NCBI GenBank assembly: GCA_009914755.4
Contig: CP086569.2
Location: forward strand, 61,824,001 to 61,888,000
Source of the DNA: the human T2T-CHM13v2.0 reference genome, Homo sapiens
DNA length: 64,000 bases
Reading direction: 5' to 3'
This document shows, one piece after another, positions 1 through 64,000 of this stretch. A program made the position numbers and the translations under genes. The notes under the pieces were generated by a model. That model had not been told where the DNA came from and ran no database searches. It saw nothing but the letters and a program-made list of their open reading frames with translations. Positions within the stretch are counted from its first letter, which is position 1; the number at the start of each line of letters is the position of its first letter.

Positions 1-11
1 AATGGAATTGA

Positions 12-3000
12 ATGGAATGGAATAATATGAAATGGAATGGAAAGGAATGGAATGCACTTGAATTAAATGGACTGGAATGGAATGGACTCGAACGGAGTGG
101 AATGGAAAGGATTGAAATAGAATGGAATGGACTCCTTTGGAATGGTCTAGTATGCAATGCAAACGACTGGCAGGGAATCAAAAGGAATGTAATCGAATGG
201 ATTGGACTGGAATACAATGGACTCGAATACATTGGAAACGGAATGCAATGGAATGGAATGGAATAGTATGGAATGGAACGGAAAGGAATGAAGTAGAATG
301 GACTAGAGTGGAATGGAATGGACTCGAAAGCAATGGACTGGAATGGAACGATCTTGAATGGACCGGAATCAAACGGAACGGAATGCAATGCAAGGCAATC
401 AAATGGAATGGAATAAAAGAGAATGAAAGAGAATCAAATGCAATTGAATCGAATGGAATCGAATGGATTGGAAAGGAATAGAATGGAATGGAATGGAATT
501 GACTCAAATGGAATGGACTAGAACGGAATGGAGTCGAATGGAAAGCAAAGGAATGGAATCTATTGGAATGGACTGTAATGGAATGGCATGGAAGGGATTG
601 GAATGGACTCGAATGGAAAGGACTGCAATAGAAAGGATTCGAATGGAATGAAAAAGAATTGAATGGAATAGAACAGAATGGAATCAAATCGAATGAAATG
701 GAATGGAATAGAAAGGAATGGAATGAAATGGAATGGAAAGGATTCAAATGGAATGCAATCAAATGGAATGCAATCGAATGGAATGGAATCGAACGGAATG
801 GAATAAAATGGAAGGAAACTGGCAAGAAATGGAATCGAAATGAATGGAGGGTTATGGAACGGACTCCAAAGGAATTGAATGTAATAGAATGGAGTGGAGT
901 GGACTCGAATATAATGGACTGGAATGGAATGGAAACACATGGAATGGGAACGAATGGAATGGAATGGAATGGAATGGAATCGAATGGAAAGGAATCAAAT
1001 GGAAGGGAATGAAATTGAATCAACAGGAATGGAAGGGAATAGAATAGACTGTAATGGAATGGACTCGAATAGAATGGACACGAATGCTCAAATTGGATGG
1101 ACTCGAATGGAATGGAAACGAAAGGAATGTCATCGAATGGAATTGAATCGATTGGAATGAAATGGCATAGAATGGAGTGGAATGAAATGGAATTGAATCG
1201 AAAGGAAAGGAAGCGAATGGACTGAAATGAAATGGAATGGAATTGAATGGAAAGTAATGCAATGGAATAGAATGGAACGAAATTTCACGGAATGGAATCA
1301 AACAGAATGGAATCAAATCAATGGAATATAATCAAATGGAATGGAATGGAATGGAAAGGAATTGAATGGAATAGATTGGATAGGAAGGGATTGGAATGCA
1401 ATGGAATGGAAAGGACTCGAATTTCATGAAACGGAATGGAATGAATTGGAATGGAATGGACTCGAATGGAATGGAATGTCATGGAATGGCATCAAATGGA
1501 ATGGAATCAAATGGAATGGCATCGAATGCAATGGAATGTTATGGAATGGAATGGAATGTATTGGAATGGAATGTCCTCTAATGGAATGGATTCGAGTGGA
1601 ATGGAATCGAATATAATGAGGTCGAATGAAATGGAATTGAAAGGAATGGGATCGAATAGAATGGAATATACTGGAATGTAATGTAATGAAGTCGAATGTA
1701 ATTGACTGGAATGGAATGTGCATGAATGGAATGTAATCGAATGGAAAGTAATCCAATGAAATAGAATCTAATGCAATAAAACCGACTCAAATGGAATAGA
1801 ATGTAATGGAATGGAGTGCAGTGCAATGGAATGGAATGGAATGGAATGCAATGGAGTGGAATGGAATGGAATGGGATGGAATGGTATGGAATGGATAGTA
1901 AAGGACTGGAGTGAAATGGACTGTAAAGGAATGGACTCCAATTGAAAGGGCTCGAAAGGAATGGAGTCAAATGGAATGGTCTGGAATGGAATGAACTCGA
2001 ATGTAATGCAATCCAATAGAATGGAATCGAATGGAATGGAGTATAAAGAAATGGAATCGACGAGAATGGAAACAGATGGAATGGAATTGAAAGGAATGGA
2101 ATTGAATGGAATGGGCACGAATGGAATGAAATTGTATGGAATAGAAGAGAATAGAATGGAATGCAATGGATAAGAAAGGAATGGATTGGAATGGAAGGGA
2201 ATGTAGTGTAATGGACTGGCATGGAATAAACTGGAATGCTACGGTCTCAAATGGAATAAAAATGTATGGAATGGAATGCCATGAAATGGAATCGAATGTC
2301 ATAGAATGTAATGGAATGCAAAGAAATGGACTCCAAAATCATTGACTGGAAAGGCTGGGTGTCGAAAGGAATTGACTCCAATGGAATGGAATCGAATGGA
2401 ATGGAAGTGAATAGAATCGAACTAAATCGAATGGAATGGAATTGATAGGAACGGAATGGAAAGGAATGGAATGATTTGGCATGAAATGGAATCGAATGGA
2501 CTCGAATGGAATGGAATGGAATGCAATGGAATGGAATGTATTAGAATGTAGTGAACTTTAATGGAATGAACTCGAATGGATTCGACTGGAATGGAATGTT
2601 CTGGAAGTGAATGGACTCCAATGGAATGGATTCAAAAGGAATGGAATCGAAGGGAATGGAATCTAATGGAATGGAATGAAATGGAAAGGAATCCAATCGA
2701 ATAGCACGGAATTGAATTGAATGGAATCGAATGCAATGGAATCTAATGAAACGGAAAGGAAAGGAACGGAATGGCATGGAATGGGCTGGAATGGAATGGA
2801 ATCGAAACGAATGGAATGGAATCGAACTGAAGAGACTGGAATGGAATGCACTGGCATGGAAGGGAGTTTAATGGAAGGTTCTCGAAAAGACTGGAATGGA
2901 ATGGAATGGAATTGAATGGAACGGATATAGAGTCAAATGGAATTGAATGGAATGGAATGGAGTAGAGTGAAATGGAATCGAGTCACAAGGAATGGACAGG

Positions 3001-3546
3001 AATAGAACGGTCTCGAATTGAATGGAATCGTATGGAATGGAATTCAACGGAATGGAATGGACAGCCACGGAATGGAATGCACTCGAAAGCAATGGACTCG
3101 AAACTAATGGACTGGAATCGAATGGACTCGACTGGTACGGACTCCAATGGAATGGAATCGAATGGAATGGAATCGAACGGAATGGACTCGAAGTGATAAG
3201 AGTGCAATGGAAAGGTCTCGAATGGAATGGAAATTAATGGAATGGAATGGAATCGAATGAAATGGAGTCAAAAGGAATGGAATCGAATGGCAAGAAATCG
3301 AATGTAATGGAATCACAAGGAATGGATGTGAACGGAACGGAATGGAATGGAATCAAAAGGAATGGAATCGAATGGAATGGACACGAATGGAAATGACTCG
3401 AATAGAATGGAATTCAATAAAATACAATCAAATGTAATGGAATGGAATGGAAAGGAATCGAAACGAAAGGAATGGAGACAGATGGAATGGAATGGAACAG
3501 AGAGCAATGGTATATAATGGAATGGAATCATATGGAATGGAATTGA
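12..3546 (+). repeat. HOR copy 1, 3535 bp, class A1 (no 25-bp duplication; private variants shared with copy 4)
   Basis: Anchor ORF at 12. The 91-aa MEWNGKELNG... ORF at 1341 shows no insertion. NTW/MEWKHMEW variants at 844 and 924, MPVHSIPV at 2663, FMHIPF...IRPHY at 1424. Confidence 0.9.
2593..2607. promoter_or_regulatory. Perfect three-unit heat shock element motif nGAAnnTTCnnGAAn (GGAATGTTCTGGAAG). It is shown here for copy 1 and recurs once per HOR copy. Function is unproven.
   Basis: Direct read: g-GAA-tg-TTC-tg-GAA-g. Same motif at 6153, 9688, 13223, 16757, 20317, 23877, 27397, 30957, 34477, 38037, 41557, 45077, 48572 (variant GGAAGGTTCTGGAAG), 52066, 55620, 59175 and 62670. Confidence 0.3.
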
Positions 3547-6500
3547 ATGGAATGGAATAATATGAAATGGAATGGAAAGGAATGGAATGCACTGGAATTA
3601 AATGGACTGGAATGGAATGGACTCGAACGGAGTGGAATGGAAAGGATTGAAATAGAATGGAATGGACTCCTTTGGAATGGTCTAGTATGCAATGCAAACG
3701 ACTGGCAGGGAATCAAAAGGAATGTAATCGAATGTATTGGACTGGAATACAGTGGACTCGAATACATTGGAAACGGAATGCAATGGAATGGAATGGAATA
3801 GTATGGAATGGAACGGAAAGGAATGAAGTAGAATGGACTAGAGTGGAATGGAATGGACTCGAAAGCAATGGACTGGAATGGAACGATCTTGAATGGACCG
3901 GAATCAAACGGAACGGAATGCAATGCAAGGCAATGAAATGGAATGGAATAAAAGAGAATGAAAGAGAATCAAATGCAATTGAATCGAATGGAATCGAATG
4001 GATTGGAAAGGAATAGAATGGAATGGAACGGAATTGACTCAAATGGAATGGACTAGAGCGGAATGGAGTCGAATGGAAGGCAAAGGAATGGAATCTATTG
4101 GAATGGACTGTAATGGAATGGCATGGAAGGGATTGGAATGGACTCGAATGGAAAGGACTGCAATAGAAAGGATTCGAATGGAATGAAAAAGAATTGTATG
4201 GAATAGAACAGAATGGAATCAAATCGAATGAAATGGAATGGAATAGAAAGGAATGGAATGAAATGGAATGGAAAGGATTCAAATGGAATGCAATCAAATG
4301 GAATGCAATCGAATGGAATGGAATCGAACGGAATGGAATAAAATGGAAGGAAACTGGCAAGAAATGGAATCGAAATGAATGGAGTGTTATGGAACGGACT
4401 CCAAAGGAATTGAATGTAATAGAATGGAGTGGAGTGGACTCGAATATAATGGACTGGAATGGAATGGAATCACATGGAATGGGAACGAATGGAATGGAAT
4501 GGAAAGGAATGGAATCGAATGGAAAGGAGTCAAATGGAAGGGAATGAAATTGAATCAACAGGAATGGAAGGGAATAGAATAGACTGTAATGGAATGGACT
4601 CGAATAGAATGGACACGAATGCTCAAATTGGATGGACTCGAATGGAATGGAAACGAAAGGAATGTCATCGAATGGAATTGAATCGATTGGAATGAAATGG
4701 CATAGAATGGAGTGGAATGAAATGGAATTGAATCGAAAGGAAAGGAAGCGAATGGACTGAAATGAAATGGAATGGAATTGAATGGAAAGTAATGCAATGG
4801 AATAGAATGGAACGAAATTTCACGGAATGGAATCAAACAGAATGGAATCAAATCAATGGAATATAATCAAATGGAATGGAATGGAATGGAAAGGAATTGA
4901 ATGGAATAGATTGGATAGGAAGGGGTTGGAATGCAATGGAATGGAAAGGACTCGAATTTCATGAAACGGAATGGAATGAATTGGAATGGAATGGACTCGA
5001 ATGGAATGGAATGTCATGGAATGGCATAGAATGGAATGTCATGGAATGGCATCAAATGGAATGGAATCAAATGGAATGGCATCGAATGCAATGGAATGTT
5101 ATGGAATGGAATGGAATGTATTGGAATGGAATGTCCTCTAATGGAATGGATTCGAGTGGAATGGAATCGAATATAATGGAGTCGAATGAAATGGAATTGA
5201 AAGGAATGGGATCGAATAGAATGGAATATACTGGAATGTAATGTAATGAAGTCGAATGTAATTGACTGGAATGGAATGTACATGAATGGAATGTAATCGA
5301 ATGGAAAGTAATCCAATGAAATAGAATCTAATGCAATAAAACCGACTCAAATGGAATAGAATGTAATGGAATGGAGTGCAGTGCAATGGAATGGAATGGA
5401 ATGGAATGGAATGGAGTGGAATGGAATGGAATGGGATGGAATGGTATGGAATGGATAGTAAAGGACTGGAGTGAAATGGACTGTAAAGGAATGGACTCCA
5501 ATTGAAAGGGCTCGAAAGGAATGGAGTCAAATGGAATGGTCTGGAATGGAATGAACTCGAATGTAATGCAATCCAATAGAATGGAATCGAATGGAATGGA
5601 ATATAAAGAAATGGAATCGACGAGAATGGAAACAGATGGAATGGAATTGAAAGGAATGGAATTGAATGGAATGGGCACGAATGGAATGAAATTGTATGGA
5701 ATAGAAGAGAATAGAATGGAATGCAATGGATAAGAAAGGAATGGATTGGAATGGAAGGGAATGTAGTGTAATGGACTGGCATGGAATAAACTGGAATGCT
5801 ATGGTCTCAAATGGAATAAAAATGTATGGAATGGAATGCCATGAAATGGAATCGAATGTCATAGAATGTAATGGAATGCAAAGAAATGGACTCCAAAATC
5901 ATTGACTGGAAAGGCTGGGTGTCGAAAGGAATTGACTCCAATGGAATGGAATCGAATGGAATGGAAGTGAATAGAATCGAACTAAATCGAATAGAATGGA
6001 ATTGATAGGAACGGAATGGAAAGGAATGGAATGATTTGGCATGGAATGGAATCGAATGGACTCGAATGGAATGGAATGGAATGCAATGGAATGGAATGTA
6101 TTAGAATGTAGTGAACTTTAATGGAATGAACTCGAATGGATTCGACTGGAATGGAATGTTCTGGAAGTGAATGGACTCCAATGGAATGGATTCAAAAGGA
6201 ATGGAATCGAAGGGAATGGAATCTAATGGAATGGAATGAAATGGAAAGGAATCCAATCGAATAGCACGGAATTGAATTGAATGGAATCGAATGCAATGGA
6301 ATCTAATGAAACGGAAAGGAAAGGAACGGAATGGCATGGAATGGGCTGGAATGGAATGGAATCGAGACGAATGTAATGGAATCGAACTGAAGAGACTGGA
6401 ATGGAAGGCACTGGCATGGAAGGGAGTTTAATGGAAGGTTCTCGAAAAGACTGGAATGGAATGGAATGGAATTGAATGGAACGGATATAGAGTCAAATGG

Positions 6501-7106
6501 AATTGAATGGAATGGAATGGAGTAGAGTGAAATGGAATCGAGTCACAAGGAATGGACAGGAATAGAACGGTCTCGAATTGAATGGAATCGTATGGAATGG
6601 AATTCAACGGAATGGAATGGACAGCCACGGAATGGAATGCACTCGAAAGCAATGGACTCGAAACTAATGGACTGGAATCGAATGGACTCGACTGGTACGG
6701 ACTCCAATGGAATGGAATCGAATGGAATTGAATCGTACGGAATGGACTCGAAGTGATAAGAGTGCAATGGAAAGGTCTCGAATGGAATGGAAATTAATGG
6801 AATGGAATGGAATCGAATGAAATGGAGTCAAAAGGAATGGAATCGAATGGCAAGAAATCGAATGTAATGGAATCACAAGGAATGGATGTGAACGGAACGG
6901 AATGGAATGGAATCAAAAGGAATGGAATCGAATGGAATGGACTCGAATGGAAATGACTCGAATAGAATGGAATTCAACAAAATAGAATCAAATGTAATGG
7001 AATGGAATGGAAAGGAATCGAAACGAAAGGAATGGAGACAGATGGAATGGAATAGAACAGAGAGCAATGGTATAGAATGGAATGGAATCATATGGAATGG
7101 AATTGA
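3547..7106 (+). repeat. HOR copy 2, 3560 bp, class B (25-bp tandem duplication at 5008-5052; MYGIEQ and MYWTG variants)
   Basis: Anchor ORF at 3547. The MEWNGKELNG ORF at 4876 is extended to 121 aa by the in-frame 25-bp insertion. gaattgtatgg at 4194. Confidence 0.9.
5008..5052 (+). repeat. 25-bp tandem duplication (ggaatgtcatggaatggcat + agaat, then a second ggaatgtcatggaatggcat) that defines class B HOR copies
   Basis: Copy A at 5008-5027, spacer agaat at 5028-5032, copy B at 5033-5052. Copy 1 has a single copy at 1468-1487. The same duplication is present in copies 6, 7, 9 and 11 (121-aa ORFs at 19040, 22600, 29680, 36760). Confidence 0.9.
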
Positions 7107-10100
7107 ATGGAATGGAATAATATGAAATGGAATGGAAAGGAATGGAATGCACTTGAATTAAATGGACTGGAATGGAATGGACTCGAACGGAGTGGAATGG
7201 AAAGGATTGAAATAGAATGGAATGGACTCCTTTGGAATGGTCTAGTATGCAATGCAAACGACTGGCAGGGAATCAAAAGGAATGTAATCGAATGGATTGG
7301 ACTGGAATACAATGGACTCGAATACATTGGAAACGGAATGCAATGGAATGGAATGGAATAGTATGGAATGGAACGGAAAGGAATGAAGTAGAATGGACTA
7401 GAGTGGAATGGAATGGACTCGAAAGCAATGGACTGGAATGGAACGATCTTGAATGGACCGGAATCAAACGGAACGGAATGCAATGCAAGGCAATCAAATG
7501 GAATGGAATAAAAGAGAATGAAAGAGAATCAAATGCAATTGAATCGAATGGAATCGAATGGATTGGAAAGGAATAGAATGGAATGGAATGGAATTGACTC
7601 AAATGGAATGGACTAGAACGGAATGGAGTCGAATGGAAGGCAAAGGAATGGAATCTATTGGAATGGACTGTAATGGAATGGCATGGAAGGGATTGGAATG
7701 GACTCGAATGGAAAGGACTGCAATAGAAAGGATTCGAATGGAATGAAAAAGAATTGAATGGAATAGAACAGAATGGAATCAAATCGAATGAAATGGAATG
7801 GAATAGAAAGGAATGGAATGAAATGGAATGGAAAGGATTCAAATGGAATGCAATCAAATGGAATGCAATCGAATGGAATGGAATCGAACGGAATGGAATA
7901 AAATGGAAGGAAACTGGCAAGAAATGGAATCGAAATGAATGGAGGGTTATGGAACGGACTCCAAAGGAATTGAATGTAATAGAATGGAGTGGAGTGGACT
8001 CGAATATAATGGACTGGAATGGAATGGAATCACATGGAATGGGAACGAATGGAATGGAATGGAAAGGAATGGAATCGAATGGAAAGGAATCAAATGGAAG
8101 GGAATGAAATTGAATCAACAGGAATGGAAGGGAATAGAATAGACTGTAATGGAATGGACTCGAATAGAATGGACACGAATGCTCAAATTGGATGGACTCG
8201 AATGGAATGGAAACGAAAGGAATGTCATCGAATGGAATTGAATCGATTGGAATGAAATGGCATAGAATGGAGTGGAATCAAATGGAATTGAATCGAAAGG
8301 AAAGGAAGCGAATGGACTGAAATGAAATGGAATGGAATTGAATGGAAAGTAATGCAATGGAATAGAATGGAACGAAATTTCACGGAATGGAATCAAACAG
8401 AATGGAATCAAATCAATGGAATATAATCAAATGGAATGGAATGGAATGGAAAGGAATTGAATGGAATAGATTGGATAGGAAGGGATTGGAATGCAATGGA
8501 ATGGAAAGGACTCGAATTTCATGAAACGGAATGGAATGAATTGGAATGGAATGGACTCGAATGGAATGGAATGTCATGGAATGGCATCAAATGGAATGGA
8601 ATCAAATGGAATGGCATCGAATGCAATGGAATGTTATGGAATGGAATGGAATGTATTGGAATGGAATGTCCTCTAATGGAATGGATTCGAGTGGAATGGA
8701 ATCGAATATAATGGAGTCGAATGAAATGGAATTGAAAGGAATGGGATCGAATAGAATGGAATATACTGGAATGTAATGTAATGAAGTCGAATGTAATTGA
8801 CTGGAATGGAATGTACATGAATGGAATGTAATCGAATGGAAAGTAATCCAATGAAATAGAATCTAATGCAATAAAACCGACTCAAATGGAATAGAATGTA
8901 ATGGAATGGAGTGCAGTGCAATGGAATGGAATGGAATGGAATGCAATGGAGTGGAATGGAATGGAATGGGATGGAATGGTATGGAATGGATAGTAAAGGA
9001 CTGGAGTGAAATGGACTGTAAAGGAATGGACTCCAATTGAAAGGGCTCGAAAGGAATGGAGTCAAATGGAATGGTCTGGAATGGAATGAACTCGAATGTA
9101 ATGCAATCCAATAGAATGGAATCGAATGGAATGGAATATAAAGAAATGGAATCGACGAGAATGGAAACAGATGGAATGGAATTGAAAGGAATGGAATTGA
9201 ATGGAATGGGCACGAATGGAATGAAATTGTATGGAATAGAAGAGAATAGAATGGAATGCAATGGATAAGAAAGGAATGGATTGGAATGGAAGGGAATGTA
9301 GTGTAATGGACTGGCATGGAATAAACTGGAATGCTATGGTCTCAAATGGAATAAAAATGTATGGAATGGAATGCCATGAAATGGAATCGAATGTCATAGA
9401 ATGTAATGGAATGCAAAGAAATGGACTCCAAAATCATTGACTGGAAAGGCTGGGTGTCGAAAGGAATTGACTCCAATGGAATGGAATCGAATGGAATGGA
9501 AGTGAATAGAATCGAACTAAATCGAATAGAATGGAATTGATAGGAACGGAATGGAAAGGAATGGAATGATTTGGCATGGAATGGAATCGAATGGACTCGA
9601 ATGGAATGGAATGGAATGCAATGGAATGGAATGTATTAGAATGTAGTGAACTTTAATGGAATGAACTCGAATGGATTCGACTGGAATGGAATGTTCTGGA
9701 AGTGAATGGACTCCAATGGAATGGATTCAAAAGGAATGGAATCGAAGGGAATGGAATCTAATGGAATGGAATGAAATGGAAAGGAATCCAATCGAATAGC
9801 ACGGAATTGAATTGAATGGAATCGAATGCAATGGAATCTAATGAAACGGAAAGGAAAGGAACGGAATGGCATGGAATGGGCTGGAATGGAATGGAATCGA
9901 GACGAATGTAATGGAATCGAACTGAAGAGACTGGAATGGAAGGCACTGGCATGGAAGGGAGTTTAATGGAAGGTTCTCGAAAAGACTGGAATGGAATGGA
10001 ATGGAATTGAATGGAACGGATATAGAGTCAAATGGAATTGAATGGAATGGAATGGAGTAGAGTGAAATGGAATCGAGTCACAAGGAATGGACAGGAATAG

Positions 10101-10641
10101 AACGGTCTCGAATTGAATGGAATCGTATGGAATGGAATTCAACGGAATGGAATGGACAGCCACGGAATGGAATGCACTCGAAAGCAATGGACTCGAAACT
10201 AATGGACTGGAATCGAATGGACTCGACTGGTACGGACTCCAATGGAATGGAATCGAATGGAATTGAATCGTACGGAATGGACTCGAAGTGATAAGAGTGC
10301 AATGGAAAGGTCTCGAATGGAATGGAAATTAATGGAATGGAATGGAATCGAATGAAATGGAGTCAAAAGGAATGGAATCGAATGGCAAGAAATCGAATGT
10401 AATGGAATCACAAGGAATGGATGTGAACGGAACGGAATGGAATGGAATCAAAAGGAATGGAATCGAATGGAATGGACTCGAATGGAAATGACTCGAATAG
10501 AATGGAATTCAACAAAATAGAATCAAATGTAATGGAATGGAATGGAAAGGAATGGAAACGAAAGGAATGGAGACAGATGGAATGGAATAGAACAGAGAGC
10601 AATGGTATAGAATGGAATGGAATCATATGGAATGGAATTGA
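7107..10641 (+). repeat. HOR copy 3, 3535 bp, class A2
   Basis: Anchor ORF at 7107. No 25-bp duplication (ORF at 8436 is 91 aa). ITWNGNEWNGMERNG variant at 7939. IPFDSTPF variant at 8115-8411. Confidence 0.9.
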
Positions 10642-13600
10642 ATGGAATGGAATAATATGAAATGGAATGGAAAGGAATGGAATGCACTTGAATTAAATGG
10701 ACTGGAATGGAATGGACTCGAACGGAGTGGAATGGAAAGGATTGAAATAGAATGGAATGGACTCCTTTGGAATGGTCTAGTATGCAATGCAAACGACTGG
10801 CAGGGAATCAAAAGGAATGTAATCGAATGGATTGGACTGGAATACAATGGACTCGAATACATTGGAAACGGAATGCAATGGAATGGAATGGAATAGTATG
10901 GAATGGAACGGAAAGGAATGAAGTAGAATGGACTAGAGTGGAATGGAATGGACTCGAAAGCAATGGACTGGAATGGAACGATCTTGAATGGACCGGAATC
11001 AAACGGAACGGAATGCAATGCAAGGCAATCAAATGGAATGGAATAAAAGAGAATGAAAGAGAATCAAATGCAATTGAATCGAATGGAATCGAATGGATTG
11101 GAAAGGAATAGAATGGAATGGAATGGAATTGACTCAAATGGAATGGACTAGAACGGAATGGAGTCGAATGGAAGGCAAAGGAATGGAATCTATTGGAATG
11201 GACTGTAATGGAATGGCATGGAAGGGATTGGAATGGACTCGAATGGAAAGGACTGCAATAGAAAGGATTCGAATGGAATGAAAAAGAATTGAATGGAATA
11301 GAACAGAATGGAATCAAATCGAATGAAATGGAATGGAATAGAAAGGAATGGAATGAAATGGAATGGAAAGGATTCAAATGGAATGCAATCAAATGGAATG
11401 CAATCGAATGCAATGGAATCGAACGGAATGGAATAAAATGGAAGGAAACTGGCAAGAAATGGAATCGAAATGAATGGAGGGTTATGGAACGGACTCCAAA
11501 GGAATTGAATGTAATAGAATGGAGTGGAGTGGACTCGAATATAATGGACTGGAATGGAATGGAAACACATGGAATGGGAACGAATGGAATGGAATGGAAT
11601 GGAATGGAATCGAATGGAAAGGAATCAAATGGAAGGGAATGAAATTGAATCAACAGGAATGGAAGGGAATAGAATAGACTGTAATGGAATGGACTCGAAT
11701 AGAATGGACACGAATGCTCAAATTGGATGGACTCGAATGGAATGGAAACGAAAGGAATGTCATCGAATGGAATTGAATCGATTGGAATGAAATGGCATAG
11801 AATGGAGTGGAATGAAATGGAATTGAATCGAAAGGAAAGGAAGCGAATGGACTGAAATGAAATGGAATGGAATTGAATGGAAAGTAATGCAATGGAATAG
11901 AATGGAACGAAATTTCACGGAATGGAATCAAACAGAATGGAATCAAATCAATGGAATATAATCAAATGGAATGGAATGGAATGGAAAGGAATTGAATGGA
12001 ATAGATTGGATAGGAAGGGATTGGAATGCAATGGAATGGAAAGGACTCGAATTTCATGAAACGGAATGGAATGAATTGGAATGGAATGGACTCGAATGGA
12101 ATGGAATGTCATGGAATGGCATCAAATGGAATGGAATCAAATGGAATGGCATCGAATGCAATGGAATGTTATGGAATGGAATGGAATGTATTGGAATGGA
12201 ATGTCCTCTAATGGAATGGATTCGAGTGGAATGGAATCGAATATAATGAGGTCGAATGAAATGGAATTGAAAGGAATGGGATCGAATAGAATGGAATATA
12301 CTGGAATGTAATGTAATGAAGTCGAATGTAATTGACTGGAATGGAATGTGCATGAATGGAATGTAATCGAATGGAAAGTAATCCAATGAAATAGAATCTA
12401 ATGCAATAAAACCGACTCAAATGGAATAGAATGTAATGGAATGGAGTGCAGTGCAATGGAATGGAATGGAATGGAATGCAATGGAGTGGAATGGAATGGA
12501 ATGGGATGGAATGGTATGGAATGGATAGTAAAGGACTGGAGTGAAATGGACTGTAAAGGAATGGACTCCAATTGAAAGGGCTCAAAAGGAATGGAGTCAA
12601 ATGGAATGGTCTGGAATGGAATGAACTCGAATGTAATGCAATCCAATAGAATGGAATCGAATGGAATGGAATATAAAGAAATGGAATCGACGAGAATGGA
12701 AACAGATGGAATGGAATTGAAAGGAATGGAATTGAATGGAATGGGCACGAATGGAATGAAATTGTATGGAATAGAAGAGAATAGAATGGAATGCAATGGA
12801 TAAGAAAGGAATGGATTGGAATGGAAGGGAATGTAGTGTAATGGACTGGCATGGAATAAACTGGAATGCTACGGTCTCAAATGGAATAAAAATGTATGGA
12901 ATGGAATGCCATGAAACGGAATCGAATGTCATAGAATGTAATGGAATGCAAAGAAATGGACTCCAAAATCATTGACTGGAAAGGCTGGGTGTCGAAAGGA
13001 ATTGACTCCAATGGAATGGAATCGAATGGAATGGAAGTGAATAGAATCGAACTAAATCGAATGGAATGGAATTGATAGGAACGGAATGGAAAGGAATGGA
13101 ATGATTTGGCATGGAATGGAATCGAATGGACTCGAATGGAATGGAATGGAATGCAATGGAATGGAATGTATTAGAATGTAGTGAACTTTAATGGAATGAA
13201 CTCGAATGGATTCGACTGGAATGGAATGTTCTGGAAGTGAATGGACTCCAATGGAATGGATTCAAAAGGAATGGAATCGAAGGGAATGGAATCTAATGGA
13301 ATGGAATGAAATGGAAAGGAATCCAATCGAATAGCACGGAATTGAATTGAATGGAATCGAATGCAATGGAATCTAATGAAACGGAAAGGAAAGGAACGGA
13401 ATGGCATGGAATGGGCTGGAATGGAATGGAATCGAAACGAATGGAATGGAATCGAACTGAAGAGACTGGAATGGAATGCACTGGCATGGAAGGGAGTTTA
13501 ATGGAAGGTTCTCGAAAAGACTGGAAACGAATGGAATGGAATTGAATGGAACGGATATAGAGTCAAATGGAATTGAATGGAATGGAATGGAGTAGAGTGA

Positions 13601-14175
13601 AATGGAATCGAGTCACAAGGAATGGACAGGAATAGAACGGTCTCGAATTGAATGGAATCGTATGGAATGGAATTCAACGGAATGGAATGGACAGCCACGG
13701 AATGGAATGCACTCGAATGCAATGGACTCGAAACTAATGGACTGGAATCGAATGGACTCGACTGGTACGGACTCCAATGGAATGGAATCGAATGGAATGG
13801 AATCGAACGGAATGGACTCGAAGTGATAAGAGTGCAATGGAAAGGTCTCGAATGGAATGGAAATTAATGGAATGGAATGGAATCGAATGAAATGGAGTCA
13901 AAAGGAATGGAATCGAATGGCAAGAAATCGAATGTAATGGAATCACAAGGAATGGATGTGAACGGAACGGAATGGAATGGAATCAAAGGAATGGAATCGA
14001 ATGGAATGGACTCGAATGGAAATGACTCGAATAGAATGGAATTCAACAAAATAGAATCAAATGTAATGGAATGGAATGGAAAGGAATCGAAACGAAAGGA
14101 ATGGAGACAGATGGAATGGAATGGAACAGAGAGCAATGGTATAGAATGGAATGGAATCATATGGAATGGAATTGA
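10642..14175 (+). repeat. HOR copy 4, 3534 bp, class A1-like head with a divergent tail (1-bp deletion near 13981; ctcgaatgcaatgg variant at 13701)
   Basis: Shares the copy-1 private variants (11474, 11554, 11190-11570, 12054, 13293). The tail carries private changes (13498 MHSSAFHS, 13864-14160 98-aa ORF). Confidence 0.88.
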
Positions 14176-17100
14176 ATGGAATGGAATAATATGAAATGGA
14201 ATGGAAAGGAATGGAATGCACTTGAATTAAATGGACTGGAATGGAATGGACTCGAACGGAGTGGAATGGAAAGGATTGAAATAGAATGGAATGGACTCCT
14301 TTGGAATCGTCTAGTATGCAATGCAAACGACTGGCAGGGAATCAAAAGGAATGTAATCGAATGGATTGGACTGGAATACAATGGACTCGAATACGTTGGA
14401 AACGGAATGCAATGGAATGGAATGGAATAGTATGGAATGGAACGGAAAGGAATGAAGTAGAATGGACTAGAGTGGAATGGAATGGACTCGAAAGCAATGG
14501 ACTGGAATGGAACGATCTTGAATGGACCGGAATCAAACGGAACGGAATGCAATGCAAGGCAATCAAATGGAATGGAATAAAAGAGAATGAAAGAGAATCA
14601 AATGCAATTGAATCGAATGGAATCGAATGGATTGGAAAGGAATAGAATGGAATGGAATGGAATTGACTCAAATGGAATGGACTAGAACGGAATGGAGTCG
14701 AATGGAAGGCAAAGGAATGGAATCTATTGGAATGGACTGTAATGGAATGGCATGGAAGGGATTGGAATGGACTCGAATGGAAAGGACTGCAATAGAAAGG
14801 ATTCGAATGGAATGAAAAAGAATTGAATGGAATAGAACAGAATGGAATCAAATCGAATGAAATGGAATGGAATAGAAAGGAATGGAATGAAATGGAATGG
14901 AAAGGATTCAAATGGAATGCAATCAAATGGAATGCAATCGAATGGAATGGAATCGAACGGAATGGAATAAAATGGAAGGAAACTGGCAAGAAATGGAATC
15001 GAAATGAATGGAGGGTTATGGAACGGACTCCAAAGGAATTGAATGTAATAGAATGGAGTGGAGTGGACTCGAATATAATGGACTGGAATGGAATGGAATC
15101 ACATGGAATGGGAACGAATGGAATGGAATGGAAAGGAATGGAATCGAATGGAAAGGAATCAAATGGAAGGGAATGAAATTGAATCAACAGGAATGGAAGG
15201 GAATAGAATAGACTGTAATGGAATGGACTCGAATAGAATGGACACGAATGCTCAAATTGGATGGACTCGAATGGAATGGAAACGAAAGGAATGTCATCGA
15301 ATGGAATTGAATCGATTGGAATGAAATGGCATAGAATGGAGTGGAATCAAAAGGAATTGAATCGAAAGGAAAGGAAGCGAATGGACTGAAATGAAATGGA
15401 ATGGAATTGAATGGAAAGTAATGCAATGGAATAGAATGGAACGAAATTTCACGGAATGGAATCAAACAGAATGGAATCAAATCAATGGAATATAATCAAA
15501 TGGAATGGAATGGAATGGAAAGGAATTGAATGGAATAGATTGGATAGGAAGGGATTGGAATGCAATGGAATGGAAAGGACTCGAATTTCATGAAACGGAA
15601 TGGAATGAATTGGAATGGAATGGACTCGAATGGAATGGAATGTCATGGAATGGCATCAAATGGAATGGAATCAAATGGAATGGCATTGAATGCAATGGAA
15701 TGTTATGGAATGGAATGGAATGTATTGGAATGGAATGTCCTCTAATGGAATGGATTCGAGTGGAATGGAATCGAATATAATGGAGTCGAATGAAATGGAA
15801 TTGAAAGGAATGGGATCGAATAGAATGGAATATACTGGAATGTAATGTAATGAAGTCGAATGTAATTGACTGGAATGGAATGTACATGAATGGAATGTAA
15901 TCGAATGGAAAGTAATCCAATGAAATAGAATCTAATGCAATAAAACCGACTCAAATGGAATAGAATGTAATGGAATGGAGTGCAGTGCAATGGAATGGAA
16001 TGGAATGGAATGCAATGGAGTGGAATGGAATGGAATGGGATGGAATGGTATGGAATGGATAGTAAAGAACTGGAGTGAAATGGACTGTAAAGGAATGGAC
16101 TCCAATTGAAAGGGCTCGAAAGGAATGGAGTCAAATGGAATGGTCTGGAATGGAATGAACTCGAATGTAATGCAATCCAATAGAATGGAATCGAATGGAA
16201 TGGAGTATAAAGAAATGGAATCGACGAGAATGGAAACAGATGGAATGGAATTGAAAGGAATGGAATTGAATGGAATGGGCACGAATGGAATGAAATTGTA
16301 TGGAATAGAAGAGAATAGAATGGAATGCAATGGATAAGAAAGGAATGGATTGGAATGGAAGGGAATGTAGTGTAATGGACTGGCATGGAATAAACTGGAA
16401 TGCTACGGTCTCAAATGGAATAAAAATGTATGGAATGGAATGCCATGAAATGGAATCGAATGTCATAGAATGTAATGGAATGCAAAGAAATGGACTCCAA
16501 AATCATTGACTGGAAAGGCTGGGTGTCGAAAGGAATTGACTCCAATGGAATGGAATCGAATGGAATGGAAGTGAATAGAATCGAACTAAATCGAATGGAA
16601 TGGAATTGATAGGAACGGAATGGAAAGGAATGGAATGATTTGGCATGAAATGGAATCGAATGGACTCGAATGGAATGGAATGGAATGCAATGGAATGGAA
16701 TGTATTAGAATGTAGTGAACTTTAATGGAATGAACTCGAATGGATTCGACTGGAATGGAATGTTCTGGAAGTGAATGGACTCCAATGGAATGGATTCAAA
16801 AGGAATGGAATCGAAGGGAATGGAATCTAATGGAATGGAATGAAATGGAAAGGAATCCAATCGAATAGCACGGAATTGAATTGAATGGAATCGAATGCAA
16901 TGGAATCTAATGAAACGGAAAGGAAAGGAACGGAATGGCATGGAATGGGCTGGAATGGAATGGAATCGAAACGAATGGAATGGAATCGAACTGAAGAGAC
17001 TGGAATGGAATGCACTGGCATGGAAGGGAGTTTAATGGAAGGTTCTCGAAAAGACTGGAATCGAATGGAATGGAATTGAATGGAACGGATATAGAGTCAA

Positions 17101-17710
17101 ATGGAATTGAATGGAATGGAATGGAGTAGAGTGAAATGGAATCGAGTCACAAGGAATGGACAGGAATAGAACGGTCTCGAATTGAATGGAATCGTATGGA
17201 ATGGAATTCAACGGAATGGAATGGACAGCCACGGAATGGAATGCACTCGAAAGCAATGGACTCGAAACTAATGGACTGGAATCGAATGGACTCGACTGGT
17301 ACGGACTCCAATGGAATGGAATCGAATGGAATGGAATCGAACGGAATGGACTCGAAGTGATAAGAGTGCAATGGAAAGGTCTCGAATGGAATGGAAATTA
17401 ATGGAATGGAATGGAATCGAATGAAATGGAGTCAAAAGGAATGGAATCGAATGGCAAGAAATCGAATGTAATGGAATCACAAGGAATGGATGTGAACGGA
17501 ACGGAATGGAATGGAATCAAAAGGAATGGAATCGAATGGAATGGACACGAATGGAAATGACTCGAATAGAATGGAATTCAATAAAATACAATCAAATGTA
17601 ATGGAATGGAATGGAAAGGAATCGAAACGAAAGGAATGGAGACAGATGGAATGGAATGGAACAGAGAGCAATGGTATATAATGGAATGGAATCATATGGA
17701 ATGGAATTGA
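14176..17710 (+). repeat. HOR copy 5, 3535 bp, class A2-like
   Basis: Anchor ORF at 14176 with the private ggaatcgtctag variant (ESSSMQ) also seen in copies 10 and 12. IPFDSTPF variant at 15184. No 25-bp duplication (ORF at 15505 is 91 aa). Confidence 0.88.
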
Positions 17711-20700
17711 ATGGAATGGAATAATATGAAATGGAATGGAAAGGAATGGAATGCACTTGAATTAAATGGACTGGAATGGAATGGACTCGAACGGAGTGGA
17801 ATGGAAAGGATTGAAATAGAATGGAATGGACTCCTTTGGAATGGTCTAGTATGCAATGCAAACGACTGGCAGGGAATCAAAAGGAATGTAATCGAATGTA
17901 TTGGACTGGAATACAGTGGACTCGAATACATTGGAAACGGAATGCAATGGAATGGAATGGAATAGTATGGAATGGAACGGAAAGGAATGAAGTAGAATGG
18001 ACTAGAGTGGAATGGAATGGACTCGAAAGCAATGGACTGGAATGGAACGATCTTGAATGGACCGGAATCAAACGGAACGGAATGCAATGCAAGGCAATGA
18101 AATGGAATGGAATAAAAGAGAATGAAAGAGAATCAAATGCAATTGAATCGAATGGAATCGAATGGATTGGAAAGGAATAGAATGGAATGGAACGGAATTG
18201 ACTCAAATGGAATGGACTAGAGCGGAATGGAGTCGAATGGAAGGCAAAGGAATGGAATCTATTGGAATGGACTGTAATGGAATGGCATGGAAGGGATTGG
18301 AATGGACTCGAATGGAAAGGACTGCAATAGAAAGGATTCGAATGGAATGAAAAAGAATTGTATGGAATAGAACAGAATGGAATCAAATCGAATGAAATGG
18401 AATGGAATAGAAAGGAATGGAATGAAATGGAATGGAAAGGATTCAAATGGAATGCAATCAAATGGAATGCAATCGAATGGAATGGAATCGAACGGAATGG
18501 AATAAAATGGAAGGAAACTGGCAAGAAATGGAATCGAAATGAATGGAGTGTTATGGAACGGACTCCAAAGGAATTGAATGTAATAGAATGGAGTGGAGTG
18601 GACTCGAATATAATGGACTGGAATGGAATGGAATCACATGGAATGGGAACGAATGGAATGGAATGGAAAGGAATGGAATCGAATGGAAAGGAGTCAAATG
18701 GAAGGGAATGAAATTGAATCAACAGGAATGGAAGGGAATAGAATAGACTGTAATGGAATGGACTCGAATAGAATGGACACGAATGCTCAAATTGGATGGA
18801 CTCGAATGGAATGGAAACGAAAGGAATGTCATCGAATGGAATTGAATCGATTGGAATGAAATGGCATAGAATGGAGTGGAATGAAATGGAATTGAATCGA
18901 AAGGAAAGGAAGCGAATGGACTGAAATGAAATGGAATGGAATTGAATGGAAAGTAATGCAATGGAATAGAATGGAACGAAATTTCACGGAATGGAATCAA
19001 ACAGAATGGAATCAAATCAATGGAATATAATCAAATGGAATGGAATGGAATGGAAAGGAATTGAATGGAATAGATTGGATAGGAAGGGGTTGGAATGCAA
19101 TGGAATGGAAAGGACTCGAATTTCATGAAACGGAATGGAATGAATTGGAATGGAATGGACTCGAATGGAATGGAATGTCATGGAATGGCATAGAATGGAA
19201 TGTCATGGAATGGCATCAAATGGAATGGAATCAAATGGAATGGCATCGAATGCAATGGAATGTTATGGAATGGAATGGAATGTATTGGAATGGAATGTCC
19301 TCTAATGGAATGGATTCGAGTGGAATGGAATCGAATATAATGGAGTCGAATGAAATGGAATTGAAAGGAATGGGATCGAATAGAATGGAATATACTGGAA
19401 TGTAATGTAATGAAGTCGAATGTAATTGACTGGAATGGAATGTACATGAATGGAATGTAATCGAATGGAAAGTAATCCAATGAAATAGAATCTAATGCAA
19501 TAAAACCGACTCAAATGGAATAGAATGTAATGGAATGGAGTGCAGTGCAATGGAATGGAATGGAATGGAATGCAATGGAGTGGAATGGAATGGAATGGGA
19601 TGGAATGGTATGGAATGGATAGTAAAGGACTGGAGTGAAATGGACTGTAAAGGAATGGACTCCAATTGAAAGGGCTCGAAAGGAATGGAGTCAAATGGAA
19701 TGGTCTGGAATGGAATGAACTCGAATGTAATGCAATCCAATAGAATGGAATCGAATGGAATGGAATATAAAGAAATGGAATCGACGAGAATGGAAACAGA
19801 TGGAATGGAATTGAAAGGAATGGAATTGAATGGAATGGGCACGAATGGAATGAAATTGTATGGAATAGAAGAGAATAGAATGGAATGCAATGGATAAGAA
19901 AGGAATGGATTGGAATGGAAGGGAATGTAGTGTAATGGACTGGCATGGAATAAACTGGAATGCTACGGTCTCAAATGGAATAAAAATGTATGGAATGGAA
20001 TGCCATGAAATGGAATCCAATGTCATAGAATGTAATGGAATGCAAATAAATGGACTCCAAAATCATTGACTGGAAAGGCTGGGTGTCGAAAGGAATTGAC
20101 TCCAATGGAATGGAATCGAATGGAATGGAAGTGAATAGAATCGAACTAAATCGAATGGAATGGAATTGATAGGAACGGAATGGAAAGGAATGGAATGATT
20201 TGGCATGAAATGGAATCGAATGGACTCGAATGGAATGGAATGGAATGCAATGCAATGGAATGTATTAGAATGTAGTGAACTTTAATGGAATGAACTCGAA
20301 TGGATTCGACTGGAATGGAATGTTCTGGAAGTGAATGGACTCCAATGGAATGGATTCAAAAGGAATGGAATCGAAGGGAATGGAATCTAATGGAATGGAA
20401 TGAAATGGAAAGGAATCCAATCGAATAGCACGGAATTGAATTGAATGGAATCGAATGCAATGGAATCTAATGAAACGGAAAGGAAAGGAACGGAATGGCA
20501 TGGAATGGGCTGGAATGGAATGGAATCGAAACGAATGGAATGGAATCGAACTGAAGAGACTGGAATGGAATGCACTGGCATGGAAGGGAGTTTAATGGAA
20601 GGTTTTCGAAAAGACTGGAATCGAATGGAATGGAATTGAATGGAACGGATATAGAGTCAAATGGAATTGAATGGAATGGAATGGAGTAGAGTGAAATGGA

Positions 20701-21270
20701 ATCGAGTCACAAGGAATGGACAGGAATAGAACGGTCTCGAATTGAATGGAATCGTATGGAATGGAATTCAACGGAATGGAATGGACAGCCACGGAATGGA
20801 ATGCACTCGAAAGCAATGGACTCGAAACTAATGGACTGGAATCGAATGGACTCGACTGGTACGGACTCCAATGGAATGGAATCGAATGGAATGGAATCGA
20901 ACGGAATGGACTCGAAGTGATAAGAGTGCAATGGAAAGGTCTCGAATGGAATGGAAATTAATGGAATGGAATGGAATCGAATGAAATGGAGTCAAAAGGA
21001 ATGGAATCGAATGGCAAGAAATCGAATGTAATGGAATCACAAGGAATGGATGTGAACGGAACGGAATGGAATGGAATCAAAAGGAATGGAATCGAATGGA
21101 ATGGACACGAATGGAAATGACTCGAATAGAATGGAATTCAATAAAATACAATCAAATGTAATGGAATGGAATGGAAAGGAATCGAAACGAAAGGAATGGA
21201 GACAGATGGAATGGAATGGAACAGAGAGCAATGGTATATAATGGAATGGAATCATATGGAATGGAATTGA
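17711..21270 (+). repeat. HOR copy 6, 3560 bp, class B
   Basis: 121-aa ORF at 19040 (25-bp duplication at ~19172-19216). MYGIEQ at 18358. Private ORF at 19971-20255. Confidence 0.9.
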
Positions 21271-24200
21271 ATGGAATGGAATAATATGAAATGGAATGGA
21301 AAGGAATGGAATGCACTTGAATTAAATGGACTGGAATGGAATGGACTCGAACGGAGTGGAATGGAAAGGATTGAAATAGAATGGAATGGACTCCTTTGGA
21401 ATGGTCTAGTATGCAATGCAAACGACTGGCAGGGAATCAAAAGGAATGTAATCGAATGTATTGGACTGGAATACAGTGGACTCGAATACATTGGAAACGG
21501 AATGCAATGGAATGGAATGGAATAGTATGGAATGGAACGGAAAGGAATGAAGTAGAATGGACTAGAGTGGAATGGAATGGACTCGAAAGCAATGGACTGG
21601 AATGGAACGATCTTGAATGGACCGGAATCAAACGGAACGGAATGCAATGCAAGGCAATGAAATGGAATGGAATAAAAGAGAATGAAAGAGAATCAAATGC
21701 AATTGAATCGAATGGAATCGAATGGATTGGAAAGGAATAGAATGGAATGGAACGGAATTGACTCAAATGGAATGGACTAGAGCGGAATGGAGTCGAATGG
21801 AAGGCAAAGGAATGGAATCTATTGGAATGGACTGTAATGGAATGGCATGGAAGGGATTGGAATGGACTCGAATGGAAAGGACTGCAATAGAAAGGATTCG
21901 AATGGAATGAAAAAGAATTGTATGGAATAGAACAGAATGGAATCAAATCGAATGAAATGGAATGGAATAGAAAGGAATGGAATGAAATGGAATGGAAAGG
22001 ATTCAAATGGAATGCAATCAAATGGAATGCAATCGAATGGAATGGAATCGAACGGAATGGAATAAAATGGAAGGAAACTGGCAAGAAATGGAATCGAAAT
22101 GAATGGAGTGTTATGGAACGGACTCCAAAGGAATTGAATGTAATAGAATGGAGTGGAGTGGACTCGAATATAATGGACTGGAATGGAATGGAATCACATG
22201 GAATGGGAACGAATGGAATGGAATGGAAAGGAATGGAATCGAATGGAAAGGAGTCAAATGGAAGGGAATGAAATTGAATCAACAGGAATGGAAGGGAATA
22301 GAATAGACTGTAATGGAATGGACTCGAATAGAATGGACACGAATGCTCAAATTGGATGGACTCGAATGGAATGGAAACGAAAGGAATGTCATCGAATGGA
22401 ATTGAATCGATTGGAATGAAATGGCATAGAATGGAGTGGAATGAAATGGAATTGAATCGAAAGGAAAGGAAGCGAATGGACTGAAATGAAATGGAATGGA
22501 ATTGAATGGAAAGTAATGCAATGGAATAGAATGGAACGAAATTTCACGGAATGGAATCAAACAGAATGGAATCAAATCAATGGAATATAATCAAATGGAA
22601 TGGAATGGAATGGAAAGGAATTGAATGGAATAGATTGGATAGGAAGGGGTTGGAATGCAATGGAATGGAAAGGACTCGAATTTCATGAAACGGAATGGAA
22701 TGAATTGGAATGGAATGGACTCGAATGGAATGGAATGTCATGGAATGGCATAGAATGGAATGTCATGGAATGGCATCAAATGGAATGGAATCAAATGGAA
22801 TGGCATCGAATGCAATGGAATGTTATGGAATGGAATGGAATGTATTGGAATGGAATGTCCTCTAATGGAATGGATTCGAGTGGAATGGAATCGAATATAA
22901 TGGAGTCGAATGAAATGGAATTGAAAGGAATGGGATCGAATAGAATGGAATATACTGGAATGTAATGTAATGAAGTCGAATGTAATTGACTGGAATGGAA
23001 TGTACATGAATGGAATGTAATCGAATGGAAAGTAATCCAATGAAATAGAATCTAATGCAATAAAACCGACTCAAATGGAATAGAATGTAATGGAATGGAG
23101 TGCAGTGCAATGGAATGGAATGGAATGGAATGCAATGGAGTGGAATGGAATGGAATGGGATGGAATGGTATGGAATGGATAGTAAAGGACTGGAGTGAAA
23201 TGGACTGTAAAGGAATGGACTCCAATTGAAAGGGCTCGAAAGGAATGGAGTCAAATGGAATGGTCTGGAATGGAATGAACTCGAATGTAATGCAATCCAA
23301 TAGAATGGAATCGAATGGAATGGAATATAAAGAAATGGAATCGACGAGAATGGAAACAGATGGAATGGAATTGAAAGGAATGGAATTGAATGGAATGGGC
23401 ACGAATGGAATGAAATTGTATGGAATAGAAGAGAATAGAATGGAATGCAATGGATAAGAAAGGAATGGATTGGAATGGAAGGGAATGTAGTGTAATGGAC
23501 TGGCATGGAATAAACTGGAATGCTACGGTCTCAAATGGAATAAAAATGTATGGAATGGAATGCCATGAAATGGAATCGAATGTCATAGAATGTAATGGAA
23601 TGCAAATAAATGGACTCCAAAATCATTGACTGGAAAGGCTGGGTGTCGAAAGGAACTGACTCCAATGGAATGGAATCGAATGGAATGGAAGTGAATAGAA
23701 TCGAACTAAATCGAATGGAATGGAATTGATAGGAACGGAATGGAAAGGAATGGAATGATTTGGCATGGAATGGAATCGAATGGACTCGAATGGAATGGAA
23801 TGGAATGCAATGGAATGGAATGTATTAGAATGTAGTGAACTTTAATGGAATGAACTCGAATGGATTCGACTGGAATGGAATGTTCTGGAAGTGAATGGAC
23901 TCCAATGGAATGGATTCAAAAGGAATGGAATCGAAGGGAATGGAATCTAATGGAATGGAATGAAATGGAAAGGAATCCAATCGAATAGCACGGAATTGAA
24001 TTGAATGGAATCGAATGCAATGGAATCTAATGAAACGGAAAGGAAAGGAACGGAATGGCATGGAATGGGCTGGAATGGAATGGAATCGAAACGAATGTAA
24101 TGGAATCGAACTGAAGAGACTGGAATGGAAGGCACTGGCATGGAAGGGAGTTTAATGGAAGGTTCTCGAAAAGACTGGAATGGAATGGAATGGAATTGAA

Positions 24201-24830
24201 TGGAACGGATATAGAGTCAAATGGAATTGAATGGAATGGAATGGAGTAGAGTGAAATGGAATCGAGTCACAAGGAATGGACAGGAATAGAACGGTCTCGA
24301 ATTGAATGGAATCGTATGGAATGGAATTCAACGGAATGGAATGGACAGCCACGGAATGGAATGCACTCGAAAGCAATGGACTCGAAACTAATGGACTGGA
24401 ATCGAATGGACTCGACTGGTACGGACTCCAATGGAATGGAATCGAATGGAATTGAATCGAACGGAATGGACTCGAAGTGATAATAGTGCAATGGAAAGGT
24501 CTCGAATGGAATGGAAATTAATGGAATGGAATGGAATCGAATGAAATGGAGTCAAAAGGAATGGAATCGAATGGCAAGAAATCGAATGTAATGGAATCAC
24601 AAGGAATGGATGTGAACGGAACGGAATGGAATGGAATCAAAAGGAATGGAATCGAATGGAATGGACTCGAATGGAAATGACTCGAATAGAATGGAATTCA
24701 ACAAAATAGAATCAAATGTAATGGAATGGAATGGAAAGGAATCGAAACGAAAGGAATGGAGACAGATGGAATGGAATAGAACAGAGAGCAATGGTATAGA
24801 ATGGAATGGAATCATATGGAATGGAATTGA
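21271..24830 (+). repeat. HOR copy 7, 3560 bp, class B (first B of the B-C dimer run)
   Basis: 121-aa ORF at 22600. MYGIEQ at 21918. Confidence 0.9.
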
Positions 24831-27800
24831 ATGGAATGGAATAATATGAAATGGAATGGAAAGGAATGGAATGCACTTGAATTAAATGGACTGGAATGGA
24901 ATGGACTCGAACGGAGTGGAATGGAAAGGATTGAAATAGAATGGAATGGACTCCTTTGGAATGGTCTAGTATGCAATGCAAACGACTGGCAGGGAATCAA
25001 AAGGAATGTAATCGAATGGATTGGACTGGAATACAATGGACTCGAATACATTGGAAACGGAATGCAATGGAATGGAATGGAATAGTATGGAATGGAACGG
25101 AAAGGAATGAAGTAGAATGGACTAGAGTGGAATGGAATGGACTCGAAAGCAATGGACTGGAATGGAACGATCTTGAATGGACCGGAATCAAACGGAACGG
25201 AATGCAATGCAAGGCAATCAAATGGAATGGAATAAAAGAGAATGAAAGAGAATCAAATGCAATTGAATCGAATGGAATCGAATGGATTGGAAAGGAATAG
25301 AATGGAATGGAATGGAATTGACTCAAATGGAATGGACTAGAACGGAATGGAGTCGAATGGAAGGCAAAGGAATGGAATCTATTGGAATGGACTGTAATGG
25401 AATGGCATGGAAGGGATTGGAATGGACTCGAATGGAAAGGACTGCAATAGAAAGGATTCGAATGGAATGAAAAAGAATTGAATGGAATAGAACAGAATGG
25501 AATCAAATCGAATGAAATGGAATGGAATAGAAAGGAATGGAATGAAATGGAATGGAAAGGATTCAAATGGAATGCGATCAAATGGAATGCAATCGAATGG
25601 AATGGAATCGAACGGAATGGAATAAAATGGAAGGAAACTGGCAAGAAATGGAATCGAAATGAATGGAGGGTTATGGAACGGACTCCAAAGGAATTGAATG
25701 TAATAGAATGGAGTGGAGTGGACTCGAATATAATGGACTGGAATGGAATGGAATCACATGGAATGGGAACGAATGGAATGGAATGGAAAGGAATGGAATC
25801 GAATGGAAAGGAATCAAATGGAAGGGAATGAAATTGAATCAACAGGAATGGAAGGGAATAGAATAGACTGTAATGGAATGGACTCGAATAGAATGGACAC
25901 GAATGCTCAAATTGGATGGACTCGAATGGAATGGAAATGAAAGGAATGTCATCGAATGGAATTGAATCGATTGGAATGAAATGGCATAGAATGGAGTGGA
26001 ATGAAATGGAATTGAATCGAAAGGAAAGGAAGCGAATGGACTGAAATGAAATGGAATGGAATTGAATGGAAAGTAATGCAATGGAATAGAATGGAACGAA
26101 ATTTCACGGAATGGAATCAAAACAATGGAATATAATCAAATGGAATGGAATGGAATGGAAAGGAATTGAATGGAATAGATTGGATAGGAAGGGATTGGAA
26201 TGCAATGGAATGGAAAGGACTCGAATTTCATGAAACGGAATGGAATGAATTGGAATGGAATGGACTCGAATGGAATGGAATGTCATGGAATGGCATCAAA
26301 TGGAATGGAATCAAATGGAATGGCATCGAATGCAATGGAATGTTATGGAATGGAATGGAATGTATTGGAATGGAATGTCCTCTAATGGAATGGATTCGAG
26401 TGGAATGGAATCGAATATAATGGAGTCGAATGAAATGGAATTGAAAGGAATGGGATCGAATAGAATGGAATATACTGGAATGTAATGTAATGAAGTCGAA
26501 TGTAATTGACTGGAATGGAATGTACATGAATGGAATGTAATCGAATGGAAAGTAATCCAATGAAATAGAATCTAATGCAATAAAACCGACTCAAATGGAA
26601 TAGAATGTAATGGAATGGAGTGCAGTGCAATGGAATGGAATGGAATGGAATGCAATGGAGTGGAATGGAATGGAATGGGATGGAATGGTATGGAATGGAT
26701 AGTAAAGGACTGGAGTGAAATGGACTGTAAAGGAATGGACTCCAATTGAAAGGGCTCGAAAGGAATGGAGTCAAATGGAATGGTCTGGAATGGAATGAAC
26801 TCGAATGTAATGCAATCCAATAGAATGGAATCGAATGGAATGGAGTATAAAGAAATGGAATCGACGAGAATGGAAACAGATGGAATGGAATTGAAAGGAA
26901 TGGAATTGAATGGAATGGGCACGAATGGAATGAAATTGTATGGAATAGAAGAGAATAGAATGGAATGCAATGGATAAGAAAGGAATGGATTGGAATGGAA
27001 GGGAATGTAGTGTAATGGACTGGCATGGAATAAACTGGAATGCTACGGTCTCAAATGGAATAAAAATGTATGGAATGGAATGCCATGAAATGGAATCGAA
27101 TGTCATAGAATGTAATGGAATGCAAAGAAATGGACTCCAAAATCATTGACTGGAAAGGCTGGGTGTCGAAAGGAATTGACTCCAATGGAATGGAATCGAA
27201 TGGAATGGAAGTGAATAGAATCGAACTAAATCGAATGGAATGGAATTGATAGGAACGGAATGGAAAGGAATGGAATGATTTGGCATGAAATGGAATCGAA
27301 TGGACTCGAATGGAATGGAATGGAATGCAATGGAATGGAATGTATTAGAATGTAGTGAACTTTAATGGAATGAACTCGAATGGATTCGACTGGAATGGAA
27401 TGTTCTGGAAGTGAATGGACTCCAATGGAATGGATTCCAAAGGAATGGAATCGAAGGGAATGGAATCTAATGGAATGGAATGAAATGGAAAGGAATCCAA
27501 TCGAATAGCACGGAATTGAATTGAATGGAATCGAATGCAATGGAATCTAATGAAACGGAAAGGAAAGGAACGGAATGGCATGGAATGGGCTGGAATGGAA
27601 TGGAATCGAAACGAATGGAATGGAATCGAACTGAAGAGACTGGAATGGAATGCACTGGCATGGAAGGGAGTTTAATGGAAGGTTCTCGAAAAGACTGGAA
27701 TGGAATGGAATGGAATTGAATGGAACGGATATAGAGTCAAATGGAATTGAATGGAATGGAATGGAGTAGAGTGAAATGGAATCGAGTCACAAGGAATGGA

Positions 27801-28350
27801 CAGGAATAGAACGGTCTCGAATTGAATGGAATCGTATGGAATGGAATTCAACGGAATGGAATGGACAGCCACGGAATGGAATGCACTCGAAAGCAATGGA
27901 CTCGAAACTAATGGACTGGAATCGAATGGACTCGACTGGTACGGACTCCAATGGAATGGAATCGAATGGAATGGAATCGAACGGAATGGACTCGAAGTGA
28001 TAAGAGTGCAATGGAAAGGTCTCGAATGGAATGGAAATTAATGGAATGGAATGGAATCGAATGAAATGGAGTCAAAAGGAATGGAATCGAATGGCAAGAA
28101 ATCGAATGTAATGGAATCACAAGGAATGGATGTGAACGGAACGGAATGGAATGGAATCAAAAGGAATGGAATCGAATGGAATGGACACGAATGGAAATGA
28201 CTCGAATAGAATGGAATTCAATAAAATACAATCAAATGTAATGGAATGGAATGGAAAGGAATCGAAACGAAAGGAATGGAGACAGATGGAATGGAATGGA
28301 ACAGAGAGCAATGGTATATAATGGAATGGAATCATATGGAATGGAATTGA
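24831..28350 (+). repeat. HOR copy 8, 3520 bp, class C (15-bp deletion at ~26117-26121)
   Basis: aatcaaaacaatgg junction at 26117, where the A/B classes have aatcaaacagaatggaatcaaatcaatgg. Split ORFs at 25839-26120 (93 aa) and 26104-26286 (60 aa). MNGIEQ at 25478. Confidence 0.9.
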
Positions 28351-31300
28351 ATGGAATGGAATAATATGAAATGGAATGGAAAGGAATGGAATGCACTTGA
28401 ATTAAATGGACTGGAATGGAATGGACTCGAACGGAGTGGAATGGAAAGGATTGAAATAGAATGGAATGGACTCCTTTGGAATGGTCTAGTATGCAATGCA
28501 AACGACTGGCAGGGAATCAAAAGGAATGTAATCGAATGTATTGGACTGGAATACAGTGGACTCGAATACATTGGAAACGGAATGCAATGGAATGGAATGG
28601 AATAGTATGGAATGGAACGGAAAGGAATGAAGTAGAATGGACTAGAGTGGAATGGAATGGACTCGAAAGCAATGGACTGGAATGGAACGATCTTGAATGG
28701 ACCGGAATCAAACGGAACGGAATGCAATGCAAGGCAATGAAATGGAATGGAATAAAAGAGAATGAAAGAGAATCAAATGCAATTGAATCGAATGGAATCG
28801 AATGGATTGGAAAGGAATAGAATGGAATGGAACGGAATTGACTCAAATGGAATGGACTAGAGCGGAATGGAGTCGAATGGAAGGCAAAGGAATGGAATCT
28901 ATTGGAATGGACTGTAATGGAATGGCATGGAAGGGATTGGAATGGACTCGAATGGAAAGGACTGCAATAGAAAGGATTCGAATGGAATGAAAAAGAATTG
29001 TATGGAATAGAACAGAATGGAATCAAATCGAATGAAATGGAATGGAATAGAAAGGAATGGAATGAAATGGAATGGAAAGGATTCAAATGGAATGCAATCA
29101 AATGGAATGCAATCGAATGGAATGGAATCGAACGGAATGGAATAAAATGGAAGGAAACTGGCAAGAAATGGAATCGAAATGAATGGAGTGTTATGGAACG
29201 GACTCCAAAGGAATTGAATGTAATAGAATGGAGTGGAGTGGACTCGAATATAATGGACTGGAATGGAATGGAATCACATGGAATGGGAACGAATGGAATG
29301 GAATGGAAAGGAATGGAATCGAATGGAAAGGAGTCAAATGGAAGGGAATGAAATTGAATCAACAGGAATGGAAGGGAATAGAATAGACTGTAATGGAATG
29401 GACTCGAATAGAATGGACACGAATGCTCAAATTGGATGGACTCGAATGGAATGGAAACGAAAGGAATGTCATCGAATGGAATTGAATCGATTGGAATGAA
29501 ATGGCATAGAATGGAGTGGAATGAAATGGAATTGAATCGAAAGGAAAGGAAGCGAATGGACTGAAATGAAATGGAATGGAATTGAATGGAAAGTAATGCA
29601 ATGGAATAGAATGGAACGAAATTTCACGGAATGGAATCAAACAGAATGGAATCAAATCAATGGAATATAATCAAATGGAATGGAATGGAATGGAAAGGAA
29701 TTGAATGGAATAGATTGGATAGGAAGGGGTTGGAATGCAATGGAATGGAAAGGACTCGAATTTCATGAAACGGAATGGAATGAATTGGAATGGAATGGAC
29801 TCGAATGGAATGGAATGTCATGGAATGGCATAGAATGGAATGTCATGGAATGGCATCAAATGGAATGGAATCAAATGGAATGGCATCGAATGCAATGGAA
29901 TGTTATGGAATGGAATGGAATGTATTGGAATGGAATGTCCTCTAATGGAATGGATTCGAGTGGAATGGAATCGAATATAATGGAGTCGAATGAAATGGAA
30001 TTGAAAGGAATGGGATCGAATAGAATGGAATATACTGGAATGTAATGTAATGAAGTCGAATGTAATTGACTGGAATGGAATGTACATGAATGGAATGTAA
30101 TCGAATGGAAAGTAATCCAATGAAATAGAATCTAATGCAATAAAACCGACTCAAATGGAATAGAATGTAATGGAATGGAGTGCAGTGCAATGGAATGGAA
30201 TGGAATGGAATGCAATGGAGTGGAATGGAATGGAATGGGATGGAATGGTATGGAATGGATAGTAAAGGACTGGAGTGAAATGGACTGTAAAGGAATGGAC
30301 TCCAATTGAAAGGGCTCGAAAGGAATGGAGTCAAATGGAATGGTCTGGAATGGAATGAACTCGAATGTAATGCAATCCAATAGAATGGAATCGAATGGAA
30401 TGGAATATAAAGAAATGGAATCGACGAGAATGGAAACAGATGGAATGGAATTGAAAGGAATGGAATTGAATGGAATGGGCACGAATGGAATGAAATTGTA
30501 TGGAATAGAAGAGAATAGAATGGAATGCAATGGATAAGAAAGGAATGCATTGGAATGGAAGGGAATGTAGTGTAATGGACTGGCATGGAATAAACTGGAA
30601 TGCTACGGTCTCAAATGGAATAAAAATGTATGGAATGGAATGCCATGAAATGGAATCGAATGTCATAGAATGTAATGGAATGCAAATAAATGGACTCCAA
30701 AATCATTGACTGGAAAGGCTGGGTGTCGAAAGGAACTGACTCCAATGGAATGGAATCGAATGGAATGGAAGTGAATAGAATCGAACTAAATCGAATGGAA
30801 TGGAATTGATAGGAACGGAATGGAAAGGAATGGAATGATTTGGCATGGAATGGAATCGAATGGACTCGAATGGAATGGAATGGAATGCAATGGAATGGAA
30901 TGTATTAGAATGTAGTGAACTTTAATGGAATGAACTCGAATGGATTCGACTGGAATGGAATGTTCTGGAAGTGAATGGACTCCAATGGAATGGATTCAAA
31001 AGGAATGGAATCGAAGGGAATGGAATCTAATGGAATGGAATGAAATGGAAAGGAATCCAATCGAATAGCACGGAATTGAATTGAATGGAATCGAATGCAA
31101 TGGAATCTAATGAAACGGAAAGGAAAGGAACGGAATGGCATGGAATGGGCTGGAATGGAATGGAATCGAAACGAATGTAATGGAATCGAACTGAAGAGAC
31201 TGGAATGGAAGGCACTGGCATGGAAGGGAGTTTAATGGAAGGTTCTCGAAAAGACTGGAATGGAATGGAATGGAATTGAATGGAACGGATATAGAGTCAA

Positions 31301-31910
31301 ATGGAATTGAATGGAATGGAATGGAGTAGAGTGAAATGGAATCGAGTCACAAGGAATGGACAGGAATAGAACGGTCTCGAATTGAATGGAATCGTATGGA
31401 ATGGAATTCAACGGAATGGAATGGACAGCCACGGAATGGAATGCACTCGAAAGCAATGGACTCGAAACTAATGGACTGGAATCGAATGGACTCGACTGGT
31501 ACGGACTCCAATGGAATGGAATCGAATGGAATTGAATCGAACGGAATGGACTCGAAGTGATAAGAGTGCAATGGAAAGGTCTCGAATGGAATGGAAATTA
31601 ATGGAATGGAATGGAATCGAATGAAATGGAGTCAAAAGGAATGGAATCGAATGGCAAGAAATCGAATGTAATGGAATCACAAGGAATGGATGTGAACGGA
31701 ACGGAATGGAATGGAATCAAAAGGAATGGAATCGAATGGAATGGACTCGAATGGAAATGACTCGAATAGAATGGAATTCAACAAAATAGAATCAAATGTA
31801 ATGGAATGGAATGGAAAGGAATCGAAACGAAAGGAATGGAGACAGATGGAATGGAATAGAACAGAGAGCAATGGTATAGAATGGAATGGAATCATATGGA
31901 ATGGAATTGA
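28351..31910 (+). repeat. HOR copy 9, 3560 bp, class B
   Basis: 121-aa ORF at 29680. MYGIEQ at 28998. Confidence 0.9.
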
Positions 31911-34900
31911 ATGGAATGGAATAATATGAAATGGAATGGAAAGGAATGGAATGCACTTGAATTAAATGGACTGGAATGGAATGGACTCGAACGGAGTGGA
32001 ATGGAAAGGATTGAAATAGAATGGAATGGACTCCTTTGGAATCGTCTAGTATGCAATGCAAACGACTGGCAGGGAATCAAAAGGAATGTAATCGAATGGA
32101 TTGGACTGGAATACAATGGACTCGAATACATTGGAAACGGAATGCAATGGAATGGAATGGAATAGTATGGAATGGAACGGAAAGGAATGAAGTAGAATGG
32201 ACTAGAGTGGAATGGAATGGACTCGAAAGCAATGGACTGGAATGGAACGATCTTGAATGGACCGGAATCAAACGGAACGGAATGCAATGCAAGGCAATCA
32301 AATGGAATGGAATAAAAGAGAATGAAAGAGAATCAAATGCAATTGAATCGAATGGAATCGAATGGATTGGAAAGGAATAGAATGGAATGGAATGGAATTG
32401 ACTCAAATGGAATGGACTAGAACGGAATGGAGTCGAATGGAAGGCAAAGGAATGGAATCTATTGGAATGGACTGTAATGGAATGGCATGGAAGGGATTGG
32501 AATGGACTCGAATGGAAAGGACTGCAATAGAAAGGATTCGAATGGAATGAAAAAGAATTGAATGGAATAGAACAGAATGGAATCAAATCGAATGAAATGG
32601 AATGGAATAGAAAGGAATGGAATGAAATGGAATGGAAAGGATTCAAATGGAATGCGATCAAATGGAATGCAATCGAATGGAATGGAATCGAACGGAATGG
32701 AATAAAATGGAAGGAAACTGGCAAGAAATGGAATCGAAATGAATGGAGGGTTATGGAACGGACTCCAAAGGAATTGAATGTAATAGAATGGAGTGGAGTG
32801 GACTCGAATATAATGGACTGGAATGGAATGGAATCACATGGAATGGGAACGAATGGAATGGAATGGAAAGGAATGGAATCGAATGGAAAGGAATCAAATG
32901 GAAGGGAATGAAATTGAATCAACAGGAATGGAAGGGAATAGAATAGACTGTAATGGAATGGACTCGAATAGAATGGACACGAATGCTCAAATTGGATGGA
33001 CTCGAATGGAATGGAAACGAAAGGAATGTCATCGAATGGAATTGAATCGATTGGAATGAAATGGCATAGAATGGAGTGGAATGAAATGGAATTGAATCGA
33101 AAGGAAAGGAAGCGAATGGACTGAAATGAAATGGAATGGAATTGAATGGAAAGTAATGCAATGGAATAGAATGGAACGAAATTTCACGGAATGGAATCAA
33201 AACAATGGAATATAATCAAATGGAATGGAATGGAATGGAAAGGAATTGAATGGAATAGATTGGATAGGAAAGGATTGGAATGCAATGGAATGGAAAGGAC
33301 TCGAATTTCATGAAACGGAATGGAATGAATTGGAATGGAATGGACTCGAATGGAATGGAATGTCATGGAATGGCATCAAATGGAATGGAATCAAATGGAA
33401 TGGCATCGAATGCAATGGAATGTTATGGAATGGAATGGAATGTATTGGAATGGAATGTCCTCTAATGGAATGGATTCGAGTGGAATGGAATCGAATATAA
33501 TGGAGTCGAATGAAATGGAATTGAAAGGAATGGGATCGAATAGAATGGAATATACTGGAATGTAATGTAATGAAGTCGAATGTAATTGACTGGAATGGAA
33601 TGTACATGAATGGAATGTAATCGAATGGAAAGTAATCCAATGAAATAGAATCTAATGCAATAAAACCGACTCAAATGGAATAGAATGTAATGGAATGGAG
33701 TGCAGTGCAATGGAATGGAATGGAATGGAATGCAATGGAGTGGAATGGAATGGAATGGGATGGAATGGTATGGAATGGATAGTAAAGGACTGGAGTGAAA
33801 TGGACTGTAAAGGAATGGACTCCAATTGAAAGGGCTCGAAAGGAATGGAGTCAAATGGAATGGTCTGGAATGGAATGAACTCGAATGTAATGCAATCCAA
33901 TAGAATGGAATCGAATGGAATGGAGTATAAAGAAATGGAATCGACGAGAATGGAAACAGATGGAATGGAATTGAAAGGAATGGAATTGAATGGAATGGGC
34001 ACGAATGGAATGAAATTGTATGGAATAGAAGAGAATAGAATGGAATGCAATGGATAAGAAAGGAATGGATTGGAATGGAAGGGAATGTAGTGTAATGGAC
34101 TGGCATGGAATAAACTGGAATGCTACGGTCTCAAATGGAATAAAAATGTATGGAATGGAATGCCATGAAATGGAATCGAATGTCATAGAATGTAATGGAA
34201 TGCAAAGAAATGGACTCCAAAATCATTGACTGGAAAGGCTGGGTGTCGAAAGGAATTGACTCCAATGGAATGGAATCGAATGGAATGGAAGTGAATAGAA
34301 TCGAACTAAATCGAATGGAATGGAATTGATAGGAACGGAATGGAAAGGAATGGAATGATTTGGCATGAAATGGAATCGAATGGACTCGAATGGAATGGAA
34401 TGGAATGCAATGGAATGGAATGTATTAGAATGTAGTGAACTTTAATGGAATGAACTCGAATGGATTCGACTGGAATGGAATGTTCTGGAAGTGAATGGAC
34501 TCCAATGGAATGGATTCAAAAGGAATGGAATCGAAGGGAATGGAATCTAATGGAATGGAATGAAATGGAAAGGAATCCAATCGAATAGCACGGAATTGAA
34601 TTGAATGGAATCGAATGCAATGGAATCTAATGAAACGGAAAGGAAAGGAACGGAATGGCATGGAATGGGCTGGAATGGAATGGAATCGAAACGAATGGAA
34701 TGGAATCGAACTGAAGAGACTGGAATGGAATGCACTGGCATGGAAGGGAGTTTAATGGAAGGTTCTCGAAAAGACTGGAATGGAATGGAATGGAATTGAA
34801 TGGAACGGATATAGAGTCAAATGGAATTGAATGGAATGGAATGGAGTAGAGTGAAATGGAATCGAGTCACAAGGAATGGACAGGAATAGAACGGTCTCGA

Positions 34901-35430
34901 ATTGAATGGAATCGTATGGAATGGAATTCAACGGAATGGAATGGACAGCCACGGAATGGAATGCACTCGAAAGCAATGGACTCGAAACTAATGGACTGGA
35001 ATCGAATGGACTCGACTGGTACGGACTCCAATGGAATGGAATCGAATGGAATGGAATCGAACGGAATGGACTCGAAGTGATAAGAGTGCAATGGAAAGGT
35101 CTCGAATGGAATGGAAATTAATGGAATGGAATGGAATCGAATGAAATGGAGTCAAAAGGAATGGAATCGAATGGCAAGAAATCGAATGTAATGGAATCAC
35201 AAGGAATGGATGTGAACGGAACGGAATGGAATGGAATCAAAAGGAATGGAATCGAATGGAATGGACACGAATGGAAATGACTCGAATAGAATGGAATTCA
35301 ATAAAATACAATCAAATGTAATGGAATGGAATGGAAAGGAATCGAAACGAAAGGAATGGAGACAGATGGAATGGAATGGAACAGAGAGCAATGGTATATA
35401 ATGGAATGGAATCATATGGAATGGAATTGA
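31911..35430 (+). repeat. HOR copy 10, 3520 bp, class C
   Basis: 15-bp deletion junction at ~33198 (ORFs at 32919-33200 and 33184-33366). IGKDWN variant at 33225. Confidence 0.9.
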
Positions 35431-38400
35431 ATGGAATGGAATAATATGAAATGGAATGGAAAGGAATGGAATGCACTTGAATTAAATGGACTGGAATGGA
35501 ATGGACTCGAACGGAGTGGAATGGAAAGGATTGAAATAGAATGGAATGGACTCCTTTGGAATGGTCTAGTATGCAATGCAAACGACTGGCAGGGAATCAA
35601 AAGGAATGTAATCGAATGTATTGGACTGGAATACAGTGGACTCGAATACATTGGAAACGGAATGCAATGGAATGGAATGGAATAGTATGGAATGGAACGG
35701 AAAGGAATGAAGTAGAATGGACTAGAGTGGAATGGAATGGACTCGAAAGCAATGGACTGGAATGGAACGATCTTGAATGGACCGGAATCAAACGGAACGG
35801 AATGCAATGCAAGGCAATGAAATGGAATGGAATAAAAGAGAATGAAAGAGAATCAAATGCAATTGAATCGAATGGAATCGAATGGATTGGAAAGGAATAG
35901 AATGGAATGGAACGGAATTGACTCAAATGGAATGGACTAGAGCGGAATGGAGTCGAATGGAAGGCAAAGGAATGGAATCTATTGGAATGGACTGTAATGG
36001 AATGGCATGGAAGGGATTGGAATGGACTCGAATGGAAAGGACTGCAATAGAAAGGATTCGAATGGAATGAAAAAGAATTGTATGGAATAGAACAGAATGG
36101 AATCAAATCGAATGAAATGGAATGGAATAGAAAGGAATGGAATGAAATGGAATGGAAAGGATTCAAATGGAATGCAATCAAATGGAATGCAATCGAATGG
36201 AATGGAATCGAACGGAATGGAATAAAATGGAAGGAAACTGGCAAGAAATGGAATCGAAATGAATGGAGTGTTATGGAACGGACTCCAAAGGAATTGAATG
36301 TAATAGAATGGAGTGGAGTGGACTCGAATATAATGGACTGGAATGGAATGGAATCACATGGAATGGGAACGAATGGAATGGAATGGAAAGGAATGGAATC
36401 GAATGGAAAGGAGTCAAATGGAAGGGAATGAAATTGAATCAACAGGAATGGAAGGGAATAGAATAGACTGTAATGGAATGGACTCGAATAGAAAGGACAC
36501 GAATGCTCAAATTGGATGGACTCGAATGGAATGGAAACGAAAGGAATGTCATCGAATGGAATTGAATCGATTGGAATGAAATGGCATAGAATGGAGTGGA
36601 ATGAAATGGAATTGAATCGAAAGGAAAGGAAGCGAATGGACTGAAATGAAATGGAATGGAATTGAATGGAAAGTAATGCAATGGAATAGAATGGAACGAA
36701 ATTTCACGGAATGGAATCAAACAGAATGGAATCAAATCAATGGAATATAATCAAATGGAATGGAATGGAATGGAAAGGAATTGAATGGAATAGATTGGAT
36801 AGGAAGGGGTTGGAATGCAATGGAATGGAAAGGACTCGAATTTCATGAAACGGAATGGAATGAATTGGAATGGAATGGACTCGAATGGAATGGAATGTCA
36901 TGGAATGGCATAGAATGGAATGTCATGGAATGGCATCAAATGGAATGGAATCAAATGGAATGGCATCGAATGCAATGGAATGTTATGGAATGGAATGGAA
37001 TGTATTGGAATGGAATGTCCTCTAATGGAATGGATTCGAGTGGAATGGAATCGAATATAATGGAGTCGAATGAAATGGAATTGAAAGGAATGGGATCGAA
37101 TAGAATGGAATATACTGGAATGTAATGTAATGAAGTCGAATGTAATTGACTGGAATGGAATGTACATGAATGGAATGTAATCGAATGGAAAGTAATCCAA
37201 TGAAATAGAATCTAATGCAATAAAACCGACTCAAATGGAATAGAATGTAATGGAATGGAGTGCAGTGCAATGGAATGGAATGGAATGGAATGCAATGGAG
37301 TGGAATGGAATGGAATGGGATGGAATGGTATGGAATGGATAGTAAAGGACTGGAGTGAAATGGACTGTAAAGGAATGGACTCCAATTGAAAGGGCTCGAA
37401 AGGAATGGAGTCAAATGGAATGGTCTGGAATGGAATGAACTCGAATGTAATGCAATCCAATAGAATGGAATCGAATGGAATGGTGTATAAAGAAATGGAA
37501 TCGACGAGAATGGAAACAGATGGAATGGAATTGAAAGGAATGGAATTGAATGGAATGGGCACGAATGGAATGAAATTGTATGGAATAGAAGAGAATAGAA
37601 TGGAATGCAATGGATAAGAAAGGAATGGATTGGAATGGAAGGGAATGTAGTGTAATGGACTGGCATGGAATAAACTGGAATGCTACGGTCTCAAATGGAA
37701 TAAAAATGTATGGAATGGAATGCCATGAAATGGAATCGAATGTCATAGAATGTAATGGAATGCAAAGAAATGGACTCCAAAATCATTGACTGGAAAGGCT
37801 GGGTGTCGAAAGGAATTGACTCCAATGGAATGGAATCGAATGGAATGGAAGTGAATAGAATCGAACTAAATCGAATGGAATGGAATTGATAGGAACGGAA
37901 TGGAAAGGAATGGAATGATTTGGCATGGAATGGAATCGAATGGACTCGAATGGAATGGAATGGAATGCAATGGAATGGAATGTATTAGAATGTAGTGAAC
38001 TTTAATGGAATGAACTCGAATGGATTCGACTGGAATGGAATGTTCTGGAAGTGAATGGACTCCAATGGAATGGATTCAAAAGGAATGGAATCGAAGGGAA
38101 TGGAATCTAATGGAATGGAATGAAATGGAAAGGAATCCAATCGAATAGCACGGAATTGAATTGAATGGAATCGAATGCAATGGAATCTAATGAAACGGAA
38201 AGGAAAGGAACGGAATGGCATGGAATGGGCTGGAATGGAATGGAATCGAAACGAATGTAATGGAATCGAACTGAAGAGACTGGAATGGAAGGCACTGGCA
38301 TGGAAGGGAGTTTAATGGAAGGTTCTCGAAAAGACTGGAATGGAATGGAATGGAATTGAATGGAACGGATATAGAGTCAAATGGAATTGAATGGAATGGA

Positions 38401-38990
38401 ATGGAGTAGAGTGAAATGGAATCGAGTCACAAGGAATGGACAGGAATAGAACGGTCTCGAATTGAATGGAATCGTATGGAATGGAATTCAACGGAATGGA
38501 ATGGACAGCCACGGAATGGAATGCACTCGAAAGCAATGGACTCGAAACTAATGGACTGGAATCGAATGGACTCGACTGGTACGGACTCCAATGGAATGGA
38601 ATCGAATGGAATTGAATCGAACGGAATGGACTCGAAGTGATAAGAGTGCAATGGAAAGGTCTCGAATGGAATGGAAATTAATGGAATGGAATGGAATCGA
38701 ATGAAATGGAGTCAAAAGGAATGGAATCGAATGGCAAGAAATCGAATGTAATGGAATCACAAGGAATGGATGTGAACGGAACGGAATGGAATGGAATCAA
38801 AAGGAATGGAATCGAATGGAATGGACTCGAATGGAAATGACTCGAATAGAATGGAATTCAACAAAATAGAATCAAATGTAATGGAATGGAATGGAAAGGA
38901 ATCGAAACGAAAGGAATGGAGACAGATGGAATGGAATAGAACAGAGAGCAATGGTATAGAATGGAATGGAATCATATGGAATGGAATTGA
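35431..38990 (+). repeat. HOR copy 11, 3560 bp, class B
   Basis: 121-aa ORF at 36760. MYGIEQ at 36078. Confidence 0.9.
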
Positions 38991-41900
38991 ATGGAATGGA
39001 ATAATATGAAATGGAATGGAAAGGAATGGAATGCACTTGAATTAAATGGACTGGAATGGAATGGACTCGAACGGAGTGGAATGGAAAGGATTGAAATAGA
39101 ATGGAATGGACTCCTTTGGAATGGTCTAGTATGCAATGCAAACGACTGGCAGGGAATCAAAAGGAATGTAATCGAATGGATTGGACTGGAATACAATGGA
39201 CTCGAATACATTGGAAACGGAATGCAATGGAATGGAATGGAATAGTATGGAATGGAACGGAAAGGAATGAAGTAGAATGGACTAGAGTGGAATGGAATGG
39301 ACTCGAAAGCAATGGACTGGAATGGAACGATTTTGAATGGACCGGAATCAAACGGAACGGAATGCAATGCAAGGCAATCAAATGGAATGGAATAAAAGAG
39401 AATGAAAGAGAATCAAATGCAATTGAATCGAATGGAATCGAATGGATTGGAAAGGAATAGAATGGAATGGAATGGAATTGACTCAAATGGAATGGACTAG
39501 AACGGAATGGAGTCGAATGGAAGGCAAAGGAATGGAATCTATTGGAATGGACTGTAATGGAATGGCATGGAAGGGATTGGAATGGACTCGAATGGAAAGG
39601 ACTGCAATAGAAAGGATTCGAATGGAATGAAAAAGAATTGAATGGAATAGAACAGAATGGAATCAAATCGAATGAAATGGAATGGAATAGAAAGGAATGG
39701 AATGAAATGGAATGGAAAGGATTCAAATGGAATGCGATCAAATGGAATGCAATCGAATGGAATGGAATCGAACGGAATGGAATAAAATGGAAGGAAACTG
39801 GCAAGAAATGGAATCGAAATGAATGGAGGGTTATGGAACGGACTCCAAAGGAATTGAATGTAATAGAATGGAGTGGAGTGGACTCGAATATAATGGACTG
39901 GAATGGAATGGAATCACATGGAATGGGAACGAATGGAATGGAATGGAAAGGAATGGAATCGAATGGAAAGGAATCAAATGGAAGGGAATGAAATTGAATC
40001 AACAGGAATGGAAGGGAATAGAATAGACTGTAATGGAATGGACTCGAATAGAATGGACACGAATGCTCAAATTGGATGGACTCGAATGGAATGGAAACGA
40101 AAGGAATGTCATCGAATGGAATTGAATCGATTGGAATGAAATGGCATAGAATGGAGTGGAATGAAATGGAATTGAATCGAAAGGAAAGGAAGCGAATGGA
40201 CTGAAATGAAATGGAATGGAATTGAATGGAAAGTAATGCAATGGAATAGAATGGAACGAAATTTCACGGAATGGAATCAAAACAATGGAATATAATCAAA
40301 TGGAATGGAATGGAATGGAAAGGAATTGAATGGAATAGATTGGATAGGAAAGGATTGGAATGCAATGGAATGGAAAGGACTCGAATTTCATGAAACGGAA
40401 TGGAATGAATTGGAATGGAATGGACTCGAATGGAATGGAATGTCATGGAATGGCATCAAATGGAATGGAATCAAATGGAATGGCATCGAATGCAATGGAA
40501 TGTTATGGAATGGAATGGAATGTATTGGAATGGAATGTCCTCTAATGGAATGGATTCGAGTGGAATGGAATCGAATATAATGGAGTCGAATGAAATGGAA
40601 TTGAAAGGAATGGGATCGAATAGAATGGAATATACTGGAATGTAATGTAATGAAGTCGAATGTAATTGACTGGAATGGAATGTACATGAATGGAATGTAA
40701 TCGAATGGAAAGTAATCCAATGAAATAGAATCTAATGCAATAAAACCGACTCAAATGGAATAGAATGTAATGGAATGGAGTGCAGTGCAATGGAATGGAA
40801 TGGAATGGAATGCAATGGAGTGGAATGGAATGGAATGGGATGGAATGGTATGGAATGGATAGTAAAGGACTGGAGTGAAATGGACTGTAAAGGAATGGAC
40901 TCCAATTGAAAGGGCTCGAAAGGAATGGAGTCAAATGGAATGGTCTGGAATGGAATGAACTCGAATGTAATGCAATCCAATAGAATGGAATCGAATGGAA
41001 TGGAGTATAAAGAAATGGAATCGACGAGAATGGAAACAGATGGAATGGAATTGAAAGGAATGGAATTGAATGGAATGGGCACGAATGGAATGAAATTGTA
41101 TGGAATAGAAGAGAATGGAATGGAATGCAATGGATAAGAAAGGAATGGATTGGAATGGAAGGGAATGTAGTGTAATGGACTGGCATGGAATAAACTGGAA
41201 TGCTACGGTCTCAAATGGAATAAAAATGTATGGAATGGAATGCCATGAAATGGAATCGAATGTCATAGAATGTAATGGAATGCAAAGAAATGGACTCCAA
41301 AATCATTGACTGGAAAGGCTGGGTGTCGAAAGGAATTGACTCCAATGGAATGGAATCGAATGGAATGGAAGTGAATAGAATCGAACTAAATCGAATGGAA
41401 TGGAATTGATAGGAACGGAATGGAAAGGAATGGAATGATTTGGCATGGAATGGAATCGAATGGACTCGAATGGAATGGAATGGAATGCAATGGAATGGAA
41501 TGTATTAGAATGTAGTGAACTTTAATGGAATGAACTCGAATGGATTCGACTGGAATGGAATGTTCTGGAAGTGAATGGACTCCAATGGAATGGATTCAAA
41601 AGGAATGGAATCGAAGGGAATGGAATCTAATGGAATGGAATGAAATGGAAAGGAATCCAATCGAATAGCACGGAATTGAATTGAATGGAATCGAATGCAA
41701 TGGAATCTAATGAAACGGAAAGGAAAGGAACGGAATGGCATGGAATGGGCTGGAATGGAATGGAATCGAAACGAATGGAATGGAATCGAACTGAAGAGAC
41801 TGGAATGGAAGGCACTGGCATGGAAGGGAGTTTAATGGAAGGTTCTCGAAAAGACTGGAATGGAATGGAATGGAATTGAATGGAACGGATATAGAGTCAA

Positions 41901-42510
41901 ATGGAATTGAATGGAATGGAATGGAGTAGAGTGAAATGGAATCGAGTCACAAGGAATGGACAGGAATAGAACGGTCTCGAATTGAATGGAATCGTATGGA
42001 ATGGAATTCAACGGAATGGAATGGACAGCCACGGAATGGAATGCACTCGAAAGCAATGGACTCGAAACTAATGGACTGGAATCGAATGGACTCGACTGGT
42101 ACGGACTCCAATGGAATGGAATCGAATGGAAGGGAATCGAACGGAATGGACTCGAAGTGATAAGAGTGCAATGGAAAGGTCTCGAATGGAATGGAAATTA
42201 ATGGAATGGAATGGAATCGAATGAAATGGAGTCAAAAGGAATGGAATCGAATGGCAAGAAATCGAATGTAATGGAATCACAAGGAATGGATGTGAACGGA
42301 ACGGAATGGAATGGAATCAAAAGGAATGGAATCGAATGGAATGGACTCGAATGGAAATGACTCGAATAGAATGGAATTCAACAAAATAGAATCAAATGTA
42401 ATGGAATGGAATGGAAAGGAATCGAAACGAAAGGAATGGAGACAGATGGAATGGAATAGAACAGAGAGCAATGGTATAGAATGGAATGGAATCATATGGA
42501 ATGGAATTGA
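38991..42510 (+). repeat. HOR copy 12, 3520 bp, class C
   Basis: 15-bp deletion junction at ~40278 (ORFs at 39999-40280 and 40264-40446). IGKDWN variant at 40305. Confidence 0.9.
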
Positions 42511-45500
42511 ATGGAATGGAATAATATGAAATGGAATGGAAAGGAATGGAATGCACTTGAATTAAATGGACTGGAATGGAATGGACTCGAACGGAGTGGA
42601 ATGGAAAGGATTGAAATAGAATGGAATGGACTCCTTTGGAATCGTCTAGTATGCAATGCAAACGACTGGCAGGGAATCAAAAGGAATGTAATCGAATGGA
42701 TTGGACTGGAATACAATGGACTCGAATACATTGGAAACGGAATGCAATGGAATGGAATGGAATAGTATGGAATGGAACGGAAAGGAATGAAGTAGAATGG
42801 ACTAGAGTGGAATGGAATGGACTCGAAAGCAATGGACTGGAATGGAACGATCTTGAATGGACCGGAATCAAACGGAACGGAATGCAATGCAAGGCAATCA
42901 AATGGAATGGAATAAAAGAGAATGAAAGAGAATCAAATGCAATTGAATCGAATGGAATCGAATGGATTGGAAAGGAATAGAATGGAATGGAATGGAATTG
43001 ACTCAAATGGAATGGACTAGAACGGAATGGAGTCGAATGGAAGGCAAAGGAATGGAATCTATTGGAATGGACTGTAATGGAATGGCATGGAAGGGATTGG
43101 AATGGACTCGAATGGAAAGGACTGCAATAGAAAGGATTCGAATGGAATGAAAAAGAATTGAATGGAATAGAACAGAATGGAATCAAATCGAATGAAATGG
43201 AATGGAATAGAAAGGAATGGAATGAAATGGAATGGAAAGGATTCAAATGGAATGCGATCAAATGGAATGCAATCGAATGGAATGGAATCGAACGGAATGG
43301 AATAAAATGGAAGGAAACTGGCAAGAAATGGAATCGAAATGAATGGAGGGTTATGGAACGGACTCCAAAGGAATTGAATGTAATAGAATGGAGTGGAGTG
43401 GACTCGAATATAATGGACTGGAATGGAATGGAATCACATGGAATGGGAACGAATGGAATGGAATGGAAAGGAATGGAATCGAATGGAAAGGAATCAAATG
43501 GAAGGGAATGAAATTGAATCAACAGGAATGGAAGGGAATAGAATAGACTGTAATGGAATGGACTCGAATAGAATGGACACGAATGCTCAAATTGGATGGA
43601 CTCGAATGGAATGGAAACGAAAGGAATGTCATCGAATGGAATTGAATCGATTGGAATGAAATGGCATAGAATGGAGTGGAATGAAATGGAATTGAATCGA
43701 AAGGAAAGGAAGCGAATGGACTGAAATGAAATGGAATGGAATTGAATGGAAAGTAATGCAATGGAATAGAATGGAACGAAATTTCACGGAATGGAATCAA
43801 AACAATGGAATATAATCAAATGGAATGGAATGGAATGGAAAGGAATTGAATGGAATAGATTGGATAGGAAAGGATTGGAATGCAATGGAATGGAAAGGAC
43901 TCGAATTTCATGAAACGGAATGGAATGAATTGGAATGGAATGGACTCGAATGGAATGGAATGTCATGGAATGGCATCAAATGGAATGGAATCAAATGGAA
44001 TGGCATCGAATGCAATGTAATGTTATGGAATGGAATGGAATGTATTGGAATGGAATGTCCTCTAATGGAATGGATTCGAGTGGAATGGAATCGAATATAA
44101 TGGAGTCGAATGAAATGGAATTGAAAGGAATGGGATCGAATAGAATGGAATATACTGGAATGTAATGTAATGAATTCGAATGTAATTGACTGGAATGGAA
44201 TGTACATGAATGGAATGTAATCGAATGGAAAGTAATCCAATGAAATAGAATCTAATGCAATAAAACCGACTCAAATGGAATAGAATGTAATGGAATGGAG
44301 TGCAGTGCAATGGAATGGAATGGAATGGAATGCAATGGAGTGGAATGGAATGGAATGGGATGGAATGGTATGGAATGGATAGTAAAGGACTGGAGTGAAA
44401 TGGACTGTAAAGGAATGGACTCCAATTGAAAGGGCTCGAAAGGAATGGAGTCAAATGGAATGGTCTGGAATGGAATGAACTCGAATGTAATGCAATCCAA
44501 TAGAATGGAATCGAATGGAATGGAATATAAAGAAATGGAATCGACGAGAATGGAAACAGATGGAATGGAATTGAAAGGAATGGAATTGAATGGAATGGGC
44601 ACGAATGGAATGAAATTGTATGGAATAGAAGAGAATAGAATGGAATGCAATGGATAAGAAAGGAATGGATTGGAATGGAAGGGAATGTAGTGTAATGGAC
44701 TGGCATGGAATAAACTGGAATGCTACGGTCTCAAATGGAATAAAAATGTATGGAATGGAATGCCATGAAACGGAATCGAATGTCATAGAATGTAATGGAA
44801 TGCAAAGAAATGGACTCCAAAATCATTGACTGGAAAGGCTGGGTGTCGAAAGGAATTGACTCCAATGGAATGGAATCGAATGGAATGGAAGTGAATAGAA
44901 TCGAACTAAATCGAATGGAATGGAATTGATAGGAACGGAATGGAAAGGAATGGAATGATTTGGCATGGAATGGAATCGAATGGACTCGAATGGAATGGAA
45001 TGGAATGCAATGGAATGGAATGTATTAGAATGTAGTGAACTTTAATGGAATGAACTCGAATGGATTCGACTGGAATGGAATGTTCTGGAAGTGAATGGAC
45101 TCCAATGGAATGGATTCAAAAGGAATGGAATCGAAGGGAATGGAATCTAATGGAATGGAATTAAATGGAAATGAATCAAATCGAATAGCACGGAATTGAA
45201 CTGAATGGAATCGAATGCAATGGAATCTAATGAAACGGAAAGGAAAGGAATGGAATGGCATGGAATGGGCTGGAATGGAATGGAATCGAAACGAATGGAA
45301 TGGAATCGAACTGAAGAGACTGGAATGGAATGCACTGGCATGGAAGGGATTTTAATGGAACGTTCTTCAAAAGACTGGAATCGAATGGAATGGAATTGAA
45401 TGGAACGGATATAGAGTGAAATGGAATTGAATGTAATGGAATGGAGTAGAGTGAAATGGAATCGAGTCACTAGGATTGGACAGGAATAGAACGGTCTCGA

Positions 45501-45990
45501 ATTGAATGGAATCGTATGGAATGGAATTCAACGGAATGGAATGGACAGCCACGGAATGGAATGCACTCGAATGCAATGGACTCGAAACTAATGGACTGGA
45601 ATCGAATGGAATGGAATCGAACGGAATGGAATCGAAGTGAAAAGAGTGCAATGGAAAGGTCTCGAATGGAATGGAAATTAATGGAATGGAATGGAATCGA
45701 ATGAAATGGAGTCAAAAGGAATGGAATCGAATGGCAAGAAATCGAATGTAATGGAATCACAAGGAATGGATGTGAACGGAACGGAATGGAATGGAATCAA
45801 AAGGAATGGAATCGAATGGAATGGACTCGAATGGAAATGACTAGCATAGAATGGAATTCAACAAAATAGAATCAAATGTAATGGAATGGAATGGAAAGGA
45901 ATCGAAACGAAAGGACTGGAGACAGATGGAATGGAATGGAACAGAGAGCAATGGTATATAATGGAATGGAATCATATGGAATGGAATTGA
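42511..45990 (+). repeat. HOR copy 13, 3480 bp, hybrid: class C head (15-bp deletion at ~43798) and family-2 (D) tail from ~45.15 kb, including the 40-bp deletion at ~45606
   Basis: C markers at 43519-43800, 43784-43966 and 43825 (IGKDWN). D markers appear from 45151 (ggaattaaatggaaatgaatcaaatcg) and at 45025 (MPFHSFPF...SVQFRAIRFDSFPFN). 3480 = 3535 - 15 - 40. Confidence 0.88.
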
Positions 45991-48900
45991 ATGGAATGGA
46001 ATAATATGAAATGGAATGGAAAGGAATGGAATGCACTTGAATTAAATGGACTGGAATGGAATGGACTCGAACGGAGTGGAATGGAAAGGATTGAAATAGA
46101 ATGGAATGGACTCCTTTGGAATGGTCTAGTATGCAATGCAAACGACTGGCAGGGAATCAAAAGGGATGTAATCGAATGGATTGGACTGGAATACAATGGA
46201 CTCGAATACATTGGAAACGGAATGCAATGGAATGGAATGGAATAGTATGGAATGGAACGGAAAGGAATGAAGTAGAATGGACTAGAGTGGAATGGAATGG
46301 ACTCGAAAGCAATGGACTGGAATGGAACGATCTTGAATGGACCGGAATCAAACGGAACGGAATGCAATGCAAGGCAATCAAATGGAATGGAATAAAAGAG
46401 AATGAAAGAGAATCAAATGGAATTGAATCGAATGGAATCGAACGGATTGGAAAGGAATAGAATGGAATGGAATGGAATTGACTCAAATGGAATGGACTAG
46501 AACGGAATGGAGTCCAATGCAAGGCAAAGGAATGGAATCTATTGGAATGGACTGTAATGGAATGGCATGGAAGGGATTGGAATGGACTCGAATGGAAAGG
46601 ACTGCAATAGAAAGGATTCGAATGGAATGAAAAAGAATTGAATGGAATAGAACAGAATGGAATCAAATCGAATGAAATGGAATGGAATAGAAAGGAATGG
46701 AATGAAATGGAATGGAAAGGATTCAAATGGAATGCAATCGAATGGAATGCAATCGAATGGAATGGAATCGAACGGAATGGAATAAAATGGAAGGAAACTG
46801 GCAAGAAATGGAATCGAAATGAATGGAGTGTTATGGAACGGACTCCAAAGGAATTGAATGTAATAGAATGGAGTGGAGTGGACTCGAATATAATGGACTG
46901 GAATGGAATGGAATCACATGGAATGGGAACGAATGGAATGGAATGGAAAGGAATGGAATCGAATGGAAAGGAATCAAATGGAAGGGAATGAAATTGAATC
47001 AACAGGAATGGAAGGGAATAGAATAGACTGTAATGGAATGGACTCGAATAGAATGGACACGAATGCTCAAATTGGATGGACTCGAATGGAATGGAAACGA
47101 ATGGAATGTCATCCAATGGAATTGAATCGATTGGAATGAAATGGCATAGAATGGAGTGGAATGAAATGGAATTGAATCGAAAGGAAAGGAAGCGAATGGA
47201 CTGAAATGAAATGGAATGGAATTGAATGGAAAGTAATGCAATGCAATAGAATGGAACGAAATTTCACGGAATGGAATCAAACAGAATGGAATCAAATCAA
47301 TGGAATATAATCAAATGGAATGGAATGGAATGGAAAGGAATGGAATGGAATAGATTGGATAGGAAGGGATTGGAATGCAATGGAATGGAAAGGACTCGAA
47401 TTTCATGAAACGGAATGGAATGAATTGGAATGGAATGGACTCGAATGGAATGGAATGTCATGGAATGGCATCAAATGGAATGGAATCAAATGGAATGGCA
47501 TCGAATGCAATGGAATGTTATGGAATGGAATGGAATGTATTGGAATGGAATGTCCTCTAATGGAATGGATTCGAGTGGAATGGAATCGAATATAATGGAG
47601 TCGAATGAAATGGAATTGAAAGGAATGGGATCGAATAGAATGGAATATACTGGAATGTAATGTAATGAAGTCGAATGTAATTGACTGGAATGGAATGTAC
47701 ATGAATGGAATGTAATCGAATGGAAAGTAATCCAATGAAATAGAATCTAATGCAATAAAACCGACTCAAATGGAATAGAATGTAATGGAATGGAGTGCAG
47801 TGCAATGGAATGGAATGGAATGGAATGCAATGGAGTGGAATGGAATGGAATGGGATGGAATGGTATGGAATGGATAGTAAAGGACTGGAGTGAAATGGAC
47901 TGTAAAGGAATGGACTCCAATTGAAAGGGCTCGAAAGGAATGGAGTCAAATGGAATGGTCTGGAATGGAATGAACTCGAATGTAATGCAATCCAATAGAA
48001 TGGAATCGAATGGAATGGAATATAAAGAAATGGAATCGACGAGAATGGAAACAGATGGAATGGAATTGAAAGGAATGGAATTGAATGGAATGGGCACGAA
48101 TGGAATGAAATTGTATGGAATAGAAGAGAATAGAATGGAATGCAATGGATAAGAAAGGAATGGATTGGAATGGAAGGGAATGTAGTGTAATGGACTGGCA
48201 TGGAATAAACTGGAATGCTACGGTCTCAAATGGAATAAAAATGTATGGAATGGAATGCCATGAAACGGAATCGAACGTCATAGAATGTAATGGAATGCAA
48301 AAAAATGGACTCCAAAATCATTGACTGGAAAGGCTGGGTGTCGAAAGGAATTGACTCCAATGGAATGGAATCGAATGGAATGGAAGTGAATAGAATCGAA
48401 CTAAATCGAATGGAATGGAATTGATAGGAACGCAATGGAAAGGAATGGAATGATTTGGCATGGAATGGAATCGAATGGACTCGAATGGAATGGAATGGAA
48501 TGCAATGGAATGGAATGTATTAGAATGTAGTGAACTTTAATGGAATGAACTCGAATGGATTCGACTGGAATGGAAGGTTCTGGAAGTGAATGGACTGAAA
48601 TGGAATGGATTCAAAAGGAATGGAATCGAAGGGAATGGAATCTAATGGAATGGAATTAAATGGAAAGGAATCAAATCGAATAGCACGGAATTGAACTGAA
48701 TGGAATCGAATGCAATGGAATCTAATGAAACGGAAAGGAAAGGAATGGAATGGGATGGAATGGGCTGGAATGGAATGGAATCGAAACGAATGGAATGGAA
48801 TTGAACTGAAGAGACTGGAATGGAATGCACTGGCATGGAAGGGATTTTAATGGAACGTTCTTGAAAAGACTGGAATCGAATGGAATGGAATTGAATGGAA

Positions 48901-49485
48901 CGGATATAGAGTCAAATGGAATTGCATGGAATGGAATGGAGTAGAGTGAAATGGAATCGAGTCAATAGGAATGGACAGGAATAGAACGGTCTCGAATTGA
49001 ATGGAATCGTATGGAATGGAATTCAACGGAATGGAATGGACAGCCACGGAATGGAATGCACTCGAATGCAATGGACTCGAAACTAATGGACTGGAATCGA
49101 ATGGAATGGAATCGAACGGAATGGAATCGAAGTGAAAAGAGTGCAATGGAAAGGTCTCGAATGGAATGGAAATTAATGGAATGGAATGGAATCGAATGAA
49201 ATGGAGTCAAAAGGAATGGAATCGAATGGCAAGAAATCGAATGTAATGGAATCACAAGGAATGGATGTGAACGGAACGGAATGGAATGGAATCAAAAGGA
49301 ATGGAATTGAATGGAATGGACTCGAATGGAAATGACTAGCATAGAATGGAATTCAACAAAATAGAATCAAATGTAATGGAATGGAATGGAAAGGAATCGA
49401 AACGAAAGGAATGGAGACAGATGGAATGGAATGGAACAGAGAGCAATGGTATATAATGGAATGGAATCATATGGAATGGAATTGA
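45991..49485 (+). repeat. HOR copy 14, 3495 bp, family 2 (D1; 40-bp deletion at ~49096-49115)
   Basis: RDV/QKGCN variants at 45991 and 46101. MEWNGKEWNG at 47320. The 319-aa minus-strand ORF at 46157-47116 is a stop-loss artefact. Confidence 0.88.
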
Positions 49486-52400
49486 ATGGAATGGAATAAT
49501 ATGAAATGGAATGGAAAGGAATGGAATGCACTTGAATTAAATGGACTGGAATGGAATGGACTCGAACGGAGTGGAATGGAAAGGATTGAAATAGAATGGA
49601 ATGGACTCCTTTGGAATGGTCTAGTATGCAATGCAAACGACTGGCAGGGAATCAAAAGGGATGTAATCGAATGGATTGGACTGGAATACAATGGACTCGA
49701 ATACATTGGAAACGGAATGCAATGGAATGGAATGGAATAGTATGGAATGGAACGGAAAGGAATGAAGTAGAATGGACTAGAGTGGAATGGAATGGACTCG
49801 AAAGCAATGGACTGGAATGGAACGATCTTGAATGGACCGGAATCAAACGGAACGGAATGCAATGCAAGGCAATCAAATGGAATGGAATAAAAGAGAATGA
49901 AAGAGAATCAAATGGAATTGAATCGAATGGAATCGAACGGATTGGAAAGGAATAGAATGGAATGGAATGGAATTGACTCAAATGGAATGGACTAGAACGG
50001 AATGGAGTCCAATGCAAGGCAAAGGAATGGAATCTATTGGAATGGACTGTAATGGAATGGCATGGAAGGGATTGGAATGGACTCGAATGGAAAGGACTGC
50101 AATAGAAAGGATTCGAATGGAATGAAAAAGAATTGAATGGAATAGAACAGAATGGAATCAAATCGAATGAAATGGAATGGAATAGAAAGGAATGGAATGA
50201 AATGGAATGGAAAGGATTCAAATGGAATGCAATCGAATGGAATGCAATCGAATGGAATGGAATCGAACGGAATGGAATAAAATGGAAGGAAACTGGCAAG
50301 AAATGGAATCGAAATGAATGGAGTGTTATGGAACGGACTCCAAAGGAATTGAATGTAATAGAATGGAGTGGAGTGGACTCGAATATAATGGACTGGAATG
50401 GAATGGAATCACATGGAATGGGAACGAATGGAATGGAATGGAAAGGAATGGAATCGAATGGAAAGGAATCAAATGGAAGGGAATGAAATTGAATCAACAG
50501 GAATGGAAGGGAATAGAATAGACTGTAATGGAATGGACTCGAATAGAATGGACACGAATGCTCAAATTGGATGGAGTCGAATGGAATGGAAACGAACGGA
50601 ATGTCATCGAATGGAATTGAATCGATTGGAATGAAATGGCATAGAATGGAGTGGAATGAAATGGAATTGAATCGAAAGGAAAGGAAGCGAATGGACTGAA
50701 ATGAAATGGAATGGAATTGAATGGAAAGTAATGCAATGCAATAGAATGGAACGAAATTTCACGGAATGGAATCAAACAGAATGGAATCAAATCAATGGAA
50801 TATAATCAAATGGAATGGAATGGAATGGAAAGGAATGGAATGGAATAGATTGGATAGGAAGGGATTGGAATGCAATGGAATGGAAAGGACTCGAATTTCA
50901 TGAAACGGAATGGAATGAATTGGAATGGAATGGACTCGAATGGAATGGAATGTCATGGAATGGCATAGAATGGAATGGAATCAAATGGAATGGCATCGAA
51001 TGCAATGGAATGTTATGGAATGGAATGGAATGTATTGGAATGGAATGTCCTCTAATGGAATGGATTCGAGTGGAATGGAATCGAATATAATGGAGTCGAA
51101 TGAAATGGAATTGAAAGGAATGGGATCGAATAGAATGGAATATACTGGAATGTAATGTAATGAAGTCGAATGTAATTGACTGGAATGGAATGTACATGAA
51201 TGGAATGTAATCGAATGGAAAGTAATCCAATGAAATAGAATCTAATGCAATAAAACCGACTCAAATGGAACAGAATGTAATGGAATGGAGTGCAGTGCAA
51301 TGGAATGGAATGGAATGGAATGCAATGGAGTGGAATGGAATGGAATGGGATGGAATGGTATGGAATGGATAGTAAAGGACTGGAGTGAAATGGACTGTAA
51401 AGGAATGGACTCCAATTGAAAGGGCTCGAAAGGAATGGAGTCAAATGGAATGGTCTGGAATGGAATGAACTCGAATGTAATGCAATCCAATAGAATGGAA
51501 TCGAATGGAATGGAATATAAAGAAATGGAATCGACGAGAATGGAAACAGATGGAATGGAATTGAAAGGAATGGAATTGAATGGAATGGGCACGAATGGAA
51601 TGAAATTGTATGGAATAGAAGAGAATAGAATGGAATGCAATGGATAAGAAAGGAATGGATTGGAATGGAAGGGAATGTAGTGTAATGGACTGGCATGGAA
51701 TAAACTGGAATGCTACGGTCTCAAATGGAATAAAAATGTATGGAATGGAATGCCATGAAACGGAATCGAATGTCATAGAATGTAATGGAATGTAAAGAAA
51801 TGGACTCCAAAATCATTGACTGGAAAGGCTGGGTGTCGAAAGGAATTGACTCCAATAGAATGGAATCGAATGGAATGGAAGTGAATAGAATCGAACTAAA
51901 TCGAATGGAATGGAATTGACAGGAACGGAATGGAAAGGAATGGAATGATTTGGCATGAAATGGAATCGAATGGACTCGAATGGAATTGAATGGAATGCAA
52001 TGGAATGGAATGTATTAGAATGTAGAAACTTTAATGGAATGAACTCGAATGGATTCGACTGGAATGGAATGTTCTGGAAGTGAATGGACTCCAATGGAAT
52101 GGAATCAAAATGAATGGAATCGAAGGGAATGGAATCTAATGGAATGGAATTAAATGGAAAGGAATCAAATCGAATAGCACGGAATTGAACTGAATGGAAT
52201 CGAATGCAATGGAATCTAATGAAACGGAAAGGAAAGGAATGGAATGGCATGGAATGGGCTGGAATGGAATGGAATCGAAACGAATGGAATGGAATCGAAC
52301 TGAAGAGACTGGAATGGAATGCACTGGCATGGAAGGGATTTTAATGGAACGTTTTTGAAAAGACTGGAATCGAATGGAATGGAATTGAATGGAACGGATA

Positions 52401-53039
52401 TAGAGTCAAATGGAATTGAATGGAATGGAATGGAGTAGAGTGAAATGGAATCGAGTCACTAGGAATGGACAGGAATAGAACGGTCTCGAATTGAATGGAA
52501 TCGTATGGAATGGAATTCAACGGAATGGAATGGACAGCCACGGAATGGAATGGACAGCCACGGAATGGAATGCACTCGAATGCAATGGACTCGAAACTAA
52601 TGGACTGGAATCGAATGGACTCGACTGGTATGGACTCCAATGGAATGGAATCGAATGGAATGGAATCCAACAGAATGGACTCGAAGTGAAAAGAGTGCAA
52701 TGGAAAGGTCTCGAATGGAATGGAAATTAATGGAATGGAATGGAATCGAATGAAATGGAGTCAAAAGGAATGGAATCGAATGGCAAGAAATCGAATGTAA
52801 TGGAATCACAAGGAATGGATGTGAACGGAACGGAATGGAATGGAATCAAAAGGAATGGAATCGAATGGAATGGACTCGAATGGACATGACTCGAATAGAA
52901 TGGAATTCAACAAAATAGAATCAAATGTAATGGAATGGAATGGAAAGGAATCGAAACGAAAGGAATGGAGACAGATGGAATGGAATGGAACAGAGAGCAA
53001 TGGTATAGAATGGAATGGAATCATATGGAATGGAATTGA
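49486..53039 (+). repeat. HOR copy 15, 3554 bp, family 2 (D2; 20-bp tandem duplication at 52521-52560; no 40-bp deletion)
   Basis: cggaatggaatggacagcca occurs twice in tandem at 52521-52560. 145-aa ORF at 51813-52250 (MPFHSFPF...). Confidence 0.88.
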
Positions 53040-56000
53040 ATGGAATGGAATAATATGAAATGGAATGGAAAGGAATGGAATGCACTTGAATTAAATGGAC
53101 TGGAATGGAATGGACTCGAACGGAGTGGAATGGAAAGGATTGAAATAGAATGGAATGGACTCCTTTGGAATGGTCTAGTAGGCCATGCAAACGACTGTCA
53201 GGGAATCAAAAGGAATGTAATCGAATGGATTGGACTGGAATACAATGGACTCGAATACATTGGAAACGGAATGCAATGGAATGGAATGGAATAGTATGGA
53301 ATGGAACGGAAAGGAATGAAGTAGAATGGACTAGAGTGGAAAGGAATGGACTCGAAAGCAATGGACTGGAATGGAACGATCTTGAATGGACCGGAATCAA
53401 ACGGAACGGAATGCAATGCAAGGCAATCAAATGGAATGGAATAAAAGAGAATGAAAGAGAATCAAATGGAATTGAATCGAATGGAATCGAACGGATTGGA
53501 AAGGAATAGAATGGAATGGAATGGAATTGACTCAAATGGAATGGACTAGAACGGAATGGAGTCCAATGCAAGGCAAAGGAATGGAATCTATTGGAATGGA
53601 CTGTAATGGAATGGCATGGAAGGGATTGGAATGGACTCGAATGGAAAGGACTGCAATAGAAAGGATTCGAATGGAATGAAAAAGAATTGAATGGAATAGA
53701 ACAGAATGGAATCAAATCGAATGAAATGGAATGGAATAGAAAGGAATGGAATGAAATGGAATGGAAAGGATTCAAATGGAATGCAATCGAATGGAATGCA
53801 ATCGAATGGAATGGAATCGAACGGAATGGAATAAAATGGAAGGAAACTGGCAAGAAATGGAATCGAAATGAATGGAGTGTTATGGAACGGACTCCAAAGG
53901 AATTGAATGTAATAGAATGGAGTGGAGTGGACTCGAATATAATGGACTGGAATGGAATGGAATCACATGGAATGGGAACGAATGGAATGGAATGGAAAGG
54001 AATGGAATCGAATGGAAAGGAATCAAATGGAAGGGAATGAAATTGAATCAACAGGAATGGAAGGGAATAGAATAGACTGTAATGGAATGGACTCGAATAG
54101 AATGGACACGAATGCTCAAATTGGATGGAGTCGAATGGAATGGAAACGAATGGAATGTCATCGAATGGAATTGAATCGATTGGAATGAAATGGCATAGAA
54201 TGGAGTGGAATGAAATGGAATTGAATCGAAAGGAAAGGAAGCGAATGGACTGAAATGAAATGGAATGGAATTGAATGGAAAGTAATGCAATGCAATAGAA
54301 TGGAACGAAATTTCACGGAATGGAATCAAACAGAATGGAATCAAATCAATGGAATATAATCAAATGGAATGGAATGGAATGGAAAGGAATTGAATGGAAT
54401 AGATTGGATAGGAAGGGATTGGAATGCAATGGAATGGAAAGGACTCGAATTTCATGAAACGGAATGGAATGAATTGGAATGGAATGGACTCGAATGGAAT
54501 GGAATGTCATGGAATGGCATCAAATGGAATGGAATCAAATGGAATGGCATCGAATGCAATGGAATGTTATGGAATGGAATGGAATGTATTGGAATGGAAT
54601 GTCCTCTAATGGAATGGATTCGAGTGGAATGGAATCGAATATAATGGAGTCGAATGAAATGGAATTGAAAGGAATGGGATCGAATAGAATGGAATATACT
54701 GGAATGTAATGTAATGAAGTCGAATGTAATTGACTGGAATGGAATGTACATGAATGGAATGTAATCGAATGGAAAGTAATCCAATGAAATAGAATCTAAT
54801 GCAATAAAACCGACTCAAATGGAACAGAATGTAATGGAATGGAGTGCAGTGCAATGGAATGGAATGGAATGGAATGCAATGGAGTGGAATGGAATGGAAT
54901 GGGATGGAATGGTATGGAATGGATAGTAAAGGACTGGAGTGAAATGGACTGTAAAGGAATGGACTCCAATTGAAAGGGCTCGAAAGGAATGGAGTCAAAT
55001 GGAATGGTCTGGAATGGAATGAACTCGAATGTAATGCAATCCAATAGAATGGAATCGAATGGAATGGAATATAAAGAAATGGAATCGACGAGAATGGAAA
55101 CAGATGGAATGGAATTGAAAGGAATGGAATTGAATGGAATGGGCACGAATGGAATGAAATTGTATGGAATAGAAGAGAATAGAATGGAATGCAATGGATA
55201 AGAAAGGAATGGATTGGAATGGAAGGGAATGTAGTGTAATGGACTGGCATGGAATAAACTGGAATGCTACGGTCTCAAATGGAATAAAAATGTATGGAAT
55301 GGAATGCCATGAAACGGAATCGAATGTCATAGAATGTAATGGAATGTAAAGAAATGGACTCCAAAATCATTGACTGGAAAGGCTGGGTGTCGAAAGGAAT
55401 TGACTCCAATAGAATGGAATCGAATGGAATGGAAGTGAATAGAATCGAACTAAATCGAATGGAATGGAATTGACAGGAACGGAATGGAAAGGAATGGAAT
55501 GATTTGGCATGAAATGGAATCGAATGGACTCGAATGGAATTGAATGGAATGCAATGGAATGGAATGTATTAGAATGTAGAAACTTTAATGGAATGAACTC
55601 GAATGGATTCGACTGGAATGGAATGTTCTGGAAGTGAATGGACTCCAATGGAATGGAATCAAAATGAATGGAATCGAAGGGAATGGAATCTAATGGAATG
55701 GAATTAAATGGAAAGGAATCAAATCGAATAGCACGGAATTGAACTGAATGGAATCGAATGCAATGGAATCTAATGAAACGGAAAGGAAAGGAATGGAATG
55801 GCATGGAATGGGCTGGAATGGAATGGAATCGAAACGAATGGAATGGAATCGAACTGAAGAGACTGGAATGGAATGCACTGGCATGGAAGGGATTTTAATG
55901 GAACGTTTTTGAAAAGACTGGAATCGAATGGAATGGAATTGAATGGAACGGATATAGAGTCAAATGGAATTGAATGGAATGGAATGGAGTAGAGTGAAAT

Positions 56001-56593
56001 GGAATCGAGTCACTAGGAATGGACAGGAATAGAACGGTCTCGAATTGAATGGAATCGTATGGAATGGAATTCAACGGAATGGAATGGACAGCCACGGAAT
56101 GGAATGGACAGCCACGGAATGGAATGCACTCGAATGCAATGGACTCGAAACTAATGGACTGGAATCGAATGGACTCGACTGGTATGGACTCCAATGGAAT
56201 GGAATCGAATGGAATGGAATCCAACAGAATGGACTCGAAGTGAAAAGAGTGCAATGGAAAGGTCTCGAATGGAATGGAAATTAATGGAATGGAATGGAAT
56301 CGAATGAAATGGAGTCAAAAGGAATGGAATCGAATGGCAAGAAATCGAATGTAATGGAATCACAAGGAATGGATGTGAACGGAACGGAATGGAATGGAAT
56401 CAAAAGGAATGGAATCGAATGGAATGGACTCGAATGGACATGACTCGAATAGAATGGAATTCAACAAAATAGAATCAAATGTAATGGAATGGAATGGAAA
56501 GGAATCGAAACGAAAGGAATGGAGACAGATGGAATGGAATGGAACAGAGAGCAATGGTATAGAATGGAATGGAATCATATGGAATGGAATTGA
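53040..56593 (+). repeat. HOR copy 16, 3554 bp, family 2 (D2; 20-bp tandem duplication at 56075-56114; GGCC patch at 53181)
   Basis: VGHANDCQ variant at 53040 (gtaggccatgcaaacgactgtcagg). 145-aa ORF at 55367-55804 identical to the copy-15 ORF. Confidence 0.88.
53181..53198. other. Clustered three-substitution patch that creates a GGCC (HaeIII) site. It is present only in copies 16 and 17 (second site at 56735-56738).
   Basis: taggccatgcaaacgactgtcag here, against tatgcaatgcaaacgactggcag in the other 16 copies. Confidence 0.85.
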
Positions 56594-59500
56594 ATGGAAT
56601 GGAATAATATGAAATGGAATGGAAAGGAATGGAATGCACTTGAATTAAATGGACTGGAATGGAATGGACTCGAACGGAGTGGAATGGAAAGGATTGAAAT
56701 AGAATGGAATGGACTCCTTTGGAATGGTCTAGTAGGCCATGCAAACGACTGTCAGGGAATCAAAAGGAATGTAATCGAATGGATTGGACTGGAATACAAT
56801 GGACTCGAATACATTGGAAACGGAATGCAATGGAATGGAATGGAATAGTATGGAATGGAACGGAAAGGAATGAAGTAGAATGGACTAGAGTGGAAAGGAA
56901 TGGACTCGAAAGCAATGGACTGGAATGGAACGATCTTGAATGGACCGGAATCAAACGGAACGGAATGCAATGCAAGGCAATCAAATGGAATGGAATAAAA
57001 GAGAATGAAAGAGAATCAAATGCAATTGAATCGAATGGAATCGAATGGATTGGAAAGGAATAGAATGGAATGGAATGGAATTGACTCAAATGGAATGGAC
57101 TAGAACGGAATGGAGTCGAAAGGAAGGCAAAGGAATGGAATCTATTGGAATGGACTGTAATGGAATGGCATGGAAGGGATTGGAATGGACTCGAATGGAA
57201 AGGACTGCAATAGAAAGGATTCGAATGGAATGAAAAAGAATTGAATGGAATAGAACAGAATGGAATCAAATCGAATGAAATGGAATGGAATAGAAAGGAA
57301 TGGAATGAAATGGAATGGAAAGGATTCAAATGGAATGCAATCGAATGGAATGCAATCGAATGGAATGGAATCGAACGGAATGGAATAAAATGGAAGGAAA
57401 CTGGCAAGAAATGGAATCGAAATGAATGGAGTGTTATGGAACGGACTCCAAAGCAATTGAATGTAATAGAATGGAGTGGAGTGGACTCGAATATAATGGA
57501 CTGGAATGGAATGGAATCACATGGAATGGGAACGAATGGAATGGAATGGAAAGGAATGGAATCGAATGGAAAGGAATCAAATGGAAGGGAATGAAATTGA
57601 ATCAACAGGAATGGAAGGGAATAGAATAGACTGTAATGGAATGGACTCGAATAGAATGGACACGAATGCTCAAATTGGATGGACTCGAATGGAATGGAAA
57701 CGAAAGGAATGTCATCGAATGGAATTGAATCGATTGGAATGAAATGGCATAGAATGGAGTGGAATGAAATGGAATTGAATCGAAAGGAAAGGAAGCGAAT
57801 GGACTGAAATGAAATGGAATGGAATTGAATGGAAAGTAATGCAATGGAATAGAATGGAACGAAATTTCACGGAATGGAATCAAACAGAATGGAATCAAAT
57901 CAATGGAATATAATCAAATGGAATGGAATGGAATGGAAAGGAATTGAATGGAATAGATTGGATAGGAAGGGATTGGAATGCAATGGAATGGAAAGGACTC
58001 GAATTTCATGAAACGGAATGGAATGAATTGGAATGGAATGGACTCGAATGGAATGGAATGTCATGGAATGGCATCAAATGGAATGGAATCAAATGGAATG
58101 GCATCGAATGCAATGGAATGTTATGGAATGGAATGGAATGTATTGGAATGGAATGTCCTCTAATGGAATGGATTCGAGTGGAATGGAATCGAATATAATG
58201 GAGTCGAATGAAATGGAATTGAAAGGAATGGGATCGAATAGAATGGAATATACTGGAATGTAATGTAATGAAGTCGAATGTAATTGACTGGAATGGAATG
58301 TACATGAATGGAATGTAATCGAATGGAAAGTAATCCAATGAAATAGAATCTAATGCAATAAAACCGACTCAAATGGAATAGAATGTAATGGAATGGAGTG
58401 CAGTGCAATGGAATGGAATGGAATGGAATGCAATGGAGTGGAATGGAATGGAATGGGATGGAATGGTATGGAATGGATAGTAAAGGACTGGAGTGAAATG
58501 GACTGTAAAGGAATGGACTCCAATTGAAAGGGCTCGAAAGGAATGGAGTCAAATGGAATGGTCTGGAATGGAATGAACTCGAATGTAATGCAATCCAATA
58601 GAATGGAATCGAATGGAATGGAATATAAAGAAATGGAATCGACGAGAATGGAAACAGATGGAATGGAATTGAAAGGAATGGAATTGAATGGAATGGGCAC
58701 GAATGGAATGAAATTGTATGGAATAGAAGAGAATAGAATGGAATGCAATGGATAAGAAAGGAATGGATTGGAATGGAAGGGAATGTAGTGTAATGGACTG
58801 GCATGGAATAAACTGGAATGCTACGGTCTCAAATGGAATAAAAATGTATGGAATGGAATGCCATGAAACGGAATCGAATGTCATAGAATGTAATGGAATG
58901 CAAAGAAATGGACTCCAAAATCATTGACTGGAAAGGCTGGGTGTCGAAAGGAATTGACTCCAATGGAATGGAATCGAATGGAATGGAAGTGAATAGAATC
59001 GAACTAAATCGAATGGAATGGAATTGATAGGAACGGAATGGAAAGGAATGGAATGATTTGGCATGGAATGGAATCGAATGGACTCGAATGGAATGGAATG
59101 GAATGCAATGGAATGGAATGTATTAGAATGTAGTGAACTTTAATGGAATGAACTCGAATGGATTCGACTGGAATGGAATGTTCTGGAAGTGAATGGACTG
59201 CAATGGAATGGATTCAAAAGGAATGGAATCGAAGGGAATGGAATCTAATGGAATGGAATTAAATGGAAAGGAATCAAATCGAATAGCAGGGAATTGAACT
59301 GAATGGAATCGAATGCAATGGAATCTAATGAAACGGAAAGGAAAGGAATGGAATGGCATGGAATGGGCTGGAATGGAATGGAATCGAAACGAATGGAATG
59401 GAATCGAACTGAAGAGACTGGAATGAAATGCACTGGCATGGAAGGGATTTTAATGGAACGTTCTTGAAAAGACTGGAATCGAATGGAATGGAATTGAATG

Positions 59501-60088
59501 GAACGGATATAGAGTCAAATGGAATTGAATGGAATGGAATGGAGTAGAGTGAAATGGAATCGAGTCACTAGGAATGGACAGGAATAGAACGGTCTCGAAT
59601 TGAATGGAATCGTATGGAATGGAATTCAACGGAATGGAATGGACAGCCACGGAATGGAATGCACTCGAATGCAATGGACTCGAAACTAATGGACTGGAAT
59701 CGAATGGAATGGAATCGAACGGAATGGACTCGAAGTGAAAAGAGTGCAATGGAAAGGTCTCGAATGGAATGGAAATTAATGGAATGGAATGGAATCGAAT
59801 GAAATGGAGTCAAAAGGAATGGAATCGAATGGCAAGAAATCGAATGTAATGGAATCACAAGGAATGGATGTGAACGGAACGGAATGGAATGGAATCAAAA
59901 GGAATGGAATCGAATGGAATGGACTCGAATGGAAATGACTCGAATAGAATGGAATTCAACAAAATAGAATCAAATGTAATGGAATGGAATGGAAAGGAAT
60001 CGAAACGAAAGGAATGGAGACAGATGGAATGGAATGGAACAGAGAGCAATGGTATAGAATGGAATGGAATCATATGGAATGGAATTGA
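56594..60088 (+). repeat. HOR copy 17, 3495 bp, mosaic: family-2 head (GGCC patch at 56735), family-1-like middle (~57.0-59.0 kb), family-2 tail with the 40-bp deletion at ~59700
   Basis: VGHANDCQ at 56594. Family-1 markers at 57045 (MDWKGIEW), 57506 (TRMEWKRKECHRMEL) and 57923 (KELNG). D markers at 59123 (SVQFPAIRFDSFPFN). Confidence 0.85.
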
Positions 60089-63000
60089 ATGGAATGGAAT
60101 AATATGAAATGGAATGGAAAGGAATGGAATGCACTTGAATTAAATGGACTGGAATGGAATGGACTCGAACGGAGTGGAATGGAAAGGATTGAAATAGAAT
60201 GGAATGGACTCCTTTGGAATGGTCTAGTATGCAATGCAAACGACTGGCAGGGAATCAAAAGGAATGTAATCGAATGGATTGGACTGGAATACAATGGACT
60301 CGAATACATTGGAAACGGAATGCAATGGAATGGAATGGAATAGTATGGAATGGAACGGAAAGGAATGAAGTAGAATGGACTAGAGTGGAATGGAATGGAC
60401 TCGAAAGCAATGGACTGGAATGGAACGATCTTGAATGGACCGGAATCAAACGGAACGGAATGCAATGCAAGGCAATCAAATGGAATGGAATAAAAGAGAA
60501 TGAAAGAGAATCAAATGCAATTGAATCGAATGGAATCGAATGGATTGGAAAGGAATAGAATGGAATGGAATGGAATTGACTCCAATGGAATGGACTAGAA
60601 CGGAATGGAGTCGAATGGAAGGCAAAGGAATGGAATCTATTGGAATGGACTGTAATGGAATGGCATGGAAGGGATTGGAATGGACTCGAATGGAAAGGAC
60701 TGCAATAGAAAGGATTCTAATGGAATGAAAAAGAATTGAATGGAATAGAACAGAATGGAATCAAATCGAATGAAATGGAATGGAATAGAAAGGAATGGAA
60801 TGAAATGGAATGGAAAGGATTCAAATGGAATGCGATCAAATGGAATGCAATCGAATGGAATGGAATCGAACGGAATGGAATAAAATGGAAGGAAACTGGC
60901 AAGAAATGGAATCGAAATGAATGGAGGGTTATGGAACGGACTCCAAAGGAATTGAATGTAATAGAATGGAGTGGAGTGGACTCGAATATAATGGACTGGA
61001 ATGGAATGGAATCACATGGAATGGGAACGAATGGAATGGAATGGAAAGGAATGGAATCGAATGGAAAGGAATCAAATGGAAGGGAATGAAATTGAATCAA
61101 CAGGAATGGAAGGGAATAGAATAGACTGTAATGGAATGGACTCGAATAGAATGGACACGAATGCTCAAATTGGATGGACTCGAATGGAATGGAAACGAAA
61201 GGAATGTCATCGAATGGAATTGAATCGATTGGAATGAAATGGCATAGAATGGAGTGGAATCAAATGGAATTGAATCGAAAGGAAAGGAAGCGAATGGACT
61301 GAAATGAAATGGAATGGAATTGAATGGAAAGTAATGCAATGGAATAGAATGGAACGAAATTTCACGGAATGGAATCAAACAGAATGGAATCAAATCAATG
61401 GAATATAATCAAATGGAATGGAATGGAATGGAAAGGAATTGAATGGAATAGATTGGATAGGAAGGGATTGGAATGCAATGGAATGGAAAGGACTCGAATT
61501 TCATGAAACGGAATGGAATGAATTGGAATGGAATGGACTCGAATGGAATGGAATGTCATGGAATGGCATCAAATGGAATGGAATCAAATGGAATGGCATC
61601 GAATGCAATGGAATGTTATGGAATGGAATGGAATGTATTGGAATGGAATGTCCTCTAATGGAATGGATTCGAGTGGAATGGAATCGAATATAATGGAGTC
61701 GAATGAAATGGAATTGAAAGGAATGGGATCGAATAGAATGGAATATACTGGAATGTAATGTAATGAAGTCGAATGTAATTGACTGGAATGGAATGTACAT
61801 GAATGGAATGTAATCGAATGGAAAGTAATCCAATGAAATAGAATCTAATGCAATAAAACCGACTCAAATGGAATAGAATGTAATGGAATGGAGTGCAGTG
61901 CAATGGAATGGAATGGAATGGAATGCAATGGAGTGGAATGGAATGGAATGGGATGGAATGGTATGGAATGGATAGTAAAGGACTGGAGTGAAATGGACTG
62001 TAAAGGAATGGACTCCAATTGAAAGGGCTCGAAAGGAATGGAGTCAAATGGAATGGTCTGGAATGGAATGAACTCGAATGTAATGCAATCCAATAGAATG
62101 GAATCGAATGGAATGGAATATAAAGAAATGGAATCGACGAGAATGGAAACAGATGGAATGGAATTGAAAGGAATGGAATTGAATGGAATGGGCACGAATG
62201 GAATGAAATTGTATGGAATAGAAGAGAATAGAATGGAATGCAATGGATAAGAAAGGAATGCATTGGAATGGAAGGGAATGTAGTGTAATGGACTGGCATG
62301 GAATAAACTGGAATGCTACGGTCTCAAATGGAATAAAAATGTATGGAATGGAATGCCATGAAACGGAATCGAATGTCATAGAATGTAATGGAATGCAAAT
62401 AAATGGACTCCAAAATCATTGACTGGAAAGGCTGGGTGTCGAAAGGAACTGACTCCAATGGAATGGAATCGAATGGAATGGAAGTGAATAGAATCGAACT
62501 AAATCGAATGGAATGGAATTGATAGGAACGGAATGGAAAGGAATGGAATGATTTGGCATGGAATGGAATCGAATGGACTCGAATGGAATGGAATGGAATG
62601 CAATGGAATGGAATGTATTAGAATGTAGTGAACTTTAATGGAATGAACTCGAATGGATTCGACTGGAATGGAATGTTCTGGAAGTGAATGGACTGCAATG
62701 GAATGGATTCAAAAGGAATGGAATCGAAGGGAATGGAATCTAATGGAATGGAATTAAATGGAAAGGAATCAAATCGAATAGCAGGGAATTGAACTGAATG
62801 GAATCGAATGCAATGGAATCTAATGAAACGGAAAGGAAAGGAATGGAATGGCATGGAATGGGCTGGAATGGAATGGAATCGAAACGAATGGAATGGAATC
62901 GAACTGAAGAGACTGGAATGAAATGCACTGGCATGGAAGGGATTTTAATGGAACGTTCTTGAAAAGACTGGAATCGAATGGAATGGAATTGAATGGAACG

Positions 63001-63583
63001 GATATAGAGTCAAATGGAATTGAATGGAATGGAATGGAGTAGAGTGAAATGGAATCGAGTCACTAGGAATGGACAGGAATAGAACGGTCTCGAATTGAAT
63101 GGAATCGTATGGAATGGAATTCAACGGAATGGAATGGACAGCCACGGAATGGAATGCACTCGAATGCAATGGACTCGAAACTAATGGACTGGAATCGAAT
63201 GGAATGGAATCGAACGGAATGGACTCGAAGTGAAAAGAGTGCAATGGAAAGGTCTCGAATGGAATGGAAATTAATGGAATGGAATGGAATCGAATGAAAT
63301 GGAGTCAAAAGGAATGGAATCGAATGGCAAGAAATCGAATGTAATGGAATCACAAGGAATGGATGTGAACGGAACGGAATGGAATGGAATCAAAAGGAAT
63401 GGAATCGAATGGAATGGACTCGAATGGAAATGACTCGAATAGAATGGAATTCAACAAAATAGAATCAAATGTAATGGAATGGAATGGAAAGGAATCGAAA
63501 CGAAAGGAATGGAGACAGATGGAATGGAATGGAACAGAGAGCAATGGTATAGAATGGAATGGAATCATATGGAATGGAATTGA
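60089..63583 (+). repeat. HOR copy 18, 3495 bp, family-1-like head, family-2 tail with the 40-bp deletion at ~63195
   Basis: Family-1-type anchor ORF at 60089 and MDWKGIEW at 60540. D-tail marker at 62618. IPFDSTPF variant at 61097 shared with copies 3 and 5. Confidence 0.85.
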
Positions 63584-64000
63584 ATGGAATGGAATAATAT
63601 GAAATGGAATGGAAAGGAATGGAATGCACTTGAATTAAATGGACTGGAATGGAATGGACTCGAACGGAGTGGAATGGAAAGGATTGAAATAGAATGGAAT
63701 GGACTCCTTTGGAATGGTCTAGTATGCAATGCAAACGACTGGCAGGGAATCAAAAGGAATGTAATCGAATGGATTGGACTGGAATACAATGGACTCGAAT
63801 ACATTGGAAACGGAATGCAATGGAATGGAATGGAATAGTATGGAATGGAACGGAAAGGAATGAAGTAGAATGGACTAGAGTGGAATGGAATGGACTCGAA
63901 AGCAATGGACTGGAATGGAACGATCTTGAATGGACCGGAATCAAACGGAACGGAATGCAATGCAAGGCAATCAAATGGAATGGAATAAAAGAGAATGAAA
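63584..64000 (+). repeat. HOR copy 19, partial (417 bp), family-1-like head
   Basis: Anchor ORF at 63584, identical to the copy-18 start. Confidence 0.85.

What the first reader, a model, noticed from the sequence alone, without database searches (positions are those of the whole stretch)
2593..2607. A perfect three-unit heat shock element recurs exactly once per HOR copy
GGAATGTTCTGGAAG reads g-GAA-tg-TTC-tg-GAA-g, that is nGAAnnTTCnnGAAn. It is found at 2593, 6153, 9688, 13223, 16757, 20317, 23877, 27397, 30957, 34477, 38037, 41557, 45077, 52066, 55620, 59175 and 62670. At 48572 the variant GGAAGGTTCTGGAAG also fits. The GGAAT pentamer is itself a phased array of nGAAn units, 3 + 2 = 5 bp. 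A single pentamer turned into TTC (GTTCT) therefore creates a canonical alternating HSE. Two-unit versions also recur (GAAatTTC at ~1279-1286 and TTCatGAA at ~1433-1440). HSat3 is the known target of HSF1 and source of SATIII stress lncRNA. A conserved HSE per 3.5 kb could therefore be a functional HSF1 entry site, or just a tolerated variant pentamer.
Basis: partly seen in the sequence, partly recalled or inferred. Interest (0 to 1): 0.5.

Follow-up and report, generated by a model that had tools for sequence, protein, structure and literature searches.

The report
Known heat-shock site in Y satellite
The motif is real, but it is the heat-shock-factor binding site already published for the human Y-chromosome satellite DYZ1, and it recurs only because the 3.5 kb repeat unit has been copied almost unchanged.

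Summary
GGAATGTTCTGGAAG sits at all 17 listed coordinates, and GGAAGGTTCTGGAAG sits at 48572. That is one site per ~3.5 kb higher-order repeat (HOR) of a (GGAAT)n satellite.

The recurrence is not independent evidence. The 17 full HOR copies are 99.1% identical, and 68% of all 15-mers in the unit are kept at least as well as this one.

It is intact in 14 of 18 copies and decaying in the other four.

The array is DYZ1/HSat3A6, the Y-chromosome Yq12 satellite:
- It aligns without gaps at 95–96% to the published DYZ1 clone fragment; the best match elsewhere in the window is 68%.
- It carries the HSat3A6 marker 24-mer once per unit.

Penin et al. 2021 (PMC7889540) already reported canonical HSEs in DYZ1. 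Their Fig. S4a frames this same 15-mer. They showed heat-shock-dependent HSF1 ChIP enrichment about 215 bp away, plus HSF1 foci and SATIII RNA at Yq12.

GTTCT is the end of a visible one-substitution series: GGAAT, then GGACT (33 per unit), then GGTCT (5), then GTTCT (2). A neutral origin therefore suffices.

Verdict: a real, probably HSF1-bound site that is already known. Low interest.

The parts
1..64000 (+). DYZ1 / HSat3A6 (GGAAT)n satellite array. It holds 18 HOR units of 3494–3560 bp, 17 of them complete. The + strand is the G-rich strand, the sense of the SATIII RNA.
   Evidence: Period and spacings. Mean pairwise identity 99.1%. Gap-free identity of 95–96% to the printed DYZ1 clone fragment, against at most 68% elsewhere. 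HSat3A6 marker 24-mer exact 17 times, 12 other subfamily markers 0 times.
2593..2607 (+). HSE1, GGAATGTTCTGGAAG (the finding)
6153..6167 (+). HSE1 copy
9688..9702 (+). HSE1 copy
13223..13237 (+). HSE1 copy
16757..16771 (+). HSE1 copy
20317..20331 (+). HSE1 copy
23877..23891 (+). HSE1 copy
27397..27411 (+). HSE1 copy
30957..30971 (+). HSE1 copy
34477..34491 (+). HSE1 copy
38037..38051 (+). HSE1 copy
41557..41571 (+). HSE1 copy
45077..45091 (+). HSE1 copy
48572..48586 (+). HSE1 variant GGAAGGTTCTGGAAG. The T>G change is at an 'n' position, so the core is intact.
52066..52080 (+). HSE1 copy
55620..55634 (+). HSE1 copy
59175..59189 (+). HSE1 copy
62670..62684 (+). HSE1 copy
2873..2887 (+). HSE2, the second perfect three-unit HSE, GGAAGGTTCTCGAAA, 280 bp downstream of HSE1. 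The same intact form starts at 6433, 9968, 13503, 17037, 24157, 27677, 31237, 34757, 38317 and 41837.
48852..48866 (+). HSE2, second-subtype form GGAACGTTCTTGAAA. It differs at two 'n' positions and the core is intact. It also starts at 59455 and 62950.
20597..20611 (+). HSE2 broken: GGAAGGTTTTCGAAA (TTC>TTT)
45357..45371 (+). HSE2 broken: GGAACGTTCTTCAAA (GAA>CAA)
52346..52360 (+). HSE2 broken: GGAACGTTTTTGAAA (TTC>TTT). The same form is at 55900–55914.
1279..1286 (+). Two-unit site GAAatTTC, present once in each of the 18 units.
   Evidence: one search lists all 18 starts
1423..1430 (+). Two-unit site TTCatGAA, present once in each of the 18 units.
   Evidence: one search lists all 18 starts
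2212..2378 (+). Equivalent of the HSF1 ChIP-qPCR amplicon of Penin et al. 2021. The reverse-primer site at 2357–2378 is exact. The forward-primer site at 2212–2235 has 4 mismatches.

Best explanation
The window is part of the Y-chromosome Yq12 satellite DYZ1 (HSat3 subfamily A6). Each 3.5 kb repeat unit carries one canonical inverted-repeat heat shock element, HSE1 (GAA-tg-TTC-tg-GAA). Most units carry a second, HSE2, 280 bp downstream.

Origin (inferred). The central GTTCT pentamer arose by ordinary point substitution of a satellite pentamer, along GGAAT > GGACT > GGTCT > GTTCT. It became frequent because the whole unit was amplified and homogenised by unequal exchange, not because the site itself was selected.

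Mechanism, from the literature. On heat shock, trimeric HSF1 binds these three-unit sites. T2T-Y holds more than 20 Mb of DYZ1, which at ~3.56 kb per unit is roughly 5,600 units. The HSEs therefore form a dense, high-avidity platform that nucleates an HSF1 focus, or nuclear stress body. That focus recruits the acetylation and Pol II machinery and drives transcription of the G-rich strand (the + strand here) into SATIII (GGAAU)n lncRNA.

Shown by others:
- HSF1 foci and SATIII RNA at Yq12.
- Dependence of those foci on the Yq12 band.
- Heat-shock-dependent HSF1 ChIP enrichment within about 215 bp of this motif.

Inferred only:
- That the contact is this 15-mer rather than HSE2, the two-unit sites or the bulk nGAAn repeats.
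- That transcription starts nearby.
For: Sequence facts.

Identity as DYZ1/HSat3A6:
- 95–96% gap-free identity over the 400 nt of clone X06228 printed in Penin et al. Fig. S4a; best match elsewhere 68%.
- The HSat3A6 marker 24-mer of Altemose 2014 is exact once per unit, and no other subfamily marker is exact.
- Unit length of ~3.5–3.6 kb matches T2T-Y and Hallast et al..

Same site as published: Fig. S4a ends in GGAATGTTCTGGAAG labelled HSE.

HSF1 binding, foci and RNA: PMC7889540. HSF1 ChIP-seq follows HSF1 motif density inside HSat3 arrays: bioRxiv 10.1101/2024.10.22.616524.

Neutral origin and hitch-hiking:
- Copies are 99.1% identical.
- The 15-mer is kept no better than 68% of all 15-mers.
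- At HSE2, two 'n'-position differences separate the two forms, while core-breaking variants sit in 4 of 18 copies, which I read as three mutational events; this fits the 9:6 neutral ratio of core to 'n' positions.
- The stepwise pentamer series runs 33, 5, 2 per unit.
- There are eight further near-HSEs matching 8 of 9 core positions per unit.
Against: - No experiment resolves binding to this 15-mer. The ChIP fragments were ~500 bp and the amplicon lies 214 bp away.
- In this window the forward ChIP primer site has 4 mismatches and the classical HaeIII site is missing. This is therefore a DYZ1 variant about 4.5% diverged from the clone, and its chromatin state and HSF1 occupancy are not directly documented.
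- DYZ1 is reported as constitutively hypermethylated.
- No TATA box lies downstream of either HSE. The only TATAAA per unit is 551 bp upstream.
- Two in-register TTC units per unit exceed the independent-site expectation of 0.13. A purely neutral origin is therefore not proven.
- HSF1 also binds chromosome 9 SatIII, whose nGAAn units are not canonically arranged. Canonical HSEs may not be required.
Confidence: 0.7

Rival explanations
1. A pure passenger. GTTCT is a neutral variant pentamer with no biochemical role. HSF1 is recruited to Yq12 by other features: bulk direct nGAAn repeats, secondary structure of the satellite, cooperative low-affinity binding, or condensate formation. The HSE match is a coincidence of a GAA-rich lattice.
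For: - There is no excess conservation.
- HSE2 is decaying.
- A stepwise mutational series is visible in the unit.
- One perfect HSE per 3.5 kb is expected in 6–34% of null sequences.
- HSF1 binds chromosome 9 pHuR98 SatIII in vitro although its NGAAN units are not canonically arranged (PMC2173303).
Against: - A perfect inverted three-unit nGAAn array is the defining high-affinity HSF1 site (established knowledge).
- ChIP enrichment was measured next to it.
- In other HSat3 arrays the HSF1 ChIP-seq signal follows HSF1 motif density rather than the evenly spread pentamer.
- The authors report preferential HSF1 targeting of Yq12 over 9q12 in HT1080 cells and suggest more HSEs at Yq12 as one explanation.
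Confidence: 0.2
2. A selected element. The HSEs are kept in DYZ1 by purifying selection because heat-induced SATIII transcription from Yq12 benefits the cell. Their presence across diverged DYZ1 subtypes would then reflect constraint.
For: - HSE1 is intact in all 18 units, in both subtypes of the window, and in the clone that is 4.5% diverged.
- The two differences that separate the HSE2 forms both fall on 'n' positions.
- Two in-register TTC units are observed against 0.13 expected under independent sites.
Against: - At 4.5% divergence, a 15-mer stays identical by chance about half the time (0.955^15 ≈ 0.50).
- Retention inside the window equals the background.
- HSE2 is lost in 4 of 18 units through core changes.
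- Selection on one copy among thousands is negligible.
- Array size varies more than ten-fold among men (7–98 Mb; PMC4022460), and I know of no phenotype tied to that variation.
Confidence: 0.07
3. The site serves a different factor or none. The surrounding GGAATG repeats are TEAD/NFAT-type motifs, and the GTTCT variant merely interrupts them.
For: TEAD and NFAT motifs are the most enriched in HSat3, and TEAD1 binds HSat3 in vivo. HSF1 ranks only 15th by motif enrichment.
Against: This does not explain the heat-shock-specific HSF1 ChIP signal and foci at Yq12. It is compatible with, rather than an alternative to, HSF1 binding at the HSE.
Confidence: 0.03

Closest known systems
Canonical HSEs of the DYZ1 3,564-bp unit (GenBank X06228), described by Penin et al., Chromosoma 2021 (PMC7889540)
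   Same: The same locus family and the same 15-mer. Their Fig. S4a sequence ends in GGAATGGAATGTTCTGGAAG with the HSE marked, and it aligns without gaps to 2208–2607 at 95.5%. They report four perfect HSEs per unit. This window has two three-unit sites plus two two-unit sites per unit.
   Different: - The window's units are ~4.5% diverged from that clone.
- They lack its HaeIII/StuI site (AGGCCT is TGGCAT here).
- They have 4 mismatches under the forward ChIP primer.
- They come in length variants of 3495–3560 bp.
Chromosome 9q12 HSat3 (pHuR98/D9Z3, HSat3B5), the classical HSF1 target and nuclear-stress-body nucleation site
   Same: A (GGAAT)n-derived satellite that is bound by HSF1 on heat shock and transcribed from the G-rich strand into SATIII lncRNA.
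   Different: In pHuR98 the NGAAN units are not arranged as a canonical HSE, and the binding mode was left open. Here the site is a textbook inverted three-unit HSE. The window has no exact match to the HSat3B5 marker 24-mer.
Promoter-proximal HSEs of HSP genes (e.g. HSPA1A)
   Same: The same nGAAnnTTCnnGAAn architecture recognised by an HSF1 trimer.
   Different: - There is no promoter context: no TATA box downstream of either HSE within the unit.
- The site is embedded in constitutive, methylated heterochromatin.
- It is iterated thousands of times, so it would act through avidity rather than as a single regulatory site.

Membership tests
DYZ1 / HSat3A6 (Y-chromosome Yq12 satellite) | Pentamer (GGAAT/CATTC)-derived satellite organised in a ~3.56 kb higher-order unit | tested here: met
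   Units are 3494–3560 bp and 99.1% identical. GGAAT and its rotations dominate the 5-mer census. Literature values are 3.5–3.6 kb.
DYZ1 / HSat3A6 (Y-chromosome Yq12 satellite) | Colinear sequence homology to the DYZ1 clone X06228 | tested here: met
   The 400 nt printed in PMC7889540 Fig. S4a align without gaps at 95–96% once per unit; two units need a 1-bp indel. The best alignment elsewhere is 68%. Only 400 of the 3,564 nt were available.
DYZ1 / HSat3A6 (Y-chromosome Yq12 satellite) | Subfamily-specific 24-mer of Altemose et al. 2014 (TCGTTTCGATTCCTTTCCATTCCA) | tested here: met
   It is exact 17 times. The marker 24-mers of 12 other HSat2/3 subfamilies are exact 0 times.
DYZ1 / HSat3A6 (Y-chromosome Yq12 satellite) | One HaeIII (GGCC) site per unit, giving the classical 3.4–3.57 kb male-specific ladder | tested here: not met
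   GGCC occurs only twice in 64 kb (53181, 56735). The clone's AGGCCT reads TGGCAT here. This is therefore a HaeIII-negative variant of the family.
DYZ1 / HSat3A6 (Y-chromosome Yq12 satellite) | Location on human Yq12, alternating with DYZ2/HSat1B blocks | not testable with these tools
   No human or primate assembly is searchable here. No DYZ2-like AT-rich or Alu sequence lies within the window: GC is flat at 0.38–0.40. Altemose 2014 also lists a minor chromosome 7 signal for HSat3A6.
Canonical heat shock element (HSF1 trimer site) | At least three contiguous nGAAn units in alternating orientation (nGAAnnTTCnnGAAn) | tested here: met
   HSE1 meets it in 18 of 18 units and HSE2 in 14 of 18.
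Canonical heat shock element (HSF1 trimer site) | Heat-shock-dependent occupancy by HSF1 in vivo | not testable with these tools
   Published ChIP-qPCR on the DYZ1 clone version, with an amplicon ending 214 bp upstream, is positive in HT1080 cells. It is not resolved to the motif and was not done on this variant.
Canonical heat shock element (HSF1 trimer site) | Drives stress-induced transcription of an adjacent unit | not testable with these tools
   SATIII RNA foci at Yq12 are reported. No transcription start site has been mapped, and there is no TATA box downstream of the HSEs.

The most novel reading that the evidence does not exclude
HSE content per DYZ1 unit may be a tunable, variable property of Y chromosomes. 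Subtypes differ in how many intact HSEs they carry: here HSE2 is intact in 11 of 12 first-subtype units but only 3 of 6 second-subtype units. The number of intact HSEs across the 7–98 Mb array would then set how strongly a man's Y competes with 9q12 for limiting HSF1. That would give Y-haplogroup-dependent differences in the heat-shock response.
Probability: 0.08. Interest if true: 0.5.

Novelty: already known. Interest (0 to 1): 0.12.

Why it matters
If HSF1 does dock on these sites, the Y heterochromatin is a very large sink and transcription platform for HSF1 in male cells. That bears on sex differences in the stress response and on Y stability. The point was already made, with experiments, in 2021.

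This check adds four things:
- The recurrence of the motif is explained by repeat homogenisation.
- A second HSE per unit exists and is decaying.
- A neutral mutational path to the motif is visible in the unit itself.
- Conservation within an array cannot be used as evidence of function.

Tried and rejected
- The whole-window dinucleotide shuffle gives 0 expected matches. I rejected it as a null because it ignores the 99% identical HOR copies.
- I tested whether HSE1 and HSE2 are paralogues from an internal 280-bp duplication. Flank identity at that offset is unremarkable: 14–44% of offsets that are multiples of 5 bp do as well. No support.
- 5-bp block shuffles are weakened by phase drift in the unit, and Markov order 5–6 overfits. 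I therefore used them only as a bracket.
- The sexing primer pair that I recalled from memory as Kogan's Y1.1/Y1.2 matches once per unit, with 3 and 1 mismatches. A paper search for that primer sequence found nothing. I replaced it with the printed DYZ1 fragment and the HSat3A6 24-mer as membership tests.
- An Rfam scan of the whole window found no family at gathering threshold.
- I looked for a TATA box downstream of the HSEs and found none. The only TATAAA per unit is 551 bp upstream.
- I did not use the public DNA collections (phage, plasmid, E. coli, prokaryotic genomes) or the protein tools. They cannot contain or inform a primate satellite.
Full report
**1. The observation**

GGAATGTTCTGGAAG occurs 17 times, all on the + strand, at exactly the coordinates listed. 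The one HOR slot without it, 48572, carries GGAAGGTTCTGGAAG. Successive sites are 3495–3560 bp apart. The motif reads GGAAT-GTTCT-GGAAG in the satellite's own pentamer register. It is therefore a true nGAAnnTTCnnGAAn, made by one deviant pentamer between two ordinary ones.

Two corrections are needed.
- The motif class is not present once per unit. A second perfect three-unit element lies exactly 280 bp downstream. It reads GGAAGGTTCTCGAAA in the first subtype and GGAACGTTCTTGAAA in the second.
- That second element is intact in 14 of 18 units. It is broken in four: TTC>TTT at 20597, 52346 and 55900, and GAA>CAA at 45357.
- The two-unit TTCatGAA is at 1423–1430, not ~1433–1440. GAAatTTC at 1279–1286 is right.

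**2. Is it more than chance?**

The shuffle null attached to (0 expected) is the wrong null. I cut the window into 17 complete units and aligned them. Mean pairwise identity is 99.1%, range 98.4–99.9%.

Against that background the 15-mer is exact in 16 of 17 full units. The median 15-mer of the unit is exact in 17 of 17, and 68% of all 15-mers are kept at least as well. HSE2 lies in the worst-kept 7%. Recurrence and 'conservation' are therefore just the repeat. The effective sample is one unit.

For that one unit, the nulls give the following:

| Null model | Expected perfect HSEs per unit | P(at least 1) | P(at least 2) |
|---|---|---|---|
| 5-bp block shuffles (five frames) | 0.06–0.27 | 0.06–0.25 | 0–0.024 |
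| Markov order 2–3 | 0.05–0.07 | 0.05–0.07 | 0.001–0.003 |
| Markov order 4 | 0.44 | 0.34 | 0.08 |
| Markov order 5 (overfits) | 1.4 | 0.76 | 0.43 |

Among the 231 slots flanked by GAA at −5 and +5, two carry TTC. Independent-site frequencies predict 0.13. This is a mild, post-hoc excess.

It is softened by a visible mutational ladder in the unit's own pentamer repertoire: GGAAT (238), GGACT (33), GGTCT (5), GTTCT (2). Each step is one substitution. Eight further sites match 8 of 9 core positions. The flanks of HSE1 and HSE2 show no special similarity, so I cannot show that the two share an origin.

**3. What the array is**

The sequence is G-rich on the + strand, with GC 0.38–0.40 and GC skew about +0.55 throughout.

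- It aligns without gaps at 95–96% to the 400 nt of the DYZ1 clone (Nakahori 1986, X06228) reproduced in Fig. S4a of Penin et al. 2021. It does so once per unit. The best ungapped match anywhere else in the window is 68%.
- The HSat3A6 marker 24-mer from Table 1 of Altemose et al. 2014 is present exactly, 17 times. None of the 12 other HSat2/HSat3 subfamily markers is exact.
- The unit length agrees with the ~3.5–3.6 kb given for DYZ1/HSat3A6 in T2T-Y and in Hallast et al..

It is nevertheless a variant. The classical HaeIII site is missing: GGCC occurs only twice in 64 kb, and the clone's AGGCCT reads TGGCAT here. There are two EcoRI sites per unit. I cannot place the window on a chromosome or in a species with the tools available.

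**4. What is already known**

Penin et al. (Chromosoma 2021, PMC7889540) searched X06228 for HSEs and reported 'four perfect HSEs'. Their supplementary figure prints the sequence ending ...GGATTCGACTGGAATGGAATGTTCTGGAAG with the HSE framed, which is the finding's 15-mer.

They designed Yq12 primers just upstream. The reverse primer is exact at 2357–2378 in 15 of 18 units and has one mismatch in the other three. It ends 214 bp before the motif. They showed four things:
- HSF1 ChIP-qPCR enrichment after heat shock in male HT1080 cells.
- HSF1 foci on Yq12 in four male cell types.
- Loss of foci in a hybrid line lacking Yq12.
- SATIII RNA foci and SRSF1 recruitment.

Their discussion already proposes that more HSEs at Yq12 than at 9q12 may explain preferential targeting. 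A T2T-based preprint reports that HSF1 motifs cluster in sub-regions of HSat3 arrays and that HSF1 ChIP-seq follows them. By contrast, the chromosome 9 clone pHuR98 binds HSF1 in vitro without a canonical arrangement of its NGAAN units. Reviews describe unidirectional G-rich-strand transcription.

**5. Mechanism and its status**

The best reading has three parts.
- It is a bona fide canonical HSE that arose by ordinary pentamer mutation.
- It was carried to thousands of copies by amplification and homogenisation of the DYZ1 unit.
- In heat-shocked male cells it serves as a docking site for HSF1 trimers. The sheer number of sites nucleates a nuclear stress body on Yq12 and drives + strand SATIII transcription.

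Shown by others: foci, dependence on Yq12, and ChIP within about 215 bp.

Inferred: that this 15-mer rather than HSE2, the two-unit sites or the bulk repeat is the contact; where transcription starts; and that this HaeIII-negative variant behaves like the clone.

Nothing in the window indicates selection on the site. Variation at HSE2 comprises two 'n'-position differences between its two forms and core-breaking variants in four copies, which I count as three mutational events. One further 'n'-position change occurs at HSE1. This matches the 9:6 neutral expectation for core versus 'n' positions.

**6. Verdict**

The sequence observation is correct, apart from the missed second HSE and a 10-bp slip. 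The statistical weight of the recurrence is nil. The HSF1 interpretation is reasonable but already published for this very motif. Novelty: already known. Interest: low.

The only open angle is quantitative. How many intact HSEs do different DYZ1 subtypes and different Y chromosomes carry, and does that number matter for competition for HSF1?

Noticed in passing
window 21877–39556: There is a dimeric super-repeat of 7,080 bp. The 3520-bp units starting at 21877, 28957 and 36037 differ from one another by only 3–8 substitutions and no indels. The 3560-bp units at 25397 and 32477 differ by 3 substitutions. Adjacent units differ by ~26 substitutions and 120 indel columns.
   Followed up: partly
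window ~43000–64000: The array switches to a second subtype. Units from 43077 onward differ from the first twelve by 26–57 substitutions. Three of the five (43077, 46572, 57175) lack a 40-bp block at alignment columns 2581–2620 and are 3494–3495 bp; the other two carry a 20-bp insertion and are 3554–3555 bp. All five carry the alternative HSE2 form.
   Followed up: partly
window 2216–2221 and each unit; GGCC at 53181 and 56735: The HaeIII site that classically defines the DYZ1 ladder is absent: the clone's AGGCCT reads TGGCAT here. GGCC occurs only twice in 64 kb, at another position. EcoRI (GAATTC) occurs twice per unit, 330–390 bp apart.
   Followed up: partly
window 2042–2047 and once per unit: There is a single TATAAA per unit on the + strand (context gagTATAAAGaaa), 551 bp upstream of HSE1, and none on the − strand. 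No TATA box lies downstream of either HSE.
   Followed up: no
HOR consensus (unit starting at window 593): The unit shows a ladder of variant pentamers, each one substitution apart: GGAAT 238, GGACT 33, GGTCT 5, GTTCT 2, plus GATCT 1. There are eight near-HSEs matching 8 of 9 core positions, for example GGAATGGTCTGGAAT at consensus 1381 and AGAACGGTCTCGAAT at 2412.
   Followed up: yes
window-wide indels (alignment of 17 units): Length variation among units is confined to a few hot spots. Apart from two single-base indels, it comes in multiples of the pentamer: 15, 20, 25 and 40 bp. Substitutions are densest in alignment columns 2001–3000, the part that holds both HSEs.
   Followed up: no
window 2212–2235 and each unit: The forward ChIP-qPCR primer of Penin et al. 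(TGGACAGGCCTGGAATAAAGTGAA) has 4 mismatches to every unit here. That assay would probably under-report this DYZ1 subtype.
   Followed up: partly

What the first reader, a model, noticed from the sequence alone, without database searches (positions are those of the whole stretch)
21271..42510. Dimeric super-HOR: B (3560 bp) and C (3520 bp) copies alternate three times with a 7080-bp period
Copies 7 to 12 run B-C-B-C-B-C, starting at 21271, 24831, 28351, 31911, 35431 and 38991. Like copies are more similar to each other than to their neighbours. B 9 versus B 11 differ at only a handful of sites. C 10 and C 12 share IGKDWN, ESSSMQ and the D-for-H change. The alternation holds even in the unit tails: the HYIPLLSVPF tail always precedes a B head and the HSIPLLSVLF tail always precedes a C head. 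This points to amplification of a two-copy 7.08-kb unit, a second-order repeat on top of the HOR.
Basis: seen in the sequence. Interest (0 to 1): 0.5.

Follow-up and report, generated by a model that had tools for sequence, protein, structure and literature searches.

The report
Local two-unit repeat in DYZ1-type satellite
Inside a 64-kb array of DYZ1-family (GGAAT-based, about 3.5 kb per unit) satellite DNA, a pair of slightly different neighbouring units has been copied in tandem about three times; the 7.08-kb repeat is real, but it is the ordinary result of out-of-register exchange in satellite DNA.

Summary
The window holds 18 head-to-tail copies of a ~3.5-kb unit built from GGAAT. Between 21271 and 42510, base identity at lag 7080 is 0.998, against ~0.80 at lags 3520/3560. 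The three 7080-bp dimers differ by 6, 17 and 19 substitutions and no indels. Adjacent B and C units differ by 19-26 substitutions plus a 25-bp and a 15-bp indel (Fisher p = 6e-13).

The unit is a diverged member of the DYZ1/HSat3A6 family. It aligns colinearly with the published 3564-bp human DYZ1 unit at ~96% identity over aligned bases. It carries the HSat3A6-specific 24-mer but lacks the canonical HaeIII site.

When the unit boundary is moved to the undifferentiated middle, there are two variant blocks: alpha (C-tail plus B-head) and beta (B-tail plus C-head). They run alpha-(alpha-beta)x3-beta.

The best explanation is two rounds of unequal exchange at a two-unit offset, followed by a few point mutations and one conversion-like patch. 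The block spans only ~2.9 near-identical periods (core 20623-41116), and near-identity also occurs at lags of 1, 3 and 4 units elsewhere in the window. So it is a local amplification, not an array-wide super-HOR. Interest is low. Assembly error cannot be excluded here.

The parts
1..63986 (+). Uninterrupted array of GGAAT-based satellite. It holds 18 full units of a ~3.5-kb nested repeat of the DYZ1/HSat3A6 family (GGAAT on the + strand, canonical TTCCA strand is -). Unit starts: 12, 3547, 7107, 10642, 14176, 17711, 21271, 24831, 28351, 31911, 35431, 38991, 42511, 45991, 49486, 53040, 56594, 60089, 63584.
   Evidence: TRF finds a period 5/10/15 array over 1-63986. Anchor hits give the unit starts. 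Full-length colinear alignment to the published 3564-bp DYZ1 unit. The HSat3A6-specific 24-mer occurs 17 times and no other subfamily 24-mer occurs.
21271..28350 (+). Dimer 1: B unit (copy 7, 21271-24830, 3560 bp) plus C unit (copy 8, 24831-28350, 3520 bp).
   Evidence: It differs from dimer 2 at 6 of 7080 positions.
28351..35430 (+). Dimer 2: B unit (copy 9, 28351-31910) plus C unit (copy 10, 31911-35430).
35431..42510 (+). Dimer 3: B unit (copy 11, 35431-38990) plus copy 12 (38991-42510). Copy 12 has a C head, but from about 41.1-41.5 kb onward its tail is B-type.
   Evidence: In the tail segment copy 12 is 3-4 differences from copies 7/9/11 and 8-9 from copies 8/10.
20623..41116 (+). Core of the amplified tract, where sequence at lag 7080 is nearly identical (22 mismatches over 13.4 kb of comparison, no indels). 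About 2.9 periods.
   Evidence: Mismatch list at lag 7080. Longest identical runs at lag 2 units are 2845, 1975, 1784 and 1306 bp, all inside this tract.
17711..21270 (+). Copy 6, the left flank. It is a hybrid of a B head (identical to copies 7 and 9 over columns 1-1500) and a C-type tail. In the re-phased frame this gives the extra alpha unit to the left of the (alpha-beta)x3 run.
   Evidence: head 6=7=9; tail of 6 is 2-4 from copies 5/8/10..
42511..45990 (+). Copy 13, the right flank. Its C-type head is identical to copy 10 over columns 1-1500 and carries the 15-bp deletion. At about 45.1 kb it switches to the diverged tail type shared by copies 13-18.
   Evidence: deleted junction at 43782.
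22728..22777 (+). B marker: a 25-bp tandem duplication (GAATGGAATGTCATGGAATGGCAT-A/C, two copies). The same duplication sits at 29808 and 36888, and in copies 2 (5004) and 6 (19168). It is derived relative to canonical DYZ1.
26102..26128 (+). C marker: the junction left by loss of one of two tandem 15-mers (GAATGGAATCAAA-A). The same junction sits at 33182, 40262 and 43782 (copies 10, 12, 13). It is derived relative to canonical DYZ1.
37484..37816 (+). Patch in B copy 11 whose variable sites differ from copies 7 and 9; three of the four carry C-type states (AA/T/C in copies 7 and 9 becomes TG/G/T). It looks like a short gene-conversion tract.
   Evidence: the middle segment of copy 11 is 1 difference from copies 8/10 but 4-5 from 7/9..

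Best explanation
The window is a diverged array of the DYZ1/HSat3A6 satellite family, the ~3.5-kb nested repeat of the GGAAT pentamer best known from human Yq12.

Two unit variants arose in it by replication-slippage indels and a few substitutions. B carries a 25-bp tandem duplication plus 8 derived substitutions in its first 1.5 kb. C carries a 15-bp deletion of one of two tandem 15-mers plus 2 substitutions.

Seen from the undifferentiated middle of the unit, the variants are two contiguous ~2.6-kb blocks: alpha (C tail plus B head) and beta (B tail plus C head). A pair of adjacent units was then duplicated in tandem twice, giving alpha-(alpha-beta)x3-beta. The process would be exchange between copies misaligned by exactly two units (7080 bp): unequal sister-chromatid exchange, or an equivalent template switch during repair or replication. 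A handful of point mutations and one short conversion-like patch followed.

Shown: the unit map, the two variant blocks and their polarity, the continuous indel-free 20.5-kb tract at lag 7080, and the flanking hybrid units. Inferred: the exchange mechanism, the order of events, and an age of roughly 1,100-1,800 generations if the published Yq12 mutation rate applies.
For: Lag-7080 identity is 0.998 against 0.80 at one-unit lags. The dimers differ at 6, 17 and 19 of 7080 positions with no indels, while B and C differ by 19-26 substitutions plus 2 indels. Fisher p = 6e-13, and 8 of 720 orderings do as well.

Identical runs of 1.3-2.8 kb at lag 2 units tile 20623-41116, separated by single mismatches. 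Every C tail is followed by a B head (5 of 5) and every C head is preceded by a B tail (4 of 4). Copies 6 and 12 are reciprocal hybrids, as out-of-register exchange in an alternating array predicts.

With canonical DYZ1 as outgroup, both variants are derived, and their indels are slippage products of local tandem 25-mers and 15-mers.

[quoted passage not shown] De novo structural variants of one or two whole DYZ2 units occur about once per Y transmission. The Yq12 mutation rate is 3.86e-7 per bp per generation, and 29% of de novo changes look like gene conversion (PMC12240836).
Against: There are only about three periods, so trees of the B and C halves carry little signal. Copies 10 and 12 share a derived A at column 1376, while copies 7 and 9 share states that 11 lacks, so the order of the two duplications is not resolved.

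Near-identity also exists at lags of 1, 3, 4, 5 and 7 units elsewhere in the window. A detached B unit (copy 2) lies 14-28 kb away from the block's B units. So the history involved more than the two events proposed.

No reads are available, so the assembly cannot be validated. The source chromosome and species are unknown, so the Yq12 mutation rate and the haploid, sister-chromatid setting are assumptions.
Confidence: 0.8

Rival explanations
1. The B-C alternation is old. Like units look nearly identical only because gene conversion preferentially homogenises units of the same type two positions apart, not because the dimer was recently duplicated.
For: Gene conversion is documented in this satellite family: 29% of de novo Yq12 changes match non-orthologous copies (PMC12240836), and 6 of 35 events were conversion-like (10.64898/2026.06.03.729890). 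Copy 11 carries a C-type patch at 37484-37816, so conversion-like transfer does occur in this block.
Against: The lag-7080 similarity is one continuous 20.5-kb tract with no indels and identical runs up to 2.8 kb, including the undifferentiated middle of the units. Short conversion tracts would leave a patchwork. The one visible patch transfers sequence between unlike units, which erodes the alternation rather than maintaining it.
Confidence: 0.08
2. Assembly artefact: a repeat-graph loop was traversed too many times, or reads were misplaced, so the genome really holds fewer dimers.
For: Satellite arrays with units more than 99% identical are the hardest regions to assemble. No read data can be examined here. 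Dimers 1 and 2 differ at only 6 positions.
Against: Each dimer has private substitutions (6-19 differences). The flanks are distinct hybrid units (copies 6 and 12) that give unique entry and exit points. A falsely repeated loop would normally give identical copies. Differences of ~1 per kb can be resolved by accurate long reads (my own judgement, not tested here).
Confidence: 0.07
3. Two unit variants that spread independently happen to lie in alternating order, without co-amplification.
For: With three B and three C units, perfect alternation arises in 10% of random orders. B-type and C-tail-type units also occur elsewhere in the window (copies 1, 2, 5, 6).
Against: This does not explain why variant-neutral sequence is also near-identical at lag 7080. 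It does not explain why dimers 1 and 2 are closer to each other in both halves (2 and 4 substitutions) than either is to dimer 3. Only 8 of 720 orderings match the observed statistic.
Confidence: 0.03

Closest known systems
DYZ1 / HSat3A6, the ~3.56-kb nested tandem repeat of the pentamer TTCCA/GGAAT on human Yq12 (PMC4022460; PMC3925983; 10.1101/2022.12.01.518724; 10.1101/2022.12.01.518658)
   Same: Pentamer-based. Unit of 3480-3560 bp. Colinear over the full length with a published 3564-bp DYZ1 unit. Published DYZ1 primers hit once per unit, in the published order, with 0-2 mismatches. The HSat3A6-specific 24-mer is present about once per unit. Unit-length variants are in steps of 5 bp.
   Different: Identity to the canonical unit is ~96% over aligned bases (~93% counting gaps), against more than 98% reported for most Yq12 units. 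The canonical HaeIII site is mutated in all 18 units. There are two EcoRI sites per unit (3.19 + 0.37 kb). None of the 40 DYZ1-like contigs among the 42 scan loci (mostly contaminant) is closer to the window than to canonical DYZ1. Chromosome and species of origin are unknown.
Iterative tandem duplications and unequal exchange within Yq12 (T2T-Y), and de novo gains or losses of one to two whole DYZ2 units in pedigrees (PMC12240836)
   Same: The same proposed process: out-of-register exchange between near-identical units, giving duplications that are whole multiples of the unit, with gene conversion superimposed.
   Different: The published events are either much larger (up to 5 Mb, spanning several DYZ1/DYZ2 blocks) or were seen in DYZ2. 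I found no description of a 7.08-kb two-unit amplification in a DYZ1-type array in the papers searched.
Alpha-satellite 'superHOR' and cascading HOR structures, and HOR-haplotype layers in centromeres (e.g. PMC12428378, PMC12385485; listed, not read)
   Same: A repeat of repeats: a period that is a multiple of the basic HOR, defined by variant units in fixed order.
   Different: Those structures are defined over long arrays of 171-bp monomers. Here the base unit is a 3.5-kb pentamer-derived repeat, the second-order period spans only ~3 copies, and it does not organise the rest of the 64-kb window.

Membership tests
DYZ1 / HSat3A6 | Built from the pentamer GGAAT/ATTCC and its derivatives | tested here: met
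   TRF finds one array over 1-63986 with consensus AATGG multiples. The sequence was also read directly.
DYZ1 / HSat3A6 | Nested tandem repeat unit of about 3.5-3.6 kb | tested here: met
   There are 18 units of 3480-3560 bp. The top autocorrelation lags are 3560 and 3520.
DYZ1 / HSat3A6 | Full-length colinear homology to the published 3564-bp DYZ1 unit | tested here: met
   Copy 7 aligns end to end with the unit from PMC3925983 Additional file 1: 92.8% identity over 3620 columns including gaps. All 18 copies are 95.7-96.2% identical over aligned bases with 8-10 indel events. Primers A-G of that paper hit once per unit.
DYZ1 / HSat3A6 | Carries HSat3A6-specific 24-mers and not those of other HSat2/3 subfamilies (Altemose 2014, Table 1) | tested here: met
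   The example HSat3A6 24-mer occurs 17 times. The example 24-mers of the 13 other subfamilies occur 0 times. Only one 24-mer per subfamily was available.
DYZ1 / HSat3A6 | One HaeIII (GGCC) site per unit, giving the classical 3.56-kb HaeIII fragment | tested here: not met
   AGGCCT is ATGCCA in all 18 units. The window has only two GGCC sites, at 53181 and 56735, at a non-canonical position.
DYZ1 / HSat3A6 | More than 98% identity to the DYZ1 consensus, as reported for the vast majority of Yq12 units | tested here: not met
   Identity to one published canonical unit is ~96% over aligned bases. Contaminant DYZ1 contigs from public assemblies are 98-99.7% identical to that same unit. This fits a peripheral or otherwise diverged array.
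DYZ1 / HSat3A6 | Located on Yq12, male-specific, interleaved with DYZ2/HSat1B blocks | not testable with these tools
   The window is satellite from end to end with no flank. No human or ape genome is among the searchable collections.
Second-order repeat ('super-HOR') on top of a HOR | Identity at a lag of n units exceeds identity at one unit, with variant units in fixed order | tested here: met
Second-order repeat ('super-HOR') on top of a HOR | The second-order period extends over the array rather than a few copies | tested here: not met
   The near-identical tract covers about 2.9 periods (the register holds for 3.5). Copies 1-6 and 13-18 show no lag-2 excess. Whether it continues outside the window cannot be seen, but both flanks inside the window break the pattern.

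The most novel reading that the evidence does not exclude
The window samples a distinct DYZ1 subfamily that lacks the HaeIII site. In this reading its arrays use the 7.08-kb alpha-beta pair as a recurrent building block over far more than this window, and possibly at a locus other than the bulk of human Yq12 (a peripheral Yq12 block, an autosomal HSat3A6 site, or another ape). The detached piece of the dimer at 2.4-7.1 kb (C tail plus a full B unit) would be a trace of that wider use.
Probability: 0.1. Interest if true: 0.35.

Novelty: new member of a known kind. Interest (0 to 1): 0.17.

Why it matters
It matters little on its own. Local amplification of multi-unit blocks is the expected behaviour of satellite arrays that evolve by unequal exchange, and the T2T-era Y-chromosome papers already describe that process for this family at larger scales.

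The modest value is practical. The 25-bp duplication and the 15-bp deletion are clean, slippage-derived markers that distinguish neighbouring units otherwise ~99.3% identical. The block has identifiable hybrid units at both ends. Such markers would let one count dimers in long reads, check the assembly here, and follow gain or loss of whole dimers between related chromosomes.

The finding also flags that this array is a diverged DYZ1 variant without the HaeIII site. HaeIII-based or consensus-based unit calling, as used in one published Yq12 analysis, would not split it into units.

Tried and rejected
(1) Independent copies of this sub-array. One scan each of genome contigs and metagenome contigs, using a degenerate pattern around the HaeIII position, gave 42 loci. 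Nearly all are canonical DYZ1 contamination. None is closer to the window than to canonical DYZ1. L028 is intermediate, carrying 22 of 69 window-specific states. That script mishandled wrap-around for several other loci, so only the L028, L032 and L033 figures are usable. A viral-contig scan for the window-specific site found nothing.

(2) Control for lag-2 structure in a canonical DYZ1 array. L011 has three units but 37-49 indel events per pair, so it is a noisy long-read contig and unusable.

(3) Species and chromosome of origin. These are not determinable. The papers on ape sex chromosomes and acrocentric arms gave nothing decisive. Altemose 2014 lists HSat3A6 as 'Y, 7' without further detail.

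(4) Coding or RNA function. There are stop-free ORFs up to 281 aa on the minus strand, once per unit, but they are the expected by-product of ATTCC repeats. No Rfam family reaches its threshold in 19000-44000. Rejected as irrelevant.

(5) A 4-unit (14.16 kb) period for the left part of the window. This was suggested by 500-bp spot checks but is not supported by whole-unit distances: 13-21 substitutions at lag 4.

(6) Dating and ordering the two duplications from B and C trees. There are too few informative sites, and they conflict.

(7) DYZ1 PCR primers recalled from memory. They matched once per unit with 1 and 3 mismatches and 134-bp spacing instead of the 154 bp I remembered. I used them only as a lead and replaced them with the published primers and the full unit.
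Full report
**What the window is.** The whole window is one uninterrupted array of GGAAT-type satellite on the + strand. TRF reports a single array over 1-63986. Composition is flat and strongly strand-skewed throughout.

A 60-mer taken from 21271 recurs exactly at 17 further positions, and once more with a single mismatch. This defines 18 complete units starting at 12, 3547, 7107, 10642, 14176, 17711, 21271, 24831, 28351, 31911, 35431, 38991, 42511, 45991, 49486, 53040, 56594 and 60089. Their lengths are 3535, 3560, 3535, 3534, 3535, 3560, 3560, 3520, 3560, 3520, 3560, 3520, 3480, 3495, 3554, 3554, 3495 and 3495 bp.

**Check of the observation.** Within 21271-42510, the fraction of identical bases is 0.9984 at lag 7080 and 0.9973 at 14160. 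It is only 0.81 at lag 3520 and 0.80 at lag 3560.

In a MAFFT alignment of the 18 units:
- B units 7, 9 and 11 differ by 2, 6 and 6 substitutions.
- C units 8, 10 and 12 differ by 4, 11 and 13.
- Every B-C pair differs by 19-26 substitutions plus two indel events.

Compared without gaps, the three 7080-bp dimers differ at 6, 17 and 19 positions and have no length difference. Pooled, the substitution rate is 121/17600 at lag 1 and 23/14080 at lag 2 (Fisher p = 6e-13). Only 8 of the 720 orderings of the six units give as strong a lag-2 advantage.

- ESSSMQ is in copies 5, 10 and 13, not 12. IGKDWN is in 10, 12 and 13.
- The 'always' in the tail-head rule holds only inside the block.

**True extent.** The lag-7080 register holds from 19193 to 36721 in the first member, that is up to 43801 in the second. 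The part with almost no mismatches is 20623-41116, about 2.9 periods. Identical runs of 2845, 1975, 1784 and 1306 bp at a lag of two units tile this tract.

**Anatomy of the two variants.** B and C differ in two places.

In the first 1.5 kb, B units (and also copies 2 and 6) carry 8 substitutions and a 25-bp insertion. C units (and copy 13) lack a 15-bp segment and carry 2 substitutions.

Using the canonical DYZ1 unit as outgroup, both sets of changes are derived. The 25-bp insertion is a tandem duplication of the adjacent GAATGGAATGTCATGGAATGGCAT. The 15-bp deletion removes one of two tandem GAATGGAATCAAA-A 15-mers. Both are typical slippage products.

In the last 1.1 kb there are again two types:
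- A 'C tail' in copies 1, 5, 6, 8 and 10.
- A 'B tail' in copies 2, 3, 7, 9, 11 and 12.

Every C tail is followed by a B head (5 of 5). Every C head is preceded by a B tail (4 of 4).

With the boundary moved to the undifferentiated middle of the unit, the order from copy 5 to copy 13 is alpha, alpha, beta, alpha, beta, alpha, beta, beta. That is alpha-(alpha-beta)x3-beta.

**Mechanism.** This part is inferred. All units are about 99% identical, so homologous exchange can start at any register. An exchange between copies misaligned by two units duplicates a pair of units and creates no new hybrid. Two such events turn alpha-alpha-beta-beta into the observed order.

Afterwards the copies picked up isolated substitutions. 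Copy 11 also acquired a 330-bp patch (37484-37816) in which three of the four changed sites carry C-type states. This looks like a short conversion from a neighbouring unlike unit.

The family literature supports each ingredient:
- In a four-generation pedigree, de novo structural variants removed or added one or two whole DYZ2 units about once per Y transmission. The Yq12 substitution rate was 3.86e-7 per bp per generation, and 29% of new changes matched other copies, as gene conversion would produce (PMC12240836).

If that rate applied here, 6 differences in 7080 bp would mean about 1,100 generations since dimers 1 and 2 separated. Eight differences in the clean 5.7 kb of dimers 2 and 3 would mean about 1,800 generations. 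This is conditional on a locus identity that I could not establish.

**Why it is not more than a local amplification.** Copies 1-6 and 13-18 show no excess similarity at lag 2. The same window has near-identical tracts at other lags:
- Lag 1: 17046-20017, and copies 15/16 and 17/18.
- Lag 3: the heads of copies 1 and 4, and of copies 10 and 13.
- Lags 4, 5 and 7: the head of copy 2 against copies 6, 7 and 9.

Copy 2 is a full B unit, 9 substitutions from copies 7, 9 and 11. The tail of copy 1 is identical to the tail of copy 10. So a detached 4.7-kb piece of the dimer sits at about 2.4-7.1 kb. The array has therefore been reshuffled at several registers, and the dimer block is the clearest of these events.

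**Family assignment.** I transcribed the 3564-bp DYZ1 unit of a human male from Additional file 1 of PMC3925983.
- Copy 7 aligns with it colinearly over the full unit, at 92.8% identity over 3620 columns including gaps.
- All 18 copies are 95.7-96.2% identical over aligned bases, with 8-10 indel events.
- That paper's primers hit once per unit, in the published order, with 0-2 mismatches.
- The HSat3A6-specific 24-mer of Altemose 2014 occurs 17 times. The example 24-mers of the 13 other HSat2/3 subfamilies never occur.

Two defining features of classical DYZ1 are not met. The HaeIII site AGGCCT is ATGCCA in every unit. Identity to the canonical unit is well below the more than 98% reported for most Yq12 units.

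Forty of the 42 loci pulled from public bacterial assemblies and metagenomes are DYZ1-like; many of them are 98-99.7% identical to the canonical unit, and their matches to the window range from about 72% to 96% (commonly 91-94%). One contig, L028, shares the HaeIII-less variant and a third of the window-specific states. I therefore file the window as a diverged member of the DYZ1/HSat3A6 family, for example a peripheral or otherwise atypical block. Its chromosome and species are undetermined.

**Rivals.**
- Homogenisation of an old alternating array by conversion does not fit the continuous indel-free 20.5-kb tract.
- A chance ordering of two variants does not explain near-identity at non-diagnostic sites.
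- Assembly error cannot be tested without reads. It is made less likely by private substitutions in each dimer and by distinct hybrid flanks.

**Other checks.** Nothing suggests a coding or structured-RNA role. The long ORFs are a by-product of the repeat, and Rfam finds nothing.

**Verdict.** This is the ordinary behaviour of a known satellite family. In the papers I could search I found no prior description of this particular 7.08-kb dimer. Interest is low.

Noticed in passing
window, every unit, e.g. 2213-2235, 23497-23519 (- strand): The canonical DYZ1 HaeIII site (TCCACTTTATTCCAGGCCTGTCC region) reads TCCAGTTTATTCCATGCCAGTCC in all 18 units. The only two GGCC sites in 64 kb are at 53181 and 56735 (copies 16 and 17, offset 142). 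HaeIII-based unit calling would not cut this array into units.
   Followed up: yes
window ~45,100-45,200 (copy 13, alignment columns ~2650-2692) and onward to 63,583: There is a sharp switch of sub-domain inside copy 13. From here on, copies 13-18 share at least 10 fixed substitutions in the unit tail that copies 1-12 lack. Copies 13, 14, 17 and 18 share a 40-bp deletion between GGAATCGAATGGA direct repeats. Copies 15 and 16 carry a 20-bp tandem duplication.
   Followed up: partly
window 2,400-7,100 (tail of copy 1 plus copy 2): A detached piece of the dimer. The tail of copy 1 is identical to the tail of copy 10. Copy 2 is a full B unit (with the 25-bp duplication at 5004) only 9 substitutions from copies 7, 9 and 11. 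It is separated from the main block by three or four units of other types.
   Followed up: partly
window 49,486-63,583: Copies 15/16 and 17/18 are near-identical neighbours with identical tails (9 and 15 substitutions overall). These are one-unit-register duplications in the diverged right-hand domain.
   Followed up: no
window 37,484-37,816 (copy 11): A B unit whose middle differs from the other B units at four sites, three of them carrying C-type states. It looks like a short gene-conversion tract from an unlike neighbour.
   Followed up: partly
L028 (metagenome contig OAWE01001279.1) and L010 (OAUT01000082.1): L028 carries the same HaeIII-less variant and 22 of 69 window-specific states, so intermediate DYZ1 variants exist in public data. 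L010 has a canonical unit directly next to a unit with the HaeIII-less variant.
   Followed up: partly
window, two sites per unit, e.g. 3040 and 3410, 24324 and 24694: There are two EcoRI sites per unit, 370 bp apart, which predict 3.19-kb and 0.37-kb fragments. I did not compare this with the canonical unit's EcoRI map.
   Followed up: no
window 21,437-22,282 (- strand), recurring once per unit: Stop-free ORFs of up to 281 aa lie on the ATTCC strand. This is expected from the codon content of the pentamer repeat, and there is no evidence of coding.
   Followed up: partly

What the first reader, a model, noticed from the sequence alone, without database searches (positions are those of the whole stretch)
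44750..45480. Abrupt switch from variant family 1 to family 2 inside copy 13
Up to ~44.8 kb, copy 13 follows the C haplotype. From ~45.15 kb a dense cluster of new variants appears and persists to the end of the window. These include ggaattaaatggaaatgaatcaaatcg, gaactgaatgg, aaggaatggaatggcatgg, gggattttaatggaacgttcttcaaaag and cactaggattgg, together with the 40-bp deletion at ~45606. So the array contains a junction between two HOR subfamilies located within a single unit. This is the signature of unequal crossover or gene conversion between diverged arrays, not of gradual drift.
Basis: seen in the sequence. Interest (0 to 1): 0.55.

Follow-up and report, generated by a model that had tools for sequence, protein, structure and literature searches.

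The report
Hybrid repeat unit in DYZ1-like satellite
Inside a 64-kb block of DYZ1-type (GGAAT)n satellite, one 3.5-kb repeat unit is a real hybrid marking the border between two locally homogenised groups of units; this is the ordinary, already described footprint of unequal exchange in satellite arrays.

Summary
The window has 18 full copies of a ~3.5-kb higher-order unit. Nine SNVs separate copies 1-12 from copies 14-18 with no exceptions. Copy 13 (42500-45979) carries the second-group allele at all nine (45162-45641). Its first 1.4 kb is identical to copy 10. A breakpoint in copy 13 is significant (max chi-square, permutation P<0.0005).

- The two "families" differ by fixed changes only within a 540-column cassette of the unit (P~5e-6 for that clustering).
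- They share nine polymorphisms elsewhere.
- At least nine recombination-type events are needed among the 18 copies, and 13 copies are mosaics.
- Two independent metagenome contigs carry the nine alleles in other combinations.

So this is one array with pervasive exchange, not a join of two diverged arrays. The switch persists for six units, which fits a crossover or amplification edge and not a short conversion patch.

The array is HSat3A6/DYZ1-type. It is colinear with a published DYZ1 unit and carries the marker 24-mer. It is ~4-6% diverged from that unit and lacks the defining HaeIII site. Y origin was not verified. Ordinary; low interest.

The parts
1..42499 (.). Copies 1-12 of the ~3.5-kb unit ('family 1' domain). 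All carry G,C,T,C,G,G,C,A,T at the nine diagnostic columns. Their 5' halves fall into several sub-haplotypes.
21260..42499 (.). Three 7,080-bp dimers (3560-bp unit with a 25-bp insertion + 3520-bp 'C-type' unit with a 15-bp deletion) = copies 7-12. This is the most recently amplified block; c7 and c9 differ by 2 SNVs, c8 and c10 by 4.
42500..45979 (.). Copy 13, the hybrid unit (3480 bp = basic 3535 minus the 15-bp C-type deletion minus the 40-bp deletion).
42500..43871 (.). 5' segment of copy 13. It has 0 differences from copy 10 over 1400 alignment columns. It carries the C-type markers: 42643 C, 43256 G, 15-bp deletion after 43788, 43802 A, 43871 A.
43872..44524 (.). Most parsimonious breakpoint interval. 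It lies between the last C-type marker and the first site where c13 departs from c8/c10/c12. It contains two c13-private SNVs (44018, 44175).
   Evidence: (parents c12/c17)
44525..45161 (.). Outer part of the breakpoint interval. c13 has 44525 A and 44771 C, as do all of c14-18 and the published DYZ1 unit. With c14 as parent, the best breakpoint falls at 45103-45162.
45162..45641 (.). Family-2 'cassette' in copy 13. It holds all nine diagnostic SNVs (45162, 45178, 45201, 45251, 45350, 45361, 45367, 45471, 45641). It also holds five c13-private SNVs; one of them (45172 T) is the ancestral allele, shared with the published DYZ1 unit and contig L002.
45598..45610 (.). Site of the 40-bp deletion, with its position ambiguous within the direct repeat GGAATCGAATGGA. 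Shared with c14, c17 and c18; absent from c15 and c16.
45980..63572 (.). Copies 14-18 ('family 2' domain). The cassette recurs at 48657-49136, 52151-52690, 55705-56244, 59260-59739 and 62755-63234. Outside the cassette there are no fixed differences from copies 1-12.

Best explanation
The window is one tandem array of a DYZ1-type (HSat3A6) 3.5-kb unit built from GGAAT pentamers. Such arrays evolve by out-of-register exchange between units. That exchange is unequal sister-chromatid exchange or intrachromosomal NAHR if the array is on the male-specific Y. Short conversion tracts and pentamer-scale slippage add to it.

Copies 1-12 and copies 13(3' part)-18 are two neighbouring, locally amplified domains. 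They carry different alleles of a ~0.5-kb hypervariable cassette in the 3' third of the unit.

Copy 13 is the border unit. Its 5' 1.4 kb belongs to the most recently spread haplotype of the left domain and is identical to copy 10. Its 3' part is an old, fairly divergent member of the right domain. The join is a crossover-type junction or the edge of the latest amplification. It lies in 650-1300 bp of sequence that is identical between the parent types (43872-45161).

Shown: the hybrid structure, the breakpoint, the persistence of the switch, the confinement of fixed differences to the cassette, and pervasive mosaicism.

Inferred: the molecular mechanism, and which sequences were donor and recipient.
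For: Array structure and family.
- Pentamer array with 3480-3560-bp units.
- Full-length colinear match to a published 3564-bp DYZ1 unit.
- The HSat3A6 marker 24-mer occurs 17 times; none of the other 13 subfamily marker 24-mers occurs exactly.

Diagnostic sites and breakpoint.
- Family-2 alleles occur in 0/108 cells in c1-12 and 54/54 in c13-18.
- Breakpoint P<0.0005.
- c13 segment distances: 0 SNVs to c10 against 12-17 to c14-17 in columns 1-1400; 11-14 to c14-18 against 20-28 to c1-12 in columns 2681-3580.

Persistence. The switch holds for six units with no reversion.

Exchange is routine in this array.
- Rm>=9.
- 13 of 18 copies paint as mosaics.
- Three 7,080-bp dimers are present.
- All larger indels are multiples of 5 bp bounded by direct repeats.

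c13's 3' part is an old lineage. It has six private SNVs in its 3' 900 columns. One of them is an ancestral allele (45172 T) lost from the other 17 copies but present in contig L002 and in the published unit.

Literature.
- Units in the middle of arrays are homogenised while divergent units accumulate towards the periphery (10.1101/2022.12.01.518658).
- Intra-array gene conversion was seen in father-son transmissions (10.64898/2026.06.03.729890).
Against: - The mechanism is inferred from pattern only; no reciprocal product, read-level or pedigree evidence is available.
- The breakpoint cannot be placed more precisely than 0.65-1.3 kb.
- The window shows only 18 units, so the extent of either domain is unknown.
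- It is also unknown whether family-1 alleles return beyond 64 kb. If they do, the event would be a long conversion or insertion patch.
- Chromosome and species were not verified.
- The units are 4-6% diverged from canonical DYZ1 and lack its HaeIII site.
Confidence: 0.75

Rival explanations
1. Gene conversion. A tract copied from a family-1 C-type unit overwrote the 5' part of a pre-existing family-2 unit, or the reverse, without any crossover or change in copy number.
For: - c13's 5' 1.4 kb is identical to c10, while its 3' part is old.
- That fits a recent conversion of the 5' part of a border unit.
- Fine-scale reassortment of alleles only 16-50 bp apart is seen in contigs L001 and L002.
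- Shared polymorphisms are present.
- Gene conversion in Yq12 is documented.
Against: - Conversion could explain why c13's 5' part looks like c10.
- It does not explain the domain switch itself, because family-2 cassettes continue for six units without reverting.
- The left edge of such a tract cannot be seen. c12 and c13 are both C-type, and c12's 3' end resembles the unit type that normally precedes C-type 5' ends.
Confidence: 0.13
2. Assembly artefact. A misjoin or collapse in a near-identical satellite joined reads from two different parts of the array, or from two arrays, inside the 0.65-1.3 kb of identical sequence.
For: - The junction lies in a stretch with no distinguishing markers.
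- Satellite arrays are the regions most often flagged in Y assemblies (10.64898/2026.06.03.729890).
- No read data could be checked here.
Against: - c13 carries eight private SNVs on both sides of the junction.
- Its 3' part shares five variants specifically with the adjacent c14 (40-bp deletion, 45631 A, 45843 A, 45845 C, 45959 T), as expected for true neighbours.
- Mosaic units are the rule across the whole window.
- Long reads normally span several 3.5-kb units.
Confidence: 0.07
3. Join of two long-separated, diverged arrays or HOR subfamilies by inter-array exchange.
For: - There are nine fixed differences plus indel differences between the two groups.
- The boundary is abrupt.
- Inter-array NAHR in Yq12 is considered possible in the literature.
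Against: - Fixed differences are confined to 15% of the unit (P~5e-6).
- There are 9 shared polymorphisms against 9 fixed differences.
- c17 and c18 are family-1-like in their 5' two-thirds.
- The nine alleles occur reassorted in independent contigs.
- Overall divergence between the groups is ~1%. By contrast, divergence between this array and canonical DYZ1 is ~4-6%.
Confidence: 0.05

Closest known systems
DYZ1 / HSat3A6, the ~3.5-3.6-kb pentamer-derived satellite unit of human Yq12 (Nakahori 1986, as cited in PMC6805231; Altemose 2014, PMC4022460; Rhie 2023; Hallast 2023)
   Same: - GGAAT/CATTC pentamer base.
- Unit length 3480-3560 bp.
- End-to-end colinearity with a published 3564-bp unit.
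- Published DYZ1 primers hit once per unit in the expected order.
- The HSat3A6-specific 24-mer is present about once per unit.
   Different: - 93.8% identity including gaps, 96.3% substitutions only, to the published unit. Six contaminant DYZ1 contigs in bacterial and MAG (metagenome-assembled genome) assemblies are 98.7-99.7% identical to that unit.
- The defining HaeIII site is GGCA in the window unit, and no GGCC occurs at that position in any of the 18 copies.
- The marker 24-mer occurs once per unit, against twice in the canonical unit.
- No DYZ2 flank lies in the window, so Yq12 context is unverified.
HOR-haplotype domains and layered expansions in satellite arrays, generated by unequal crossing-over (described for Y centromeric, DYZ19 and Yq12 arrays in Hallast 2023, 10.1101/2022.12.01.518658; Rhie 2023, 10.1101/2022.12.01.518724)
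   Same: - Blocks of neighbouring units share variants.
- Blocks have sharp borders at arbitrary phase within a unit.
- Hybrid units occur at the borders.
- Recent local duplications of one or two units are present.
   Different: - The scale is only 18 units.
- The domain-defining differences are confined to a 0.5-kb cassette, not spread over the unit.
Intra-array gene conversion in Yq12 (10.64898/2026.06.03.729890)
   Same: Fine-scale reassortment of closely spaced variants among units.
   Different: The c13 switch is not a patch; it persists for six units.

Membership tests
DYZ1 / HSat3A6 satellite | Derived from tandem GGAAT (CATTC) pentamers | tested here: met
   TRF finds one array over 1-63986 with consensus built from AATGG.
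DYZ1 / HSat3A6 satellite | Higher-order unit of ~3.5-3.6 kb | tested here: met
   Autocorrelation peaks at 3560, 3520 and 3535. The anchor 24-mer is spaced 3480-3560 bp.
DYZ1 / HSat3A6 satellite | Full-length colinear homology to a published DYZ1 unit | tested here: met
   A single blastn alignment covers the whole 3520-bp unit at 93.8% against the MZT1a unit from PMC3925983 Additional file 1. Identity counting substitutions only is 96.3%. Canonical copies found elsewhere are 98.7-99.7% identical to that unit, so the window is a diverged variant.
DYZ1 / HSat3A6 satellite | Subfamily-specific 24-mer TCGTTTCGATTCCTTTCCATTCCA (Altemose 2014, Table 1) | tested here: met
   17 exact occurrences in the window. 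There are no exact occurrences of the marker 24-mers of the other 13 HSat2/3 subfamilies.
DYZ1 / HSat3A6 satellite | One HaeIII (GGCC) site per unit, giving the classical 3.4-3.57-kb fragment | tested here: not met
   Only 2 GGCC sites occur in 64 kb (53181, 56735), both created by SNVs in c16 and c17. The homologous position reads GGCA in the window unit.
DYZ1 / HSat3A6 satellite | Location in Yq12, alternating with DYZ2 (HSat1B) blocks; male-specific | not testable with these tools
   No non-HSat3 sequence lies in the window, and no human assembly is available to map against.
Hybrid unit from unequal crossover / domain border | Two segments of one unit have different nearest relatives, with a significant breakpoint | tested here: met
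   Max chi-square P<0.0005. Painting gives c10 | c17-like | c14-like. Segment distances agree.
Hybrid unit from unequal crossover / domain border | All units downstream of the junction belong to the second type (no reversion) | tested here: met
   All nine alleles are present in c13-c18, to the end of the window. Beyond 64 kb is unknown.
Hybrid unit from unequal crossover / domain border | The same junction, or a copy-number change at it, seen in other haplotypes or assemblies | not testable with these tools
   The metagenome scan returned only two ~2-kb contigs, and neither spans columns 1290-2703. The same cassette pattern found nothing in genome contigs.
Short-tract gene conversion patch | Return to the recipient haplotype beyond the tract | tested here: not met
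   No reversion to family-1 cassette alleles in c14-c18.
Two distinct HOR subfamilies / diverged arrays | Fixed differences distributed along the whole unit, with few or no shared polymorphisms | tested here: not met
   All 9 fixed SNVs lie in columns 2703-3242 (P~5e-6). There are 9 shared polymorphisms. The alleles are reassorted in L001 and L002.

The most novel reading that the evidence does not exclude
The array belongs to a HaeIII-negative DYZ1 sub-family, ~4-6% diverged from canonical DYZ1, that has not been described as such. Copy 13 would be a relic border unit where a recently expanding block meets older units. If it is fixed or lineage-specific across Y haplogroups, such hybrid border units could serve as stable landmarks for reconstructing how Yq12 blocks were duplicated and moved.
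Probability: 0.15. Interest if true: 0.3.

Novelty: already known. Interest (0 to 1): 0.15.

Why it matters
It matters little on its own. It is a clean small-scale example of how satellite arrays are homogenised block by block and leave hybrid units at block borders. It also shows that apparent 'subfamilies' read off a short window can rest on one hypervariable 0.5-kb segment. Two practical points follow. This array would escape HaeIII-based virtual digestion, which one study used to partition DYZ1. Hybrid units like copy 13 could also serve as positional markers when comparing Yq12 assemblies.

Tried and rejected
- TRF reports only the pentamer-level periods because its maximum period is 500. 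The higher-order unit had to be found by autocorrelation and anchor k-mers.
- The Kogan DYZ1 primers, recalled from memory, were not found in the paper library. They matched the window only with 1 and 3 mismatches. I dropped them in favour of the published primers and unit sequence from PMC3925983.
- The first genome-contig scan, using the window-specific cassette pattern, found nothing. The second, using a pattern shared with canonical DYZ1, found only canonical DYZ1 contaminants. They served as a yardstick but said nothing about the junction.
- The search for the same junction elsewhere failed. Only two ~2-kb metagenome contigs of this sub-family exist in the scanned collection, and neither spans the breakpoint.
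- I considered a conversion donor from canonical DYZ1 and rejected it. The derived alleles of both families are absent from the published unit.
- I considered general hypervariability of the 3' third as the sole cause of the clustering and rejected it. SNV density there is about 1.5-2 times higher, but the clustering of fixed sites stays at P~5e-6 when conditioned on observed SNV positions.
- SNV counts for the 3' part of L001 in the add-fragments alignment are probably inflated by about 136 terminal bases that blastn left unaligned. I did not use them.

Full report
**What the window is.** TRF reports one uninterrupted array of AATGG-derived repeats over 1-63986. Base composition and GC skew are uniform throughout. 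Autocorrelation shows a higher-order period near 3560, 3535 and 3520 bp. The local best lag changes stepwise along the window. An anchor 24-mer recurs 19 times and defines 18 full copies plus a 428-bp stub. Copy starts are 1, 3536, 7096, 10631, 14165, 17700, 21260, 24820, 28340, 31900, 35420, 38980, 42500, 45980, 49475, 53029, 56583, 60078 and 63573. Copy 13 is 42500-45979 and, at 3480 bp, is the shortest unit.

**Checking the observation.**
- A MAFFT alignment of the 18 copies (3580 columns) gives pairwise SNV differences of 2-32 within c1-12 and 9-36 within c14-18. Differences between the two groups are 27-56. c13 is intermediate.
- The variant matrix shows nine SNV columns (2703, 2719, 2742, 2792, 2891, 2902, 2908, 3012, 3242) fixed differently between c1-12 and c14-18. 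c13 has the second-group allele at all nine, at window positions 45162, 45178, 45201, 45251, 45350, 45361, 45367, 45471 and 45641.
- An alignment-free 13-mer count gives the same partition.
The three long ones occur once each, because they include c13-private SNVs.
- The 40-bp deletion is real. It is bounded by the direct repeat GGAATCGAATGGA and is shared with c14, c17 and c18 but not with c15 or c16. Those two copies instead carry a 20-bp duplication.
- Max chi-square tests with permutation give P<0.0005 for a breakpoint in c13. The best position is columns 1387-2066 (43871-44525) with c17 as the right-hand parent, or columns 2644-2703 (45103-45162) with c14.
- By segment, c13 has 0 SNV differences from c10 in columns 1-1400, against 12-17 from c14-17. 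In columns 2681-3580 it has 11-14 differences from c14-18, against 20-28 from c1-12.
- The last marker specific to the c8/c10/c12 haplotype is at 43871. c13 already differs from those copies at 44525 and 44771.

**What the two 'families' really are.**
- All nine fixed differences fall within 540 of 3580 columns. For nine random points on a circle this has P~2.7e-6. When the nine are drawn from the 125 observed SNV positions, P~5e-6. This holds even though the 3' third has about 1.5-2 times the SNV density of the rest.
- The remaining 85% of the unit has no fixed difference.
- c17 and c18 resemble family 1 in their 5' two-thirds.
- Nine polymorphisms are shared between the two groups, equal to the number of fixed differences.
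- The four-gamete test requires at least nine recombination-type events among the 18 copies.
- A copying-model painting finds 13 of 18 copies to be mosaics of other copies. c13 paints as c10 (columns 59-1387, no mismatch), then c17-like, then c14-like.
- Copies 7-12 are three 7,080-bp dimers.
- All larger indels (15, 20, 25 and 40 bp) are multiples of five and bounded by direct repeats.

The window is therefore one array with pervasive exchange. Two neighbouring domains in it differ in one hypervariable cassette.

**Polarity.** I took a published 3564-bp DYZ1 unit (MZT1a blood, PMC3925983 Additional file 1) as an outgroup. At the nine sites, family 2 has the outgroup allele at four (45162, 45178, 45251, 45641) and a derived allele at five. 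Both groups have thus diverged from a common ancestor. Neither set of derived alleles comes from canonical DYZ1. c13 carries eight private SNVs. One of them, 45172 T, is the ancestral allele. It has been lost from the other 17 copies but is present in the outgroup and in an independent contig. c13's 3' part is therefore an old lineage, while its 5' part is a very recent relative of c10.

**Related sequences elsewhere.**
- A degenerate pattern covering both cassette alleles found two ~2-kb metagenome contigs, PKQM01003431.1 and OOKJ01001410.1. They are about 97-98.5% identical to window units over their full-length alignments.
- At the nine sites they read G A C C G G C A A and T A C T G G C A T. 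Family 1 reads G C T C G G C A T and family 2 reads T A C T T C T T A. The alleles are therefore reassorted elsewhere in this sub-family.
- Neither contig spans the c13 breakpoint, so I could not test whether the junction recurs.
- A pattern shared with canonical DYZ1 found six contigs in bacterial and MAG assemblies. They are 98.7-99.7% identical to the published DYZ1 unit, carry its HaeIII site, and are only ~94-95% identical to the window. They are best read as human male DNA contamination, and they show how homogeneous canonical DYZ1 is.

**Identity of the array.**
- Published DYZ1 primers hit once per unit, with 0-2 errors, in the expected order on the minus strand.
- A window unit aligns end to end with the published unit at 93.8% including gaps. 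The window consensus is 96.3% identical to it counting substitutions only.
- The HSat3A6-specific 24-mer of Altemose 2014 (PMC4022460) occurs 17 times. None of the other 13 subfamily marker 24-mers occurs exactly.
- The classical defining HaeIII site is absent. There are only two GGCC sites in 64 kb, both created de novo in c16 and c17.
- Hallast et al. partitioned DYZ1 by virtual HaeIII digestion, with 3,569-bp fragments the most abundant.
- Recent work calls HSat3A6 Y-specific. Altemose 2014 lists 'Y, 7'. AATGG repeats also occur on other ape Y chromosomes.
- I therefore file the array as a diverged DYZ1/HSat3A6-type variant. Its chromosome and species are not verified.

**Mechanism.** The switch persists through six units (>=18.8 kb) without reverting. 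A short conversion tract therefore cannot account for it. A crossover-type junction, or the edge of the latest local amplification, can. The recently spread C-type 5' segment is joined to an old family-2 3' segment. That fits a border unit between a block still being homogenised and older neighbours. This matches published descriptions of Yq12:
- evolution by unequal exchange, with frequent sister-chromatid exchanges;
- homogenised array interiors with divergent units towards the periphery, and NAHR, slippage or conversion proposed as causes;
- gene conversion observed in father-son transmissions.

The hybrid structure and the statistics are shown. The molecular mechanism and its direction are inferred. 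An assembly misjoin cannot be excluded without reads. It is disfavoured because c13 shares five variants specifically with its neighbour c14 and has private variants on both sides of the junction.

**Verdict.** c13 is a real recombinant junction, but it is not a join between diverged arrays or whole-unit HOR subfamilies, and it is one of many mosaic junctions in the window. The phenomenon is well known for satellite arrays and for Yq12 in particular. Interest is low.

Noticed in passing
window 1-64000; homologous position ~unit offset 2220 (e.g. 44697-44719 in copy 13); GGCC at 53181 and 56735: The units lack the HaeIII site that defines classical DYZ1. The window reads GGACTGGCATGG where the canonical unit reads GGACAGGCCTGG. 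The only two GGCC sites in 64 kb arise from two SNVs shared by copies 16 and 17. Virtual or real HaeIII digestion would not cut this array into 3.5-kb units.
   Followed up: partly
L003-L008 (BMRF01000076.1, CALPCJ010000043.1, NZ_JBFAJD010000109.1, BNBB01000077.1, BMTN01000077.1, CAYVXY010000078.1): Six contigs in public bacterial or MAG genome assemblies (Actinomadura, Senimuribacter, two Streptomyces, Streptosporangium, a Polyangiaceae MAG) are 98.7-99.7% identical to the published human DYZ1 unit. This is best explained as human male DNA contamination of those assemblies.
   Followed up: partly
L001 (PKQM01003431.1) and L002 (OOKJ01001410.1): Two metagenome contigs belong to the window's diverged sub-family (about 97-98.5% identity) and carry the nine family-defining alleles in mixed combinations. 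L001's 791-bp 5' part is identical to copy 3, and L001 carries the 20-bp insertion otherwise seen only in copies 15 and 16.
   Followed up: partly
window 21260-42499: Copies 7-12 form three 7,080-bp dimers (3560 + 3520 bp). c7 and c9 differ by 2 SNVs and c8 and c10 by 4. This is a recent two-unit amplification. The alternation breaks at c12/c13, which are both C-type in their 5' parts.
   Followed up: partly
window 44172 (copy 13): The c13-private SNV 44175 G>T creates an extra EcoRI site. Other units have two EcoRI sites, 370 bp apart, or 330 bp apart where the 40-bp deletion is present.
   Followed up: no
alignment columns 1290-1304, 1469-1493, 3072-3091, 3159-3198 (e.g. after 43788 and 45597 in copy 13; 52520-52539 region in copy 15): All larger indels between units (15, 25, 20 and 40 bp) are multiples of the pentamer and bounded by short direct repeats, as expected from slippage or out-of-register exchange at pentamer scale.
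   Followed up: partly
alignment columns ~2500-3580 of every unit (e.g. 44960-45979 in copy 13): The 3' third of the unit has about 1.5-2 times the SNV density of the rest and more CpG dinucleotides (13-15 against 7-10 per 358 columns). The cause was not examined; CpG mutability is one possibility.
   Followed up: no

What the first reader, a model, noticed from the sequence alone, without database searches (positions are those of the whole stretch)
53170..53200. HaeIII (GGCC) site present in only 2 of 18 copies, created by a clustered substitution patch
The only GGCC in the window occurs at 53181-53184 and 56735-56738 (copies 16 and 17). It arises from three substitutions within 18 bp: tatgcaatgc to taggccatgc, and ctggcag to ctgtcag. 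A cluster of this kind suggests a converted tract from a diverged donor, not independent point mutations. DYZ1 was classically defined as a HaeIII repeat. The near-absence of the site here means that this block would largely escape HaeIII cutting, or that the DYZ1 assignment needs checking.
Basis: partly seen in the sequence, partly recalled or inferred. Interest (0 to 1): 0.5.

Follow-up and report, generated by a model that had tools for sequence, protein, structure and literature searches.

The report
New HaeIII site in variant DYZ1
Two neighbouring copies of a human DYZ1-type (HSat3A6) satellite repeat carry a newly arisen GGCC site, which is an ordinary private polymorphism copied once; the block resists HaeIII because the classical DYZ1 HaeIII site, 1.5-2 kb away, is mutated in all 18 copies.

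Summary
GGCC occurs only at 53181 and 56735, and it is made by T>G and A>C (TATGCAATGC>TAGGCCATGC), with G>T 14 bp further on. The interpretation needs correcting in three ways.

(1) This is not the classical DYZ1 HaeIII site. A real 3,564-bp DYZ1 HaeIII unit (KF941192) puts the classical site (AGG|CCT) at window 2218 plus each period. There all 18 copies read TGGCAT. The new site is 1.5/2.07 kb away. At that position the DYZ1 reference and 44 public DYZ1 copies all lack GGCC, and no searched phrase from the other DYZ1 clone sequences contains the variant.

(2) The two copies are one event. They lie in a 2,500-bp stretch that is 100% identical at lag 3,554, so this is a one-unit duplication. 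That module carries 17 private derived substitutions over about 2.8 kb. Three of them within 18 bp is only marginally unusual (P about 0.06). No donor was found.

(3) The array belongs to the HSat3A6/DYZ1 family: the marker 24-mer occurs 17 times and the unit is about 3.5 kb. It is a divergent variant, 92.6-94% identical to canonical DYZ1. It lacks the canonical HaeIII/StuI and EcoRI sites and has new EcoRI and AvaII/HpaII sites. The same variant type occurs in other public human-derived contigs.

Verdict: an ordinary satellite polymorphism in an atypical, HaeIII-resistant DYZ1 block.

The parts
53181..53184 (.). New GGCC (HaeIII) site, copy 1, made by 53181 T>G and 53184 A>C. The linked 53198 G>T change (CTGGCAG>CTGTCAG) lies 14 bp downstream.
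56735..56738 (.). New GGCC site, copy 2, with identical context. The linked G>T is at 56752.
50969..53468 (.). First copy of a 2,500-bp stretch that is 100% identical to 54523-57022 (lag 3,554). It contains the patch.
54523..57022 (.). Second copy of the 2,500-bp identical stretch.
52520..52539 (.). 20-bp tandem duplication ACGGAATGGAATGGACAGCC, present only in the two GGCC-bearing units (second copy at 56074-56093). It is absent from the DYZ1 reference but present in public contig L020.
52631..53342 (.). Eight derived substitutions private to the two units: 52631, 52668, 52672, 52885, 53181, 53184, 53198, 53342. Nine more private substitutions of the same duplicated module lie at 50576-52111 (the same sites as 54130-55665).
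55246..55249 (.). Homologue of the classical DYZ1 HaeIII/StuI site. It reads GGCA (context GGACTGGCATGG) instead of GGCC (GGACAGGCCTGG). The same state occurs in all 18 copies, starting at 2218, 5778, 9313, 12848, 16382, 19942, 23502, 27022, 30582, 34102, 37662, 41182, 44702, 48197, 51692, 55246, 58800, 62295.
1..64000 (+). Array of about 18 units (3,494-3,560 bp) of a GGAAT-derived higher-order repeat, an HSat3A6/DYZ1-like divergent variant. The + strand is the GGAAT strand, which is the reverse complement of the published TTCCA orientation.

Best explanation
The window is a block of a divergent variant of the human DYZ1 (HSat3A6) 3.5-kb higher-order satellite repeat. In this variant the classical HaeIII/StuI site at the unit boundary has been lost in every copy (AGGCCT > TGGCAT on the + strand), so the block is HaeIII-resistant as a whole. 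Separately, one unit lineage in the right-hand, more heterogeneous part of the block picked up private derived changes. These are 17 substitutions over about 2.8 kb, on a unit subtype that carries a 20-bp tandem duplication. Two of these substitutions, 3 bp apart, happen to create a new GGCC about 1.5/2.07 kb from the classical position. A one-unit (3,554-bp) unequal exchange, tandem duplication or long-tract conversion then copied at least 2.5 kb of this lineage into the neighbouring register, and that is why the site appears twice. Shown: the position of the classical site and its loss in 18/18 copies; the derived and private status of the patch; the 2.5-kb perfect identity; the family assignment and the divergence. 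Inferred: the mechanism of copying (unequal sister-chromatid exchange is the standard one for Yq12). Also inferred is whether the three close substitutions arose independently or in one complex event.
For: The reference unit was transcribed from PMC3925983 Additional file 1 (3,564 bp, one GGCC at the junction). The transcription is validated by 99.5-99.7% identity to independent public contigs L001 and L029. Window units are 92.6-94.0% identical to it. The HSat3A6 marker 24-mer occurs 17 times, and no marker of the 13 other HSat2/3 subfamilies is present. The classical-site homologue reads GGACTGGCATGG in 18/18 copies. In public DYZ1 contigs the same position is GGCC in 14 of 16 cases and recurs every 3,539-3,562 bp in L008. 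The patch position carries the majority state in the DYZ1 reference and lacks GGCC in 44/44 public copies; the variant strings are absent from the supplementary files holding the 8 clone sequences. There is a 2,500-bp identical run at lag 3,554. All 8 + 9 private substitutions and the 20-bp duplication are derived relative to the reference. Private-variant density in neighbouring unit lineages is similar at about 0.6-1%. Unequal exchange and tandem duplication are documented for Yq12.
Against: Three transversions within 18 bp is somewhat more clustered than uniform scatter predicts (P about 0.06). A single-event origin (multinucleotide mutation or micro-conversion) therefore remains open. The chromosome and species of origin cannot be read from the window. 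Human origin is inferred from 98.4-98.5% matches to contigs in public metagenome assemblies. The reference is a PCR clone, not a curated consensus.
Confidence: 0.78

Rival explanations
1. Short-tract gene conversion: the 18-bp patch was copied in one step from a diverged DYZ1-like donor elsewhere in the array or genome, and was then duplicated.
For: Three substitutions lie within 18 bp with P about 0.06. Clustered de novo SNVs consistent with intra-array gene conversion have been reported in Yq12 pedigrees, as 6 of 35 events (PMC13252187). One public canonical-type copy (L037) carries CTGTCAG alone, so that allele exists elsewhere.
Against: No sequence with the GGCC state or the full three-site haplotype occurs in the other 17 window copies, the reference unit, the searched clone phrases or the 43 public loci. 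Canonical DYZ1 carries the majority state. The patch is embedded in about 2.8 kb with 14 further private substitutions, so nothing marks it as a separate tract.
Confidence: 0.12
2. Single complex mutational event: one error-prone repair or template-switch event introduced the two or three close transversions at once on this unit lineage.
For: T>G and A>C are 3 bp apart and G>T is 14 bp further on, and all three are transversions. Other same-haplotype pairs 1-7 bp apart exist in the array, namely 52668/52672, 54521/54522, 54647/54648 and 55658/55665. Variable sites show an overall excess of 18-bp triples, 24 against 13 expected, P=0.004.
Against: This cannot be told apart from independent mutations in one sequence. 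The excess of close pairs is small, 41 against 34.9 expected, P=0.09.
Confidence: 0.3
3. Assembly artefact: the two GGCC-bearing units are a falsely duplicated or mis-polished unit in a long-read assembly of a near-identical array.
For: There is a perfect 2,500-bp identity between neighbours. Satellite arrays are prone to assembly errors.
Against: The two units differ at 22 positions outside the identical run, and other neighbours are even more similar (u06 and u08 differ by 1 mismatch). The private variants form a coherent haplotype, and the underlying unit subtype (20-bp duplication) is seen independently in L020.
Confidence: 0.04

Closest known systems
Canonical DYZ1 3,564-bp HaeIII unit (Nakahori-type; clone KF941192 from PMC3925983), equivalent to HSat3A6
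   Same: Both are derived from the GGAAT/TTCCA pentamer. Both have a higher-order unit of about 3.5 kb that is colinear over the whole unit. The HSat3A6 marker 24-mer occurs once per unit. The sequence around the finding's patch matches the window majority apart from one base, AATCGAC against AAACGAC.
   Different: Identity is only 92.6-94% (129 substitutions between the consensus and the reference, plus indels). The classical HaeIII/StuI site is lost in 18/18 units. The classical EcoRI site (reference position 36) is removed by a 20-bp deletion. There are two new EcoRI sites 330-390 bp apart and a new AvaII/HpaII site (GGACCGG) per unit.
Divergent or peripheral DYZ1 units in assembled Yq12 (T2T-Y, bioRxiv 10.1101/2022.12.01.518724; Hallast et al., bioRxiv 10.1101/2022.12.01.518658)
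   Same: These papers report that most units are above 98% identical to the consensus, with more divergent units at the periphery of arrays and of Yq12. They also report evolution by unequal exchange and tandem duplication. The window fits this picture as a divergent block with mosaic unit types and local duplications.
   Different: I could not place the window on any assembly, so a peripheral location is a guess. Hallast et al. used HaeIII virtual digestion to cut DYZ1 into units, with 3,569-bp fragments the most abundant. This block would not be cut into units by that procedure.
Clustered de novo SNVs and intra-array gene conversion in Yq12 (PMC13252187)
   Same: Closely spaced multi-SNV changes occur inside DYZ1/DYZ2 units.
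   Different: In that work a concordant donor copy is required to call conversion. No donor was found here in the material available.

Membership tests
DYZ1 / HSat3A6 | Built from diverged GGAAT/ATTCC pentamers | tested here: met
   There are 4,247 exact GGAAT, covering 33% of bases. GC is 0.39 with strong G>C and A>T skew throughout.
DYZ1 / HSat3A6 | Higher-order tandem unit of about 3.56 kb, colinear with the published unit | tested here: met
   Units are 3,494-3,560 bp. Each unit gives one full-length colinear blastn alignment to the 3,564-bp reference.
DYZ1 / HSat3A6 | HSat3A6-specific 24-mer TCGTTTCGATTCCTTTCCATTCCA (Altemose 2014, PMC4022460) | tested here: met
   It occurs 17 times on the minus strand. 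The marker 24-mers of the 13 other HSat2/3 subfamilies give 0 hits.
DYZ1 / HSat3A6 | One HaeIII site per unit at the unit boundary (the classical operational definition, the 3.4/3.56-kb HaeIII band) | tested here: not met
   The boundary homologue reads GGCA in 18/18 units. Public canonical DYZ1 contigs have GGCC there in 14/16 cases, with spacing of 3,539-3,562 bp.
DYZ1 / HSat3A6 | At least about 98% identity to the DYZ1 consensus, as in the bulk of Yq12 units (T2T-Y) | tested here: not met
   Identity to KF941192 is 92.6-94.0%. Most public DYZ1 contigs are 97-99.7% identical to it.
DYZ1 / HSat3A6 | Location on Yq12 and male specificity | not testable with these tools
   No human assembly is available. 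The only indirect evidence is that the same variant type occurs in public contigs L035, L020 and the end of L007.
Gene-conversion tract | A donor copy carrying all converted alleles with preserved spacing | tested here: not met
   There is no donor in the window, the reference, the searched clone phrases or the 43 public loci. The full source assembly was not available.

The most novel reading that the evidence does not exclude
The window may represent a discrete DYZ1-like subfamily that has not been explicitly described. It is HaeIII-minus and StuI-minus, has an EcoRI doublet of 3.16-3.19 + 0.33-0.39 kb, is AvaII/HpaII-plus, and is about 6% diverged. It may occupy a specific block, such as the periphery of Yq12 or a non-Yq12 locus. 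Such a block would have been invisible in the classical 3.4-kb HaeIII band, and HaeIII-based virtual digestion would not cut it into units. Its private sites, including the new GGCC, could serve as markers for tracing unequal-exchange history.
Probability: 0.2. Interest if true: 0.25.

Novelty: already known. Interest (0 to 1): 0.1.

Why it matters
It matters little biologically. This is a restriction-site polymorphism in a known satellite family, produced by mutation plus local duplication, the textbook mode of satellite evolution. There are two practical points. First, HaeIII does not define every DYZ1-type block: this one has lost the classical site in every unit, so pipelines that cut DYZ1 into units by virtual HaeIII digestion, and classical band-intensity estimates, would miss or mis-size such blocks. 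Second, restriction-site presence must be compared position by position with a reference, because the two GGCC sites here are not homologous to the classical one.

Tried and rejected
(1) I looked for a donor of the patch. The k-mers TAGGCCAT, AGGCCATG, GGCCATGC, ACTGTCAGG and others were searched in the window, the DYZ1 reference and 43 public loci. The only hits were L037 (CTGTCAG alone) and a chance GTAGGCCAT in the non-satellite part of L009.

(2) I tested whether canonical DYZ1 could be the donor. This is rejected, because the reference carries the majority allele at all 17 private sites.

(3) I first thought the 20-bp insertion in the two units might be an ancestral segment deleted in the others. 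This is rejected: it is a tandem duplication absent from the reference, although it is shared with public contig L020.

(4) A scan of viral contigs for the window-type boundary sequence gave 0 hits.

(5) The first blastn of the loci against the two references timed out and was repeated with megablast.

(6) I tried to place the window on a chromosome or region from the literature. Altemose 2014 lists HSat3A6 as 'Y, 7' but gives no text on chromosome 7. The location stays unresolved.

(7) Protein, RNA and structure tools were not used. The region is non-coding satellite and they would add nothing.

Full report
**1. What is in the window**

The whole 64 kb is compositionally uniform: GC is 0.39, with strong G>C and A>T skew. 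It is made of GGAAT-derived pentamers, with 4,247 exact GGAAT.

Restriction-site spacing and autocorrelation show a higher-order tandem repeat with units of 3,494-3,560 bp, about 18 copies in all. A MAFFT alignment of the 17 complete units shows 1-57 substitutions between any two units. There are two sectors:
- a homogeneous left part (u01-u11);
- a more heterogeneous right part (u12-u17) whose units are mosaics of segment types shared with neighbours in staggered register.

**2. The observation**

GGCC occurs only at 53181 and 56735. The homologous 36-mer occurs 19 times. Seventeen copies carry TATGCAATGC...CTGGCAG and two carry TAGGCCATGC...CTGTCAG.

**3. A real DYZ1 reference**

Additional file 1 of PMC3925983 prints the cloned 3,564-bp DYZ1 HaeIII units. 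I transcribed MZT1a-blood (KF941192). It is 3,564 bp long and has one GGCC, formed at the junction ...TTCCAGG|CCTGTCCA..., which is also a StuI site. It has one EcoRI site at position 36.

The transcription is validated by independent data. Human-derived contaminant contigs recovered from bacterial genome and metagenome collections match it at up to 99.5-99.7% (L001, L029).

**4. Where the classical HaeIII site maps**

The published strand (TTCCA) is the window's minus strand. The unit boundary maps to window 2218 plus each period. There all 18 copies read GGACTGGCATGG, where canonical DYZ1 reads GGACAGGCCTGG.

In public DYZ1 contigs this position is GGCC in 14 of 16 cases. In L008, part of a 55-kb contig, it recurs every 3,539-3,562 bp. 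This agrees with Hallast et al., whose virtual HaeIII digest of Yq12 DYZ1 gave 3,569-bp fragments as the most abundant class in 6 of 7 genomes.

So the block is HaeIII-resistant because the classical site is lost in every unit. It is not because only 2 of 18 units kept it.

**5. What the two GGCC sites are**

They lie at reference coordinates about 2074-2077. This is 1,489 bp from one boundary homologue and 2,065 bp from the other. At this position several sources agree:
- the reference carries the window's majority state;
- the variant strings are absent from the supplementary files holding the 8 clone sequences, and the canonical string was found in six of those sequences;
- none of 44 copies in 43 public loci has GGCC. 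Thirty-eight are canonical, 5 are window-type with AAACGAC, and 1 is canonical with CTGTCAG alone.

The site is therefore new, derived and so far private.

**6. One origin, copied once**

At lag 3,554 the window is 100% identical from 50969 to 53468, matching 54523-57022. This 2,500-bp run contains the patch.

Using the DYZ1 unit as outgroup, the duplicated module carries these private changes:
- 8 private derived substitutions at 52631-53342;
- 9 more at 50576-52111, which are the same sites as 54130-55665;
- a 1-bp deletion;
- a 20-bp tandem duplication at 52520-52539.

At all of these the reference shows the majority state.

The 20-bp duplication is also present in an independent public contig, L020, which is 98.4-98.5% identical to these two units. 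L020 carries none of the eight private substitutions tested. So the private substitutions arose on a pre-existing unit subtype.

The staggered sharing of segment types among u13-u17 is what repeated one-unit unequal exchanges produce. Unequal exchange, tandem duplication and sister-chromatid exchange are documented for Yq12.

**7. Is the 18-bp cluster special?**

Simulation gives these probabilities:
- P=0.058 for 3 of 8 sites within 18 bp in 823 bp;
- P=0.066 for 3 of 17 in 2,767 bp;
- P=0.003 only if the 8 are spread over a whole unit, which ignores the fact that the module itself is the cluster.

Variable sites in the array are mildly clustered in general, with 24 triples within 18 bp against 13 expected (P=0.004) and 41 close pairs against 34.9 (P=0.09).

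A single complex event or a micro-conversion is possible, and conversion-like SNV clusters are reported in Yq12 pedigrees. No donor was found, and canonical DYZ1 cannot be the donor.

**8. Family assignment**

The HSat3A6-specific 24-mer of Altemose 2014 occurs 17 times. The markers of the other 13 HSat2/3 subfamilies do not occur. Units are colinear with the DYZ1 unit but only 92.6-94.0% identical to it. Most public DYZ1 contigs are 97-99.7% identical to the reference and 92-95% to the window consensus. T2T-Y reports most units above 98% to consensus, with more divergence in peripheral blocks.

The window type is seen elsewhere:
- L035 is 98.8% identical to the window consensus;
- L020 is 97.6% identical to the window consensus;
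- the last 246 bp of L007 match at 242/246, including the TGGCAT boundary state and the 20-bp deletion that removes the classical EcoRI site.

The window is therefore a divergent member of the DYZ1/HSat3A6 family. It fails the classical HaeIII definition and the identity criterion. Its genomic location could not be tested.

**9. Verdict**

It is partly wrong: the two sites are not relics of the classical site, and there is no evidence for a converted tract.

It is a private restriction-site gain on one unit lineage, duplicated once, inside a variant DYZ1 block. Interest is low.

Noticed in passing
window 20764-42003: Two unit types (3,560 and 3,520 bp) alternate strictly. Identity at lag 7,080 is 99.88%, against about 80% ungapped at lag 3,520 or 3,560. 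This is a 7.08-kb dimeric super-repeat present three times.
   Followed up: partly
whole window (17 aligned units): Variation among units is rich in transversions: 44 transitions to 78 transversions. The window consensus against the DYZ1 reference gives 50 to 79. This is unlike the roughly 2:1 transition excess of ordinary human point mutation, despite the high CpG content. It may reflect exchange among diverged pentamers rather than simple point mutation.
   Followed up: no
window 360-366 plus each period (19 sites): Every unit has GGACCGG, an AvaII and HpaII/MspI site. The DYZ1 reference reads GGACTGG there and has no AvaII or HpaII site at all. This is a diagnostic marker of the variant, and it is a CpG.
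   Followed up: partly
window 2160-2200 (minus strand) and the EcoRI sites at 3040/3410 plus each period: The classical DYZ1 EcoRI site (reference position 36) is removed by a 20-bp deletion (ATGAATTCCATTCCATTCCA). Two new EcoRI sites per unit lie 330, 370 or 390 bp apart, which predicts 3.15-3.19 kb plus 0.33-0.39 kb EcoRI fragments. One unit has an extra EcoRI site at 44172.
   Followed up: partly
L020 (PKQM01003431.1), homologous to window 51899-53819 and 55453-57373: This independent public contig shares the 20-bp tandem duplication and the no-40-bp-deletion state of the two GGCC units. It has none of their private substitutions. The unit subtype therefore exists beyond this window.
   Followed up: yes
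L037 (JACSEC010000082.1), patch homologue at about 1844: A canonical-type DYZ1 copy (97.4% to the reference) carries CTGTCAG, the third patch substitution, without the GGCC changes. This is either recurrent mutation or an old shared allele.
   Followed up: partly
L005, L030 (1-737) and L017 (3997-4795): About 740-800 bp of DYZ1-like sequence (93% to the window type, 88% to canonical) abuts a different, CACTC-rich pentameric satellite with about 2.8-kb periodicity. This may be the Yq11/Yq12 transition repeats (DYZ18 and the 2.7/3.1-kb units of Hallast et al.).
   Followed up: no
L007 (OAUT01000082.1) 3701-3946: This contig is canonical DYZ1 for about 3.7 kb, with GGCC at 297. It then switches to the window type, with the TGGCAT boundary state and the EcoRI-removing deletion, matching 242/246. 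It is either a real junction between canonical and variant units or a short-read assembly chimera.
   Followed up: partly
window 45617-45656-equivalent (units u13, u14, u17): A 40-bp deletion (alignment columns 93-132 of the unit, the same sites as 52606-52645 in u15) is shared by u13, u14 and u17 but not by u15 and u16, which lie between them. This gives the 3,494/3,495-bp units and shows the mosaic, non-nested history of this sector.
   Followed up: no
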